From: an uncultured Actinomycetota bacterium | GTDB taxonomy: Bacteria; Actinomycetota; Actinomycetes; Propionibacteriales; Nocardioidaceae | Direction of reading: 5' to 3' | NCBI GenBank assembly: GCA_963795105.1 | Contig: CAWCGD010000001.1 | Location: 917,097 to 981,096 of the forward strand | Length of the DNA stretch: 64,000 nucleotides | Part shown: one piece after another, positions 1 through 64,000 of the stretch | Position numbering within the stretch: position 1 is the stretch's first letter | How the letters are laid out: the number at the start of each line of letters is the position of its first letter | Notes under the pieces: generated by a model | What the model was told of the DNA's origin: nothing | What the model saw: only the letters and a program-made list of their open reading frames with translations | The model's database searches: none | Translations under genes and position numbers: made by a program

Positions 1-868
<868 letters not shown>

Positions 869-872
<4 letters not shown>

Positions 873-2376
873 CGTCGACGCTTTCCGACCACTTCGAGGT
901 CGTCAATCCCGGAACCGGTGCGGTGGTCGGGACGCATCCCATCCACACGGCGAGCGACATCGCCGAGCGGCTGCGCGCTCGCCCGCGAGGTGCAGACCTG
1001 GTGGGTCGAGCAGGGGTGGACCAGTCGGAAGCAGGTCATGACGAAGTGGGTCCGCTGGCTCGCCGCCCGCTGCCGAGGAGATCTACGAACTCGGGCACCA
1101 GGAGACTGCACGACCGATCCCGGACGTCCAGATGGAGTTCATCGCCGGCCTGGAGGAGATCCGTTGGGCCGCGGCCAACGCACGCGCGGATCCTGAAGCC
1201 TCGCGCGGTCGCTCCCGGTCATCGCCTTCGCGAACTACGCCGCCCGCGTTGTCACACGAGCCGCTCGGCGTCGTCGGGCTGATCACGCCGTGGAACGTGC
1301 CCGATCTACACGGTGCTCAGCGGTATGGCGTGCTCGCTTGCGGCCGGCAACGCCGTGATCGTCAAGCCGAGCGAGCTCAGCCCCGGCGTCGCAACGTTCG
1401 TCATCGACGGCTTCCACGATGCCAATCCCGACGTCCCGCGCGGTCTGGTCAGCCACGTGCACCGGGCTCGCCGACACCGGCGCCGCCCTCTGCCGCTCCG
1501 GCGTCGACAAGCTCGCCTTCACCGGGTCGGTGCCCACCGGACGGCGGGTCATGGCGACCTGTGCCGAGAACCTCACGCCGGTCGTGCTGGAGCTCGGCGG
1601 CAAGGATGCCGACGGTCGTCGCCGAGGACGCCGATCTCGACGCAGCCGCGCGGCCGTCGTGTGGGGCGCGTTCTTCAACGCCGGCCAGGCGTGCGTCGGT
1701 GTCGAGCGGGTGTACGTCGTGCGCGCAGGTCCGGGACGCCTTCCTGGATCACGTGAAGCGATACGCCGAGCAGGTCACCGTCGGGTTGCAGGACGACGCA
1801 AGCTACGGACCGATGATCACGCCCGGACAGGTCGACATCGTGCGCCGCCATATCGCCGCGGCGCTCGACGGCGGTGCGCACAGCGCTCGTCGGCGGCCCA
1901 GAGTCCGTGCGCCCACCCTTCATCGACCCAGTCGTGCTCGTCGACGTGCCGGAGAACAACCCGGCCGTAGCGCGAGGAGACCTTCGGCCCGACGCTCGTG
2001 GTCAACACCGCTGAGGACGTGGACGACGCGATCCGGCGGGCCAACGGCACGTCGTTCGGCCTCGGCGTCGTCGGTGTTCTCGGCACGACGCGGCGACGAG
2101 ATCGCAGGCAAGCTGCGCGCCGGCGGCGTCACGATCAACGCCGTGCTGTCGTTCGTCGGCATGCCGTCGGTCCCGTTCGGCGGAGTCGGTGACTCAGGAT
2201 TCGGCCGTTTCCACGGTGCGGCCGGACTGCGTGAGTTCACCTACGCCAAGAGCACAGTGCGTAAGCGGTTCAACATCCCCGGTCCCGAGGTGCAGTCGTT
2301 CCCGCGCACGCCCGACCAGTACGACGCGGTGCGCACCATGATCCGAGTGCGCTACGAGCGCAGGTTCCGCGCTTAG
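869..2376 (+). CDS. Aldehyde dehydrogenase family protein, several apparent frameshifts
   Basis: Motifs spread over frames: GVVGLITPWN, LAAGNAVIVKPSE, AFTGSVPTG, LELGGKD, FFNAGQACV, EETFGP, PFGGVGDSGFGR. Confidence 0.85.
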
Positions 2377-4022
2377 TTGCCTGAGGAGATCTTGAGCTGC
2401 TGGTCGCGATCGGCAACCTTGACCCGAGGCCGGCCGGCGTCCTTGCCCGACGCGCGTTCGTGCTCGTCGAGCCGCGTCCAGCTCGCCAGGTCAACGATCG
2501 CAACGCCGCGCTCGGTGAGCAGCGCGTCGAACGTCGAATCGTCTCCCACCTTCTCCGTCAGGCGGCCGTCAACGTAGTCGTTGAGGATCGCAGCCGTGGT
2601 CTCAACGGCACACGCCCGGTTTGTCCCGATGACGCCGGTGGCTCCGCGCTTGGCCCAACCGGCGACGTAGGTGTGCGAAACGACCGCGCCCGACTCAGGA
2701 TCCGTCACTCGTCCGCCGGTGTGCGCGAACCGACCGGCTACCTGATCGAACGGGACCCCGGCAGCGGGCACTGAGCGGTAGCCGGTGGCACGCAGCACGA
2801 GCCCGGTGGGAAGCGCCTCCGTATCGCCGTCGCCAGCGGTCCGGGACAGCGCCAGAGATTCCACCTGGCCGTCACCCAGGATCTCCTGCGGAGTGAGCCC
2901 GAAGCGCAAAACCAACCGCTTCGGACCACCGTTGGGCCCCTCGGCTGCGCGACGCAGCAGCGCCGCCTTCTGCCGGGCGGCAAACGTCGCAGCGGTTCGC
3001 TCGTCGGGGCCGGCCGTCGGCAACGACGCCAAATCATCCGGCTCGACCACCACGTTGATGTCCGGATGATTGACCAGGGCCAGCAGCTCGGCCGAGGTGA
3101 AGGCCGCGTGCTCCGGGCCGCGACGGCCCACAACGACGACTTCCTCAATGGCCGACTTCGCGAGTGCGTCGACGGCGTGCGAAACCATGTCGGAAGAAGC
3201 GGTCAGTACGTCCGGGCCCACCAGCAGCAGACGGGCAACATCGAGCGCGACGTTGCCATTGCCAATGATCACGGCTCGCTCGTGCTCCAGCGGCGGATCG
3301 AGGTCGACCCAATCGGGATGCCCGTTGTACCAGTTGACGAAGTCGGCGGCCGCGTTGCTGCCGCGTACGTCCTCGCCCGGGATGCCCAACGTCCTGCCCT
3401 CCGAAGCGCCGGTCGCGTAAACGACGCAGTGGTGGTGTTGGAGCAGCTCGTCATGCGTCACGTCACGGCCAACCTCGACGTTGAGCCGCAGGCTGATCGG
3501 CTTGCGCCGGGTGAAGTCCTCGAACATCGCCGTCACCTGCTTGGTGTCGAGATGATCGGGAGCCACGCCATGGCGGACGAGGCCGTGCGGAGTCGCCAGC
3601 CGGTCGATCAGTGTCACTTCCACCGTGGCGCGCCGACTGCCGGCCAACTCGTCGGCGACGAACCACCCGGCCGGTCCTGTGCCGACGACGGCGACACGCA
3701 GCGGCTCGGCCTGATCCTCCGCGCGCGCACCGCCCGATGAGTGCGCCATCGGCGCCGGTATGTCGCCAACCCACGCGAAGTAGTCAGCGTTGATCTGCGT
3801 GTACTCACTGAGATGGTCGGGCACTTCGAGATCGGCGTGGACCGCCCCAACCGGGCACGCGTCCACACATGCGCCGCAGTCGATGCACTCGTCCGGATGG
3901 ATGTAGAGCATCTCGGCCGTGGCGAACTCAGGCTCGTCGGGCGCCGGGTGAATGCAGTCGACCGGGCAGACGTCGACGCACGACGCATCGTTACAGCACG
4001 ACTGGGTGATGACGTATGTCAC
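2373..4022 (-). CDS. fprB: Ferredoxin--NADP(+) reductase with N-terminal 4Fe-4S ferredoxin domain (FprB type)
   Basis: N-terminus VITQSCCNDASC..CPVDCIHP..CIDCGACVDACPV; adrenodoxin-reductase motifs VVGTGPAG, IIGNGNVALDVAR, GWAKRGATGVIGTN. Confidence 0.9.
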   Translation of the reverse strand: MTYVITQSCCNDASCVDVCPVDCIHPAPDEPEFATAEMLYIHPDECIDCGACVDACPVGAVHADLEVPDHLSEYTQINADYFAWVGDIPAPMAHSSGGARAEDQAEPLRVAVVGTGPAGWFVADELAGSRRATVEVTLIDRLATPHGLVRHGVAPDHLDTKQVTAMFEDFTRRKPISLRLNVEVGRDVTHDELLQHHHCVVYATGASEGRTLGIPGEDVRGSNAAADFVNWYNGHPDWVDLDPPLEHERAVIIGNGNVALDVARLLLVGPDVLTASSDMVSHAVDALAKSAIEEVVVVGRRGPEHAAFTSAELLALVNHPDINVVVEPDDLASLPTAGPDERTAATFAARQKAALLRRAAEGPNGGPKRLVLRFGLTPQEILGDGQVESLALSRTAGDGDTEALPTGLVLRATGYRSVPAAGVPFDQVAGRFAHTGGRVTDPESGAVVSHTYVAGWAKRGATGVIGTNRACAVETTAAILNDYVDGRLTEKVGDDSTFDALLTERGVAIVDLASWTRLDEHERASGKDAGRPRVKVADRDQQLKISSGN

Positions 4023-4028
4023 CGGGCA

Positions 4029-4445
4029 TCAACCTTGCTTGCGGCGGGCCTTGGCGACGGTCTCTTCCACAATGGAGTTGAGCCGTGCGCCCTGTGGCCA
4101 GCCAGCATAATGACTCAGGAACACAACGATCTCCCGGAGGGCCTCGTCATCGAGTTCGCCAGCCGCGTGCGCCGCCGGGATCTGGAGCCCGAGGACGTCC
4201 GCAGCGCCCTGACCAGCCAACATGCCGATCAGAAGCAGTCGTCGGTCCCGATCGGACAAGCCGGGCCGGTTCCAGATGTCGGCGAACAGGTGGTCAGCGG
4301 TGTATCGGAAGAAGTCGCCGTCGCCGTCCGTCATGTCGAAGCCGTAGACCTCCTCCATCTTGCGGAGGCCGCGAGCCCGCAGCTCAGGGAGGTCTGCGAA
4401 CCTGTCCTGCCCCCCGCCGTCAGCACTGTCGACGCCGTCAGTCAT
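4029..4445 (-). CDS. Carboxymuconolactone decarboxylase family protein (Rv0771-like)
   Basis: RARGLRKMEEVYG..DHLFADIWNRPGLSDRDRRL..FLSHYAGWPQG; ATG at 4445 overlaps the upstream stop. Confidence 0.85.
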   Translation of the reverse strand: MTDGVDSADGGGQDRFADLPELRARGLRKMEEVYGFDMTDGDGDFFRYTADHLFADIWNRPGLSDRDRRLLLIGMLAGQGAADVLGLQIPAAHAAGELDDEALREIVVFLSHYAGWPQGARLNSIVEETVAKARRKQG

Positions 4446-5322
4446 CGTGAGCTCCTTGCAGGCCGAGGCCGGGGCCGAGCTGATCGAGCGCCAGCCGGGA
4501 CAGCGGCACGTCGACCTCGAGCCGCTCGGCCAATTCAATCGCGAAGGCGAGGTCCTTCTCGCCCAGGACACGAACGTGTTCGAAGATGCCGAGCCAGAAG
4601 TCACCGTCTTCGATTGGCGCGGTGGTGTCGCGGTGCATGATCGCGCCCGGCCCACCGGTGATCGCGTCGGTGTGCCGCACGACCTCGCCGAGTGCCACCA
4701 GATCGAGATCAGCAGCCTCGGCCAGCCGAGCAGCCTCGGTTGCGGCGGTGAACGAGACGAAGTGCAGCAGGTTGCGCGCCAGCTTGAACTGCGTGCCATG
4801 GCCGAGCGGTCCGGCGTGCACGAGCTTCGAGCCCATGACCGAGAGCACCGGCTTGACCGCTTCGAAGCCGTCAGGCGTGGCGCCGACCATGATCGCCAAT
4901 GAGCCGTCGGCGGCACCCATGGATCCGCCCGACACCGGCGCGTCGACGATCTCGATGGCGAACGGGCACTTGGTGGCCACGTCGGCTTCGAGCTCGACCG
5001 GCGTGGACGGCGAGACGGTGGAGTGGACGACAAAGGGCACCGGCACGAGGGTGTCGCGCGGCTTGAGGTCGGCCAGCACCTCCGCCAACACTGAACGCAC
5101 TTGGTCGTCGTCGCGCACCATGACGCAGATGACGTCGGCCCAGTTGGCCATGGCCGCGACCGACTCCGCCGCGGCGGCGCCGGCGTCGATGAGCTCCTTC
5201 ACCGGCTCGTCGGCCACGTCGAAGACCTGCAACTCGATGTCGCTGCTGGCTGCGAGACGCAGCGCCATCGGCTTGCCGATGTTGCCAAGCCCGACGAAGC
5301 CGACGCGAGTCTGGATGCTCAT
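4438..5322 (-). CDS. NAD(P)-dependent oxidoreductase, 3-hydroxyisobutyrate dehydrogenase family (Rv0770-like)
   Basis: VGFVGLGNIGKPMA, VDAPVSGG, G.GTQFKLARN; ATG at 5322. Confidence 0.9.
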   Translation of the reverse strand: MSIQTRVGFVGLGNIGKPMALRLAASSDIELQVFDVADEPVKELIDAGAAAAESVAAMANWADVICVMVRDDDQVRSVLAEVLADLKPRDTLVPVPFVVHSTVSPSTPVELEADVATKCPFAIEIVDAPVSGGSMGAADGSLAIMVGATPDGFEAVKPVLSVMGSKLVHAGPLGHGTQFKLARNLLHFVSFTAATEAARLAEAADLDLVALGEVVRHTDAITGGPGAIMHRDTTAPIEDGDFWLGIFEHVRVLGEKDLAFAIELAERLEVDVPLSRLALDQLGPGLGLQGAHDD

Positions 5323-6065
5323 GATCGGAACGTCTGCCCACCGTCGACCGCGAGGATCTGGCCGGTGACCCACGCCGATTCGTCGGAGAGCAGGAAGACC
5401 GCAGCCCCGACCATGTCCTGCGGCTGACCGAGTCGCTTCAACGCGAGGCCCTTGACCATCTCTTTCGCGACGTCGCCGGCCTGCGTGCGGGTGGCCTCAG
5501 TGTCCGTCGGCCCGGGTGCGATCGCGTTGACTCGGATGTTCATGCCGCCGAGCTCGTGCGCGAGCTGCTGGGTGAGTCCATTGATCCCGACCTTCGCCAG
5601 CCCATAGAAGCCCGAGTAGAGGTACGCCGCCGTGCTCGACTGGTTGATGATCGAGCCACCGCCACGCTTCTGCATCGACGGGAAGACTGCCCGGGTCATG
5701 ATGAGGGCGCCGTCCATGTTGACACCCATGAATTTGCGGTAGTAGTCCCAGTCGACCGTGATCAGTAGGTCGAACTGCATCGCGCCATAGATGGCAGCGT
5801 TGTTGAGCAAGCCGTCGATGCCGCCCCACTCGCCCTCGACAGTCGCGACGAGCGCCTCAGCCGACTCGCTTGAGGACACATCGCACCCGACGAACATGGC
5901 CGAACCGCCGTCGGCTTGAATCTGCTTGGCGACCTGTTCGCCCAACTCCTGGTTGAGGTCGGCAACAACGACCTGGGCGCCCTCGGCCGCGAGTCCCTTG
6001 GCGTACGCCTCGCCGATGCCTTGGGCGGCGCCAGTGACGACGATGACTCTGTCCTGCAATCGCAT
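5319..6065 (-). CDS. SDR family oxidoreductase (Rv0769-like)
   Basis: VTGAAQGIG, LLNNAA, NQSS, YGLAK catalytic motif, IRVNAIAPG; ATG at 6065. Confidence 0.9.
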   Translation of the reverse strand: MRLQDRVIVVTGAAQGIGEAYAKGLAAEGAQVVVADLNQELGEQVAKQIQADGGSAMFVGCDVSSSESAEALVATVEGEWGGIDGLLNNAAIYGAMQFDLLITVDWDYYRKFMGVNMDGALIMTRAVFPSMQKRGGGSIINQSSTAAYLYSGFYGLAKVGINGLTQQLAHELGGMNIRVNAIAPGPTDTEATRTQAGDVAKEMVKGLALKRLGQPQDMVGAAVFLLSDESAWVTGQILAVDGGQTFRS

Positions 6066-6079
6066 GTCTCTTCCCACTC

Positions 6080-7564
6080 TCAGACGGGTTCGGCGATGGT
6101 CTTGATCTCGAGGTACTCCTCGAATCCGGCAACGCCCATTTCGCGACCCACACCGGACTGCTTGTAGCCGCCGAACGGTGAGTCGGCACCAAACCACTGG
6201 CCGCCGTTGACGCCGATGGTCCCCGTTCGGATGCGGCGAGCCACCGACTTGGCCCGCTCCAGATCGCCCGACTCAACGGAGCCGGACAGGCCGTAGGGCG
6301 ACTCGTTGGCGATGCGGACGGCATCGTCGTCTCCGTCGTGCGCGATGACCGTGAGCACGGGGCCGAAGATCTCCTCCTGCGCGACGCGTGCCGTGTTGTC
6401 GAGCCCGGCGACGACCGTCGGCTCGATCCAGAAGCCGCCGGCGAGTTCGCCGTCCGGCTCAGCCACCCTTCCTCCGGTGGCGAACCGTCCGCCCTCCTCC
6501 GCGGCGAGCTTCAGGTAACCGACGACGCGGTCACGCTGGGTGGCTGAGATGACCGGTCCACAGACGGTCCCGGGGTCTGCCGGATCCTGCGCCCCGAGGG
6601 AGGCCATCGTGGCCGCGGCAAGGTCGACGGCTTCGTCGTACCGCTCCCGCGGCACGAGTAGGCGCGTCGTGAGCGCGCAGCCCTGGCCAGCGTGGACGCT
6701 GACGGCGAACGCCGCCGTGCCCACTGCGGACGCCAAGTCGGCGTCATCGAGCACAATTGCGGCGGACTTGCCGCCAAGCTCCAGGAAGACTTTCTTCAAG
6801 GTCGGTGCGGCGGCCGCCGCAATGGCGCGACCGGTGGCGGTAGAACCGGTGAAGGACACAAGGTCGACGCGAGGGTCGGTCGTCAGCAGCCCAGCCACGG
6901 CGTTGTCCTGCGGGGTCACCACGTTGAAGACCCCGGGTGGGGCGTCTGTGCATTCGGCGAACAGACGTCCTAGCTCAGCCGCCAGCCACGGGGTGTCAGG
7001 CGCTGGTTTCAGGACAACTGTGTTGCCGGCGGCCAGGGCGGGCGCGACCTTGGACAAGTTGATCTGGTTGGGGAAGTTCCAGGGAGTGATGGCGGCGACG
7101 ACGCCCACCGCCTCGCGACGAACGGTCCGGCGCGACTCGATGCCCATGGTCATGCCGATGCCGAGATCGGTCTCCCACACGTAGGACTCTGCCAACCCGA
7201 TCGTCCATTCCACGGTCTCCACCGGCATGTCGAACTGTGGACCGGCAATCAGGAAGGCCGGCGCTCCGACCTCGGCGATGGTCAATTCACGCAGTTGGTC
7301 TGCATTGTCGAGCAAGGCCCCATGGAACTGGCGCAGGACCTGGAGCCGCAACGGCAGATTGGTCGACCAGTCGGTTTCGTCGAACGCCCGGCGAGCCGCC
7401 GCGATCGCGTCATTGACGTCGTCGGCGGTGCTGTTCGGGGCGTGCCCAATAACCGCACCGGTGGCGGGGTTGAGGATTTCGAAGGTGCAGCCGTCGCTCG
7501 CGCCGGACAGCTTGCCGTTCACGTACTGCTGCGGGGCCGGGCTGGTCGGAAATCGGTTGCTCAT
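6080..7564 (-). CDS. aldA: Aldehyde dehydrogenase (Rv0768/AldA-like)
   Basis: ITPWNFP, FTGSTATG, LELGGKS, GQGC, EEIFGP, PFGGYKQSG; position in the CYP51-type cluster. Confidence 0.9.
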   Translation of the reverse strand: MSNRFPTSPAPQQYVNGKLSGASDGCTFEILNPATGAVIGHAPNSTADDVNDAIAAARRAFDETDWSTNLPLRLQVLRQFHGALLDNADQLRELTIAEVGAPAFLIAGPQFDMPVETVEWTIGLAESYVWETDLGIGMTMGIESRRTVRREAVGVVAAITPWNFPNQINLSKVAPALAAGNTVVLKPAPDTPWLAAELGRLFAECTDAPPGVFNVVTPQDNAVAGLLTTDPRVDLVSFTGSTATGRAIAAAAAPTLKKVFLELGGKSAAIVLDDADLASAVGTAAFAVSVHAGQGCALTTRLLVPRERYDEAVDLAAATMASLGAQDPADPGTVCGPVISATQRDRVVGYLKLAAEEGGRFATGGRVAEPDGELAGGFWIEPTVVAGLDNTARVAQEEIFGPVLTVIAHDGDDDAVRIANESPYGLSGSVESGDLERAKSVARRIRTGTIGVNGGQWFGADSPFGGYKQSGVGREMGVAGFEEYLEIKTIAEPV

Positions 7565-8220
7565 GAGGTGACTTTCGTGGTCGATGCTGGCTCTTGGGTG
7601 ACGTAGTCGCCGCGCTCGACCGGTGGAGGCCAGACGGTCGAGGGGATGTCCTTGTGGTGGTAGTGGCCGGGCACGCCGTGGCCGGCCACCGACATGCGCT
7701 TGAGCAGCGTGTCGGGCGCCTTGCCGGCGGTGACGATCTCCAGGAACGTGTGGGCGGTCGAGGGCATGTCGAACCAGTCGCGCTGCCAGTCGATCTTGAT
7801 CTGGCCGGCGTCAGGGCCGTCCGAGACCCGCTTGACGCCGAACCAGGAGCCGCCGAGTCCCAAGATCTCGTACTCCTTGCCGCCGTCGTCGAGAATGCCG
7901 GAGCGCTGCTTCCAGAAACCGACGATCATCGCCTTCTGCTCGTCGATGACGGTGCAGACGTAGTCGTAGTGCCAGCCGTCCAGGCCATCCATCTCGATGC
8001 CGATCGCCCAGTCCCGGATCTGGTCACGGCCAACGGCCATGAAGTGCTCGTCCGGTGCGTACATCCAGCCGTAGGTCGCGTCGTCGGCGTACCAGTCGGC
8101 CATCGGACGCCAGTCGCCTGTCACCTCGACCTTGCGGTTGATGTCGAGCCAGGAGTCCCAGAACTCCTCGATCTCGGCGCGAGTCAACTGGCCCGCGGTC
8201 GTTGAGCTTGTCGAAACCAT
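7561..8220 (-). CDS. NTF2/SnoaL-like conserved protein (Rv0762c-like)
   Basis: W..MADWYADDATYGW..EMDGLDGWHY..IDEQK..GFWKQ..GGSWF..WQRDWFD closely recalls Rv0762c; adjacent to the ferredoxin. Confidence 0.8.
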   Translation of the reverse strand: MVSTSSTTAGQLTRAEIEEFWDSWLDINRKVEVTGDWRPMADWYADDATYGWMYAPDEHFMAVGRDQIRDWAIGIEMDGLDGWHYDYVCTVIDEQKAMIVGFWKQRSGILDDGGKEYEILGLGGSWFGVKRVSDGPDAGQIKIDWQRDWFDMPSTAHTFLEIVTAGKAPDTLLKRMSVAGHGVPGHYHHKDIPSTVWPPPVERGDYVTQEPASTTKVTS

Positions 8221-8221
8221 T

Positions 8222-8425
8222 TCAGTCCTCTTCGATCGAAAGGGCGAATGCCGGGCAGTACTTCACGGCTTGAGTCACCTCGGGGCGCAGCGACTCGTCG
8301 GGGAACTCGTCCAAGACGGTCACAACGTCGGTGCCGTCGTCGAACCCGAACACGGTCGGTGCCTCGCCTTGACACAGCTGGTGACCTTGGCAAACGTCGG
8401 TGTCGGCGACCACCCGGAAGCCCAT
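8222..8425 (-). CDS. fdx: Ferredoxin, CxxHxxC (3Fe-4S) type (Rv0763c-like)
   Basis: CQGHQLCQGEAP..CP; translationally coupled to cyp51. Confidence 0.9.
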   Translation of the reverse strand: MGFRVVADTDVCQGHQLCQGEAPTVFGFDDGTDVVTVLDEFPDESLRPEVTQAVKYCPAFALSIEED

Positions 8426-9840
8426 CAGGATCGCTCCAAAGAACGACGCCGATAGCGGACCTTCGCCGGCTGCGCGAGCTGGATCACCATCTTGCTGAAG
8501 TCGTCACGATACGAATCGAGCGGCTGGACCGGCTCGAACTCGAAGTCGCGGAGGATGACCGAGAAAATCGCCTTCATCTGCATCATCGCGAAGGCGTTAC
8601 CCACGCAGCGGTGTTTGCCGGCGCCGAACGGGATCCAGGTCCAGCGGTTCTGCAGATCCTCTTGACGCGGGTCGATGTAGCGGCTGGGGTCGAACTCGTC
8701 AGCCTTCGGGAAGTCATCCTCGATCCGGTTCGACACCCGTGGCGACGCCGCAATCAGGGCGCCGGCCGGGATCGTATGGCCGAGCAGTTCGAAGTCCTCG
8801 CGCACGAGGCGCATGAGAATGATCAGCGGTGGGTGCAACCGCAGGGTTTCCTTCAACGCAGACTCGAGCACCGGAATAGACCGCAGCGCCTGGAATGAAA
8901 CCTCCGAGGCAGTGCCATCGGCGTCGGGGGCATACAGCTCGTCGAGCTCCCGGACAACGTCTGCCATGACGTCGGGGTGGCGGAGAAGCTCGATCATCGC
9001 CCACGACGCGGTGCCCGAAGAGGTGTGGTGGCCAGCGAACATCATCGAGATGAAGATGCCGGTGACTGTGTCGGCGTCCATGTCGATGCTGATCAGCACA
9101 TCGAGCAGGTCACGGTCCTCGCGGGCGACACCGTGCCCACTGGCCTCGGCGCGCTCCTTGCGGGCGTTGATGATCGCCTGGACCCTGGCCACAAGCTGCT
9201 CGCGCGCTTCGTCGCGCAGCCGGAAGCTCTCGATGTCGGCGTACGGATCGACGTACGCGATCGCGTCGGTGCCGTGCTCGAGCTGGTGGTAGATCTCGGC
9301 GAACGAGTTATCCAGCTGCTCACGGAATGGCCGGCCGATCAGGCACGACGACGTCGTGTAGATCGTCAACTCGGCGAAGAAGTCGAGCAAGTCGATCTCG
9401 CCTTCGTCGCCCCAGCCGGCCACCATGCGACGGATCTCGTTCTCAATGGTCTGCGCATGGCCGCGCATCATGTCGCCACGCAGAGCCTGGTTCTTCAGCA
9501 TCTGCTGGCGCTCTTCCGGCGATGCGTCGAAGACGACCCCCTTTCCAAAGATGGGTGTCATGAACGGGTAGGCGGCGGCCTGGTCCAATACCTCGTCCGG
9601 GGCGCGGAAGAACGCCTCGTTCGCTTCAGATCCGGTGACCAGCACGACGTTCTTGTCGGCGATGCGGAATCGGCCGATGTCTCCGCACTCCTCCCGCACC
9701 CGATGGAAAAGGGATATCGGGTCGACCCGCATCTCCGGCAGGTGACCGGTACCACGGATGATCTCCGGCACGGACGGGTCCTGATCGTCCAGAGTCATCG
9801 ACACCGCGGGGATGCTGGCGAGTCGCTGCTCAAGGCTCAT
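8425..9840 (-). CDS. cyp51: Cytochrome P450 CYP51 (sterol 14-alpha-demethylase family)
   Basis: AYPFMTPIFG, FISMMFAGHHTSS, KETLRLHPP, WIPFGAGKHRCVG; the order and wording match the M. tuberculosis CYP51 sequence as recalled; ATG at 9840. Confidence 0.93.
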   Translation of the reverse strand: MSLEQRLASIPAVSMTLDDQDPSVPEIIRGTGHLPEMRVDPISLFHRVREECGDIGRFRIADKNVVLVTGSEANEAFFRAPDEVLDQAAAYPFMTPIFGKGVVFDASPEERQQMLKNQALRGDMMRGHAQTIENEIRRMVAGWGDEGEIDLLDFFAELTIYTTSSCLIGRPFREQLDNSFAEIYHQLEHGTDAIAYVDPYADIESFRLRDEAREQLVARVQAIINARKERAEASGHGVAREDRDLLDVLISIDMDADTVTGIFISMMFAGHHTSSGTASWAMIELLRHPDVMADVVRELDELYAPDADGTASEVSFQALRSIPVLESALKETLRLHPPLIILMRLVREDFELLGHTIPAGALIAASPRVSNRIEDDFPKADEFDPSRYIDPRQEDLQNRWTWIPFGAGKHRCVGNAFAMMQMKAIFSVILRDFEFEPVQPLDSYRDDFSKMVIQLAQPAKVRYRRRSLERS

Positions 9841-10616
9841 GACTCGCCTCCGTGCACGGGCGCCTCGGGATTGACGTCGACCGAGCTCAGATGGACACCG
9901 CGCGGCGCATTGATGATCGTCGTGATGGCCTGGGCGATCGCCGACGCATTTAGGAAGTGGCCGTGCCGTGCCAAACCCCACTTGACCCATTGGTCGAGCA
10001 CGAAGGCGGCCTCATCGGCGCCCCAGTCCGAACCCATCTCGCTCCAGGTCGGCCCGGGCCGGACGATCGACGCTCGCACGCCGGTCTCCTCAAGTTCCAT
10101 CTGCAACGCGTGGACCATGCCCTCCAGGCCCCACTTGCCGGCGCTGTAGCCAGCCATGTGCGGACGCGGGCGGACGGCCACATCGGACGAGACAAAGACA
10201 ATGTCGCCGCGGCGACGCTCCACGAGGCCGGGCACGAACGTCCGCACCAGCCGGTGTGCACCGACCAGGTTGACGTTCAGCTCGTTGACGAAACGATCGG
10301 TGTCGATCTCGTGCAAGGTGCCGGGAGCGACGAGTCCGGCATTGGAGACGACGATTTCCGGATCGCCGAGGTCGGCGGTGACCTTGGCCCCGAAGTCGGC
10401 GACCGAATCCGAATCGGCCACGTCGAGTCGGTGGGCGACGGCCTCGCCACCGTCCGCCCGGATCGCCGCGGCAAGCTCCTCGCACACTTCGACGCGGCGG
10501 GCGCCCAGCGCCACCGGGAAACCCGCTGCAGCCAGGGCTTTCGCCGTTTCGGCGCCGATGCCGGACGAGGCGCCGGCAACGATCGCCGGCCGGCGGTCTG
10601 GATGCTGCGCGAACAC
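9837..10616 (-). CDS. SDR family oxidoreductase (Rv0765c-like)
   Basis: IVAGASSGIG, VSNAG, YSAGK; lies between the two P450 genes. Confidence 0.88.
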   Translation of the reverse strand: MFAQHPDRRPAIVAGASSGIGAETAKALAAAGFPVALGARRVEVCEELAAAIRADGGEAVAHRLDVADSDSVADFGAKVTADLGDPEIVVSNAGLVAPGTLHEIDTDRFVNELNVNLVGAHRLVRTFVPGLVERRRGDIVFVSSDVAVRPRPHMAGYSAGKWGLEGMVHALQMELEETGVRASIVRPGPTWSEMGSDWGADEAAFVLDQWVKWGLARHGHFLNASAIAQAITTIINAPRGVHLSSVDVNPEAPVHGGES

Positions 10617-10618
10617 CT

Positions 10619-20065: not shown

Positions 20066-20961
20066 GCGCACGCACCGACGTCACGATCCCGTCCGGCGAT
20101 GACACTCTCGCCGCGTGGCTATATCTCCCCGATCGGCGAGGTGGCGGCAAGCCACCGGTGATCGTGATGGCCCACGGTCTCGGAGCCGTCAAGGAGATGC
20201 GACTCGACGCCTACGCCGAGAGGTTCGTAGCAGCCGGTTACGCCTGCGTGGTCTTCGACTATCGACACTTCGGCGGGAGCACCGGCGAGCCACGTCAGCT
20301 ACTCGACATCAAGCGCCAGATCGAGGACTGGAAGGCCGCCCTCGCCTGGACGCGCGCGTCGAGTGACGTCGACGGCTCGCGTGTCGTCATCTGGGGCTCG
20401 TCGTTCGGCGGCGGCCACGCGATCTGGATGGCTGCCGAGGACCATGACGTTGCCGCTGCAATTGCGCAGTGCCCGTTCACCGACGGACTGGCGTCACTGC
20501 GCACGATGGCGCCGATCTCAATCGCCAAGGTCATCCCCCTTGCCCTGCGCGACCTCGTCGCCAATGCTCTCGGCCGCGGCCCGGTCTACGTCGCGTCGGC
20601 CGGCCCTGCCGGGTCGGCTGCCTTGATGACCGCGTGGGACTGCGAATCTGGATATCTCGCGCTGACCCCGGGCGCGCCCACATTCCAGAATCGCGTCGCC
20701 GCCCGCTTCGCCTTGCACATTGATCGGCACTCCCCGGGCCGGCGAGCCAAGGAGATTCAGGCGCCCATCTTCTTCGCCATCTGCCGCAAGGACACCGTCG
20801 CCCCGGCCAAGGTGGCACAGCGCCAGGCAGAAAAGGCGCCGCACGGCGAGGTGAAGGTCTACCCCTTCGGTCACTTCGACATCTACCTCGGCGACGGATT
20901 CGATCAAGCCGTCACGGACTACATCGACTTCCTGCAGCGGCACGTCCCGGTGGACGCCTGA
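20062..20961 (+). CDS. Alpha/beta hydrolase (serine peptidase S15/S33-like)
   Basis: VIVMAHG, FDYRHFGGSTGEPR, WGSSFGGG nucleophile elbow, catalytic D and H (GHFDIY); ATGA overlap with the upstream stop. Confidence 0.85.
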   Translation: MSARTDVTIPSGDDTLAAWLYLPDRRGGGKPPVIVMAHGLGAVKEMRLDAYAERFVAAGYACVVFDYRHFGGSTGEPRQLLDIKRQIEDWKAALAWTRASSDVDGSRVVIWGSSFGGGHAIWMAAEDHDVAAAIAQCPFTDGLASLRTMAPISIAKVIPLALRDLVANALGRGPVYVASAGPAGSAALMTAWDCESGYLALTPGAPTFQNRVAARFALHIDRHSPGRRAKEIQAPIFFAICRKDTVAPAKVAQRQAEKAPHGEVKVYPFGHFDIYLGDGFDQAVTDYIDFLQRHVPVDA

Positions 20962-21039
20962 TTCCTCGCCCGGGCCGGTTTGGGCGGTCCGCCCCATGCC
21001 CGATAAGATCGGACACCGGCCTTCGGGTCGCACCCACAC

Positions 21040-21112
21040 GGGGCATTGGCGCAGTTGGTAGCGCGCTTCCATGGCATGGAAGAGGTCAGGAGTTCGAATC
21101 TCCTATGCTCCA
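21040..21112 (+). tRNA. tRNA-Ala (anticodon GGC)
   Basis: Acceptor stem GGGGCAT/ATGCTCC, D-arm GCGC-AGTTGGTA-GCGC, anticodon arm CTTCC-ATGGCAT-GGAAG, T-arm with GTTCGAATC; CCA end not fully encoded. Confidence 0.97.
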
Positions 21113-21290
21113 CTTCGACGTAACGGCGGGCAGGTCAATGCGGTTGTGATCCCCATGTGGGTCGCCGGGCGCCCACAGTTCGCGCGGGAGAGCGGGTCCT
21201 GGGTTGGCCCAGATCGGCCGCCCCGCGTAAGGTGGACAAAGGTGCGCCGGGAAGACGGGTCGGCAACGACGTCGTCGACCCAAGGAACCC

Positions 21291-22598
21291 ATGCCGCCTT
21301 CTGATGCAACTCGTGTTCCCGCGCGGACCCTTTTTGGACGTGTTCCGCGGCCGGAGGCCTCTCGGGTTGCCGACATTCTTCGGAAAGAGATGGTGGGCGG
21401 TGTACTGCTGCTGCTGGCTGCCGCGATCGCCATCGCTTGGGCGAACTCACCAGCCGTCGGCTCCTACGAAGCTCTGCGCGACTACAGAATCGGACCCGAA
21501 TCCGTACACCTGAACCTCTCGCTGGGCACGTGGGCCGCGGACGGACTGTTGGCGATCTTCTTCTTCGTTGTGGGTCTGGAACTCAAGCGCGAGTTCGTCG
21601 CCGGTGACCTACGCGATCCCAGCCGAGCCGCAGTTCCGATCCTTGCTGCGATGGCGGGTGTGGTCGTGCCCGCGCTTGTCTACGTAGCAATCAATGTCAC
21701 CACCGGGGACGACGCGCTGCGAGGATGGGCCATACCGACGGCGACCGACATAGCCTTTGCAGTCGCGATCCTCGCCATGATCAGCACGCATCTGCCGGTC
21801 GCTCTAAGAACCTTCTTGCTGACTTTGGCTGTCGTCGACGACTTGTTCGCGGTAGCCGTCATCGCGGTTTTCTACACCAACGATCTGCACGCCGGATACT
21901 TGGCCGCCGCCGCGATGCCAATCGGCATTTTCGCCCTCGCCGTGCAACGCCAGATTCGACTCTGGTGGCTGCTGCTTCCGCTCGCCTTCGTTGCATGGGC
22001 CTTAGTGCACGCTTCCGGAGTCCACGCCACGGTAGCCGGCGTGCTGCTCGGCTTTACCGTCCCGGTCGTCCACGTGCAGGCTTCCGAGGGTGGCGGTGCA
22101 AGCCTTGGTCTTGCTGAGCACTTCGAGCATCGAATCAGACCAATCTCGGCCGGAATCGCGGTTCCGGTCTTTGCCTTCTTCGCCGCGGGCGTGACGATTG
22201 GGGGCTTCGCGGGCCTCCTCCAGTCGTTGACCGACCGTGTCGCCCTCGGCATCGTCGTAGCGCTGGTGCTGGGCAAGTCACTCGGCATTTTCGCCATGAC
22301 CTGGGCTGCGGCCCGCTTTACCCGAGCCACTCTCGACCCGAACCTTCGCTGGCTCGACATCCTGGGTGTTTCCATGCTGGCCGGAATCGGGTTCACCGTT
22401 TCGCTGCTCATCGGCGACCTCGCCTTCGGAGCAAGCAGCACCCGTGCTGAGCATGTCAAGGTCGCCGTTCTGACCGCGTCCGTCGTCGCCTCACTCCTCG
22501 CTGGCGTCACTCTCAAATCACGCGACCGCCACTATCGCCGAATGGAAGAAGCCGATAACGGCGAAGGCGGCCCAGACGGCACGCCCGCCCATCTATGA
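21291..22598 (+). CDS. nhaA: Na+/H+ antiporter NhaA
   Basis: DGLLAIFFFVVGLELKRE, GWAIPTATDIAFA, FLLTLAVVDDL (catalytic DD), LAGIGFTVSL. Confidence 0.93.
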   Translation: MPPSDATRVPARTLFGRVPRPEASRVADILRKEMVGGVLLLLAAAIAIAWANSPAVGSYEALRDYRIGPESVHLNLSLGTWAADGLLAIFFFVVGLELKREFVAGDLRDPSRAAVPILAAMAGVVVPALVYVAINVTTGDDALRGWAIPTATDIAFAVAILAMISTHLPVALRTFLLTLAVVDDLFAVAVIAVFYTNDLHAGYLAAAAMPIGIFALAVQRQIRLWWLLLPLAFVAWALVHASGVHATVAGVLLGFTVPVVHVQASEGGGASLGLAEHFEHRIRPISAGIAVPVFAFFAAGVTIGGFAGLLQSLTDRVALGIVVALVLGKSLGIFAMTWAAARFTRATLDPNLRWLDILGVSMLAGIGFTVSLLIGDLAFGASSTRAEHVKVAVLTASVVASLLAGVTLKSRDRHYRRMEEADNGEGGPDGTPAHL

Positions 22599-22659
22599 AT
22601 AGGCGCTCGTCGCCTGAACGACAGGAACGCCTCAATGCACGTCGAAGGGAAGATTGAAA

Positions 22660-23217
22660 ATGCGTAGGTACTTCGCCATCATCGCAACTCTCGGACTCCT
22701 TACAGGATGCGAACTCCCATCGCCCAAGCCGACGGCAAACGGAGAAGTCATTGGGAGCTCGGAGGATCTCGTCATCGGCTACGGGTCGCTAGGTCCAGCG
22801 AAAGTGGGCATGACTAAGCGGGAAGCATTGGACACTGGCCTGTTCGGCCGTCAGAAGTACGACCCCGCCAAGAAGTGCAAAGCATCTGCATTGAAGTGGA
22901 AGAAGCAGTTCAAGGGCGTTGAGGTCCGGACCGACACGGCCGGCACGATCCGATCCCTCGGTGTCGTTGGCCCTGGCCCTAAAACGCAGTACGGAATTCA
23001 GGTTGGGAGCGACCTAGCGGACGTTCGTGGGTCGTATGCATCGGCACTACGCGGTCCCTCAAAGATTGGCCCCAAGCTCTCAGTGGGATTCACTCAAAAG
23101 GACGACGCATGGATCGGATTCCTGTTTGACGATGACCCGTCGGACGAGGTCTTGGATCCAATCATCTTCATCGAAGTAACCAAGGGGTCCAAGCCGCAGC
23201 TCCGCAGGACCTGCTGA
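22660..23217 (+). CDS. Hypothetical lipoprotein
   Basis: MRR plus hydrophobic stretch and lipobox LTGC; the region looks less GC-rich than its neighbours. Confidence 0.65.
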   Translation: MRRYFAIIATLGLLTGCELPSPKPTANGEVIGSSEDLVIGYGSLGPAKVGMTKREALDTGLFGRQKYDPAKKCKASALKWKKQFKGVEVRTDTAGTIRSLGVVGPGPKTQYGIQVGSDLADVRGSYASALRGPSKIGPKLSVGFTQKDDAWIGFLFDDDPSDEVLDPIIFIEVTKGSKPQLRRTC

Positions 23218-23229
23218 TCGCGCCCCGAA

Positions 23230-23646
23230 TGGGACCTCATCGGCACGTTACGCCGCTTGCGAACTGAACCCTCGCAGCCGAGCAGGGCTAGTTTGTGGTC
23301 CCAGCCAAGCTGGCCACCGATCTGCTGCAGCGGCAGTCCGCCCTCATGGAGCTGAACTGCCTGATCGATCTCCGCCTGGCCGATGGTTCGGCTCTGACGG
23401 ATGGCGACCCTGACGTCGGCAGCAACTGGCTGATCGATGGCCGCTTGTCGCATACCGCTGGGCCGAACTGGCCATTGTGGCTCCAGCCTCGTAGGCGGCA
23501 ATAACGGCCTGGCGTTGCTCGTTACTGAACCGGCGGAAGTTCCGAGACGGCTGTGACGGACGTGCCACGGGAGCCGCTACCGGAGCAAACTCCAAGGAAG
23601 TGAGAAGCGCGTCCAAATGTTTCGAACTTGGTCCCTTTAGGACCAC
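23230..23646 (-). pseudogene. Degraded double helix-turn-helix protein of a type often seen at tRNA-adjacent integrative elements
   Basis: Fragments in different frames: RRFSNEQRQAVIAAYEAGATMA / RQG.AIRQSRTIGQAEIDQAVQLHEGGLPLQQIGGQLGWDH / PMRSHSGR; flanking genes are intact. Confidence 0.5.
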
Positions 23647-23684
23647 AAATCTGGGCCGTTCTCTGGGCGGCCCTGTTCTGTGCG

Positions 23685-24626
23685 TCAGCTGTCGAGCGCG
23701 TCGACGAAGGCGACCAGTTCAGGGACGATGCGTTCGTAGGCGTCTTCCTGCAAGTAGTGGCCCGCATCCTCCAGTCGCGTGACCGCGGCGTCGGGGAAGG
23801 TGTCGAGCCACATCGTGTCGAGATAGCTCGGTAGGAACGCGACGTCCTTCATGGCCCAGACAATGTGAACGGGTTTGGACCGGAAGTGCTCCTTCATGCG
23901 CGCTTCGATGGTCGCGGTCATCTCCACCACCGGTCCCTGGCCGTCGACCGGGATCTCGCGAGGGAACACCAGCATCGCGGTGCGCTCGGACCAACCTTGA
24001 TGGACGTCACGGTAGGCGCTCTTGATCGTGGGCGTGAGGCGATCGCGGTGGGTCACGCCTTGCCCGAACAGGAAGCCTCGCTTGAACCCATCAAGGCCCT
24101 TCACCAGGACTTCGCCGACGCCAGGGGTCCGGAACAGCCGCAAGGGCAAGGGGAGCGAGATTCTCTGCTTGCCTGGCGGGAGAATTTCCGGCCGGAATCC
24201 GTGAGCGAACGTGTTGAGAATAAACAGCCCGGCGACCCGCTCGGGATGTTGCGTCGCCCAGTACAGCCCGATCGGACCACCCCAATCCTGGGGCACGACC
24301 GTGGTGCCACGAAGATTCAACGATTCGAGCAGCTCATCGAGACGAGCGGCGTGCCGCGGCACGCGATACAACTCGGGCTGGTTGGGTTTGTCCGAACGCC
24401 CGAACCCCAAATGGTCCGGAACGATGACCCGGTGGCCCGCCTCCACCAAGGGATCGATGAAATTGCGGTACAGGTAACCCCACGTCGGGTTTCCGTGAAC
24501 CAGAACGACAGGACGGCCTTCTCGAGGGCCCTCATCGATGTAGTGCATTCGGCCGTCGGCCGAGTCGAACCACTTGGGTTCGTAGGGCCACGTCCCCTTG
24601 AATGTCCAGTCCACCACCGTCGCCAT
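23685..24626 (-). CDS. Haloalkane dehalogenase-like alpha/beta hydrolase
   Basis: MHYIDEG, HGNPTW, DHLGFGRSDKP, QDWGG (Asp nucleophile plus Trp), HYLQED. Confidence 0.85.
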   Translation of the reverse strand: MATVVDWTFKGTWPYEPKWFDSADGRMHYIDEGPREGRPVVLVHGNPTWGYLYRNFIDPLVEAGHRVIVPDHLGFGRSDKPNQPELYRVPRHAARLDELLESLNLRGTTVVPQDWGGPIGLYWATQHPERVAGLFILNTFAHGFRPEILPPGKQRISLPLPLRLFRTPGVGEVLVKGLDGFKRGFLFGQGVTHRDRLTPTIKSAYRDVHQGWSERTAMLVFPREIPVDGQGPVVEMTATIEARMKEHFRSKPVHIVWAMKDVAFLPSYLDTMWLDTFPDAAVTRLEDAGHYLQEDAYERIVPELVAFVDALDS

Positions 24627-24681
24627 AGACAGACTCTAGGCCCACCGCGCTTCGGCCGCCGCCGAGAGTAACGTCCCCGGC

Positions 24682-25500
24682 ATGACTACGGCAGGCGCGG
24701 GCGACACCGCCTTCACCGGCTCCGTTCCCGAGCTGTATGAACGGCTTCTCGTTCCGATGATCTTCGCCGAACCGGCCCGCACACTCGCGACGGCGGTCGG
24801 CGAGGCCAAGCCAACCGACGTCCTCGAGACGGCCGCCGGCACCGGCGCCCTCACCCGCGAGCTCGAGCACGCAGGTGGAATGAACATTGTGGCCACCGAC
24901 CTCAACGCCGCCATGGTGCAGAAGGCCGAAGCGCTTGGGTTCGGCGAGCGCGTGCGCTGGCAGGTCGCAGACGCGCTCGACCTGCCCTTCTCCGATGGTT
25001 CGTTCGACGCCATCGCCTGCCAGTTCGGCGTGATGTTCTTTCCGGACAAGGTGCACGGCTACGCCGAGGCCCGTCGCGTGCTGCGCCCCGGCGGCCTGTT
25101 CGCGTTCAACGTCTGGGATCGGATCGAGACAAGCGTTGTCGCAGAGGTCGTCACCGAAGCCCTGCATGCCGCCGCGCCGGACGGCTCCTTGCAGTTCCTC
25201 CGCCGAACACCTCACGGGCACGGCGACGACACCAGGATTCGGGCAGACCTCGACGCCGCAGGCTTCGATGAGATCCAGATCGAGTATGCCGACGGCACGA
25301 GCCATTGCACGCCTGAGGAGGGTGCACTGGCGTACTGCCAAGGCACGCCTCTACGCGGCGAGATCGAGGCCAATCCGACGATCAGTCTTGACGATGCCAC
25401 GGCCATTGCCACCGCGGCGCTGGAAAGCCGATTCGGAGCCGAGCCGTTCGACGCACCCACACGATGGCTTCAGGTGACCGCACGCCGACCCGGGAGTTGA
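24682..25500 (+). CDS. Class I SAM-dependent methyltransferase (UbiE-like)
   Basis: VLETAAGTG, DALDLPFSDGSFD, RRVLRPGG. Confidence 0.85.
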   Translation: MTTAGAGDTAFTGSVPELYERLLVPMIFAEPARTLATAVGEAKPTDVLETAAGTGALTRELEHAGGMNIVATDLNAAMVQKAEALGFGERVRWQVADALDLPFSDGSFDAIACQFGVMFFPDKVHGYAEARRVLRPGGLFAFNVWDRIETSVVAEVVTEALHAAAPDGSLQFLRRTPHGHGDDTRIRADLDAAGFDEIQIEYADGTSHCTPEEGALAYCQGTPLRGEIEANPTISLDDATAIATAALESRFGAEPFDAPTRWLQVTARRPGS

Positions 25501-25521
25501 CCCTTCTTCGCGATTTTGGAA

Positions 25522-25540
25522 TATACCCCCTGAGGGTATA
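25522..25540. promoter_or_regulatory. CsoR/RicR-type copper-responsive operator (TATACCC-N5-GGGTATA)
   Basis: Perfect 7-bp inverted repeat matching the TAC-C-tract/G-tract-GTA pattern of CsoR-family sites, 42 nt upstream of the DUF4396 gene. Confidence 0.75.
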
Positions 25541-25581
25541 GTTGCCCGAGGCGTGACGCCGCCGCTGAAAGGACACCGCTC

Positions 25582-26103
25582 ATGAGTACACATGGACACG
25601 ATCACGGGAGTACCCAACGCTTGGAGCACCACGGTCACCACCACGGCGCACCGCCGGCCCCGAGCGGCAGCGAACTGACCCGCAACGCCGTCTCGGCGAC
25701 CCTCCACTGCCTGACCGGCTGCGCCATCGGCGAAGTCCTCGGCATCGTCATCGGCACCGCTTTGGGCTGGAGCAACACCGCCACGGTCATCCTCGCGGTC
25801 GTGCTCGCGTTCTTCTTTGGCTACTCCCTGACCATGCGGCCAGTGCTCAGCGCCGGCCTCAGCCTCGGCGAGGCCCTGCGCGTCGCGCTCGCCGCCGACA
25901 CGCTGTCGATCACCGTGATGGAGATCGTCGACAACGCCTTCATCCTGGCCATCCCTGGTGCCATGGACGCCGGCCTGAGCAGCGCACTGTTCTGGTCGAC
26001 ACTGGCAGCTGCGCTGGCCATCGCCTTCATCGTGACTGTGCCCGTCAACCGGTGGCTCATCGCCCGGGGCCAAGGCCACGCGGTCGTCCACCAATTCCAC
26101 TGA
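25582..26103 (+). CDS. DUF4396 family membrane protein with His-rich N-terminus
   Basis: ATLHCLTGCAIGEVLG, ADTLSITVMEIVDN, PVNRWLIARGQGH. Confidence 0.85.
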   Translation: MSTHGHDHGSTQRLEHHGHHHGAPPAPSGSELTRNAVSATLHCLTGCAIGEVLGIVIGTALGWSNTATVILAVVLAFFFGYSLTMRPVLSAGLSLGEALRVALAADTLSITVMEIVDNAFILAIPGAMDAGLSSALFWSTLAAALAIAFIVTVPVNRWLIARGQGHAVVHQFH

Positions 26104-26129
26104 CCCCGAGTACCTTGAGAGTGATACCC

Positions 26130-26681
26130 ATGCGCAAAACCCTCCTCGCCGCTGTCGGCGCCGCCACCCTGCTGCTCGCCACCGCATGCAGCGGCGTCAA
26201 CCCGGACGCGACCGATGCCGGCTCACCGCACAACGAGTCCGACGTCTCGTTTTCCGAAATGATGGTCCCGCACCACCAGCAGGCGGTTGAGATGGCCACG
26301 CTGGCCGAGACGCGCGCGGAAAGCCAAGGGGTCAAGGACCTCGCGACCACCATCAAGGCAGCGCAGGACCCGGAAATCCAAACCATGCAGGGCTGGCTCG
26401 AGTCTTGGAATGAGGACGGGATGTCCCACGAGATGAGCCACGAAGACATGCCCGGCATGGTCGACGACAAGACGATGGGCGACTTGGGCAAGGCAACCGG
26501 AGCCGAGTTCGACCGTCAGTTCTTGACCGCGATGATCGCCCATCACGAGGGAGCTATCGCGATGGCCGAGTCGGAGAAGTCGGACGGCGTCCACAAGGGA
26601 TCGCTGCGCCTCGCGGACGCGATCATCAAGACCCAAAATGCCGAGATCAAGCAGATGCAGAGACTGCTCGCCGGGAGCTGA
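26130..26681 (+). CDS. DUF305 (CopM-like) lipoprotein
   Basis: Lipobox ATAC; duplicated MM.PHHQQAVEMA / MIAHHEGAIAMA Met/His-rich helices. Confidence 0.88.
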   Translation: MRKTLLAAVGAATLLLATACSGVNPDATDAGSPHNESDVSFSEMMVPHHQQAVEMATLAETRAESQGVKDLATTIKAAQDPEIQTMQGWLESWNEDGMSHEMSHEDMPGMVDDKTMGDLGKATGAEFDRQFLTAMIAHHEGAIAMAESEKSDGVHKGSLRLADAIIKTQNAEIKQMQRLLAGS

Positions 26682-26684
26682 CGG

Positions 26685-27092
26685 TTAAGCCGGTGCGATC
26701 TCGGCGATCAGCGCCTCGACCCGCACCCTGATCTCGTCGCGAATCGGCCGGACGGCCTCGATCCCTTGGCCAGCCGGGTCGTCGAGCACCCAGTCCTCGT
26801 AGCGCTTGCCCGGGAAGAACGGGCAGGTGTCGCCACATCCCATGGTGATGACGACGTCAGAGTCCTGAACAGCCTCGGTGGACAGCACCTTCGGCTGGTT
26901 GCCGGCGATGTCGATGCCCTCCTCAGCCATGGCTTCAACCGCTACGGGGTTGACGCCCTCAGCAGGCTCGGAGCCGGCCGACAGCACCGTCACCCGGTCG
27001 CCGGCGAGGTGGTGCAGATACCCAGCGGCCATCTGCGAACGGCCTGCATTGTGGACGCAGACGAACAGGACGGTGGGTCGGTGCTCAGTCAC
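26685..27092 (-). CDS. arsC: Low-molecular-weight PTP-fold arsenate reductase ArsC
   Basis: VLFVCVHNAGRSQMA, TMGCGDTCP, WVLDDPAG; GTG overlaps the arsR stop. Confidence 0.9.
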   Translation of the reverse strand: MTEHRPTVLFVCVHNAGRSQMAAGYLHHLAGDRVTVLSAGSEPAEGVNPVAVEAMAEEGIDIAGNQPKVLSTEAVQDSDVVITMGCGDTCPFFPGKRYEDWVLDDPAGQGIEAVRPIRDEIRVRVEALIAEIAPA

Positions 27093-27460
27093 TGGCCGCC
27101 GCCGATCAGCTCCGCGACATCCGCCAAGGCCTCCGAGCGCACTGTGTAGTAAACCCACGTCGCCCGCTTGCTGCGATCGAGCAGCCCAGCCTCATGGAGC
27201 ACCTTGAGGTGATGGCTGATCGTGGGCTGGGAGAGGTCGAAGGCATCCTGCAACTCACACACGCACGCCTGCTGACCCTCGTGGGCGGCCACCAGTGACA
27301 GCAAGCGCAACCTCACCGGGTCGGCGATCGCCTTGAGCAGCGGCGCAATTCGCTCGGCCTGGTCGGATGTCAGAGGCGAGGACGTGAGTGGTGGGCAGCA
27401 CGCCACCGTTTCGACGGGAGTCAATTCGAGCGGTGCCAACTTCAATGCGGACTTCGGCAT
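27089..27460 (-). CDS. arsR: ArsR/SmtB family repressor
   Basis: N-terminal ACC, KAIADPVRLRLL, ACVCEL, SQPTISHHLKVL; ATG at 27460. Confidence 0.9.
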   Translation of the reverse strand: MPKSALKLAPLELTPVETVACCPPLTSSPLTSDQAERIAPLLKAIADPVRLRLLSLVAAHEGQQACVCELQDAFDLSQPTISHHLKVLHEAGLLDRSKRATWVYYTVRSEALADVAELIGGGQ

Positions 27461-27468
27461 GCATCTAT

Positions 27469-27484
27469 GTTGACACACATCTAT
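27469..27484. promoter_or_regulatory. Putative ArsR box (GTTGA-N6-TCTAT) in the arsR/MFS divergent promoter
   Basis: Imperfect palindrome in the 43-nt gap; similar boxes occur at 28702 and 28739. Confidence 0.6.
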
Positions 27485-27503
27485 ATTTGCTCAAGGAGCT
27501 CCC

Positions 27504-28706
27504 GTGACCCAGGAACCAGAAGCCGCCGGTACGGCACTGACGACGCCTGAGCGCCGCGGCGTCTTGTGGACGCTGTGCCTGACCGAGATCGTCTCGTGGG
27601 GAGTCCTCTACTACGCATTCGCCGTGCTCGGGCACACGATCGCTGAGGACACCGGCTGGTCGCTGGCCCGCCTGACCGCCCTGTTCTCGGCCGCGTTGAT
27701 CGTTTCCGGCGCGGTCGGTGTCTATGCGGGCCGCATCATCCACCGACACGGCCCACGCTGGGTCATGACGATCGGCTCAGTTCTGGCGGCCGTCGCCTTG
27801 GTCATCATCGCCACCGCGCCAAACCTGCCGACGTTCGCAGCCGGCTGGCTCGTTGCCGGCATCGCGATGGCCGGCGTTCTGTACGCGCCGGCCTTCGCCG
27901 CGATCACCGTGTGGTTCGGGCCGGATCGCGTCCGGGCATTGACCGCCGTCACCCTCGTTGCCGGGTTGGCGTCAACCGTCTTCGCACCGCTGACCGCAGC
28001 GTTGGCGAACGAGCTGTCCTGGCGGAGCACTTACCTTGTGCTCGCCGCGGTCCTCGCCGTCCTGACCATCGCGCCCCACGCGATCTTCCTGCGTCCGGCG
28101 TGGCCGAAACCAAGCGACGAGCCAGCCGCGAAAGGCAGCGACACGGAACGCGCTCATCCACACGGCTTCTGGACCCTGACCATTGCGTACACGGCCATGT
28201 CGATCTGCGCCTACGCGGGGATCATCAATCTGGTGCCCTTGCTCAACGAACGTGGGTACACCGCGACCGAGGCCGCGTGGGCGCTGGGAATCGGCGGCTT
28301 CGGGCAGGTCATCGGACGGCTCGGGTATGCCCGCCTCGCCGCCCGCACCGATCTTGTCCCCCGGACCGTGGCGATCTTCGGAGTCAGTGCGGTCTCCACC
28401 GGCATCCTTGCCGTCGTTCCCGGCCCCTACATCGTGATCGTGGCCGCGTCCCTGATCGCCGGCTACACGCGTGGGCTGGCGACCTTGCTGGGGGCGACTG
28501 CCATCTCGGATCGTTGGGGCATCGACAACTACGCACGGCTCAACGGCATATTCAGTGGCCCGTTGATGGCCGCCGCCGCGATCGCGCCGTTCCTCGGCGC
28601 CGGGCTCGCCCTCCTCCCCGGAGGATTCCCGTTCGCCTTCGGCGTCCTGGCCGCCATCGGTGCACTCGGAACCGTCATTGCAGCGGCCGAACGAACCAAA
28701 CATTGA
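27504..28706 (+). CDS. MFS transporter, ArsK-like
   Basis: About 12 hydrophobic segments; N-terminal LCLTEIVSWGVLYYAF..GWS resembles ArsK-type MFS; divergent from arsR. Confidence 0.7.
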   Translation: MTQEPEAAGTALTTPERRGVLWTLCLTEIVSWGVLYYAFAVLGHTIAEDTGWSLARLTALFSAALIVSGAVGVYAGRIIHRHGPRWVMTIGSVLAAVALVIIATAPNLPTFAAGWLVAGIAMAGVLYAPAFAAITVWFGPDRVRALTAVTLVAGLASTVFAPLTAALANELSWRSTYLVLAAVLAVLTIAPHAIFLRPAWPKPSDEPAAKGSDTERAHPHGFWTLTIAYTAMSICAYAGIINLVPLLNERGYTATEAAWALGIGGFGQVIGRLGYARLAARTDLVPRTVAIFGVSAVSTGILAVVPGPYIVIVAASLIAGYTRGLATLLGATAISDRWGIDNYARLNGIFSGPLMAAAAIAPFLGAGLALLPGGFPFAFGVLAAIGALGTVIAAAERTKH

Positions 28707-28754
28707 TTTCCATCGATATTGTGGCATCCTGACGCTATATAGATGGTTATCGAT
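28702..28754 (+). promoter_or_regulatory. Two putative ArsR boxes (ATTGA-N6-TCGAT at 28702-28717; ATAGA-N6-TCGAT at 28739-28754)
   Basis: AT-rich palindromic pair with the same spacing as the box at 27469, upstream of an RBS and a small ORF. Confidence 0.6.
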
Positions 28755-28774
28755 GCATGGAGGGAGGACCGACC

Positions 28775-28813
28775 ATGGATGACGACGACTGCTGCGAGCC
28801 CGGCTGCTGCTAG
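28775..28813 (+). CDS. Unannotated 12-aa acidic Cys-rich peptide MDDDDCCEPGCC
   Basis: GGAGG at 28763-28767, 7 nt before the ATG; TAG stop overlaps the convergent gene's stop; two CC pairs. Confidence 0.55.
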   Translation: MDDDDCCEPGCC

Positions 28814-29463
28814 CCCGCCGGCTCTTCATCGGACAGGACGGGCTCGGGGAGCGTGCCGGCGTTCCACTCGACGACGCGCCATTGCGGGCCTATCCCTAGG
28901 TCGCGCTCCTCGAGCACCGTCCACGAGCAGTTGCTCAAGCCGCTGAACGCCTCCCAGGTCTCACGCGGTAGCCCGAGAAAGCTGAAGGTCCCCGCACGGG
29001 TGACGCCGCCGTGCGAGACCACGACCAACGTGTCCTCCGGCTCGAGCGTCTCGAGGTGCTCGTGCAGGCCGGAGGTGAACCGCTCCCCCGCTGCCACACT
29101 CGACTCGCTCCCCGGGATCCCGGCCTCGTCACCGGCCAGCCAGCGGGCCATGTGGTCGGGGAACTGCTCCCATGCTTCGGTCAACGTCAGGCCCTCACGC
29201 ACCCCGAAGCTGCGCTCTCTGAACCGGACGTCGGTCTGCACCTGGACGCCGACGAGCCGGCTCAACTCCTCCGCCGTATCCCGCGCACGCGACAAGTCGG
29301 ACGTGACGATGCGGCTCGGCTGCAGGGACGCCAACCGCGCAGCGGCCGCACGCGCCTGCTCGCGTCCGACGTCATCGAGCGGAACGTCAGTCTGGCCCTG
29401 GACGCGCCCGGCGAGGTTCCATTCGGTGCGGCCATGCCGCCAGATGATGACGCGGCGGGTCAT
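28810..29463 (-). CDS. Histidine phosphatase family protein
   Basis: WRHGRTEWN, SDLSRA, RERSFG, VVVSHGG. Confidence 0.9.
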   Translation of the reverse strand: MTRRVIIWRHGRTEWNLAGRVQGQTDVPLDDVGREQARAAAARLASLQPSRIVTSDLSRARDTAEELSRLVGVQVQTDVRFRERSFGVREGLTLTEAWEQFPDHMARWLAGDEAGIPGSESSVAAGERFTSGLHEHLETLEPEDTLVVVSHGGVTRAGTFSFLGLPRETWEAFSGLSNCSWTVLEERDLGIGPQWRVVEWNAGTLPEPVLSDEEPAG

Positions 29464-29835
29464 TTACGCACTCGGGAGGTCGATGGCTGTGTCGATCACT
29501 GGGCAGTCGCTCCACAGCCGCTCCAGGGCGTAGTAGACGCGCTCCTCGGCGTGCTGGATGTGGACGACGATGTCGCTGAAGTCGAGCAGCACCCATCGCC
29601 CCTCGCGCTCACCCTCCCGGCGAACCGGCTTGGCGCCGAGTTCGAGCATGCGCTCCTCGACGGCGTCCTGGACCGCCTTGACCTGCCGGTCATTGCTGGC
29701 CGAGCAGAGCAGGAACACGTCCGTGAGCGCGAGTTGCTCGGACACATCGAACGCCAAGACGTCCTGCGCCAACTTGTCACGCGCCGCGACGGCGGCAGCG
29801 CGGGTCAGCTCCACTGCGCGGGCATCAGCGCTCAT
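29464..29835 (-). CDS. rsfS: Ribosome silencing factor RsfS
   Basis: [44 protein letters not shown]; ATG at 29835. Confidence 0.95.
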
Positions 29836-30404
29836 CGATAGAGCCCGTGCTTTCCGATGTACTGAACGACGCCGTCCGGCACGAGGTACCAGACCGGCTC
29901 GCCGGCATGGACGCGTTCGCGACAGTCGGTCGACGAAATGGCCAGGGCGGGAATCTCCATCAAGGTGATGCGGTCCTCGGGCAGGCCGTCGACGATGTCG
30001 GGGCTCATCGGGTGCCCCGGCCGGGTGACGCCGACAAAGTGCGCCAACTCGAATAGCTCGTGGTGGTCGCGCCACGTGAGAATCTGCGCCAAGGCGTCTG
30101 CTCCGGTGATGAAGTACAGCTCGTCATTGGGCATCGACGTGTGGAGTTCGCGCAGGGTGTCGATCGTGTACGTCGGGCCGTCGCGGTCGATGTCGACGCG
30201 GCTGACGGTGAAGTGCGGGTTGGCGGCCGTCGCGATGACGGTCATCAGGTAGCGATCCTCAGCGGACGTGACCCGGCGCTCCGACTTCTGCCATGGCTCA
30301 CCGGTCGGGACGAAGGTGACTTCGTCGAGGTCGAACCGGGCCTGCACTTCGCTGGCGGCCACGAGGTGGCCATGGTGAATCGGGTCGAACGTGCCGCCCA
30401 TCAC
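29832..30404 (-). CDS. nadD: Nicotinate-nucleotide adenylyltransferase (frame is open upstream to a CTG at 30449)
   Basis: [32 protein letters not shown]. Confidence 0.95.
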
Positions 30405-30445
30405 CCCGACACGGCGCCCCGCAGTCTGTGGCGTATCTGACGTGC

Positions 30446-30589
30446 TCAGGTGTGCTCGCGACCCTTACCGAAGGCCAGCAGCGCGACCAGTGCGACGTGC
30501 AGGATCACCAACGCGAGGACGCCCACCGCGTACGGATGAATACCGATGTCGCGCACGTGCTCTTCGGCGGCTGCCAGGAGTTCGAGCAT
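30446..30589 (-). CDS. 47-aa single-pass membrane protein absent from the ORF track
   Basis: [47 protein letters not shown]; leaderless -10 TAGATT 6 nt before the ATG; fills the proA-nadD gap. Confidence 0.75.
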
Positions 30590-30601
30590 GGGCAGAATCT
30601 A

Positions 30602-31863
30602 TCAGCCTCGAATGTGCCCGTTGCCGGTGACCACGTAGGTGGTCGTGGTCATCTCCTGCAATCCCATCGGTCCGCGAGCGTGCAGTTTCTGGGTGGAGAT
30701 GCCGATCTCGGCACCGAACCCGAACTCGCCACCGTCGGTGAAGCGCGTCGATGCATTCACCATGACGGCGGCTGCAGTCGACGGAGGCCGCGAAGCGCTG
30801 CGCGGCGGCTAGGTCCCGGGTGACGATCGCCTCGGTGTGATGCGACGAGAACTGCCTGATGTGGTCGATCGCCTCGTCCAGCGAATCGACGACCTTGGCC
30901 GAGATCTCCATCGCGAGGTACTCGGTCGCGTAGTCCTCATCGGTGGCCGGCTGGACGTCCGGATCGGCAGCCGCGAAGCGTCGCGTCGCCGTGGATGACG
31001 ACGCCGGCATCCAGCATCGCGTGCGTGACCCGCGGCACGAACTCGTCCGCCACCGCCTTGTGCACGAGCAGCGACTCGGCCGCGTTGCAGACGCTGGTGC
31101 GCTGCGTCTTGGCGTTCAGCGCGATGGACAGGGCCATATCGAGGTCGGCATCGGCGTCGACGTAGACGTGGCAGTTGCCCACGCCGGTCTCGATCACCGG
31201 GACGGTCGACTGCTCGACGACGGTCTGGATGAGGCCGGCCCCGCCGCGCGGAATGACCAGGTCGACGAGGCCGCGGGCCTGCATGAGTTCGGTGGCGGAC
31301 GAGCGATCCGACGCGTCGATGCCTTGAACAGCGTCAGCGGGGATGCCGGTCGAGGCGATGGCCTCACGGAACACGTCGACGATGACCGCGTTGGAGTGGG
31401 CAGCCGACGACGAGCCGCGCAACAGCACGGCATTTCCGGACTTAAGACAGATGCCGGCGGCGTCGGCGGTGACGTTGGGCCGTCCCTCGTAGATCATGCC
31501 GATGACGCCGATCGGCACGCGGATCTGCTGCATCCGTAGGCCATTCGCGAGCGTCGAGCCGCGCACGATCTCGCCCACCGGGTCGGCGAGGGCAGCCAGG
31601 TCGCGGACACCTTGGGCGAACGCGGCGACGCGGTCGGCATCGAGGGCAAGCCGGTCAATGACGTGCTCCGGGGTGCCTCCGGCGCGGGCGGTGGCGACGT
31701 CCTCCGCGTTGGCGGCGAGGATCCGATCGGTCTCGGCGACGAGCGCGTCGGCCGCGGCGTTCAGACGCGGCGTCCTTGACCGATCGCGGGGTCGTCGCCA
31801 ACACGGCTGCCGCCACTCGCGCGCGCCGCGCTGCTTCCTCGACGTGTTCCTTCACGGGTCCAT
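30602..31863 (-). CDS. proA: Gamma-glutamyl phosphate reductase, at least three apparent frameshifts
   Basis: [75 protein letters not shown]. Confidence 0.93.
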
Positions 31864-31890
31864 CGTAGGTATTCGCCCTAGGCTGGCAGC

Positions 31891-32443
31891 ATGAAGCGGT
31901 TTGCGACGTCGACCGGAGTGCTGCTCGCGGGCTCGTCCTCGCGGCCTGTGGCCCTGGCGACCCGATGACCGGACGCGCGGGCTCTGATCTTCCGCCTGGC
32001 CCCCTTGCAGCCTCTGCCGTCGGAGCCGGCCACAACGGACGCTCCCAGTTGCCGCACGCTGGCGGTGAGCCGCGGCGAGACGGAAAGCCAGTCGGACGCC
32101 GACTTCCTGGACATCACATTCACGAACCGAGGCGACGCCGCCTGCATGGTCCACGGCTACCCGACCCTCACCATGCGCGACGGCAACGGCCGCAGCATGG
32201 GAGATCGAGCCACACTGCGAACCAGCGGAGCCGCCCGCTACATCGTGCTGGAACCTGGCGCGACAGCCACTGCGACCGTGCGGTTCCCGAAAGCGACCGA
32301 CGCATGCACGAGCGGCACAGCCCGTATCGAGGTGCTGATCCCGGCCGCCACCGAACGCGACGTTCATCCCCGAGAACCGCCAGTACTGTCCGAACTGGAC
32401 GGTCACGGCGATCCAGCGAGCCACGGAGGGCGACGGAGGTTAG
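31891..32443 (+). CDS. DUF4232 family secreted protein, apparent frameshifts (~31960, ~32360)
   Basis: Leaderless ATG (TAGGCT-6 nt); C..LAVS..ITFTNRGDAAC.V.GYP..LEPGATA pattern. Confidence 0.6.
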
Positions 32444-33534
32444 CTCCGGGCCAGCAGCACCAAGTCATCACGATGGATGACTTCACGCTCATAATCCACG
32501 CCAAGTTCGGCGGCCAGGTCGCGGGTGGATCGGCCCAGTAGGTCGGGTAGCTCGTCGCTGTCGTACGTGACGATGCCACGAGCGACGACGGCACCGTCCT
32601 CGGTGATGACGTCGATCGGATCGCCGGCGACGAACGTGCCAAACACCGAGGTGATGCCCGCGGGCAGCAGCGACGCGTTCCGCTCCGAGAGTGCTCGCCA
32701 TGCGCCGGCGTCGATGTGGAGCGCGCCCTTGGTGTCGCTGGCGTGCTCGAGCCACAGCAACCGGGTGGAGCGACGCTTGCCGGTGGCCGTGAAGCGCGTG
32801 CCGACCTGCTCGCCGGCGATGGCTGCGTCCGCGTGTGCGGCGCTGGTCAGCGTGACCGCGATGCCGGCCTCGGTCGCCAGCCGGGCCGCCTCAAGCTTGG
32901 TCACCATCCCGCCGGTCCCGACGGCCGCGCCGACGCGGCTGACGTCAACGTGGGTCAGCTGGTCCAGATCGGTCACCTCACTGATCCGCTCAGACCCGCT
33001 GTCGCCCGGATGGCGGTCGTACAGGCCATCGACGTCGGACAACAGCACGAGCCGGTCGGCATGCACCAGATGTGCCACGAGCGCGGCGAGCCGGTCGTTG
33101 TCGCCAAAGCGGATCTCGCTGGTCGCCACCGTGTCGTTCTCGTTGACGATGGGCACGACGCCGAGTTCCAGCAGGCGCGCGAAGGTCTGATACGCGTTGC
33201 GGTAGTGGCTGCGGCGGGTGATGTCGTCCAACGTGAGCAGCACCTGTGCCGCCACGATGTCGTGCGAGGCGAACCGCTCGGTGTAGCGATGGACGAGCAG
33301 GCCCTGGCCCACACTCGCTGCGGCCTGTTGGGTGGGCAGATCTTGGGGCCGCGTTTTGAGGCCGAGCGGCGGCAGGCCCGCTGCAATGGCGCCAGAACTG
33401 ACCAGGACCACCTCGTCCCCCCGCATTCGGGCCGCGGCAATCGCGTCGACCAGAGCGTCGACCTGATCGCCGTCGAGACCGCCGGCGCCTGTTGTCAGCG
33501 ACGACGAGCCGATCTTCACCACGATCCGGCTCAT
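32440..33534 (-). CDS. proB: Glutamate 5-kinase with PUA domain
   Basis: [43 protein letters not shown]. Confidence 0.96.
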
Positions 33535-35009
33535 GAGTCGTCCCCCGTCTCATGCACTGTCTCGTCGCGGTAACCACGCATCTCAGCCTCGTGCGCTCGC
33601 TTGGCCGCCAGCTCGTCACGTCGTTCGACGTTCGTGCGACGCGATCGGTCGTAGAACCGGTGGTCCTCGCCGCGGCGACCGAGGTTCTCCGCCCCGGCGT
33701 CGATCTGGGGATCGAAGTCGAAGATGACGGCGTCGGCGCCATCGCCGATGACAATGTCGTCGCCGGGTTGGGCACCCAACGTGAGCAGCCGCTCCTCGAC
33801 GCCCAGACGGTTGAGCCGGTCGGCGAGGTAGCCGACGGCCTCGTCGTTCGCAAAGTCGGTCTGGCGCACCCATCGGGTGGGCTTCTCGCCGCGGACGCGG
33901 TATTGCGCATTCTCCAGCGTGATCGCGAACTCGTCGCCGACGCCCGCCTGCGCCCGCGGGCGCAGAACGATGCGGGTGGGTTCGGGCGTGGCTTCGGCAG
34001 CGCGTCGGCGCGCAACGATCTCGGCCATCGCGAACGACAGCTCCCGCAGGCCCTCGTGGCTCGCCGCCGATACGGCGAAGACGTCGAAGCCACGCTCTTC
34101 GAGGTCAGCCGTCACGAACTCGGCGATCTGCTTCGCGTCCGGCACATCGACCTTGTTGAGTGCGACCAGCCGAGGCCGATCCTCCAGGCCGCCATAGGCC
34201 GCCAGCTCGGCTTCGATGGTGTCGAGGTCGGTGACCGGATCGCGGCCCGGCTCGGCCGTGGCGCAGTCGATGACGTGAACCAACGCAGCGCAACGCTCGA
34301 CGTGGCGCAGGAAGTCGTGGCCGAGACCACGGCCCTCGCTGGCGCCCTCGATGAGGCCGGGAACGTCAGCGACGGTGAAGGTCAGCGAACCAGCCGTCAC
34401 GACGCCAAGGTTGGGCACCAGGGTGGTGAACGGATAGTCCGCGATCTTGGGCCGCGCGCGCGACAGCGATGCGATCAAGCTCGACTTGCCCGCGCTGGGG
34501 AAGCCGACCAGCCCGATGTCAGCGACCACCTTGAGCTCGAGCGTGACCGAGCGGTCCTCCCCCGGCTCGCCCTTGAGTGCGAACCCGGGCGCTTTGCGCT
34601 TGGGCGACGCCAGCGCGGCGTTGCCCAGACCACCGCGCCCACCCGCGGCGACGACGACCTCGGTGCCTGGGCCCACCATGTCGGCCAGCAATTCACCCGT
34701 CTCGGCGTCGCGCACGACGGTGCCGTCAGGGACGGTCAGCACAAGGTCGGCACCCTTGCCACCGCTTCGGTGGCCACCGGCTCCGGGAGCTCCGTTTGTG
34801 GCGCGTCGATGCGGTTCATGGTGATAGTCGATGAGCGTGGTGACGTCCTGAGCGACGTGCAAGATCACGTCGCCGCCGTGCCCGCCGTTGCCACCGTCGG
34901 GTCCACCGAGCGGCTTGAACTTCTCCCGGTGGACCGACGCAACGCCATGACCACCGTTGCCACCGGTGACGTGCAACGTCACCTGATCGACAAAGCTGGG
35001 GATGGCCAC
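33531..35009 (-). CDS. obgE: GTPase ObgE/CgtA
   Basis: FVD..GG.GG Gly-rich OBG fold, [23 protein letters not shown]. Confidence 0.97.
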
Positions 35010-35067
35010 GACGTGATCCTTTCAGGCGCTGTGCTTCATGTTGCCGCGCCGCCCTGCGCGGCAATGC

Positions 35068-35091
35068 AAAACGGCCCGCAGTTGCGGGCCG
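35068..35091 (-). terminator. Intrinsic terminator after rplU-rpmA
   Basis: Stem CGGCCCGCA/TGCGGGCCG followed on the minus strand by TTTT. Confidence 0.75.
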
Positions 35092-35115
35092 CCGTGCATG
35101 GGTATGAGGTCCGCG

Positions 35116-35373
35116 TCAGTTCTCCGACGGGACGATGTTGACGACCTTGCGGCCGCGCTTGACGCCGAACTCGACCGCACCATTGGCGAGCGCGAACAGC
35201 GTGTCGTCACCGCCACGGCCGACGTTGGTGCCGGGGTGGAAGTGGGTGCCGCGCTGACGGACGATGATCTCGCCAGCGTTGACCAGCTGGCCACCGAACC
35301 GCTTGACACCAAGCCGTTGGGCGTTGGAATCGCGGCCGTTCTTAGTGGAGGCTGCGCCCTTCTTGTGTGCCAT
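35116..35373 (-). CDS. rpmA: 50S ribosomal protein L27
   Basis: [28 protein letters not shown]. Confidence 0.99.
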
Positions 35374-35384
35374 CTGTCAGTTCC

Positions 35385-35690
35385 TCACTTGATCCCGGTG
35401 ATCTTGACCTGGGTGTACTTCTGACGGTGACCCTGGCGCTTCTTGTACCCGGTCTTGTTCTTGTACTTCTGGATGATGATCTTCGGGCCCTTGGTCTGGC
35501 CGAGCACCTCAGCGGTGACCTTGACCTTGGCCAGCTTGTCGGCGTCGGTGGTGACCGCGTCGCCGTCGACCAGCAGGACAGCGGGCAGCGACACGGTGTC
35601 GCCGACGTTGTCTGCGACCTTGTCGATCTGCACGACGTCGCCGACGGAGACCTTCTGCTGGTTTCCACCACTGCGCACGATTGCGTACAC
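35385..35690 (-). CDS. rplU: 50S ribosomal protein L21
   Basis: (V)[28 protein letters not shown]; GTG at 35690. Confidence 0.98.
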
Positions 35691-35766
35691 CACGGGAATC
35701 GTCCTGTTCGTTGAGAAAATTCGGGGTCGGCGCGCTCCGTCTGTCGACGGGCACCGACCGACCATT

Positions 35767-38019
35767 CTATGAAGTCGGGTTGCCCCCGGGCAAATCGGCG
35801 ACAGTACTGGAATTGTCGGCGACGGTCTCGCTTCGCTCGATCGCCGACGGCCCAAGCGATCCTTCGCCAGCGTCCGCGCCCGGCGAAGCCGGCTCGCTGG
35901 GAGAGCCTTGCGAATCTGGGGCACTTCGATCTTTGGCGTTCCCGGCCTGCTTCGCGTTGCCGTTGCCGCCATTGGCTCCGTTGCCGCCGTTGCCCGCGTT
36001 GCCGCCACTGCCACCACGGCTGCGTCCACCGCGGCGGTTGCGCGTGGCCGTGCGAGGCTCGTCCTTCTTGGCCTCGACGGGTTCGGCCGTGACAACCACG
36101 CCGCGGCCCTTGCACGCATCGCATTCGTGGCTGAACGACTCCAGCAGGCCGGTGCCGATGCGCTTGCGCGTCATCTGCACGAGCCCGAGCGACGTCACCT
36201 CGGCAACTTGGTGCCGGGTGCGGTCGCGGCCGAGGCACTCGACCAGGCGCCGCAGCACCAAGTCTCGGTTGTTCTCCAGGACCATGTCGATGAAGTCAAT
36301 GACGATGATGCCGCCGATATCGCGCAGCCGGAGCTGGCGCACGATCTCCTCGGCTGCCTCGAGGTTGTTCTTCGTAACCGTCTCTTCAAGGTTGCCGCCG
36401 GAGCCGGTGAACTTGCCGGTGTTGACGTCAACGACCGTCATGGCCTCGGTCCGATCGATGACCAGCGAACCACCAGACGGGAGCCACACCTTGCGCTCGA
36501 GCGCCTTGTGGATCTGTTCGTCGATCCGGTACGCGTCGAATGCGTCGGCCGGCGGTTTGTCGGCAGTGCCTTCGGCAACGGCCGGCTTCTCCCACTTGGC
36601 CACTCGCTCGGCGAGGTCAGGCGCAACATGGCTGACGTAGCCGTTGATGTTGTCCCAGGCGTCGGGCCCGTCGATGACGAGCGACGTGAAGTCTTCGTTG
36701 AAGAGGTCGCGAACGACCTTGATGACCAGGTCGGGCTCGGCGTACAGCTGCTGCGGCGCCTTGCCGGACTCTGCCTTCTTGGCGATGTCCTCCCACCGGG
36801 CCGTCAGGCCGGTGACGTCGCGGGTGAGCTGATCCTCGGTCGCACCTTCGGCAGCCGTGCGCACGATGACGCCGGAGTCGTCCGGGAGGACCTCCTTGAG
36901 CAGCGTCTTGAGCCGGGTGCGCTCGGACTCGGGCAGCTTGCGGGAGATGCCACTGGCCTGGCCGCGCGGGACGAGAACGAGGAATCGGCCGGGGATGCTG
37001 ATCTGGCTGGTAAGCCGGGCACCCTTTTGGCCGACCGGGTCCTTGGAGACCTGCACCAGCACAGTTTGGCCCGGCTGCAGCGCGTCCTCGATCTTGCGTG
37101 CCTTGCCCTCGCCGAGGGTGCTCCAGTCGACCTCGCCGGCATACAGGACGGCGTTGCGCCCGGCCCCGATGTCGATGAACGCGGCCTCCATGCTGGGTAG
37201 GACGTTCTGCACCTTGCCGAGGTAGACGTTGCCGATCAGCGAGGTCTGCGACTCCCGCGCGACATAGTGCTCGACCAGCACGTTGTCTTCGAGGACAGCG
37301 ATCTGGGTGTAGTTGTCCTCGACGTTGGCGCCCACATGCTGGCGAACCACCATCTCGCGCTTGACCGATTCGCGTCGGGCGAGGAACTCGGCCTCCGAGA
37401 CGATCGGGGCACGCCGACGGCCGGCCTCCCGGCCCTCGCGGCGACGCTGCTTCTTGGCTTCAAGGCGGGTCGAACCGCTGACGCCGGTGATCTCGTCTTC
37501 AGCCGTGCGGCCCTCACGGACCTTGACGACGACGTTGTCGGGGTCGTCGGGCGCGGCGGACGCGCCTTCGCCGGCGCGGGCGCGCTTGCGACGACGGCGC
37601 GTGCCGTTTCCGTCGCCGGAGCCCGATTCGTCGTCGTAGTCGGCGTCGTCGTCGCCGTCGTCAGCGGAATCGCTGGTGGAGTCGGTTGCGTCGTCGTCGC
37701 TCTTGCGCCGGCGACGGCCGCCGCGACTGCGCTTGCGGCGCTGCGCGGCCTGGCTGCCGGCGTCACCGCCGGAATCGCGATCGGGGTCGTCGCCCTCGTT
37801 GGACGACGCCTGCTCCTCGCGGGGCAGCGGCGGCAACAGCGATGTGTCGGGCGCCTGGAACATGAGCCCGGCGTCGACCGGAGGTCCGGCAGGGCGCCCG
37901 GCCGAGCGGCGCCGCGGCCGTGAGGCCGACGGGGACTCGGATTCTGGTTTCGTTGATTCGGGAGTTTCGGTGGCGGTGGAGGTTTCCCCCGCGACCATGT
38001 CGATGTCGGGGTCGAGCAC
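35767..38019 (-). CDS. rne: Ribonuclease E/G (actinobacterial RNase E)
   Basis: Acidic/basic N-terminal extension; [21 protein letters not shown]1 domain, [36 protein letters not shown]; RBS AAGGAG before the GTG at 38019. Confidence 0.95.
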
Positions 38020-38254
38020 TTGCTCTCCTTCGCCCGTCAACGCGGAATCCGCGAGGAACGAGCTTCCAATTCTGTGCCGCACGGTGGGCGTGACTCGCGA
38101 GAGTTCACGCGTCAATGCGGAAGCCTGAGGTTTCTTTGGTCGCAACCTGCGATTCGTCTGCCCGCCGCGGTCAGCGTGTAAAGCGTCGCGGTCAGGGGAT
38201 GCATCACTGATTGACGCAAGTATCGCACAAGCTGCCAGCCGGACGCCCTTCGCT

Positions 38255-38977
38255 TCAGTCTCGTAGAGGGTCTCCCACGTTCGCATCACTGCCAGCTCCG
38301 CGCAGCGGTCCCTGCTGGAGCCGTTGCGCGACCGGCGAGCCGGGGTGCTCGAGTCCGTGCGCGCGCAGGCCAGTGACGATGTCGTCCGGCCGGACGGTGG
38401 GGATGGTGGATCGAACCACAGCCGTGACCGCTGAACCTTCGGAGGTCAGGTCGACGACGGCGCCGCGGACATCGATCGCGCGGAGCCCGCGCTTGGTCAT
38501 CCGTTCGACAGATACATCTTCGGCGGCCAAAAACGCAGCGACGGATGCTGCCACCTGGTCCGGGTCCGTGCCGGCCAGCTCGATGCGCCACGCGCTAGCC
38601 TCGAGACGGTCCGCCAGCGAGCCGGGAGCGGCAACCACCACATCGAGGATGTCGAGCCCCGCCGGCAATGCGTCGTCGAGCGCACGCAGTACTTCCTCCG
38701 CCGTTCGCGGCTCGGTGAGGCCAATCTCAAGAAACTCGGCCTCGCTTGCCGTGCCGGTGGGCGCCGCGTTCGCATAGGAAATCTTCGGATGAGGGCTGAA
38801 GCCGGAGGAGAACCCGATCGGAATCCCGGCCCGGCGCACGGCCCGTTCGAAGGCCCTCGCGAAGTCTCTGTGGCTGATGAACCGCAACCGCCCCCGCTTG
38901 GCGTAACGGACACGCAGCCTCTGAACGACGGGCAACTGCGGGTTCGGCGCTTCCGGGTTGGGAATCTGGGGATCCAT
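38255..38977 (-). CDS. TIGR03936 radical SAM-associated protein (DUF2344)
   Basis: RLRVRYAKRGRLRFISHRDFARAFERA.RRA.IP..FS.GFSPHPKISY. Confidence 0.92.
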   Translation of the reverse strand: MDPQIPNPEAPNPQLPVVQRLRVRYAKRGRLRFISHRDFARAFERAVRRAGIPIGFSSGFSPHPKISYANAAPTGTASEAEFLEIGLTEPRTAEEVLRALDDALPAGLDILDVVVAAPGSLADRLEASAWRIELAGTDPDQVAASVAAFLAAEDVSVERMTKRGLRAIDVRGAVVDLTSEGSAVTAVVRSTIPTVRPDDIVTGLRAHGLEHPGSPVAQRLQQGPLRGAGSDANVGDPLRD

Positions 38978-38999
38978 GGCTCGCCTAGTCTGACGCACT

Positions 39000-41144
39000 A
39001 TGGACGGCTCGAACCGCACGGTGCGGCTGGACATCCAGGCGCTTCGCGCAGCCGCCGTTGCCATGGTGGTCGTCTATCACCTCGCGCCGAACGTTCTGCC
39101 CGGCGGCTTCGTCGGCGTCGACGTCTTCTTTGTGATCTCCGGGTTCCTGATCACGACGCTGCTCATCGAGCGTCCGCCGACGAACGGGCCCCGAGAAATC
39201 GTGCACTGGCTACTCGAGTTCTGGTCGCGTCGGATCCGGCGCCTCCTGCCGGCCTCACTCCTCGTCCTGGCGGCCACGCTCGTCGCGACCCGGATCGTCC
39301 TTCCGCAGACCCAGTGGCAGGCCACCGCAGAGCAGGCCCGGGCGGCCGCCGTCTACATCGTGAACTGGGCACTCATCAGGGACGCGGTCGACTACCTCGC
39401 CGCCGAGCAGGCACCGACCGCCATCCAGCATTTCTGGTCGCTGGCTGTGGAGGAACAGTTCTACGTCGGCTGGCCGATCCTCATCCTGGCCCTGGCATTG
39501 GTGGCTCGCGGGCAGCGACGACGACTGGCTTTCACAGTCGGCATCGGTGTCGCGGTTGTCGCATCGTTCGCCTACTCCGTCCACCTGACCGGGACGAACC
39601 CCGCGGTCGCCTACTTCTCCACCGGCACTCGCATCTGGGAGCTCGGCGCCGGCGGTCTACTCGCGGTCGCCGCACCGGCGCTGGCCGGCCGGCTCGGCAG
39701 ACGCACGCCGCTTCTCGTCGCGACGACGGGGTGGCTGGCTATCGCGGTGACCGGCCTGCGCTACACCGACGCCACTCCCTTCCCCGGTTGGCAAGCCGCC
39801 CTGCCGATTGCCGGCACGCTGCTGGTCATCGCCGCGCACCGCGAGTTCCGATGGCAGGCGCTGCTGCCGGTGCACTGGCTCGGTGACGTGTCCTACTCGG
39901 TCTATCTGTGGCACTGGCCGCTGATCCTGCTGACTCCACCAGCCATCGCGATCGTCGCCGGCTCACCCGAGAGGGGTGCCCTGGACAACGCGGTCATCGT
40001 CGTCGCAACGCTCGTCTTGTCCGGCCTGTCGAAGGTCTACGTCGAGGATCGCTATCGGTACGGGCGGGTCAAGCCGACGGCGAAGGCTCAACGCCCGAAA
40101 CTACGCACGACGTACATATCCGCCGCGATCGGGATGGCAATGGTCGTCGCGCTCGCGTCGAGCCTGATCGCACTGGTGCATCACCAGCAGGCGGTCTACC
40201 GCGAGCAACTCGAGCACGCCCTGACGACCGCCGATCCGTGCCTGGGCGCGGGAGCGCTGAACCCGGCGCTCGACTGCCCGCCGCCCAAAGGCCCGCTGGT
40301 CCCGTCGCCGGCGTTGGCCGCCAAGGACTTCCCGGCTGCCTATAACGAGCAGGCCAACGGAGAGGATTGCCTGGCCCGCGCATCGGACTACCCCATCGTC
40401 ACCTGCCAGTACGGCGATCGTCGCGCCGGCTTCGAGGTCGCGCTCGTCGGTAACTCGCACGCTGCACACTGGGTGCCGACGCTCGACACCATCGCCAAGG
40501 ACCGGAACTGGCAGGTCACCACATATCTGGCGGCCAGTTGCAGCGGCGCCTACAACCTGACCGCGATGGCGACGATGTCCATTGCGCGACGCTGTATCGG
40601 ATGGGGAACTGACGTCGTCGCCCGTTTGCGCGCCGATCCGCCCGACCTGATCGTGTTCGCGACCCACATGGGTCGGTCCGCATGGGGCATCAACGGGATC
40701 GAGCGCAGCCTGCCCACCTTCGAAGACGGATTCCACCGGATGTTCGTCGACCTGGCCCGCGCGGAACGGCCGATCGTCGTCATTCGCGACACGCCTCAGG
40801 CCATCCACCACGGCGTCGACTCGATTCCGGACTGCGTCGCCGAACACCGCGGCGACCCGGAGAAGTGTGACGGACGGCGCGCGGCGTGGGAGATCGCCGA
40901 TCCCGCCGCCACCGCTGCTCGCGGGCTGCGTGCCCGGAACGTGGACATCACGGTGGCCGACCTCAACGACTACTTCTGCGACGAGAAGACCTGCTTCGCG
41001 GCCATCGGCGGCGTGATCGCCTACTTCGACGGCCACCACATCTCGGCGACCTACGCCCGTACCCTGGCGCCCTACCTCGACAAAGTGCTGACGTCGGCCG
41101 TGCTGACCGAGAGCGGAGTCAGGACGACGGGGCGACGACCGTGA
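39000..41144 (+). CDS. Acyltransferase-3 + SGNH O-acetyltransferase (OafA/OatA-like)
   Basis: DIQALRA.AV, GGFVGVDVFFVISGFLIT, HFWSLAVEEQFY, SYS.YLWHWP; C-terminal GNSH and D..H. Confidence 0.9.
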   Translation: MDGSNRTVRLDIQALRAAAVAMVVVYHLAPNVLPGGFVGVDVFFVISGFLITTLLIERPPTNGPREIVHWLLEFWSRRIRRLLPASLLVLAATLVATRIVLPQTQWQATAEQARAAAVYIVNWALIRDAVDYLAAEQAPTAIQHFWSLAVEEQFYVGWPILILALALVARGQRRRLAFTVGIGVAVVASFAYSVHLTGTNPAVAYFSTGTRIWELGAGGLLAVAAPALAGRLGRRTPLLVATTGWLAIAVTGLRYTDATPFPGWQAALPIAGTLLVIAAHREFRWQALLPVHWLGDVSYSVYLWHWPLILLTPPAIAIVAGSPERGALDNAVIVVATLVLSGLSKVYVEDRYRYGRVKPTAKAQRPKLRTTYISAAIGMAMVVALASSLIALVHHQQAVYREQLEHALTTADPCLGAGALNPALDCPPPKGPLVPSPALAAKDFPAAYNEQANGEDCLARASDYPIVTCQYGDRRAGFEVALVGNSHAAHWVPTLDTIAKDRNWQVTTYLAASCSGAYNLTAMATMSIARRCIGWGTDVVARLRADPPDLIVFATHMGRSAWGINGIERSLPTFEDGFHRMFVDLARAERPIVVIRDTPQAIHHGVDSIPDCVAEHRGDPEKCDGRRAAWEIADPAATAARGLRARNVDITVADLNDYFCDEKTCFAAIGGVIAYFDGHHISATYARTLAPYLDKVLTSAVLTESGVRTTGRRP

Positions 41145-42144
41145 TCAACCCGGCGTAGCGCGACACGTACTCGTCGTAGGCGAGCTTGATCCGCTTACGC
41201 CGATCGAGCAGCTCTTCGAAGGGCAACTCGACCGCGTAGATCGGGAACGCACCGGGCACGAGGTCAGCGAAGCTCGTCAGCACGGTCGAGTAGTTGCCGA
41301 CGATCGCGGCCGGCAGGATCCCCGCTTCGATCGGCACCAGCTCAGCCGGCACGTCGAACCGCACGACGGAGCACTCGGTCGACAAGGCGCGGAGTTTCGC
41401 CGCCGACTCGGCCCGGTGCGCCATGTAGAGCGGGGTGCTGTCGGGACGAACGGCACGGGCTGTCGCGATGAGCTCACGGGCGATCCGCAGCTCCAAGGCA
41501 TCGTCGGTGACGCCCACCCGGGTTAGTCCTTGCCCGACCACCAGCGTGACCGTCGCCGAGTGCGGCAGCCCGACGTACTGCCCCTTGACCCAGGCCCACG
41601 TATTGGTGTGGATGACGTCGCCGGGCGCGGATTGAAGCAGGTCCGGGTAGGCAGTGAAGAACGTGACGGCCGGCAACGGGAGGAACCCGCCCCGCTCCGC
41701 GTCCTGGGACCACGTCAGTGGTCGCACTCCCCCGTCCGTGCGGTCGATGAGCATGGTCATGTTGCCGTCGTCCAGGACGACCACGTCGTCACGGCCGCGC
41801 TCAAGGTCGCGGGCGAGCCGCCAACCCACGGTTTCGCGGTAGTCCCCGAGCACGAGCAGCGCGTCGGCCAGGCCTTCACCGCGGACGATGTCTGCCAATT
41901 CGCGGGCTACGTCTCCGGTTTTCTCGGTCGGATGGCCAAAGCCACCGCGCGGCCGGAAGCGGAAGGTGAACTCGCCCTCCAGCCGCGCCAGCGTGTTGAA
42001 CGTGGGCGTCAGCATGGCCGCATCCGGCAGCCGGTTGATGAGGACGAGGCCCGAGTCGATGCCGGCAACGCGTGCATACTCGAGCAGGCTCAGCGCCTGG
42101 AACGGCGATCCGATGAGCGCGACGGCCGACGTCGTCCCGGGCAT
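41119..42144 (-). CDS. Putative nonulosonate (sialyl-like) transferase
   Basis: SPFQ N-terminal motif, LDDG, MAHRAE, YSTVL; resembles the D/E-D/E-G plus H-x motifs of bacterial sialyltransferases; linked to leg genes. Confidence 0.5.
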   Translation of the reverse strand: MPGTTSAVALIGSPFQALSLLEYARVAGIDSGLVLINRLPDAAMLTPTFNTLARLEGEFTFRFRPRGGFGHPTEKTGDVARELADIVRGEGLADALLVLGDYRETVGWRLARDLERGRDDVVVLDDGNMTMLIDRTDGGVRPLTWSQDAERGGFLPLPAVTFFTAYPDLLQSAPGDVIHTNTWAWVKGQYVGLPHSATVTLVVGQGLTRVGVTDDALELRIARELIATARAVRPDSTPLYMAHRAESAAKLRALSTECSVVRFDVPAELVPIEAGILPAAIVGNYSTVLTSFADLVPGAFPIYAVELPFEELLDRRKRIKLAYDEYVSRYAGLITVVAPSS

Positions 42145-42147
42145 GCG

Positions 42148-42456
42148 TCAGTCGGCCGCGTCGGGCGTCTTGTCGAGGTCGCGCCCGGCGAGAGTCGCGT
42201 AGCGGTTCAGTGCGGCCAGGCCGGTTTCGATCTCCTGGTCGCGCATCGCATTGGCCAAGGCCTTCTGGCCGCGCTTGAGCGCCTGGAGACTCCGGTCCAT
42301 GCGGCTCTGCCGGAGACCGAGGACCACGAGGAACGCGACGAGCACAGCGGCCAGGGCCGCGCGGGCTACGGGTGTGTCGACATAGGCCAAGGCGGCGGCA
42401 ATCGCAGCGGCCACGACACCGACGGCGATCCACTTGCTGTTGCCTGACACATGCAC
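42148..42456 (-). CDS. Small hypothetical membrane protein
   Basis: Two N-terminal hydrophobic helices plus a short coiled-coil-like tail; 3 nt upstream of the putative transferase. Confidence 0.6.
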   Translation of the reverse strand: MHVSGNSKWIAVGVVAAAIAAALAYVDTPVARAALAAVLVAFLVVLGLRQSRMDRSLQALKRGQKALANAMRDQEIETGLAALNRYATLAGRDLDKTPDAAD

Positions 42457-42491
42457 AGCGTAGCCAAGTCAGCCCCGTAGGATCGTGTCCC

Positions 42492-43541
42492 ATGACGGAC
42501 GAGCACACGGCAAAACTCCCGGTCGTTGCCGCGTCGGCTTCCCTCCACGACGTCCTGAAGGCGATCGACGACGGCACCTGGGGCATCGCGTGCCTAGTCG
42601 ACGCCGATGGCGTCCTGCTGGGCGTGCTGACCGACGGCGACGTCCGTCGCGCCCTGATTGCCGGCCACCCGTTGTCCGATCCGGCGATCGACCACGCGTC
42701 CCGGCAGCCGCAGACTGTCGCGACCGGCACACCGCGTGCTCACGTGATCGACCTGATGAGCGCTCTCACGCTCGACGCCATCCCCGAGGTCGACGACCAG
42801 AATCGCGTCGTGCACGTGCACAGCCTGTCCCAGGTGGTCGGGCCCAAGACACTCCCCAATTCCGCCGTGATCATGGCCGGTGGCAAGGGGACCCGGCTCG
42901 GAAAGCTCACGAGTGAGACCCCAAAGCCGCTCATGACCGTTGCCGGACGCTCGATCCTGGAATGGATCATCCTGGGCCTGGTCGGCGACGGTATTCGGCA
43001 CATCTACGTCAGCGTCAATCACTTGGCCGACCAGATCGTCGACCACCTCGGTGACGGCTCACGGCTCGGCGTCACCGTGGAGTACCTGCACGAGGATCCC
43101 GACGTCCCGCTCGGTACCGGCGGTTCGCTGGCGCTCATCGAAAGCCGGCCCTCGGAGCCGCTGTTGGTCATCAACGGCGACCTGCTCGTCGAATTCGATG
43201 CCCGCGAGCTGCTGCGATTCCATGCCGAGCGCGAGGCGCGCATCACGATGGGCGTCCGCAGTTACATGCACACCGTGCCGTTCGGCGTCGTCGAGACCGA
43301 CGGTGACCGCGTCCAGGACATCGTGGAGAAGCCCGACCTCCAGGTGACGGTGAACGCCGCCGTGTACTGCATTGATCCTGACCTCATCGACTTGGTGCCG
43401 CGCGGCACGATGTCGCATGTCCCGGACCTCGTCCAGCAGTGCCTTGACACCGGTCAGAACGTTGTCGCTTGGCACATCACGTCTGATTGGATCGATGTCG
43501 GCACCCCAGCCGACTTGGCCCGCGCGAAGGGAATGACATGA
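42492..43541 (+). CDS. CBS-domain nucleotidyltransferase (PtmE/LegX-like)
   Basis: Two CBS repeats (GVLTDGDVRRAL) followed by IMAGGKGTRL..PKPL, GTGGSL, INGDL, WIDVG. Confidence 0.88.
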   Translation: MTDEHTAKLPVVAASASLHDVLKAIDDGTWGIACLVDADGVLLGVLTDGDVRRALIAGHPLSDPAIDHASRQPQTVATGTPRAHVIDLMSALTLDAIPEVDDQNRVVHVHSLSQVVGPKTLPNSAVIMAGGKGTRLGKLTSETPKPLMTVAGRSILEWIILGLVGDGIRHIYVSVNHLADQIVDHLGDGSRLGVTVEYLHEDPDVPLGTGGSLALIESRPSEPLLVINGDLLVEFDARELLRFHAEREARITMGVRSYMHTVPFGVVETDGDRVQDIVEKPDLQVTVNAAVYCIDPDLIDLVPRGTMSHVPDLVQQCLDTGQNVVAWHITSDWIDVGTPADLARAKGMT

Positions 43542-44566
43542 CCCTTACTGAGCAATTGGCGGGGCACCTGAGCGGCCAGACCGTCCTGGTCACCGGCTCT
43601 GACGGGTTCATCGGCAGCCACGTTGTCGAGACGCTGTTGGACCTCGGCGCCACGGTGCGCGCGTTCGCGCTCTACAACTCGTTCGGCTCGCTCGGCTGGC
43701 TCGACTCGTCCGATGTCTTCCAGAAGGCGGTCGACAGCGGCCAAGCCGAATTCGTCCTCGGCGACATTCGCGATGCCGAGCACGTGTCGCAGTCGGTCGA
43801 CGGCGTCGACATCGTCCTGCACCTGGCGGCCCTCATCGCCATCCCCTACTCGTACGTCGCACCGCGCTCGTACGTCGAGACCAACATCACCGGGACGCTC
43901 AACGTCCTCGAGGCAGTCCGCAAGCACGGCACCAAGCGTCTCGTCCACACGTCGACGTCGGAGGTGTACGGCACGCCGGAGACCGTGCCGATCACCGAGG
44001 ACAACGCCCTGCGCGGCCAGTCGCCGTACTCGGCGTCCAAGATCGGCGCGGACAAGATGGCCGAGTCGTACGCCCTGTCGTTCGAGACGCCTGTCACCGT
44101 GCTGCGCCCGTTCAACACCTTCGGCCCGCGGCAGTCCACGCGCGCGGTGATTCCGACTGTGCTCTCCCAGCTGCTGGCCGGGGCACCCGAGCTGCGCCTC
44201 GGGTCGCTGCATCCCAAGCGTGACTTCACCTTCGTCACCGACACAGCGCTCGGCTTCGCCCGCGCCGCCATCACCGACCTCGAGCCCGGCACCACCGTGC
44301 AGCTCGGCACCGGGCGCACCGTCTCGGTCGGCGACATCGTCGACCTGGCACGGAAGATCACCGGAAACAATGCCGAGGTCATAACCGAAGACCAGCGCAT
44401 CCGCCCGGACGCCTCCGAGGTCGAGATCCTGCTGTCGGATCCGTCCAAGGCGAAGGATCTCCTCGGCTGGGAGCCGCAGATCGACCTCGAGACCGGCCTG
44501 CAGCGCACTGCGGACTTCATCCGGGAATCCGGCGACCTCAGCGGCGCGCACCGCTACCACCAATGA
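43538..44566 (+). CDS. legB: NAD-dependent 4,6-dehydratase, LegB type
   Basis: TGSDGFIGSH, YNSFGSLGWLD, LAALIAIPYSYVAP, TSTSEVYG, QSPYSASK, FNTFGPRQS.RAVIPT. Confidence 0.85.
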   Translation: MTLTEQLAGHLSGQTVLVTGSDGFIGSHVVETLLDLGATVRAFALYNSFGSLGWLDSSDVFQKAVDSGQAEFVLGDIRDAEHVSQSVDGVDIVLHLAALIAIPYSYVAPRSYVETNITGTLNVLEAVRKHGTKRLVHTSTSEVYGTPETVPITEDNALRGQSPYSASKIGADKMAESYALSFETPVTVLRPFNTFGPRQSTRAVIPTVLSQLLAGAPELRLGSLHPKRDFTFVTDTALGFARAAITDLEPGTTVQLGTGRTVSVGDIVDLARKITGNNAEVITEDQRIRPDASEVEILLSDPSKAKDLLGWEPQIDLETGLQRTADFIRESGDLSGAHRYHQ

Positions 44567-45756
44567 CGACTCCCCCAGAAATGCGAACTGGCGAGACCCA
44601 CGCCCCCGGGGCACCCGCGGCCGCCGGGGACATCCCGCTGGCCGTACCCAACGTGAGCGCCGCCGAGCGCGACGCCGTGCTTGCCGCGATCGACTCCGGC
44701 TTCGTCTCCTCCGTGGGCCCGGCGGTCAGCGAGTTCGAGGCCGAGTTCGCCGCGCTCGTCGGGTCGCGTCACGCGGTCGCAACGGCCAGCGGCACCGCCG
44801 CTCTGCACGTCGCCATGCGACTGGCCGGCGTCGAGCCGGGCGACGAGGTGTTCGTCTCCGACTTCACGTTCATCGGGTCGTCCAACCCCGTCGCCTACCA
44901 AGGCGCCAAGATCACGCTCGTCGATTCCGAGGCGGAGTCGTGGAACATGGATCCCGCTGTGCTGGAATCCGAGTTGGCCCGCCGCGAGGAGGCCGGCGAG
45001 ACCCAGCCGAAGGCGATCGAACTCGTTCACGTGTTGGGACAGCCAGCCGCCGGACACCGGATCGCTGACATCGCGGCGCGCTACGGCGTCATGCTCATCG
45101 AAGACGCTGCGGAGAGCCTCGGGGCGGGCTGGGTCGATGAGGACGGAACATTCACGAGCACTGGCACGCTGGGCCAGATCGGCGCGTTCTCATTCAACGG
45201 CAACAAGATCGTGACGGCCGGTGGCGGCGGCATGATCGTCACCGACGACGACGCCCTCGCGGCCCGCGCACGGCACCTGACTACCCAGGCCAAGGTGCCC
45301 GACGTCGGCTACCTGCACGACGAGGTCGGCTACAACTACCGCCTGACGAACCTCGCGGCCGCGTTCGGCTTGGCGCAGCTGCGCCGGCTGCCCGAGTTCG
45401 TCGCGGCCAAGACGGCGATTGCGCAGCGCTACAACGATGCGTTCGCGGACCTGCCGATCACGCGGCCGCCGCGCATCGAGGGCGCGCTCTCGACCTACTG
45501 GCTCTACTCGGTCCTGCTGGACAACGAGGCTCAGCGTGACTCGGTGCTGGATTTCCTGCACGAGCGTGGCATCAGGGCGCGCTCCGTGTGGCGGCCGTTG
45601 CACCTGCAGCCGCCCCTGCGTGATGCCGCCGTTCTCGGTGGCGCGGTGGCCGAGAGCCTGTTCCAGCGTGGGTTGTCGCTGCCGTGCTCGACCGACCTCA
45701 CCGAGTCCGATCAGGACCGGGTGATCGAGGCCGTCCGGGCCGCCGTGAATCCCTGA
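44563..45756 (+). CDS. legC: PLP-dependent aminotransferase, LegC type
   Basis: FVSSVG, SGTAALH, EDAAESLG, SFNGNKIVT.GGGG, TTQAK, HDEVGYNYRLTN. Confidence 0.85.
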   Translation: MTTPPEMRTGETHAPGAPAAAGDIPLAVPNVSAAERDAVLAAIDSGFVSSVGPAVSEFEAEFAALVGSRHAVATASGTAALHVAMRLAGVEPGDEVFVSDFTFIGSSNPVAYQGAKITLVDSEAESWNMDPAVLESELARREEAGETQPKAIELVHVLGQPAAGHRIADIAARYGVMLIEDAAESLGAGWVDEDGTFTSTGTLGQIGAFSFNGNKIVTAGGGGMIVTDDDALAARARHLTTQAKVPDVGYLHDEVGYNYRLTNLAAAFGLAQLRRLPEFVAAKTAIAQRYNDAFADLPITRPPRIEGALSTYWLYSVLLDNEAQRDSVLDFLHERGIRARSVWRPLHLQPPLRDAAVLGGAVAESLFQRGLSLPCSTDLTESDQDRVIEAVRAAVNP

Positions 45757-45777
45757 CGTTTGGGCTCCACAACGCAG

Positions 45778-46224
45778 TCACCCTCGCGGCGGAAGCGTCT
45801 CTTCCACAGCAGCGATCCATGCATCAGGATCAGAGGGCTGGATGGCGAACGATCCGCGGTGGGTCTCGATGACGGCATGCGCCTTGCCGTTGCGGTAATG
45901 ACCATTCCATCGCAACTGCTGACTCACCTGCAAGATTTCGCGAAGAGGGACCTCGAACCCGCGAACGGCGAGCCGACGCACGACCAACCGATCGCGGGTG
46001 AGCGCCACGGCGACAAAGCCGCGGGCGCGCGGGTAAGGGCCGCCCGTCGCCCCTTGATAGTGGACCCGTTCCGGCCCAAGCACGATCGGCGTCCCGCGCA
46101 ACTCATCACCGAGCTTCGTTGTCAGTCGCCGCAGGGCACGCATGACGGAGAACCAGATCACTCCTTGAACCACGCCGATGACCGCCAGAAGAATTGCGAC
46201 AAAGAGTGCCGTAGCCATGGTCAA
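45778..46224 (-). CDS. Hypothetical membrane-anchored protein
   Basis: N-terminal TM helix plus beta-rich domain; convergent with legC. Confidence 0.6.
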   Translation of the reverse strand: MTMATALFVAILLAVIGVVQGVIWFSVMRALRRLTTKLGDELRGTPIVLGPERVHYQGATGGPYPRARGFVAVALTRDRLVVRRLAVRGFEVPLREILQVSQQLRWNGHYRNGKAHAVIETHRGSFAIQPSDPDAWIAAVEETLPPRG

Positions 46225-46349
46225 ACGCTACGCGGACGTTGCCCTCCAGACGTTCGGCTTCATGGGAGGCACTACTGCGCAACCGAAAGGCGGCCATGCT
46301 TGCCGCGGTTAGCGCGCCCGCTACGGAGCCTGAGGTAAAGGGAACCGTC

Positions 46350-47570
46350 TCACACAGTTGGGCGGGCCGGGGATCGGTCTCGGCCCAGCAGCGGGTTGAG
46401 CATCCACAGCCCGATCACCGGCCCAAGCGCCAGCCAAGGCAGCACTTGTGCCAGCGGCCACACAGCTGCAGCTCGCACGAACAGTTCGATGCTCACGACC
46501 GAGATGGCGAAGCCGATGCAGTTGCTGACGGTCAGCACGCTGCCCACCACTGCAGGCGGCGCGTTCTGCGCGGTGAGGGTGGAGAACTGGGGCGAGTCGC
46601 CGGAGACGGTGGCGCCCCAAAGCAGCATCCAAGCGATGAATAGTGGCAGCGGAGCCACCAGCATCAGCGGTGCCGCGAGGCAGCAGATGCCGCTGGTGGC
46701 CAGCTGAAGTTGCGCCACGCGCGCGCTGCCCAAGCGCTGTGCAGCCAGCCCCCCGACCACGCAGCCAATGAAGCCGGCGCCGATCACCCAGAACGCCACC
46801 CCACTGACGGCGCCGGCGGCGAGGCGCGACCCCAGCACCACCGGGACCAGCACGATCATCGCGTATAGCTCCCACATGTGACCGAAGTAGCCGAACACGG
46901 ACGCGCGGACCCTCACGTCAGACCAGATGAGGCCGAGGGCGCGCGGAGTGACGCGGGCGCCAGCCGGTGGACCGGGATGGGATGGCACTAGGAGTGCCGT
47001 GGCCAGCCCGCCGAGCACAGCCAGCACGGATACCGAGATCACCACCGCCTGCCACGGCGCGAGGCTGCCGAACGATAGGGCGGTGCTGTGCGTCCCGCCG
47101 ACCAAGGCGCGGAGGCCGTGAGGCAGCGCTGTTCCCAGTACGAGCGCGCCGATCAGGACGCCCATGGCCGCACCGAGCCCCTCGCGGTACCAGCTGGCAG
47201 CGATCTTCATCCCCACCGGGTAGATGCCGGCGAGCATGAAGCCGACAGCGAAGCGCACGACGAGCAGGATTCCGAGGCGGCCGTCGACGACCAGGATGGC
47301 CAAGTTCAGCAGTGCGCCCAGCACCGAACAGGCCAGGAAGACCAGCGTGGGCGGGAATCGGTCGGACAGCATGAGCAGTGCGAACACCAACGTGCCCGCG
47401 ACGAAGCCGAGTTGGACCGCAGACGTCAGTGTCCCAAGCGCCGCGTCCGGAAAATCCCAGCGCTGCTGCAGGTCCGGCATGACGGCGTTGACGGCGAACC
47501 ACAGCGAGGTGCCGGCGAACTGAGACAGGACAATCACCGGCAGGATGCGACGGGGCACGCGCGTCGGCAT
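46350..47570 (-). CDS. MFS transporter
   Basis: LSQFAGTSLWF, LTSAVQLGF, GIYPVGMKIAASW, GHMWELYA, DSPQFS; about 12 TM segments; ATG at 47570. Confidence 0.88.
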   Translation of the reverse strand: MPTRVPRRILPVIVLSQFAGTSLWFAVNAVMPDLQQRWDFPDAALGTLTSAVQLGFVAGTLVFALLMLSDRFPPTLVFLACSVLGALLNLAILVVDGRLGILLVVRFAVGFMLAGIYPVGMKIAASWYREGLGAAMGVLIGALVLGTALPHGLRALVGGTHSTALSFGSLAPWQAVVISVSVLAVLGGLATALLVPSHPGPPAGARVTPRALGLIWSDVRVRASVFGYFGHMWELYAMIVLVPVVLGSRLAAGAVSGVAFWVIGAGFIGCVVGGLAAQRLGSARVAQLQLATSGICCLAAPLMLVAPLPLFIAWMLLWGATVSGDSPQFSTLTAQNAPPAVVGSVLTVSNCIGFAISVVSIELFVRAAAVWPLAQVLPWLALGPVIGLWMLNPLLGRDRSPARPTV

Positions 47571-47742
47571 CGGAACAGCGTATGCCCCCCGTTGGCGGTC
47601 GCCACGCAATCCAAGGCAGCGGGCCAAGCCGAACTGAGATTGCGAACTGACCAGTCATGGGGACGTTCGTCGGCTGACTTGCTGGTTCGATGGTCCCAAA
47701 TCGAGCGAACTTGCGGCAATCAGTGCGACCGCCGAGTTCCGG

Positions 47743-49107
47743 TTAGGGACGGATGTTCTGGTTGTGCCGGAATAGGTTGTGCGGGTCGTAGGCCCGCTTG
47801 ACGTCCACGAGCCGCGTGTAGTTGCTGCCGTACGTGTCGGAAACGCGGCCTTGGTCATCGTCGGACATGAAGTTGACGTATCCGCCCGCCTCAGAGTGGG
47901 GGGTGAGCGCGTCGGAGTATCCGCGGACCCAGGCAATGTTGTCGGCGTCGTCAGACTCGTCCGGCCACGCGGAGACGATGACAGTCGAAAACGTCGCGTG
48001 GCGGTACGAGAACGCGGTGTCGGTGGCACCAACGCGGGCGGCGGCACCATTGATCGGGTAAAGATGCATCGTCGAGCTGGGGTTTGGCGCCTTCGGGCCG
48101 TGGGCCAGATGCACGTCAATGGCCGCATCCGTCAACTCGGTGACGTAGTTGCCCTTCCAGTAACTCCGGACACCTCGCGGAAACAGCTCGTCGAACGCGC
48201 TGTTGAGCCATGGGTACGGCATGGGCTCGACCAGTTCGCCTACCCGCGGGGCAAGGTCGCGGAACGGCTGCATAGCCGCCTCGCCCTCCTCGATCGGTCC
48301 GCTCCACTGGACGATCGCAGCGCAGAACGTGTCGCCATGGCGGTCCTCCGGCAGGAACGGCAACGGCGGCGCCACTTGGAATGCCGGGAACGCACCGTAG
48401 CGCTCGTCGGCGTCCGTGATCCACGTGCGGAAGAAGCGAAGCAAGTCCCCAGCGTGCTCCAGCTCGTAGAAGAAGAGCCCGACAACCACCTGGTCCACAG
48501 GGTGAAGGTCGAACTCAAATGAGGTGACGACGCCGAAGTTGCCGCTGCCGCCGCGAAGCGCCCAGAAAAGGTCGGCGTTCTCCTCCGCACTGGCTCGACG
48601 GATCTGTCCGTCGGCCGTGACCACGTCGGCCGACCGGAGGTTGTCGATCGACAGCCCGAGGCCGCGCGTGAGGTAGCCGATGCCGCCACCCAGGGTCAAG
48701 CCTCCAACGCCGGTGGTCGAGACGATGCCCCCGGGCATCGCCAGCCCGTATGCGTGAGTCGCGTAGTTGAGATCGCCGAGGGTCGCGCCGCCACCGACCC
48801 GTGCGGTGCGGGCCGTCGGGTCGACGTGCACGAAGCGCATCGGCGACAGGTCTATTACCAGGCCGTCGTCGATCGTCCCGAAACCTGGTGCGCTGTGACC
48901 CCCACCGCGCACCGCGAGCTCCAAGCCCTCGTCGCGGGCGAAGTTCACAGCGGCAACGACGTCGGCGACTTGTTCGGCCTGCACGATCACGGCCGGTCGC
49001 CGGTCAATCATTCCGTTCCAGACGGATCGCGCGATGTCGTAGTCGTCATCCTCGGGCGTAACGACCCGCGCGCGCACTTGCTCACGAAACTCAATCATGG
49101 ATGTCAT
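47743..49107 (-). CDS. FAD-binding oxidoreductase, berberine-bridge-enzyme-like
   Basis: RP..IV, RGGGHS (covalent-FAD His), GVGGLTLGGG, LFWALRGG.GNFGVVT, YVNF, KRAYDP.NLF. Confidence 0.92.
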   Translation of the reverse strand: MTSMIEFREQVRARVVTPEDDDYDIARSVWNGMIDRRPAVIVQAEQVADVVAAVNFARDEGLELAVRGGGHSAPGFGTIDDGLVIDLSPMRFVHVDPTARTARVGGGATLGDLNYATHAYGLAMPGGIVSTTGVGGLTLGGGIGYLTRGLGLSIDNLRSADVVTADGQIRRASAEENADLFWALRGGSGNFGVVTSFEFDLHPVDQVVVGLFFYELEHAGDLLRFFRTWITDADERYGAFPAFQVAPPLPFLPEDRHGDTFCAAIVQWSGPIEEGEAAMQPFRDLAPRVGELVEPMPYPWLNSAFDELFPRGVRSYWKGNYVTELTDAAIDVHLAHGPKAPNPSSTMHLYPINGAAARVGATDTAFSYRHATFSTVIVSAWPDESDDADNIAWVRGYSDALTPHSEAGGYVNFMSDDDQGRVSDTYGSNYTRLVDVKRAYDPHNLFRHNQNIRP

Positions 49108-49359
49108 GTCGTCACCTGTCGCCCTCGCAGAGTCATCGTTTCAGGCAGCGTATCCGCTCTAAAAGGTCTTGCCGGCTGGTTCGCGGGCACGGCAGCAAGG
49201 TTCCTTGAGCCCGTTATTGGGAGGCGACGTCGCGAACCTGCTGCGGGAGCCAGGAGTCACTCATATGGTCGAACCGACCGGAGCGTCTGCGATGGTAGCT
49301 ACAGACACCCATCCTCGGCACTACCGCGGGGACTTCCACCACCGACGGAGACAAGAGAA

Positions 49360-49725
49360 ATGGCCACATCAATTGATTCCATGCCGGTTGAGCTCGATGC
49401 GGGAGAGTTGCAGACTCGCTACCTCGAACTTGGGGACATGGCTATTCGTCATGTGAGTGTTCCCGCTGGAGCTGATATGTCCGTGCTCTTGGCGGGTCTT
49501 CCCAATGACAGGTGTCCCAGCCCGCACTGGGGAATGATCCTAGAAGGCTCCATCCATTTGACCCATGGAGATGGGTCGACAGAGACAGCGCGGGCGGGTG
49601 AGGTCTATCACTGGGCCGCCGGTCATACCGGGACGACCGACGAGGCCTGCGTGTTCATCGAAGTCGGTCCCGTGGCCGAGATGCGCCAATTCGGGGAGAA
49701 CGCCAAGCGCGTACTCGCGGGCTAA
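49360..49725 (+). CDS. Small cupin-like protein
   Basis: C.SPHWG.ILEG.I..THGDG.TE...AGEVYHW.AGH pattern; purine-rich RBS before the ATG. Confidence 0.65.
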   Translation: MATSIDSMPVELDAGELQTRYLELGDMAIRHVSVPAGADMSVLLAGLPNDRCPSPHWGMILEGSIHLTHGDGSTETARAGEVYHWAAGHTGTTDEACVFIEVGPVAEMRQFGENAKRVLAG

Positions 49726-49818
49726 CCGCCCCGGCTTTCGGCGCTCGGACACGTGCGAACCCGCCGCCGTTTGTGTGCAGGGGCGGGCCCGGATTGTCAC
49801 CTCCGGACGGCTAACTCG

Positions 49819-50637
49819 TTACATCCGGCGATACCGGACCTGCAACATTGCGAACAGGCCGAATGCCACGAATCCAAAAGCCATCGCACTGAGCATCCAG
49901 CTTCCAAATGGCTGCTCAAGGACCGTCTGCAAGGCTCCGTCCAGCCCCGACGCCTTCTGCCAGTCAAAAGTCCACGCTGCATAACTGAGCAGACCACCCA
50001 CCATTCCGAGAGCTATGCCCTTCGTGACGTATCCGACCTGACCTAGATGTAGCACGCCTTCTTGGCCCGCTGAGGACAGGGACGAGGTATCGATCTCCTC
50101 GATGAACGATTTTCGCAAGCCCTTGATTGCCACTGTTAGGCCGACGCTGATGATGATGAGTCCGGTGACGATGACGATCGTCCGCCCACCGGGCCACGCC
50201 AGCACTCCGATGGTGGCTTCTTGCTGGGACTGCGAGCTTGCCGCTTTGTAACCAGCCGCGACCAACGCTGACCGGACCCCGAGCCCGATGTAAATCACGG
50301 CCCAGAGTCCGCTATTGGCCCGTTTGCGCACCCGCTCGGTACCTTCTAGGTTGCGATGGCCCCAGACCAGGTCGGTTGCCTTCCAGATGCCCAGCGCCAC
50401 CAAGCCCAGTGCGATCAACCACAGCAAGACATTGCCCAAGGGCTGGTCGGCCAACGTCCGGAACGCCCCTGACGGGTCAGGTCTCGCACTGGGGCCAGCG
50501 CCCCACGCCAGCTGAAGCGCCAACCCACCGATCAGCAGGTAAACCACGCCGTACGCAACCAAACCCGCGCGAGCGAGCGCCTTCAGCGCAGCGCTGTCTC
50601 CAACCTGTTCGGCCCAAGTCCCGCCGCCAGCTGCCAT
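49819..50637 (-). CDS. DUF1206 family membrane protein
   Basis: Three repeats: LARAGLVAYGVVY / ..GLGV / LGQVGYVTKG, plus GLDGAL..L..QPFG..L. Confidence 0.8.
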   Translation of the reverse strand: MAAGGGTWAEQVGDSAALKALARAGLVAYGVVYLLIGGLALQLAWGAGPSARPDPSGAFRTLADQPLGNVLLWLIALGLVALGIWKATDLVWGHRNLEGTERVRKRANSGLWAVIYIGLGVRSALVAAGYKAASSQSQQEATIGVLAWPGGRTIVIVTGLIIISVGLTVAIKGLRKSFIEEIDTSSLSSAGQEGVLHLGQVGYVTKGIALGMVGGLLSYAAWTFDWQKASGLDGALQTVLEQPFGSWMLSAMAFGFVAFGLFAMLQVRYRRM

Positions 50638-50784
50638 CCCACGCTCCAAGCTCCACCTGAACACGTCCGCGCCCAATGGCACACCGGTGTGATTACCCAA
50701 CCTGACTTAGTTGACGTGCGGACCGCTCTCACCGGGCTAACCTGCCGCCATCAATGCAGGGCGGCGAGTCCCGCGACCTTCACC

Positions 50785-51924
50785 TCAGCGCACGTCGACG
50801 AACGGCTTCGCTCGCGGCGGAGCCTCGCCCAAGACGGCCGCTGCAATGCGTCGCCCGGCTGTTCCATCGCCGTACGGGTTGACGATGTTGGTCGCCTGAG
50901 CGCGAAATTCGGCGCTGAGTGCCGTGTGGAGCGCGGCGCTGACCGTCTCGAGTCCTTCTGCGGTGGCCACCACGTTGGCCCCGCGCAAACGCCCGCGTTG
51001 GCGGTCGCCGATGTCGACCACGGGCACCCCGACGCTGGCGGCCTCGATGACGCCGGACGACGAGTTGCCGACCACGACGTCGCTGGCGGCGAGCACTGCT
51101 GGGTACCGGGGGCCGAGTGCCTCGACCACCACCACGTTGTCGTGCGCCGCGTAGGCCTCGATGAGGACATCGAGAATCTCGTCGCGCCCGACGTCGTAGC
51201 CGGGATGGGTGGCGATCACGGTGCCGCAGGCATCGACGGTGGCCGTGAGCGCGTCCGCGGCCCACTGCCTGATCTGTGCTGCCGGCACCGTCGTCGGCGG
51301 GTGGTACGTGAAGAGCGCCAACGGCCGGGTCACGGGATGGCCCACGAGGTCGGCCAATGCGTCGTCGTCGAGCGGCTCGATCCCGGCGAACCGGTCGAGC
51401 CCCGGGGCTCCGGTGACGTGGATGCGGTCGGCTGGCTCGCCGAGTTGCCGCACGCGTTCGGCGGCATCCTCTGACGCGACGCAGTGCACGTCGGCGAGCT
51501 TCGTGATGGCGTGCCGGACCCGCTCGTCGATGGCGCCCTCAGTTACCTCGCCGCCGTGCAAGTGCACGATCGGGACGCCGGACAGGAAGAACCCTGGGAC
51601 GACGGACAGCAGTTCCCAGCGGTCGCCGAGTACCACGAGTCGATCGAAACTCTCGCGGGCGAGAAGGCCCTGCAATGCGTCGGCGATGACGGCCGCCTGC
51701 TTCAGTTGGCTTTGCGCATCGAGGACCTCGACCGGTGGAGCGAGCGCCAAGACGGCCGGGTGAGCGTCGCCGAACGCCGTCCGCAGCACCGCGGTGAGCG
51801 TTGCCTCGTCGAACGCCACGCCAGTCAGGACGACGGTCTGCGCTCCGGCGTCCACCAACCCATGGAGCACCGGGAGCAGCGGGCCGAGATCAGCCCTGGT
51901 CCCGACGAATACGGCAACCTTCAC
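50785..51924 (-). CDS. neuC: Hydrolysing UDP/GDP-GlcNAc-type 2-epimerase (NeuC/LegG)
   Basis: VGTRADLG, LGDRWE, HLHGGE.T.GAIDERVRHAITKLA, GNSSSG..EA, IGDRQRGR, NPYGDG. Confidence 0.9.
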   Translation of the reverse strand: MKVAVFVGTRADLGPLLPVLHGLVDAGAQTVVLTGVAFDEATLTAVLRTAFGDAHPAVLALAPPVEVLDAQSQLKQAAVIADALQGLLARESFDRLVVLGDRWELLSVVPGFFLSGVPIVHLHGGEVTEGAIDERVRHAITKLADVHCVASEDAAERVRQLGEPADRIHVTGAPGLDRFAGIEPLDDDALADLVGHPVTRPLALFTYHPPTTVPAAQIRQWAADALTATVDACGTVIATHPGYDVGRDEILDVLIEAYAAHDNVVVVEALGPRYPAVLAASDVVVGNSSSGVIEAASVGVPVVDIGDRQRGRLRGANVVATAEGLETVSAALHTALSAEFRAQATNIVNPYGDGTAGRRIAAAVLGEAPPRAKPFVDVR

Positions 51925-52919
51925 GGCAGTTCCACATCGGCCGAGGTGATGGGATCGCCGGCGGCGACCGGCCGCACGACGCGGGCGCCGGTGAGCATCA
52001 CAACCGGCGTGATGCCCAGCTCGGGTCGCAGCGCCACGGCGTCGGAATCCGCCACGGTGTCGCCCGCCGCGAGGTCACGAGTCGCGTGCCAAGAACGCCG
52101 CACGACGGGCGCGTTCTCCATCTCAGCCGGCATCCGCCTCTTCACGCCGTCGCCGAGCGACGCGGCAGTATCACGGACAGCCACGATGTACGCGGCGAGC
52201 TCGGCCGGCTCCGCACTGGCCGCGTGATCTGGGCCGGGCAGCGTCTTGTCGGTGGTGAAGTGCTTCTCCAAGACGGTGGCCCCGAGCGCTACGGCCGCGA
52301 TCGCCGACGTCGACCCGACAGTGTGGTCGGACCAGCCGACCGGCACACCGTGGGCCTCGCGCATCGCCGGGATGGCGCGCAGGTTCGCCTGGTCGATCGG
52401 AGCGGGGTAGGACGAGACGCAGTGGAACAGGGTCAGCGACGGTGCGCCGGCGCAAGCCTCCACGGCTGCGGCGACCTCGGCCGCGTCACCCATGCCGGTT
52501 GAGACGAGCAGCGGGACCTCCATCGAGGCGAGCGCGCGCAAAAAGGGCAGATTGGTCAGTTCGCCGGAGGACACCTTGAGCGCCGAGACGCCGAGGTCGA
52601 CCAGCATCCGAGCGCTGTCGAGGTCGAACGGCGTGCTGAAGAAAGTGATACCCGCTTCACGCGCATGGTCGCGCAGCCCGATCCATGCCGACTCCGGCAA
52701 CGTCAGCGAACTGAGCAGTTCCGACTGGTCGGCCAGGCCCGAGCGGTCGGCCTGGTAGGCGGCCGTCCTCGCGTGCGACGACGTGAGCTTCGACGGCTCG
52801 AACGTCTGGAACTTCACCGCATCGGCGCCCGCCTCGACGGCGACGTCGATGAGCGTATGCGCCAGATCCTCGTCACCGTTGTGATTGACACCGGCCTCGG
52901 CGATGACGGTCAGCGTCAT
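51921..52919 (-). CDS. neuB: Nonulosonate synthase (NeuB/LegI) with C-terminal SAF domain
   Basis: IAEAGVNHNGD, DAVKFQTF, FSTPFD, KVSSGELTN, STGM, HCVSSYP, GWSDHT, EKHFT, GPDH.AS. Confidence 0.95.
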   Translation of the reverse strand: MTLTVIAEAGVNHNGDEDLAHTLIDVAVEAGADAVKFQTFEPSKLTSSHARTAAYQADRSGLADQSELLSSLTLPESAWIGLRDHAREAGITFFSTPFDLDSARMLVDLGVSALKVSSGELTNLPFLRALASMEVPLLVSTGMGDAAEVAAAVEACAGAPSLTLFHCVSSYPAPIDQANLRAIPAMREAHGVPVGWSDHTVGSTSAIAAVALGATVLEKHFTTDKTLPGPDHAASAEPAELAAYIVAVRDTAASLGDGVKRRMPAEMENAPVVRRSWHATRDLAAGDTVADSDAVALRPELGITPVVMLTGARVVRPVAAGDPITSADVELP

Positions 52920-53545
52920 GAAGTCTCCCCGGCGGGTGCGGATTTGACGACCCGTGCCGGCTGGCCGACGACCGTGACGCCAGGCGCGACATCCTCGGTG
53001 ACGACGGCACCGGCACCGACCACGGCGCCAGCTCCGACCGTCCGGCCCGGCAGGACCCGTGCGCCAGAGCCGATAAAAGCGCGCACACCGATGTGGCAGC
53101 CACCCAGAACGGCGGTGCCGGGCCCGACGTGAGCGCCGTCGCCGACGACGACATCGTGTTCAACGATGGCGCCGGTGTTGATGATCACTGCGCGGCCGAG
53201 GCGAGCCCCTGGGCCGACGTGAGCATGGTGCAGCACGACGGTCCCCGCGCCGAGCTCGGCGTCAACGGCGACGGTGGCTGTTCGCGCCGCTGCGCTGAAC
53301 CGGACGTCCTCGGGCAGGCTCTCGACGAGGGCGAGCCGTATCCGGTTCGACCCGACGTTGGCAAGCACCTTCCACCCGTGCGTCTGGGCGGCTTTGATCG
53401 CGTCGTCGTCCGTTGCGAAGTGCTCAACGCCCCAGTTCCGCGACGACTCGCCAACCACTCCGGCCAGCTCGGCAACGTCGCGCAAAGCATCCACGACGCT
53501 CGCCGCGTGACCGCCGGCACCCAGCGACACCCACGAGTCCGGCAT
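52916..53545 (-). CDS. neuD: Hexapeptide-repeat acetyltransferase (NeuD/PglD/LegH type)
   Basis: GAGGHA.V, INTGAIVEHD, left-handed beta-helix repeats, GQPAR. Confidence 0.85.
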   Translation of the reverse strand: MPDSWVSLGAGGHAASVVDALRDVAELAGVVGESSRNWGVEHFATDDDAIKAAQTHGWKVLANVGSNRIRLALVESLPEDVRFSAAARTATVAVDAELGAGTVVLHHAHVGPGARLGRAVIINTGAIVEHDVVVGDGAHVGPGTAVLGGCHIGVRAFIGSGARVLPGRTVGAGAVVGAGAVVTEDVAPGVTVVGQPARVVKSAPAGETS

Positions 53546-53564
53546 GGGTCGAGTCTAGGACGTC

Positions 53565-55511
53565 TCACATGACGCTGAGTGGCAGCAGCGTCTTGCCGGT
53601 CGGCCCGATCTGGATGTCGGTACCCATCTGCGGGCAGACGCCGCAGTCGAAGCAGGGCGTCCACCGGCAGTCATCGACCTCGCGGGCGCCGTCGGGATCG
53701 ATGGCGTCCTGCCAGTCCTCCCACAGCCAGTCGCGGTCGAGACCGGCGTCCAGGTGGTCCCACGGCAGGACCTCGGCGTACTCACGCTCGCGCACGGTGA
53801 ACCAGTTGAGGTCGACGGGCTCGCTCGCCAACGCCTCGGCAGCCTGCGTCGCCCAGCGTTCGTAGGAGAAATGCTCGCTCCAACCGTCGAACCGGCCACC
53901 GTCGCGCCAGACAGCCTCGATAACGCGGCCGACCCGGCGGTCGCCGCGGGACAGGAGCCCTTCGACGATGCCCGGCTCACCGTCGTGGTACCGGAAGCCG
54001 ATGGCCCGGCCATAGCGCTTGTCCGCCTGAACAGACTCGCGCAGCTTGCGCAGGCGGAAGTCCGTCGTCTCCGCGTCCAGCTGCGACGCCCATTGGAACG
54101 GAGTGTGCGGCTTGGGCACGAAGCCGCCGATCGAGACCGTGCAGCGGATGTCGCGGCGGCCAGAGACCTCTCGGCCCACGTCGATGACCCGCTTGGCGAG
54201 CTCGCCGATCTGCAGGACGTCCTCGTCGGTCTCGGTGGGCAGTCCGCACATGAAGTAGAGCTTCACCTGACGCCAGCCGTGCGAGTACGCCGCCGACACC
54301 GTGCGGATGAGGTCGTCCTCGCTGACCATCTTGTTGATGACCTTGCGCAGGCGTTCGCTGCCGCCCTCCGGCGCGAAGGTCAGGCCCGATCGTCGTCCGT
54401 TCCGGCTGAACTCGTTCGCCAAGTCGATGTTGAATGCGTCGACGCGGGTGCTCGGCAGGGAGAGCGAGATGTTGGTGCCCTCGTAGCGATCGGCCAGCTG
54501 CTTGGACATCTCGCCGATCTCAGAGTGATCGGCGCTGGACAGGCTGAGCAAGCCGACCTCGTCGAGGCCTGACTTCTGCAGCCCGCGATCGACCATGGCG
54601 CCGACGGTCTGCAGGCTGCGCTCGCGGACCGGGCGGGTGATCATGCCGGCCTGGCAGAACCGGCAACCGCGGGTGCAGCCGCGGAAGATCTCGACGCTGT
54701 AGCGCTCATGCACCGTCTCGGCGAGCGGGACCAGCGGATTCTTCGGGTAAGGCCAGGCATCGAGGTCCATGACCGTGTGCTTGGTGATGCGCCACGGGAT
54801 GCCGGGCCGGTTCGGGACGACACGCTGGATGCGCCCGTCTGGCAGGTAGGTGACGTCGTAGAACTTGGGCACGTAGACGCCGCCGGAGACGGCGAGGCGT
54901 CGGAGCAGCTCGTCTCGAGCAGAGCCCATTGCTCCGGCAGGACTGCCTTCGGCCTTGTGTTCGCGGATGACCTCGCTGATGGCGAGCGCAACCTCCTCAC
55001 CATCGCCGAGAACGGCGGCGTCGATGAAGTCGGCGATGGGCTCGGGGTTGAACGCGCTGTGGCCGCCGGCCAGGACGATCGGGTCGTCATCGGTGCGGTC
55101 GACGGCATGCAGCGGGATGCCCGCGAGATCGAGCGCCGTCAGGAGGTTGGTGTAGCCGAGTTCGGTGGAGAAGCTGACGCCCAGGACGTCGAACGCCTTA
55201 ACCGGGCGATGAGCGTCGACGGTGAACTGCGCGATGTTGTGCTCGCGCATCACCTTCTCCATGTCCGGGAACACCGAGTACGTGCGCTCGGCCAGGATCC
55301 AGTCGCGCTCGTTCAACACTTCGTAGAGGATCTGCACGCCCTGGTTGGGCAGGCCCACCTCGTAGGCGTCCGGGTACATGAGGGCCCATCGAACCTGGGC
55401 GTCATCCCAGTCCTTGTGGACCGCGTTCAACTCCCCGCCGACGTACTGAATCGGCTTGCTGACCTGTGGCAACACAGGCTCCAAGCGCGCGAACAGTGAC
55501 TCGACGGGCAT
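53565..55511 (-). CDS. TIGR03960 B12-binding radical SAM protein
   Basis: VSKPIQYVGGELN, YPDAYEVG.PNQG, RGCTRGCRFCQAG (CxxxCxxC), PKPHTPFQW. Confidence 0.93.
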   Translation of the reverse strand: MPVESLFARLEPVLPQVSKPIQYVGGELNAVHKDWDDAQVRWALMYPDAYEVGLPNQGVQILYEVLNERDWILAERTYSVFPDMEKVMREHNIAQFTVDAHRPVKAFDVLGVSFSTELGYTNLLTALDLAGIPLHAVDRTDDDPIVLAGGHSAFNPEPIADFIDAAVLGDGEEVALAISEVIREHKAEGSPAGAMGSARDELLRRLAVSGGVYVPKFYDVTYLPDGRIQRVVPNRPGIPWRITKHTVMDLDAWPYPKNPLVPLAETVHERYSVEIFRGCTRGCRFCQAGMITRPVRERSLQTVGAMVDRGLQKSGLDEVGLLSLSSADHSEIGEMSKQLADRYEGTNISLSLPSTRVDAFNIDLANEFSRNGRRSGLTFAPEGGSERLRKVINKMVSEDDLIRTVSAAYSHGWRQVKLYFMCGLPTETDEDVLQIGELAKRVIDVGREVSGRRDIRCTVSIGGFVPKPHTPFQWASQLDAETTDFRLRKLRESVQADKRYGRAIGFRYHDGEPGIVEGLLSRGDRRVGRVIEAVWRDGGRFDGWSEHFSYERWATQAAEALASEPVDLNWFTVREREYAEVLPWDHLDAGLDRDWLWEDWQDAIDPDGAREVDDCRWTPCFDCGVCPQMGTDIQIGPTGKTLLPLSVM

Positions 55512-55543
55512 CCGTCAAGGGTAACTGCCGCAGCGCTGAGGGA

Positions 55544-55948
55544 CTAAAGCGAAGGGAACCAGAGGGTGATCTCGCGGCCCGCCGACTCGGGGGCGTCGGA
55601 GGCATGGACGAGGTTCTCCCGGTTGGACAGGCCGAAGTCGCCGCGGATGGTGCCCGGCGCGGCCGTGCGGCCGTCGGTGGCACCGTTCATCGCGCGTACG
55701 ACCTCGATCGCCTCGTCGCCCTCGAGCACGAGCGCCACGAGCGGCCCGGACGTCGCGAAGGCGCGCAGTGGCGGGTACCAGGTCTGCTCGACGTGGTCGC
55801 GGTAGTGCGCATCGGCCATTTCGGCATCGATCGAGCGGTGCTCCATCGCGACGATCGACAGGCCCTTCTCCTCGAAGCGGGTCAGGATCCGGCCGACGAG
55901 GCCGCGACGCACGGCGTCCGGCTTGATGAGGACAAGAGTTCTTTCCAC
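55544..55948 (-). CDS. ndk: Nucleoside diphosphate kinase
   Basis: ERTLVLIKPDAV.RGLVG, PGTIRGDFG, NLVHASD. Confidence 0.98.
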   Translation of the reverse strand: MERTLVLIKPDAVRRGLVGRILTRFEEKGLSIVAMEHRSIDAEMADAHYRDHVEQTWYPPLRAFATSGPLVALVLEGDEAIEVVRAMNGATDGRTAAPGTIRGDFGLSNRENLVHASDAPESAGREITLWFPSL

Positions 55949-55988
55949 GGACCGAGGTTACCGAGTGCCCAAACCGCGTGCGGTTCGA

Positions 55989-56028
55989 GGCCTGGGGGTA
56001 CCTCCCACGCCCGTCAGGGCGTAGGGGG
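55989..56028. repeat. REP-like palindromic intergenic element
   Basis: GGCCTGGGGGTACCTCCC-ACGCCC-GTCA-GGGCGT-AGGGGG forms a hairpin; only one copy in the window. Confidence 0.35.
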
Positions 56029-56072
56029 CGTGGCCGATGGTCTGTTGACGAGCGACGCGAGGAAAACGGAGG

Positions 56073-56420
56073 TCACGCTATCGCCCGGTCACGATCGATG
56101 CGCACGCCGATGAGGTACGCGGCAACCCACAAGCCAGCGAAGAGCAGCCCGATGAACAGAATCGGCAATGCGAGCGCACCCATGGCGATCATGGCTACCT
56201 GGAGGAGATGGCCCAGCGCATAGCCCGACGGCCGGCCCAGCCCACCGATCGCGACGATGCAGGCAGCTGCCATTCCGCCCCCGACGGTCGCGGCGCCCGC
56301 GCCGGAAAGCTCCGAGAACCCGTTCAGGACGAGGATGCTGAGCAGCATCATCACAGCCTCGAACGCGAGGACCGCCGAACACAAGCCGCGGGTCATCCGC
56401 CCTCGGACGACCTCACTCAC
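56073..56420 (-). CDS. DUF4233 family membrane protein
   Basis: LCSAVLAFEAV..G..LQVAMI..LFAGLW; conserved position between folC and ndk; GTGA overlap with the folC stop. Confidence 0.85.
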   Translation of the reverse strand: MSEVVRGRMTRGLCSAVLAFEAVMMLLSILVLNGFSELSGAGAATVGGGMAAACIVAIGGLGRPSGYALGHLLQVAMIAMGALALPILFIGLLFAGLWVAAYLIGVRIDRDRAIA

Positions 56421-57754
56421 TCGGGTTCGCCACCCATCAGTACCCGTGCCTCGCCGACCGTGACGACCGATCCCGTGACGATCACCCCACCGCTGCCGAG
56501 CGCCTCCTCGTAGCCCTCGGCAGTCTCGGCCAGCGCGATCGCTCGTTCCAGGGCATCGTCCAGCCGCGGCGCGACGATGACGCGGTCCGAGCCGAAGATC
56601 CCGTCGGCCACATCGGCCAGCTCGCTCGCGGTCATCGACCGCGGCGTGCTGTTCTGCGTGCACACGATCTGGGCAAGTACCGGGTCCAGAAGCTCGAGCA
56701 TGCGCTCGACGTCCTTGTCGCTCATGACGGCCACCACGCCGATCAAGGGCGCGAAGTTGAAGTTCTCCTGGATGGCAGCGATGGCCGCCTCGACGCCATG
56801 CGGGTTGTGGGCCGCGTCGAGGAGAACCGTCGGGCCCCGTCGGACGATCTCCAGCCGGCCCGGCGAGGTGACCTCGCCGAAGGCCGCCACCACGACGTCG
56901 GCCGGCAGCGCCTTGCCGCCCAGGAAGGACTCGACAGCCGCAATTGCACACGCCGCGTTCTGGCCCTGGTGCGCGCCGTGCAGCGGGATGAACACGTCGT
57001 CGTACCTGGCGCCGAGGCCCTGGATACTCACCTGCTGCCCGCCCACGGCCGTGAACTGCTCGATCACGCCGAAGTCGGCACTCTCGACAACCATCGTGGC
57101 GCCGACCTCGGCCGCACGGCGGGCGAAGACGTCCAGCACAGCAGGATCCTGCTCGGCCACGACAACCTGCGAACCCGACTTGATGATTCCGGCCTTCTCA
57201 CCGGCGATGCCGACGAGGTCGTCGCCGAGATACGCCGCATGGTCGATGCCCACCGGGCCGACGACGGCGACGGCGCCGTCAGCAACATTGGTGGCATCCC
57301 ATGCGCCGCCCATGCCGACTTCGACGACGGCGGCATCGACCGGTGCGTCGGCGAACGCGGCATAGGCCATCGCTACCGTCATCTCGAAGAAGGACAGTGG
57401 GTGCTCCTGGGTGTCATCGACGATCTGGGCGTACGCCGCGACGTCGGCGAACGCGTCGACGAAGGTTTCCTCGTCGAGCGGCTGGCCGTCGATACTGATG
57501 CGCTCGGTCATGGATTGCAGGTGCGGACTCGTGAACCTGCCGGTGCGAAGTTCAAGTTGACGTAGGAGGGCGTCGATCATGCGCGCGGTCGACGTCTTGC
57601 CGTTCGTCCCAGTCAGGTGGATGACCGGGTAGTTCGTCTGCGGGTCGCCGAGGAGCTGGCAGAGGGCCCGGATCCGGTCGAGGGTCGGGTCGAGCCTTGT
57701 TTCCGGCCATCGGCCGAGTAGGGCCTGTTCGACCTCGGAGAATGTGGGGCGCAT
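56417..57754 (-). CDS. folC: Folylpolyglutamate synthase/dihydrofolate synthase
   Basis: [46 protein letters not shown]; ATG at 57754. Confidence 0.96.
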
Positions 57755-57792
57755 CGCGGGCAAGTATCGCAGTCCACCTAGAATTCCCACTT

Positions 57793-60336
57793 GTGACTGT
57801 TCCGGAGAAACCCGTCCTCGAGGGGATCGAGGCGACCTGGTCCCAGCGCTGGGAGGAACAGGGCACCTACCGATTCGATCGGACGAAGACGCGCGACCAG
57901 ATCTACTCGATCGACACGCCACCACCGACCGTCTCCGGATCACTGCACGTCGGGCACGTCTTCAGCTACACGCACACCGACCTGATCGCGCGCTACCAGC
58001 GCATGCGTGGCCGCGAGGTGTTCTACCCGATGGGCTGGGACGACAACGGCCTTCCGACCGAGCGCCGCGTCCAGAACTACTTCGGTGTCCGCTGCGATCC
58101 GTCGCTCCCGTACGACCCGGACTTCACGCCACCGGCGAGCCCCGACCCCAAAAGCCAGATGCCGATCAGCCGGCGGAACTTCATCGACCTCTGCAACGAG
58201 CTGGTCGAGGAAGACGAGAAGGTCTTCGAGGGTCTGTGGCGCACGCTCGGCCTGTCGGTCGACTGGACCCAGACGTATACGACGATCGGCGCCGAGGCGC
58301 AGGCCACCAGCCAGCGCGCGTTCCTGCGCAACCTGGCCCGCGGCGAGGCGTACAGCCAGGACGCGCCGACGTTGTGGGACGTCACCTTCCAGACCGCCGT
58401 CGCGCAGGCCGAGCTCGAGGCCCGCGACTATCCCGGCCACTACCACCGGGTCGCGTATCACACGCCCGACGGGCCGGCCTACATCGAGACGACCCGTCCC
58501 GAGCTGACGGCGGCTGCTGTCGCGCTCATCGCGCACCCGGACGACGAGCGCTATCAGCACCTGTTCGGGAAGACGGCGACGTCGCCGGTCTTCGGCGTCG
58601 AAGTGCCGATCCTCCCGCACACGGCCGCCGATCCGGAAAAGGGCTCCGGCCTCGTCCACTGCTGTACGTTCGGCGACCTCACCGACGTCCAGTGGTGGCG
58701 TGAGTTGCAGTTGCCGAACCGCACGATCATCGGCCGGGACGGCCGCATCCTGCGGGAACTGCCGGAGTGGATCACGTCCGACAACGGGCAAGCCGTGTTC
58801 GCCGAAATGTCAGGCAAGACGACGTTCAGTGCCCGCGAAGTCATGGTTCAGGCGCTGCGCGGCTCAGGCGACCTCGACGGCGAGCCGACGCCGACCGAGC
58901 GCGTCGCCAACTTCTTCGAGAAGGGCGACAAGCCGCTTGAGATCGTCTCGACCCGGCAGTGGTACATCGCCAACGGCGGGCGTTCGGCCGATCTCCGCGA
59001 GGCGCTGGTCAAGCGCGGCGACGAGCTGACCTGGGTCCCGCCATATATGCAAAGCCGGTTGACCAACTGGATCGAGGGCCTCAACGGCGACTGGCTGATC
59101 AGCCGCCAGCGCTTCTTCGGCATCCCCTTCCCGGTCTGGTACCGGCTCAATGCCGACGGCGAGCCGGACCACGACGATCCCATCCTGGCCACGGAAGCTG
59201 AGTTGCCCGTTGACCCGGCGTCGCAGGCTCCTCCGGGATTCGAGGAGTCGCAGCGAGGACAGGCGGGCGGTTTCATCGCTGATCCAGACGTGCTCGACAC
59301 CTGGGCGACGTCGTCCCTCACTCCGCAGATCGTCACAGGATGGGAGCGCGACACCGACCTGTTCGAGCGCACGTACCCAATGGACCTGCGACCCCAGGGC
59401 CACGACATCATCCGCACCTGGCTGTTCAGCACGGTCGTACGCGCGCACCTCGAGTTTGGTTCGGTTCCGTGGAGCCACGCCGCCCTGTCCGGCTTCGTGG
59501 TCGACCCGGACCGTAAGAAGATGAGCAAGTCCAAGGGCAACGTTGTCGTCCCCGACGAGATCATCGACAAGTACGGCGCCGACGCCGTCCGCTGGCGCGC
59601 CGCGCTGGCACGGCCTGGCGCGGACTCTCCCTTCGACGAGACGCAGATGAAGGTCGGCCGGCGGCTTTCCATGAAGGTTCTCAACGCGTCGAAGTTCGTC
59701 CTGGCCACGCCCGAGCAGTATGGGCTGGGGGCGGACGCGTCGCTGCTCGACCCGTCGCTGGTGACCGAGCCACTCGATCGCGCTCTCCTGGCCCGCCTGC
59801 GCGGCGTGATCGACGACGCGACTGGGCACCTAGACGGATACGACTACTCCTCTGCTCTCGAGGTCACCGAGAAGTTTTTCTGGGACTTCTGCGACGACTA
59901 CCTGGAGCTGGTCAAGGAACGAGCCAAGGGTGGCGACACGTCGGCCCGCGCCACCTTCGTCCTGGCCCTGTCTGCTCAACTGCGGCTGCTGGCGCCGTTC
60001 CTGCCCTACGTCACCGAAGAGGTCTGGTCATGGTGGCAGGCCGGCTCGATCCATCGCGCGTCCTGGCCGACGTCGGATGAACTCAGCGCGATCGAGGGCG
60101 ACCCCGGCGTCCTCACCGCGGCGGCAGAGGTGCTGTCGGGCATCCGTGGCGCCAAGTCGAACGCCAAGGTCAGTCAGAAGACCGAGGTGACGAAGATCTT
60201 CATCAGTGGGCCGGCTGACATGCTGGCCAGGCTCGAAGCCGCGCTTGCCGACGTCCGCGCAGCCGGCAACGTCACCGGCGACGTCACGACGTCCGCCCAC
60301 AAAGATGTGATGGTCGAGGCGACGCTCGGGAGCTAA
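57793..60336 (+). CDS. valS: Valine--tRNA ligase, type 2 (archaeal-like subfamily)
   Basis: [51 protein letters not shown]; GTG at 57793. Confidence 0.96.
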
Positions 60337-60345
60337 TGTCAGGCT

Positions 60346-61875
60346 GTGCGACGCCTGCTCCCAGCGATACTCATCGTCGCGACCCTGCTGTCGGCGAGCC
60401 CGGCTTTAGCCGACACGCCCGCCATCCCGCTCATCAGCGACCCCCGCGGGCCGCTCCTGACGGACTTCAGTGGGACGCCGTCCACCGCGCAGCCGCTACC
60501 GAGCCAGCGCATCCCCCGCCACCCCTACATGGCGCCGAACGAGCGCAGCAACCTGCACAACGACGCTTATCAGACCGACACGTACAACACGCCGGGGCCG
60601 CTGGGGCGCAACTTGAAGGTGAGCTCCTCGGCGTACGGCATCGCAGAGTGCGCGTCCGTGCTGTTCGATTCGCAGGGCCGGATCGTGACCGTGTGCGTCG
60701 GTATCGACCGCCCGGTGCTTCGCCTGCTCAACCCGAAGACGCTCGCCACGATCGCTCAGTACAACCTGCCGCTGCGCCCCCTGACGCAGAAGTTCGACCC
60801 GAACAACTTCGCCGGCGGGGGCTACTTCTACCTCGACCAGCACGATCGCGCGGTCGTGACGACGTACAACAGCCGCCTGCTCGTGCTCGAACCGTCCGGG
60901 TCGCGGTTCGTCGTCCGCCGCAACGTCGACCTCTCGCAGGCCACCCAGGGATCCTTCGTCCAGAGCGCCCTGCCGTCGTGGGATGGCCGGATCTGGTTCG
61001 TCACGCAGGCCGGTGCCGTGGGCTTTGTGGACGGTTCGAACGCAGTCCGCTGGAAGAAGCTGCCCGCCGGCGAGACCATCGCCAACAGCTTCGCCGTGGA
61101 CGAGTCGGGCGGTGTCTTCGTGGCTTCCACGCACGCGCTGTATCGCTTCGACTTCGCCGCTGGGCAGCCTCGCATCACGTGGCGCCAGGCCTACGACCGC
61201 GGGACACGCCAGAAACCTGGCCAGGTCAGTCAGGGAACTGGCACCACGCCGACGCTCGTTGGCTCGGCCAGCCTGGGGAACGGCGGCTACGTTGCCATCA
61301 CCGACAACGCCGATCCACGCATGAACGTGCTCGTGTGGCGTCGCGGCAAGGCAGGCCCGGGCGCCGTGATCTGCAAGCAGCCGGTCTTCCCCAACGGTCA
61401 GAGCGCCACTGACAACAGCCTGATCGCCGTGCCCGGCGGCGGCCTCATCGTTGAGAACAACTTCGGGTACACCGGACCGCTCAAGATCACCCGTATCGCC
61501 GACACAACGCCCGGTCTCGTGCGGGTCGACGTCGACTACACCCGCCGTCGCTGTCACATCGCCTGGCAGAACACTGTGGACCGCATCCCGACCGCGGTCA
61601 CCAAGGCGAGTCTCGGGAGCGGCCTGATCTATTCGTGGACGCACCCCGCCGCCTCCGAGCTGGAGTGGTACAGGACCGCGTTGCCCGCCGCTCTCGCACC
61701 AGACGCGTACTACCTCACGGCCTTCTCGATCCGCACCGGCAAGCGAGTGTGGCGCAAGTTCGTCGGAGCCGGACCGGGGTGGAACAACCACTGGGCGCCG
61801 GTCACCCTGGGCCCAGACTCCACGTTTTACATCGGGACGCTCGGCGGCCTCGTGCGGGTCAGCGACACCGACTAG
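60346..61875 (+). CDS. Secreted hypothetical protein, probable beta-propeller
   Basis: Signal peptide (..SPALA), repeated short beta-strand units, HPYMAPNERSNLHNDAYQTD motif. Confidence 0.7.
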   Translation: MRRLLPAILIVATLLSASPALADTPAIPLISDPRGPLLTDFSGTPSTAQPLPSQRIPRHPYMAPNERSNLHNDAYQTDTYNTPGPLGRNLKVSSSAYGIAECASVLFDSQGRIVTVCVGIDRPVLRLLNPKTLATIAQYNLPLRPLTQKFDPNNFAGGGYFYLDQHDRAVVTTYNSRLLVLEPSGSRFVVRRNVDLSQATQGSFVQSALPSWDGRIWFVTQAGAVGFVDGSNAVRWKKLPAGETIANSFAVDESGGVFVASTHALYRFDFAAGQPRITWRQAYDRGTRQKPGQVSQGTGTTPTLVGSASLGNGGYVAITDNADPRMNVLVWRRGKAGPGAVICKQPVFPNGQSATDNSLIAVPGGGLIVENNFGYTGPLKITRIADTTPGLVRVDVDYTRRRCHIAWQNTVDRIPTAVTKASLGSGLIYSWTHPAASELEWYRTALPAALAPDAYYLTAFSIRTGKRVWRKFVGAGPGWNNHWAPVTLGPDSTFYIGTLGGLVRVSDTD

Positions 61876-62336
61876 TAGCCGGAGCCAGCGGCAGCCGCGC
61901 GCTCCCGCTTGCGGCGCTGCCGCCGCAGGGTGGCCGGCAACGTCAGGATCATGGCGATGACGACGCCAGCGATGCCGCCCATCGTGTTGGCCAGGATGTC
62001 GCGCGGGTCTGAGATGCGTCCAGGAATGCCGCGCTGGGCAGTCTCGATGAAGGCAGTCAGGAAGAACGGCAGGAAGAGGGCGAGAAACCAGCGCTCGGCC
62101 CCGACCAGCAGCAGCAGGAAGACGCCGATCGGCACGAACATCGCAATGTTCGCCAGAAATTCCATACGTTCGACGGTTACCACCTCGAAGTAACCGCGCC
62201 GGTGGAACGCGTCGAGAACCCGCTCGGCGAGGCCCACCGGGATCGGTGCGCTCGCCGACGGTGTCAGCGTCACCAAACCGACGAACCCCATGTACACAAA
62301 GGTCATCAGGCTCAGGAACGGGTGCCGATGGAACAT
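61872..62336 (-). CDS. VanZ family membrane protein
   Basis: EFLANIAMFVPIG..TAFIE.AQ..IPGRISD.RDILANT.G. Confidence 0.85.
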   Translation of the reverse strand: MFHRHPFLSLMTFVYMGFVGLVTLTPSASAPIPVGLAERVLDAFHRRGYFEVVTVERMEFLANIAMFVPIGVFLLLLVGAERWFLALFLPFFLTAFIETAQRGIPGRISDPRDILANTMGGIAGVVIAMILTLPATLRRQRRKRERAAAAGSGY

Positions 62337-62370
62337 TTCCCCAACCTAACGAGCGGTGCCTAGGAGACAC

Positions 62371-63135
62371 TCAGCGCGCGGTCCAGCCCCCGTCTACTGT
62401 CAGGGCCGAACCCGTGGTGTACGAGGACGCATTGGAGGCAAGGTAGAGCAGCGCTCCGGCGACCTCTTCGGGCGAACCCAATCGTCCGAGCATCGTCCGG
62501 GCGGCGAGGCGCTCGACCATCGGCGCGCTGACTGCCTCTCCCGGGAAGGGCCCCAGCACCAGGGCATTGACCCGGATCCCCTCCGAGGCGAGTTCGGCGG
62601 CTGCATAGCGAGTGAGTTGGAGCAGAGCTGCCTTCGCCGCCCCATAGTACGGCGGGTTCCGCTGATCCTCACTCTCGTACATGCCCGGGTCCGGCGAGCG
62701 CACCGCATACATCGACGAGACGTTGACGACAGACGCGATGGGTGACGACGCAAGAAAGGGGCGAGCCGCGCCGATTGCCCGTTCCGTCGCCCGGACGGCG
62801 AGATACCACGCCTCGTCCCATTCCGCATCCGTGGCCGTATGAAGCGATCCGCCCCGTCCGACATGCGCGTTGTTGACAACCACATCGAGACGCCCATAGT
62901 CCTCGCCCACCCGCGAGACGAGGGCTGGCCACGCCTCGGACGTGACGTCGCACGTCGCAACTTCCACGCCGTCTCGCTCAAGGGCTGCGAGCGTCTCAGC
63001 ATCCCGCGCGACGGCTACCACGGTCGCTCCGGCGTCGGCCAAGGCGCTGACCATCGTTGGGCCCAAGCGGCCCGAGGCTCCGGAAACGATCGCCACGGCC
63101 CCATCGAGTCTGAACAGATCCATCAATGTCTCCAT
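62371..63135 (-). CDS. SDR oxidoreductase, PtmA-like
   Basis: SGASGRLG, NNA, NVSSMYA..PD..MY..NPPYYGAAKA insertion typical of nonulosonate-cluster SDRs. Confidence 0.75.
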   Translation of the reverse strand: METLMDLFRLDGAVAIVSGASGRLGPTMVSALADAGATVVAVARDAETLAALERDGVEVATCDVTSEAWPALVSRVGEDYGRLDVVVNNAHVGRGGSLHTATDAEWDEAWYLAVRATERAIGAARPFLASSPIASVVNVSSMYAVRSPDPGMYESEDQRNPPYYGAAKAALLQLTRYAAAELASEGIRVNALVLGPFPGEAVSAPMVERLAARTMLGRLGSPEEVAGALLYLASNASSYTTGSALTVDGGWTAR

Positions 63136-64000
63136 CGGCTCGGGTCCACGACGTCGAGCGGTCCCGCTGGAACTCGTGCGTGCACCTGCTCGCGCTGGTC
63201 GGTTGTGAGAGGAGTCTGCCCCACTAGCTCGACGGTGTCTCTGATCTGGAGCGTTGATTCAGCTCCCACGACGACCGAGTCCACCCACTCCTGTCCCAAT
63301 GCATAGGCAAGACAGAGATCAGCGCGAGACGACCGGCCGAATTCGTGCACCAGACGATCGAGTTCCTGCAGAAGTCGAACCACGTCGACTCCATCAATCG
63401 ACGGCCACCGCGCCTCCGGGGCTGCGAGGAGGCCCTGGAGGTAGACACTCCGAGCCGCCACCAGGACGTCGGGACGCCCCAGCAGGGCTTGCTCGACGTC
63501 ATCGGCGAGCCAGCGCCGGTCGAGCAAGTTGAAAGGCACCTGGACATACCCGAAGAGTGGGTCGGCCAGGACCGTCAGCAGTTCGGCCGGACTCTGAACG
63601 CTGACGCCAACGCAGTACGTGGTCCCGGCTTCGATCAAGCGAGCAAGGCCGTCCCGCGCGCCGGGTCGCTCGAGGTCGGTGGCCCGGTGGAGCAGGACGG
63701 CGTCGACTCTGTCGCAAGCAAGCTGACGCAAACTCTCCTGTACGGACTCGTCCACCGTCGCGTAACGACCGTCTTCCATCGGGGCGACCTTGGTGATGAT
63801 GCCCATGGCGACCCCGGATTCGGCGATGCGTTCCTCGGCCTCTCCGTACGCACGAGACGTGTCCACGTGCGTGATTCCCAGGGAGGCCGCCGCTTCGAGC
63901 ATCTCGCGCGCCGCTTCGGCCGACGGTTGCCCGACGTCGTTCGCCACCCCGTAGGGCAAGCCCAGTTGTACCGTGCCAAGTACCAGGCGACCCTGCTTGA
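63123..64000 (-). CDS. Aldo/keto reductase, 5'-partial (frame open to window end)
   Basis: LVLGTVQLGLPYGVAN, VDTSRAYG.AE, ITK, LLH, GVSV, QVPFNLLD, RSVYLQGLL, VVG. Confidence 0.85.
   Translation of the reverse strand, partial: KQGRLVLGTVQLGLPYGVANDVGQPSAEAAREMLEAAASLGITHVDTSRAYGEAEERIAESGVAMGIITKVAPMEDGRYATVDESVQESLRQLACDRVDAVLLHRATDLERPGARDGLARLIEAGTTYCVGVSVQSPAELLTVLADPLFGYVQVPFNLLDRRWLADDVEQALLGRPDVLVAARSVYLQGLLAAPEARWPSIDGVDVVRLLQELDRLVHEFGRSSRADLCLAYALGQEWVDSVVVGAESTLQIRDTVELVGQTPLTTDQREQVHARVPAGPLDVVDPSRWRH

Follow-up and report, generated by a model that had tools for sequence, protein, structure and literature searches.

A conserved, operator-linked cysteine-rich micro-ORF in an actinobacterial arsenic-resistance cassette: a candidate gene for an As(III)-binding peptide

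The sequence analysed here, referred to as the window, is a 64,000-nucleotide stretch of the genome of an uncultured soil actinobacterium. It contains an arsenic-resistance (ars) cassette in which arsC and arsR lie on the minus strand, and a gene for an ArsK-like transporter and a micro-ORF of 12 sense codons lie on the plus strand. The genes of the cassette, the micro-ORF's ribosome-binding site and the gene that bounds the cassette are as follows.

26685–27092, minus strand: arsC, arsenate reductase of the LMWP type (Pfam LMWPc; NCBIfam arsenate reductase models below cut-off)
27089–27460, minus strand: arsR, 123 aa, with N-terminal Cys21-Cys22 and ACVCEL (Pfam HTH_5; NCBIfam HTH_metalloreg above cut-off)
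27504–28706, plus strand: ArsK-like MFS transporter gene, between arsR and the micro-ORF (Pfam MFS_1; best NCBIfam match MFS_ArsK)
28759–28767, plus strand: Shine-Dalgarno sequence GGAGGGAGG, the distal GGAGG of which ends 7 nt before the micro-ORF ATG
28775–28813, plus strand: micro-ORF, MDDDDCCEPGCC with a TAG stop, as read from the sequence (orthologues MDDDCCEPGCC in G024/L012, L010, L021, L024 and L037)
28810–29463, minus strand: convergent histidine phosphatase (branch-1) gene (Pfam His_Phos_1), the boundary, outside the system

The GTG start of arsC overlaps the arsR stop. For the ArsR protein, the best specific NCBIfam model was that of the Rv2640c family, below its cut-off; the N-terminal CC, which had already been pointed out in the first-pass annotation, is found in the context ..ETVACCPPL.., and the second motif is ..ACVCEL... 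The transporter scored 158 bits against NCBIfam MFS_ArsK, the model of the arsenite exporter ArsK, below the cut-off of 400. Genes for DUF305 and DUF4396 proteins lie just upstream in the window, and rsfS, nadD, proA, proB and obg follow past the phosphatase gene.

The micro-ORF (ATG GAT GAC GAC GAC TGC TGC GAG CCC GGC TGC TGC TAG) encodes MDDDDCCEPGCC, and its Shine-Dalgarno (SD) sequence is of the GGAGG type, which is present at a distance of 5–8 nt in nearly all members of the CCEPGCC family described below. The TAG stop and the stop codon of the phosphatase gene (CTA at 28810–28812) have CTAG in common. Because the two stops overlap, no plus-strand gene lies downstream. The first-pass annotation had claimed a 12-aa Cys-rich ORF with its own ribosome-binding site, four cysteines arranged as two vicinal pairs, and a stop that overlaps the convergent one with nothing beyond it, and each of these features was confirmed. 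A 67-aa ORF at 28743–28946 on the plus strand was considered and rejected, as it is devoid of an SD sequence, starts within operator box 2 (see below) and runs antisense to the phosphatase gene. An antisense RNA directed against the phosphatase operon, as the real product of this region, was also rejected as a general explanation, because the micro-ORFs at the loci L024, L046 and L060 have other neighbours.

In the whole genome (2.71 Mb), 1,621 SD-led ORFs of 6–30 codons with an ATG or GTG start were counted, and 7 of them encode at least four cysteines. MDDDDCCEPGCC was the only ORF of this census with two CC pairs, and it exhibited the highest Cys density (4 of 12 residues). Neither MDDDDCCEPGCC nor three of its relatives matched any Pfam or NCBIfam model at E-values up to 10, and no match was obtained to the model of the bacterial metallothionein family (SmtA/BmtA, Pfam Metallothio_Pro). 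A blastn search of a plasmid collection gave no match to the micro-ORF, and a full-text literature search found no description of such a gene. In addition, four family members of 20–26 aa were absent from 15 billion predicted proteins, in agreement with the earlier expectation that gene callers would miss the ORF. A family HMM run over 400 genomes of the phylum had low power, the window's own match reaching only 18.9 bits (E = 0.0098).

Three operator-like palindromes were found in the cassette, two of them upstream of the micro-ORF. These sites and the putative promoter element are as follows.

27469–27484, no strand: operator box A, GTTGACACACATCTAT, in the 43-nt divergent promoter between arsR and the MFS gene, at a distance of 8 nt from the ATG of arsR (box-A matrix score 21.4 bits)
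28702–28717, no strand: operator box 1, ATTGATTTCCATCGAT, A-type, overlapping the MFS stop codon and containing a -35-like TTGATT (14–18 bits)
28725–28730, plus strand: putative -10 hexamer CATCCT, 16 nt past the -35-like TTGATT (28703–28708)
28739–28754, no strand: operator box 2, ATAGATGGTTATCGAT, B-type, reading ATCGATAACCATCTAT on the minus strand (score of 28.3 bits with the box-B matrix, which was built from other genomes)

The pattern RTNGAYNNNNRTCNAT has only three matches in the 64 kb (27469–27484, 28702–28717 and 28739–28754), versus 0.71 expected. As this pattern was derived from the same three sites, an independent test was built. With the ArsR protein as query, 400 genomes of the order were searched; the 29 best orthologues (72–83% identity) were selected and their divergent promoters read, and weight matrices were constructed from these promoters of other genomes only. 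Box A (consensus ATTGACAGATGTCGAT, containing a TTGACA -35) was located 8–26 nt from the arsR start in 27 of the 29 orthologous loci, and box B (consensus ATCGACATCCATCTAT) followed about 20 nt past box A, ahead of a ribosome-binding site and the first gene, in 24. With these matrices, the three window sites ranked first in the window (21.4, 28.3 and 14–18 bits, versus a background of 13 bits or less) and made up three of the four highest-scoring sites of the 2.71-Mb genome; box 2 was the top-scoring site of both the window and the genome with the box-B matrix. The remaining site of these four, C1:1061387, lies outside any ars context and may be a chance match. The earlier observation that the two palindromes match the box of the arsR promoter thus withstood a test with independent matrices.

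The upstream region of the micro-ORF (box 1, a 21-nt spacer, box 2 and the ribosome-binding site) is a full copy of the clade layout. The operator tested for was the 16-bp [AG]TnGA[CT]-N4-[AG]TCnAT, in the layout box A, about 20 nt, box B, ribosome-binding site, and at the sequence level the micro-ORF has both the operator and the layout of the regulon of this ArsR clade. The arrangement is also found upstream of the ars operons at the long-form loci described below, which are distantly related. Since the layout recurs before orthologous as well as distant ars operons, the boxes are, as judged by this recurrence, the operator motif of this ArsR clade, and their position and conservation suggest that ArsR binds to them. 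One of the relatives, L010, carries ATTGACTTCCGTCTAT where the window has box 1. For the promoter, a scan with the sigma-70 consensus found none at the micro-ORF, so that the putative -10 (CATCCT) and -35 (TTGATT) elements rest on positional homology with the orthologous promoters, in which CAACCT, CAGTCT and CAAGAT occupy the corresponding position 17–18 nt after TTGACA.

Relatives of the micro-ORF were collected in a blastn-type search and in a degenerate scan for [DE]CC[DE]PGCC followed by a stop, which covered 185,579 species genomes as well as metagenome contigs. The short form MDDDCCEPGCC recurs in the five other Aeromicrobium-type sequences listed above. The six versions, including that of the window, differ by synonymous changes (GAT/GAC, GAG/GAA and CCC/CCG), by the stop codon (TAG, TAA or TGA) and by a one-codon (Asp) indel, a synonymous-only result that is partly forced in the last eight codons because the scan pattern fixes those residues. 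The SD sequence, ATG, frame and stop are intact in all of the versions, while the intergenic flanks diverge and the neighbouring proteins are 84–88% identical. The scans return only sequences that keep the pattern; the unbiased evidence comes from G024, from the codons outside the pattern and from the sample drawn through ArsR. G024 is another Aeromicrobium genome, found among 40 relatives in the blastn-type search. Its ORF (ATG GAC GAC GAC TGC TGC GAG CCC GGC TGC TGC TAG, MDDDCCEPGCC) is directly divergent from arsR without the MFS gene, lies stop-to-stop with the phosphatase gene, and is preceded by the perfect palindrome ATATCGAT-ATCC-ATCGATAT. Two further matches, L003 and L004, consisted of 27 nt within the C-terminus of an unrelated protein and were discarded as chance.

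The micro-ORF stop overlaps that of the convergent gene in the window as well as in four further loci of the Aeromicrobium type. At L024, the micro-ORF is divergent from an arsR-MIP-arsC module, which adjoins a different convergent gene, 2 nt away. The short-form ORF has therefore been kept in two cassette architectures and beside two different convergent genes and, because L024 carries the module in another setting, the micro-ORF evidently moves with the ars cassette. The cassette itself is patchy, the other Aeromicrobium ArsR proteins being only 50–58% identical.

The degenerate scan gave 13 loci in the species genomes and 19 metagenome contigs, and the CCEPGCC motif was present in only 11 actinobacterial genomes (of the 13 pattern matches) among the 185,579 species. 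Three or four of the pattern matches are without a start codon or SD sequence and were set aside as chance, L009/L025 (Nitrospiraceae) and L016 (Fibrobacter) being such cases. The L019/L022 form (..AVADCCEPGCC), with a weak SD sequence, was left unclassified. Family members were defined by a length of 11–21 codons, an SD sequence 5–8 nt upstream, a [DE]CC[DE]PGCC-stop at the C-terminus and the presence of an ars gene no more than 1 kb away, and the window micro-ORF has all of these features. From two collections, the family comprises 17 peptides with CCEPGCC-stop at their end, encoded in 21 distinct nucleotide versions. Their sources are all Actinomycetota (Aeromicrobium, Jiangellaceae, Solirubrobacterales and uncultured lineages), and an GGAGGTGA-type SD sequence lies 5–8 nt upstream in nearly all, that of the L008 and L019/L022 forms being weaker. 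The first-pass annotation had made its proposal depend on an ORF conserved in frame in relatives, and the six short-form versions and 21 family versions bear this out; the pattern search near ars genes that it suggested retrieved CCEPGCC-type ORFs beside ars genes in several actinobacterial lineages.

The long forms of the family have 16–21 residues (for example MDDCCDETTDCCEPGCC, MSDCCDETTECCEPGCC and MSQETECCTGTECCEPGCC), each with a strong ribosome-binding site, and lie within ars operons (arsR, arsI/cadI, MIP channel and arsC) of other Actinomycetota. In the typical arrangement, arsR is divergent from an operon that consists of a 63–90-aa ORF ending in ..CCA, arsI/cadI, the micro-ORF, a GC hairpin, the MIP channel gene and arsC; some long forms lie directly 3' of arsR instead of between arsI/cadI and MIP-arsC. 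The glyoxalase-like gene of these operons scored above the NCBIfam ArsI_CadI_VOC cut-off. The first CC pair, which is outside the search pattern, was kept in 14 of the 15 long forms, encoded by 19 TGC and 12 TGT codons. In L018, the long form MYDRCDEMLECCEPGCC has lost one Cys and lies beside a disrupted arsI.

In the sample drawn through ArsR, the first gene after the operators was arsI/cadI in 22 of the 29 loci. In 4 of the 29, this slot is occupied by a Cys-rich micro-ORF with at least four cysteines and of unrelated sequence.

L043: MCDCGCC, behind the same operators
L046: MDDCCTGTGCC, behind the same operators
L056: MDTCGCGCCGC, behind the same operators
L060: MTDVCCPDCGCC, behind the same operators

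Past each of the four analogues comes a strong hairpin, and after it an unrelated alkB-like or glpD-like gene; L046 and L060 have a perfect hairpin (17–19 bp), with the alkB-like gene about 150 nt away. Compared with the background of 7 in 1,621, the binomial probability of 4 in 29 slots is about 1e-5 by our own arithmetic. With five unrelated sequences found in this one operator-proximal slot, the class would appear to have arisen several times. Among 60 further ArsR loci at 55–76% identity, no such micro-ORF was found, which indicates that the class is an occasional accessory (4 of 89 ArsR loci) and not a core ars function.

These comparisons bear on the possibility that the micro-ORF is a non-functional remnant, that is, the stump of an ArsR-controlled promoter-proximal gene or of a Cys-rich tail, which is kept because the cassette is young. 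The short form does resemble the long form (MDD-CCDETTD-CCEPGCC) minus one unit, as would result from a deletion between repeats of GAC TGC TGC GA, and the patchiness of the cassette and the L018 form with its lost Cys point in the same direction. However, the translation signals and frame have stayed intact in six short-form versions despite neighbours at 84–88% identity and differing flanks, in two architectures and beside two flanking genes, and four unrelated Cys micro-ORFs share the slot. In addition, no longer homologue from which the micro-ORF could be a stump was found among the relatives, all of which have 7–21 codons with Cys at the stop. The stump of a deleted gene, which the first-pass annotation had offered as its alternative, was thus not borne out, and a remnant in this sense is very unlikely. 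By its conservation and its linkage to the operators, the micro-ORF is judged to be a real gene that belongs to the local arsenic-resistance cassette and has escaped annotation.

Another explanation assigns the function to the codons and not to the peptide. In a Cys-sensing attenuator leader, ribosomes would stall at the Cys codons as Cys-tRNA or thiol pools fall under arsenite, and the stalling would alter the mRNA structure and downstream expression, the peptide itself being irrelevant. This was regarded as the main rival. Mycobacterial polycysteine short ORFs have a leaderless start and are located 5' of operons for cysteine metabolism, where ribosome stalling exerts its effect on a downstream ribosome-binding site (Canestrari et al., bioRxiv 10.1101/834739); for M. 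smegmatis, attenuation by such Cys-rich short ORFs has been proven (bioRxiv 10.1101/834739). The micro-ORFs described here resemble them as unannotated Cys-rich ORFs of few codons in Actinobacteria. Moreover, the long-form stop has a strong GC hairpin within 7–15 nt downstream, ahead of the co-directional MIP-arsC genes, and selection on Cys codons would look identical. Unlike the mycobacterial ORFs, however, the present ones are preceded by a strong SD sequence and are not leaderless, and they stand at the end of a unit or alone, with no downstream gene in the window; neither a co-directional downstream target nor a leaderless start was found there. The overlap with the convergent stop in the window and the four Aeromicrobium-type loci, the convergent gene 2 nt away in L024, and the presence in L046 and L060 of an unrelated alkB-like gene some 150 nt past the hairpin argue against a regulated target. 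Features other than Cys are kept as well, namely the acidic N-terminus, E-P-G and the CC exactly at the C-terminus. The RNA of the window has no Rfam match and folds no better than shuffled sequences (z = -0.12). An attenuator leader is accordingly considered quite unlikely.

The reading of the micro-ORF as a peptide gene was compared with known systems. In the cyanobacterial SmtB-SmtA and BxmR-BmtA systems, an ArsR/SmtB repressor gene is divergent from a metallothionein gene. The present cassette resembles SmtB-SmtA in that an ArsR/SmtB-family repressor is paired with a Cys-rich product behind an operator, directly divergent in G024 and L024. SmtA comprises about 56 residues, adopts a defined Zn4Cys9His2 fold and belongs to a Pfam family; the micro-peptides, in contrast, have 11–21 residues, no family match and only vicinal CC, and their gene context is that of arsenic and not of zinc. 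Phytochelatins, (gamma-Glu-Cys)n-Gly, are made enzymatically from glutathione, are induced by toxicants and chelate As(III) and Cd. The micro-peptides are likewise short, acidic and Cys-rich, but differ in being ribosomal, as predicted, and transcriptionally controlled.

A third comparison is with ArsD. In R773 ArsD, the As(III) site is formed by Cys12/13/18, and further pairs are located at the C-terminus (Cys112-113 and Cys119-120) (PMC4562236). ArsD and the micro-peptides are both encoded in ars operons and have vicinal pairs, the CC-x4-C spacing is contained within CC-EPG-CC, and the micro-peptide resembles a free version of the C-terminal CC..CC tail of ArsD. ArsD is a folded, thioredoxin-like protein with some 120 residues and docks on the ArsA ATPase, whereas MDDDDCCEPGCC has 12 residues, and there is no ArsA here; with no family match and no detectable sequence homology, it is not a member of the ArsD family. 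The ArsI/CadI proteins of the long-form operons end in an acidic linker and CC(A)-stop, so the micro-peptides look like free-standing arsenic-binding tails of their neighbours: they are similar to the tails of ArsI/CadI and ArsR in being an acidic flexible stretch that ends in CC or CCA at the stop, within the same operons, and differ in having a gene of their own instead of being attached to an enzyme or a regulator.

In ArsR types (PMC11868830), and likewise in ArsD (PMC4562236), S3 sites for As(III) are formed by a vicinal Cys pair and a third Cys. The type-3 site of the Corynebacterium ArsR includes Cys15-Cys16 (PMC11868830), which the N-terminal CC of the local ArsR recalls. The following scheme is proposed. 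Without arsenite, ArsR would occupy the two 16-bp boxes that flank or overlap the micro-ORF promoter, as well as the related box at its own promoter. Arsenite would bind to ArsR and cause its release, which would allow transcription from the micro-ORF's own promoter, to which read-through out of the gene for the ArsK-like transporter may add. The strong SD sequence would then direct the translation of the acidic 12-residue peptide, the two vicinal Cys pairs of which (CC-x3-CC) may bind As(III), or methyl-As(III) or Sb(III), via three thiolates; such binding would make the peptide the ribosomal counterpart of a phytochelatin or metallothionein. The peptide may serve as a rapid cytosolic buffer and possibly pass the metalloid on to an adjacent efflux or channel protein. 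Four cysteines would provide one S3 site per peptide, so that useful buffering would need a high copy number.

The peptide may also be real but have another ligand or partner, such as Cd(II), Cu(I), Hg(II) or Zn(II), or it may deliver the metalloid to, or remove it from, the CC of ArsR. A precedent for action on a regulator is CopZ, which acts on CopY with copper. The partner family ArsI/CadI includes the Cd-induced CadI (NCBIfam ArsI_CadI_VOC), DUF305 and DUF4396 genes lie just upstream, and ArsR/SmtB regulators sense many metals. Against this, the conserved neighbours are all arsenic-specific (the LMWP-type ArsC, the MIP channel, the ArsK-like MFS transporter and an ArsR with a CgArsR-like N-terminal CC), vicinal pairs are the typical ligand set for As(III), and for a Cu or Zn cluster the number of thiols, four, is small. 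Another ligand or partner is thus an unlikely, though not negligible, explanation. The ArsI/CadI and ArsR context would by itself fit Cd or other soft metals equally.

As the best reading, for which the chances are slightly better than even, the micro-ORF would encode an ArsR-derepressed, ribosomally made, metallothionein- or phytochelatin-like As(III)-binding peptide. We infer its translation, its As(III) binding, the binding of ArsR to the boxes and a role as buffer or chaperone from the arrangement described above. The proposal of the first-pass annotation, an ArsR-regulated minimal metallothionein or As(III) chelator, is supported as far as sequence goes. A broader suggestion is held more tentatively, at somewhat short of an even chance: that actinobacterial ars cassettes may encode the smallest known metal(loid)-binding products, ribosomal peptides of 7–21 residues built on vicinal Cys pairs as encoded equivalents of phytochelatins, which are switched on by ArsR and serve in As(III) buffering or hand-over to the neighbouring channel or efflux protein.

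If the peptide is made and binds arsenite, arsenic resistance would gain a new component in the form of an inducible thiol sponge or chaperone roughly a dozen residues long, and the size limit of functional metal-binding genes would fall below the smallest metallothioneins. The system offers a test case for small ORFs, with a defined inducer, a defined repressor motif and an easily scored phenotype, and the peptides are trivially synthesised and may be of use as minimal As(III) tags or sensor elements. It also exposes an annotation gap, in that genes of 7–21 codons with clear regulatory signals go unrecorded. If the reading is true, these micro-ORFs would constitute a new class of ars genes, of several origins, that has been overlooked by every annotation pipeline.

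The intergenic gap between arsR and the MFS gene (window 27461-27506) is only 43 nt, and contains two hexamers:

window 27470-75, TTGACA
window 27492-97, CAAGGA, separated from TTGACA by a 16-nt spacer

The MFS gene starts with the GTG at 27504, and 6 nt separate CAAGGA from this codon. The two hexamers correspond to the TTGACA...CAAGAT of the micro-ORF promoter in G024, another Aeromicrobium genome, in which the micro-ORF (the 12-codon Cys-rich ORF) is directly divergent from arsR and the MFS gene is missing. On this match, the ArsK-like MFS gene looks, as judged from the sequence, to have been inserted just past the ancestral -10, and its mRNA may be leaderless.

Both box A and box B, the 16-bp predicted operator motifs of this ArsR clade, are retained at more distant ArsR homologues (55-58% identity) in other Aeromicrobium genomes (loci L123, L126, and L127). 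There, the gene behind the boxes, for which they are the predicted operators, is a flavin/pyridine-nucleotide oxidoreductase-like gene (MQHPDLPVIVIGAGPAGLAAAAQLRS..), which is possibly arsO-like. A fourth operator-like site with a high score, ATCGACAGGCATCAAT (22 bits), lies beyond the window at genome C1:1061387-1061402, in a region where the coding signal is low and no ars gene is recognisable.

The ars operons carrying the long forms, the 16-21-residue CCEPGCC-family relatives in other Actinomycetota, open with an unannotated ORF of ~63-90 aa, MLLTTPLAAEQPPRVAELIRAADAARRARAV...SVCCA-stop, which has no match in NCBIfam and again bears a vicinal Cys pair at its C-terminal end. This first ORF was located in five loci:

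L013, 6650-7080
L014, 3300-3720
L015, 3360-3800
L007, 1950-2380
L017, 5060-5500

In addition, the stretch GCCGTTCACC(G/A)GNCGTTCGCTTGC, which may function as an internal promoter or at the RNA level as a structural or regulatory element, is kept between the hairpin following the micro-ORF and the MIP channel gene (L007, L013, L014, L015, L020, L033, and L029). One long form, MYDRCDEMLECCEPGCC, lacks one Cys of the first pair and adjoins a rearranged arsI/cadI; it was found identical in four metagenome contigs (L018, L023, L027, and L030) and may be a decaying copy.

Nearly all of the ArsI/CadI-family proteins (L039-L067, L006-L017) exhibit an acidic low-complexity linker followed by CC, CCA, or CCGA at the stop, and some also possess a second, internal CC pair. 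At the Nocardioidaceae loci, a conserved element, ..CTCACACGGCAAACGATTCGCGGGAACACCACCCGTCCCACTAGCGTTG.., lies ~20-70 nt past the arsI/cadI stop (L041, L042, L044, L045, L048, L049, L055, L057, L065, and L066). The GGGAAC-N17-CGTT within this element looks, by its motif, like a promoter of the SigH/SigR type (thiol-stress ECF sigma), which would drive the next gene.

In the window, arsC is directly adjoined by a three-gene block (24682-26681):

24682-25500, SAM methyltransferase
25582-26103, DUF4396 membrane protein
26052-26681, DUF305 protein

These three genes may be part of the same metal(loid) island as arsC.

Follow-up and report, generated by a model that had tools for sequence, protein, structure and literature searches.

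Genes for a probable GDP-linked, Campylobacter-type CMP-legionaminic acid pathway in a soil actinobacterium

Background

The 64,000-nucleotide stretch of actinobacterial DNA analysed here (the window) carries genes of nonulosonate type in scattered groups, which raises the questions of whether the host makes legionaminic acid (Leg), by which route, and for which glycan. An initial annotation proposed a Leg pathway in three blocks, namely PtmE-like, LegB and LegC genes at 42492-45756, NeuD-, NeuB- and NeuC-type genes at 50785-53545, and a PtmA-like SDR with an AKR at 62.4-64 kb. We consider it quite likely that the central part of a full CMP-legionaminic acid pathway, GDP-linked as in Campylobacter and gained by horizontal transfer, is encoded in the window, along with genes whose products probably put the sugar to use. 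Gene identities, synteny and island borders are reported here as observed, along with one predicted fold. We note that the genome is apparently a metagenome assembly, 93% complete with 3% contamination.

Leg genes of the window

The first two blocks were borne out. They lie between two housekeeping genes, with the following features:

38255..39064, minus strand: DUF2344 housekeeping gene, left island border (Pfam PF10105, 174 bits)
42492..43541, plus strand: PtmE-type CBS-pair sugar-1-phosphate nucleotidyltransferase (Pfam CBS and NTP_transferase)
43535..44566, plus strand: LegB-type NDP-GlcNAc 4,6-dehydratase (TIGR04180)
44563..45756, plus strand: LegC-type PLP aminotransferase (TIGR04181)
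46350..50700, minus strand: insert between the convergent Leg operons, with an MFS transporter, an FAD/BBE oxidase and a DUF1206 protein (Pfam)
50785..51924, minus strand: LegG, NeuC-type hydrolysing 2-epimerase (TIGR03568)
51921..52919, minus strand: LegI, NeuB-type nonulosonate synthase (Pfam NeuB and SAF; TIGR03569)
52916..53545, minus strand: LegH, NeuD/PglD-type N-acetyltransferase (PglD_N and Hexapep; TIGR03570)
53565..55511, minus strand: TIGR03960 radical-SAM housekeeping gene, right island border (NCBIfam, 687 bits)

All six core frames (PtmE, LegB, LegC, LegH, LegI and LegG) are open, and each protein spans the full length of its named model or Pfam domains. Overlaps of 4-7 bases between neighbouring Leg genes are of the kind found in coupled operons; ptmE overlaps legB by 7 bases, the LegB start being the ATG read from the sequence at 43535. 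LegG exceeds the cut-off of TIGR03568 (273.6 bits against 235.9). LegB, LegC, LegI and LegH are best matches to their models but fall under the NCBI curated cut-offs and are not certified equivalogs: LegB reaches 421.5 bits on TIGR04180, its best match (curated cut-off 475), LegC 379.4 bits on TIGR04181 (cut-off 420), LegH 156.8 bits on TIGR03570 (cut-off 160.8) and LegI 355 bits on TIGR03569. Scores on the NCBIfam Pse models are far lower (265 bits for LegC on PseC, 246 for LegI on PseI), and the window genes do not fit a Pse pathway. The top PDB match of LegI is SpsE, which B. subtilis needs in order to make Leg (PMC7439481).

The NeuB phylogeny, suggested at the outset as a means of telling the synthase types apart, did so in part. 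LegI falls in the NeuB/LegI group as sister to its counterpart from the Nocardioides sp. Soil796, and the Pse type is split off with 100% SH-aLRT support. Leg and Neu5Ac synthases are not told apart by the tree: SiaC, its only Neu5Ac anchor, is placed on a long branch inside the same group of 17 rows.

Related loci and the origin of the island

One collinear six-gene operon is present in Oryzobacter terrae, Gryllotalpicola daejeonensis and two MAGs (L008 and L009), and two other MAG loci (L012 and L014) hold four of the six Leg genes in the same order. Soil796 (GCA_001429525.1, LMSQ01000018.1) resembles the window in having two convergent Leg operons, in carrying an AT3-SGNH gene, a small gene and a gene of the P0001 family (described below) in its Leg locus, and in its proteins, which are 51-80% identical to those of the window (68% for PtmE and 80% for LegB). 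It differs in that its locus is a compact 11 kb without the 5-kb insert, LegC and NeuC ending 4 bases apart, in that ptmE and the AT3-SGNH gene flank a stand-alone CMP-synthetase, and in that the locus lies outside the rne-ndk backbone. The Soil796 locus is annotated, and we found no published study of it.

In the window, the 14.5-kb segment from 39.0 to 53.55 kb occupies a variable slot between the DUF2344 and radical-SAM genes; five genomes of congeneric species have a slot of 1.5-4.9 kb. The radical-SAM border gene is 83-87% identical in congeners. LegB, the cytidylyltransferase-AKR fusion gene (described below) and an orthologue of the host LegF were each absent from all 24 same-genus genomes of other species that were searched. 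The Leg genes were probably acquired horizontally. The insert is about 5 kb long, its genes are unrelated, and it is absent from the equivalent position in Soil796; a search of 15 same-genus genomes turned up no orthologue of its BBE oxidase (top match 44%).

The scattered layout is secondary and stems from gene rearrangement. The ancestor would have been a single locus arranged like that of Oryzobacter terrae, with ptmF-legF-ptmA pointing away from legH-legI-legG-ptmE-legB-legC; an inversion would have produced two convergent operons, later split by the 5-kb insert, and the legF triad would have been lost to another site.

Remaining pathway genes and a Pse-type cassette

The end of the window contains two further features:

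62371..63135, minus strand: SDR partner of the fusion (Pfam adh_short_C2)
63123..64000, minus strand, gene continuing to ~64685: AKR domain of an SpsF-like cytidylyltransferase-AKR fusion (Pfam CTP_transf_3 and Aldo_ket_red on L006:1220-3043)

Both an SDR and an AKR are thus present where a third block had been read, but a PtmA-type role in the Leg route is not supported. The AKR forms the C-terminal part of a fusion protein of 520 aa, whose gene runs ~685 bases beyond the window end, to C1:981781. We rejected the pair as PtmA/PtmF because canonical PtmF is a GFO/IDH/MocA protein and the SDR is only 27% identical to canonical PtmA. With the SDRs encoded behind the fusion gene in Pse-type clusters it shares 67, 54 and 53% identity. 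The fusion family is widespread, and the fusion and SDR form a conserved cassette with orthologues in PseB/PseC/PseI-type clusters elsewhere; at the window end they are a separate cassette. The genome also contains a complete canonical Pse cluster (C1:1346600-1354250), and a variant Pse cluster is found on a 22-kb contig of the assembly.

The canonical triad ptmF-legF-ptmA (GFO_IDH_MocA, CTP_transf_3 and SDR) lies at C1:2498271-2500716, 1.52 Mb from the Leg genes of the window. The initial annotation was literally correct in seeing no LegF there, but a cytidylyltransferase domain begins just past the window edge and a canonical legF lies elsewhere in the genome. In both Oryzobacter and Arsukibacterium, this triad is next to the Leg operon; the host proteins are 35-39% identical to the triad beside the Oryzobacter operon and 32-38% identical to that of a canonical gammaproteobacterial Leg/Maf cluster. 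Since the genome has three CMP-synthetase candidates (the LegF type, PseF and the fusion), the putative Leg-activating enzyme is assigned solely from synteny in relatives. Of the genes that the initial annotation suggested seeking elsewhere in the genome, legF and ptmF were located in this way. The two Leg loci showed no gene dedicated to a PgmL or GlmU function.

Equivalent Leg clusters are known from Campylobacter jejuni/coli, Plesiomonas shigelloides, Vibrio fischeri and E. coli (elg) (PMC4481668). Like the Campylobacter/Plesiomonas/Vibrio type, the host has PtmE, LegB, LegC, LegH, LegG, LegI, LegF, PtmF (GFO/IDH/MocA) and PtmA (SDR) (PMC4481668, Table 5), and it shares the order ptmF-legF-ptmA. 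Unlike the Campylobacter type, it carries these genes in two distant loci, the window part being interrupted by the insert, and has neither a Maf transferase nor a flagellin; identities to the gammaproteobacterial Leg cluster are only 32-42%.

Proposed pathway

We infer the enzymatic steps, the GDP carrier, the stereochemistry of the product and the acceptor as follows. PtmE would form a GDP-hexosamine that is then turned into GDP-GlcNAc, which LegB would dehydrate at C4/C6 and to which LegC would add an amino group at C4. LegH, of the NeuD type, would acetylate the C4 amine, and LegG, of the NeuC type, would release the nucleotide and epimerise C2, after which LegI, of the NeuB type, would condense the resulting sugar with PEP, yielding Leg5Ac7Ac or a near relative of it. 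Activation with CMP would fall to the NeuA-type LegF, encoded with the PtmF- and PtmA-like genes of the distant triad. Transfer or polymerisation of Leg onto a wall glycan would probably involve the orphan GT-B protein P0001 and a small membrane partner, and O-acylation of the glycan outside the membrane would probably be carried out by the AT3-SGNH protein.

There is good support for the initial proposal that the organism makes a nonulosonate of the Leg family for a surface glycan, and it stands unrefuted: the six-gene operon recurs in relatives, the NeuC type is closest to a solved LegG, the aminotransferase and nucleotidyltransferase are closest to GDP-sugar enzymes, the NeuB falls outside the Pse type, and CMP-synthetase genes are present in the genome.

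Alternative products and routes

Four alternatives to this scheme are considered, in decreasing order of probability.

1. The product is a 5,7-diamino nonulosonate other than Leg5Ac7Ac. We regard this as unlikely. The sugar would be a stereoisomer (4-epi- or 8-epi-legionaminic acid, or acinetaminic acid) or differently N-acylated, tailored by the extra oxidoreductases (PtmF-like, SDRs and AKR) or by genes near legF. Several observations would suit such a product: sequence does not fix stereochemistry, the core enzymes score under equivalog cut-offs, nonulosonate-linked redox enzymes are to spare (the fusion with its SDR, and the PtmF-like and SDR pair), legF has a polysaccharide deacetylase and a 363-aa gene as neighbours, and the related L066 island carries a FemAB-like acyltransferase and a methyltransferase. 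However, the gene set and order are those of the canonical Leg set (PMC4481668), and the Leg island showed no additional gene of epimerase type.

2. The intermediates are UDP-linked, as in Legionella or Bacillus subtilis, and PtmE has another role. This appears rather improbable. The top NCBIfam and PDB matches of PtmE are mannose-1-phosphate guanylyltransferases, and the protein is probably a guanylyltransferase itself; its gene is translationally coupled to legB and is retained in every related actinobacterial locus. GDP-perosamine synthases are among the top PDB matches of LegC, and LegB fits the GDP-type model TIGR04180 better than the PseB/FnlA type. Nevertheless, UDP-linked Leg routes do exist (PMC7439481; PMC3766260), the best solved relative of LegB is the UDP-sugar enzyme Pal, and the top PDB match of LegG (5xvs, 171 bits), a hydrolysing N,N'-diacetylbacillosamine 2-epimerase, is annotated for both GDP and UDP substrates.

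3. The split island is a decaying remnant, silent or non-functional. A broken-up operon and an island without legF would be expected of such a remnant, but the open frames matching full model or Pfam-domain lengths, the overlaps of 4-7 bases and the intact companion genes make it very improbable.

4. NeuD-NeuB-NeuC makes Neu5Ac while PtmE-LegB-LegC separately makes a bacillosamine-type hexose, with no legionaminic acid. Despite the physical distance between the two operons in the host, the naming of TIGR03569, the top NeuB model, as N-acetylneuraminate synthase and a tree that does not part Leg from Neu, this is scarcely credible given that the Leg genes form a single operon in six related loci (the two four-gene loci included), that the NeuC type matches LegG and no Neisseria SiaA-type epimerase at E 1e-10 in the PDB search, and that the NeuD type has the PglD N-terminal domain of 4-amino-sugar acetyltransferases.

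Companion genes and the acceptor

Under the preferred reading, CMP-Leg made by the GDP-linked route, the sugar would be used by the products of three conserved companion genes that adjoin ptmE:

39000..41144, plus strand: AT3-SGNH acyltransferase (Pfam Acyl_transf_3 and SGNH)
41119..42144, minus strand: P0001, orphan GT-B protein of 341 aa (predicted fold and synteny)
42148..42456, minus strand: small membrane protein (hydrophobic translation), 3 bases from P0001

P0001, at which the range given in the initial annotation began, is a conserved companion of Leg genes: members of its 24-member family adjoin them in Soil796 and L066. It has no match in Pfam or NCBIfam and no PDB sequence match. 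Its AlphaFold model (pLDDT 86.7) has as top PDB fold match the polysialyltransferase 5wcn (E 1.5e-9), followed by the Neisseria sialyltransferase 2yk6, with TM-scores of 0.53-0.58 and identities of 10-12%. In common with the GT38 polysialyltransferase of Mannheimia haemolytica (5wcn) and the GT52 Neisseria LOS sialyltransferase (2yk6), P0001 is predicted to have a GT-B fold, with D-D-G after an N-domain strand and His after a C-domain strand, and its gene lies in a CMP-nonulosonate locus; unlike them, it has H-R in place of the sialyltransferase H-P, besides its length and its lack of sequence matches. DDG (125-127) and H243-R244 are invariant in the family. Remote relatives carry fused GT2 or GT4 domains, and one remote relative reaches PF07388 at 25 bits. 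P0001 is a candidate legionaminyl transferase or polymerase. Soil796 has a small gene in the same position as that of the membrane protein, with weak similarity (45% over 44 aa).

The AT3-SGNH protein, 53% identical to the product of the same gene within the Soil796 Leg locus, probably O-acylates a glycan outside the membrane. Lag-1 of Legionella pneumophila is an AT3-family enzyme. In serogroup 1 of that species the O-antigen is a legionaminic acid homopolymer that is 8-O-acetylated by Lag-1 (PMC3766260). The host locus likewise combines Leg synthesis genes with a dedicated O-acyltransferase, whereas Legionella is Gram-negative and bears its polymer on LPS, and the polymer of the actinobacterial host is hypothetical.

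No exporter, priming transferase or LCP ligase is encoded in the Leg island. There is also no Maf transferase, and a search of the genome yielded no flagellin gene; therefore the acceptor is not a flagellum, and a wall glycan is the likely acceptor. Teichulosonic acids are Kdn- or Pse-containing wall polymers of actinobacteria such as Kribbella (PMC6113628). In a literature search that covered only part of the chemistry journals, no teichulosonic acid containing Leg turned up, nor any paper joining 'legionaminic' and 'Nocardioides'. These nonulosonate wall glycopolymers belong to Propionibacteriales-type actinobacteria, and the present host likewise has a full Pse cluster. The pathway itself is of a known kind and its host is a soil actinobacterium, in which legionaminic acid would likely be placed on a wall glycan.

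Gene content and layout of the island

Between the DUF2344 and TIGR03960 radical-SAM (rSAM) genes lies a 14.5-kb island (39.0-53.55 kb) carrying legionaminic acid (Leg) genes in two convergent operons. Family scans bore out the initial annotation of these two blocks, PtmE-LegB-LegC and NeuD-NeuB-NeuC (LegH-LegI-LegG), in which all genes are intact. The window is ~67% G+C, and its composition is unbroken across the Leg genes.

Features of the window (coordinates, strand, description; fs, identified by family scan)
Window start to rne: proA, proB, obg and ribosomal protein genes, in this order, housekeeping
35767-38289, -, rne, housekeeping
38255-39064, -, DUF2344 gene, housekeeping
39000-41144, +, AT3-SGNH acyltransferase (fs)
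41119-42144, -, P0001, 341 aa, without family match
42148-42456, -, small membrane protein
42492-43541, +, PtmE type, CBS pair and nucleotidyltransferase (fs)
43535-44566, +, LegB type (fs)
44563-45756, +, LegC type (fs)
46350-47627, -, MFS transporter (fs)
47743-49107, -, FAD/BBE oxidase (fs)
49819-50700, -, DUF1206 protein (fs)
50785-51924, -, NeuC type (fs)
51921-52919, -, NeuB type (fs)
52916-53545, -, NeuD type (fs)
53565-55511, -, TIGR03960 radical-SAM gene (fs)
55544-55957, -, ndk
56417-57943, -, folC
57697-60336, +, valS
60346-61875, +, secreted 509-aa protein, without family match, starting 10 bases past valS
61872-62336, -, VanZ
62371-63135, -, SDR
63123 onward, -, 'AKR', running past the window end

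An open reading frame of 192 codons 3' of legC (45760-46338, +) was set aside as probably non-coding, its translation being Arg-rich, of low complexity and without family match; terminator-like hairpins lie opposite it on the other strand (46306-46290 and 46211-46197). The ndk-folC spacing is 460 bases (55957-56417) here versus ~8 kb in three other-species genomes of the genus, which fits gene loss in this smaller (2.7 Mb) genome.

The nearest version of the Leg genes was found in Nocardioides sp. Soil796 (59-80% identity), where they already form two convergent operons whose ends are 4 bases apart; after these come genes for a stand-alone CMP-synthetase and an AT3-SGNH protein, then a small gene and a member of the P0001 family (51% identical). 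The convergent layout recurs in the window, with 5 kb of MFS, BBE and DUF1206 genes inserted between the operons and no CMP-synthetase left in the island. A single inversion within this genome was dropped as the origin of the layout, since Soil796 is already convergent; the peculiarities of the present genome are the 5-kb insert and an island that has lost legF. Of the 24 same-genus genomes, 15 were searched for the BBE oxidase, and none has an orthologue (best match 44%). A paralogue of this oxidase (46-49% identical) lies ~9-10 kb from a PseI gene of the pseudaminic acid (Pse) pathway in two large same-order genomes, perhaps of Kribbella (G026:C1:4925899-4937145 and G030:C1:530958-541529), which hints that FAD/BBE-type oxidases may recur near nonulosonate loci.

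The DUF2344-rSAM distance is 14.5 kb here versus 1.5-4.9 kb in five genomes of other species of the genus, in none of which were island genes found between the two markers, and LegB was not found in any of 24 same-genus genomes of other species. The insertion is tight, with 20 bases between the stop codon of rSAM and the start of NeuD. The island borders have no IS element or integrase, and a search for repeats, inverted repeats, promoters and terminators at 38-56 kb returned just chance-level GC-rich matches.

A close relative's Leg island occupies the same DUF2344 site on a metagenome contig with many frameshifts (L066; ENA contig_82659, 1500-11500). Its flanking genes are 86-94% identical to those of the window (rne 94%, proB 91%, DUF2344 86%) but its island genes just 47-56%, and the DUF2344 slot therefore looks, by sequence comparison, like a variable surface-glycan site. 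The L066 island also contains a FemAB-like acyltransferase and a methyltransferase, and has no AT3-SGNH gene.

Proposed assignment to the legionaminic acid pathway

Among sequence-based criteria, we regard synteny as decisive for distinguishing Leg from Pse and Neu systems. The nearest NeuB relatives among species-representative genomes (63-68% identical) belong to Oryzobacter terrae, Gryllotalpicola daejeonensis and four Actinomycetota MAGs. NeuD-NeuB-NeuC-PtmE-LegB-LegC form a single collinear operon in both named species and in two of the MAGs; the remaining two MAG loci hold four of the six genes in unchanged order. Given this collinearity, the predicted substrate of the NeuB type must be the Leg precursor made by LegB, LegC, LegH and LegG, and not ManNAc.

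Family evidence points in the same direction. Leg-specific NCBIfam models are the clear best matches, under their curated cut-offs, for LegB (421 bits versus 74 for PseB) and LegC (379 versus 265 for PseC), while the NeuC type passes its curated cut-off and has as nearest solved relative the hydrolysing 2-epimerase of GDP/UDP-N,N'-diacetylbacillosamine (LegG; 171 bits). For the NeuB type, the NeuB model gives 355 bits and PseI 246, and the best solved relative is SpsE, which is needed for Leg synthesis in B. subtilis (PMC7439481). Near relatives of LegC are GDP-perosamine synthases and those of PtmE are mannose-1-phosphate guanylyltransferases, both of which would fit a GDP-linked route.

The initial annotation had proposed NeuB phylogeny as a check. 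In a tree of 67 sequences with four PDB-derived anchors, the Soil796 protein is sister to the window NeuB type (72% identity), and the pair falls within an actinobacterial clade (SH-aLRT support 98%) inside the NeuB/LegI group; SH-aLRT support for the branch between this group and the Pse type is 100%. The Pse type is thus separated, while Leg and Neu5Ac synthases are not told apart with these four anchors.

A distant candidate legF and other nonulosonate loci

To find legF, CMP-synthetases associated with Leg genes in Soil796, Gryllotalpicola and Arsukibacterium were used as queries against the genome. A candidate with 36-39% identity to these queries was found at C1:2499047-2499724, with a GFO/IDH/MocA gene before it and an SDR after it, which is the canonical ptmF-legF-ptmA order; legF and ptmF, which the initial annotation had suggested seeking elsewhere in the genome, are thus both present. 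In Oryzobacter terrae an equivalent triad (35-39%) immediately precedes the Leg operon and is encoded on the other strand, and another is contained in the Arsukibacterium Leg/Maf cluster (32-38%). No orthologue of this legF was found in any of the 24 same-genus genomes. With the distant triad, the predicted nine-gene Leg set (PMC4481668) is complete in the genome, divided over two loci 1.52 Mb apart. Three genes beside the triad may serve to tailor or transfer the Leg glycan.

Genes beside the triad (coordinates within locus L103, G000:C1:2489001-2508000)
5621-8203, +, 860-aa protein without Pfam match
8210-9301, -, 363-aa protein without Pfam match
11716-12660, +, polysaccharide deacetylase, in opposite direction

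The initial annotation had placed a PtmA-like SDR plus an AKR at the window end. This reading is not supported: the window SDR is only 27% identical to the canonical Leg-cluster PtmA, and canonical PtmF is a GFO/IDH/MocA protein. Beyond the window end, the 'AKR' proved to be the C-terminal domain of a 520-aa protein whose N-terminal domain is an SpsF/PseF-like cytidylyltransferase (motif ARMGSSRLPGK) and whose gene begins 22 bases past clpX. This fusion belongs to a large family, named just 'aldo/keto reductase' at NCBI, with both domains in all 120 of the best matches listed. Together with the secreted 509-aa protein, VanZ and the SDR, it makes up a 4.4-kb insert between valS and clpX, a gap of 55 bases (one genome) to 1.3 kb in other species of the genus. 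The fusion was considered for the role of the missing LegF, as it lies at the edge of the window and is absent from every one of the 24 same-genus genomes; this was rejected because its orthologues lie in Pse-type clusters and a canonical legF triad was found. In a Nocardioidaceae MAG, Kribbella sp. NBC_01245 and Luteipulveratus halotolerans, an SDR comes after the fusion in every case (67, 54 and 53% identical to that of the window, respectively), the pair lying among PseB-like (50%), PseC-like (42%) and PseG-like genes, with an additional PseI-like gene (52%) in the MAG.

A canonical complete Pse cluster (PseI, PseB, PseC, PseF-like, a 703-aa protein and a PseG-PseH fusion) occupies C1:1346600-1354250. 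A variant second cluster without a PseF gene lies on contig C3 (22290 bases) at about 9500-20400, its PseI, PseB and PseC being 88-90%, its 703-aa gene 79% and its PseG-PseH 66% identical to the C1 copy. Either the assembly mixes strains here or the copy is genuine, in which case the cytidylyltransferase-AKR fusion could work with this second cluster. At least seven other species of the genus (G005, G007, G010, G011, G016, G017 and G019; for example, G017:C1:3780098-3782165) carry a NeuB-like gene of a third type, 37-40% identical to PseI, with a gene for a NeuA-type synthetase at a distance of 1.4 kb, and lack LegB; a NeuA gene other than the legF above, beside a NeuB of this third type, occurs in eight of the 24 same-genus genomes. 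This represents a different nonulosonate system in the genus.

A candidate legionaminic acid transferase

The orphan protein P0001 belongs to a family of 24 members from metagenomes and Soil796 which, among the loci examined, lies beside Leg genes only. Its AlphaFold model is confident (pLDDT 86.7, pTM 0.86) and contains two Rossmann-like domains; the best PDB match of this predicted structure is the CDP-bound bacterial polysialyltransferase 5wcn (E 1.5e-9, TM-score 0.58/0.53), with a Neisseria LOS sialyltransferase lower down the list. All family members share D125-D126-G127 and H243-R244, which are reminiscent of the bacterial sialyltransferase motifs D/E-D/E-G and H-P. A profile search recovered 859 remote relatives, some fused to GT2 or GT4 domains and one reaching the polysialyltransferase Pfam model. 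The family profile had zero matches among PDB sequences even at E 10, and none in the Pse clusters or the Oryzobacter and Gryllotalpicola loci.

No flagellin gene was found in the genome, which excludes flagellin glycosylation, and a wall glycan is the likely acceptor. The Legionella O-antigen is a Leg homopolymer O-acetylated by Lag-1 (PMC3766260); here too, Leg genes are paired with an O-acyltransferase, and by this analogy we hypothesize a Leg polymer in this organism. A less likely reading is that the P0001 family comprises previously unrecognised Leg transferases or polymerases: small, cytoplasmic, polysialyltransferase-like GT-B proteins without a Pfam model. Together with the small membrane partner and AT3-SGNH, they would produce O-acylated (poly)legionaminic acid as a wall polymer of Nocardioidaceae-type actinobacteria. 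This reading would also make the DUF2344-rSAM slot a swappable surface-glycan locus in the genus, in favour of which L066 shares the flanks far more closely than the island genes.

Implications

Leg is mainly familiar as a surface sugar of pathogens, among them Legionella, Campylobacter and Acinetobacter. Leg-type clusters are common in environmental genomes and the pathway type is already known, so the find is useful rather than surprising. Less ordinary are a family of candidate Leg transferases for which no model exists, the conservation of AT3-SGNH, small protein and GT-B protein as a trio, the presence of two nonulosonate pathways and three CMP-synthetases in a small genome, and an apparently variable glycan slot in a conserved housekeeping backbone. 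A surface-sugar operon broken up among housekeeping genes, with each of its genes still intact, also cautions that pathway completeness should not be judged from one window.

Our literature search on actinobacterial wall polymers returned reports of Kdn- and Pse-containing ones only, and no paper tying legionaminic acid to Nocardioides; within the former Nocardioidaceae, teichulosonic acids are reported for Kribbella only (PMC6113628). A complete predicted Leg route in a soil actinobacterium offers a concrete prediction of wall chemistry. The conserved trio probably uses the sugar, and P0001 is a tractable candidate for a Leg-specific transferase, an activity called unreported in the 2020 Bacillus-pathway paper (PMC7439481). 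If the polymer reading were true, it would give the Legionella O-antigen a Gram-positive counterpart and add a third chemical class to the teichulosonic acids.
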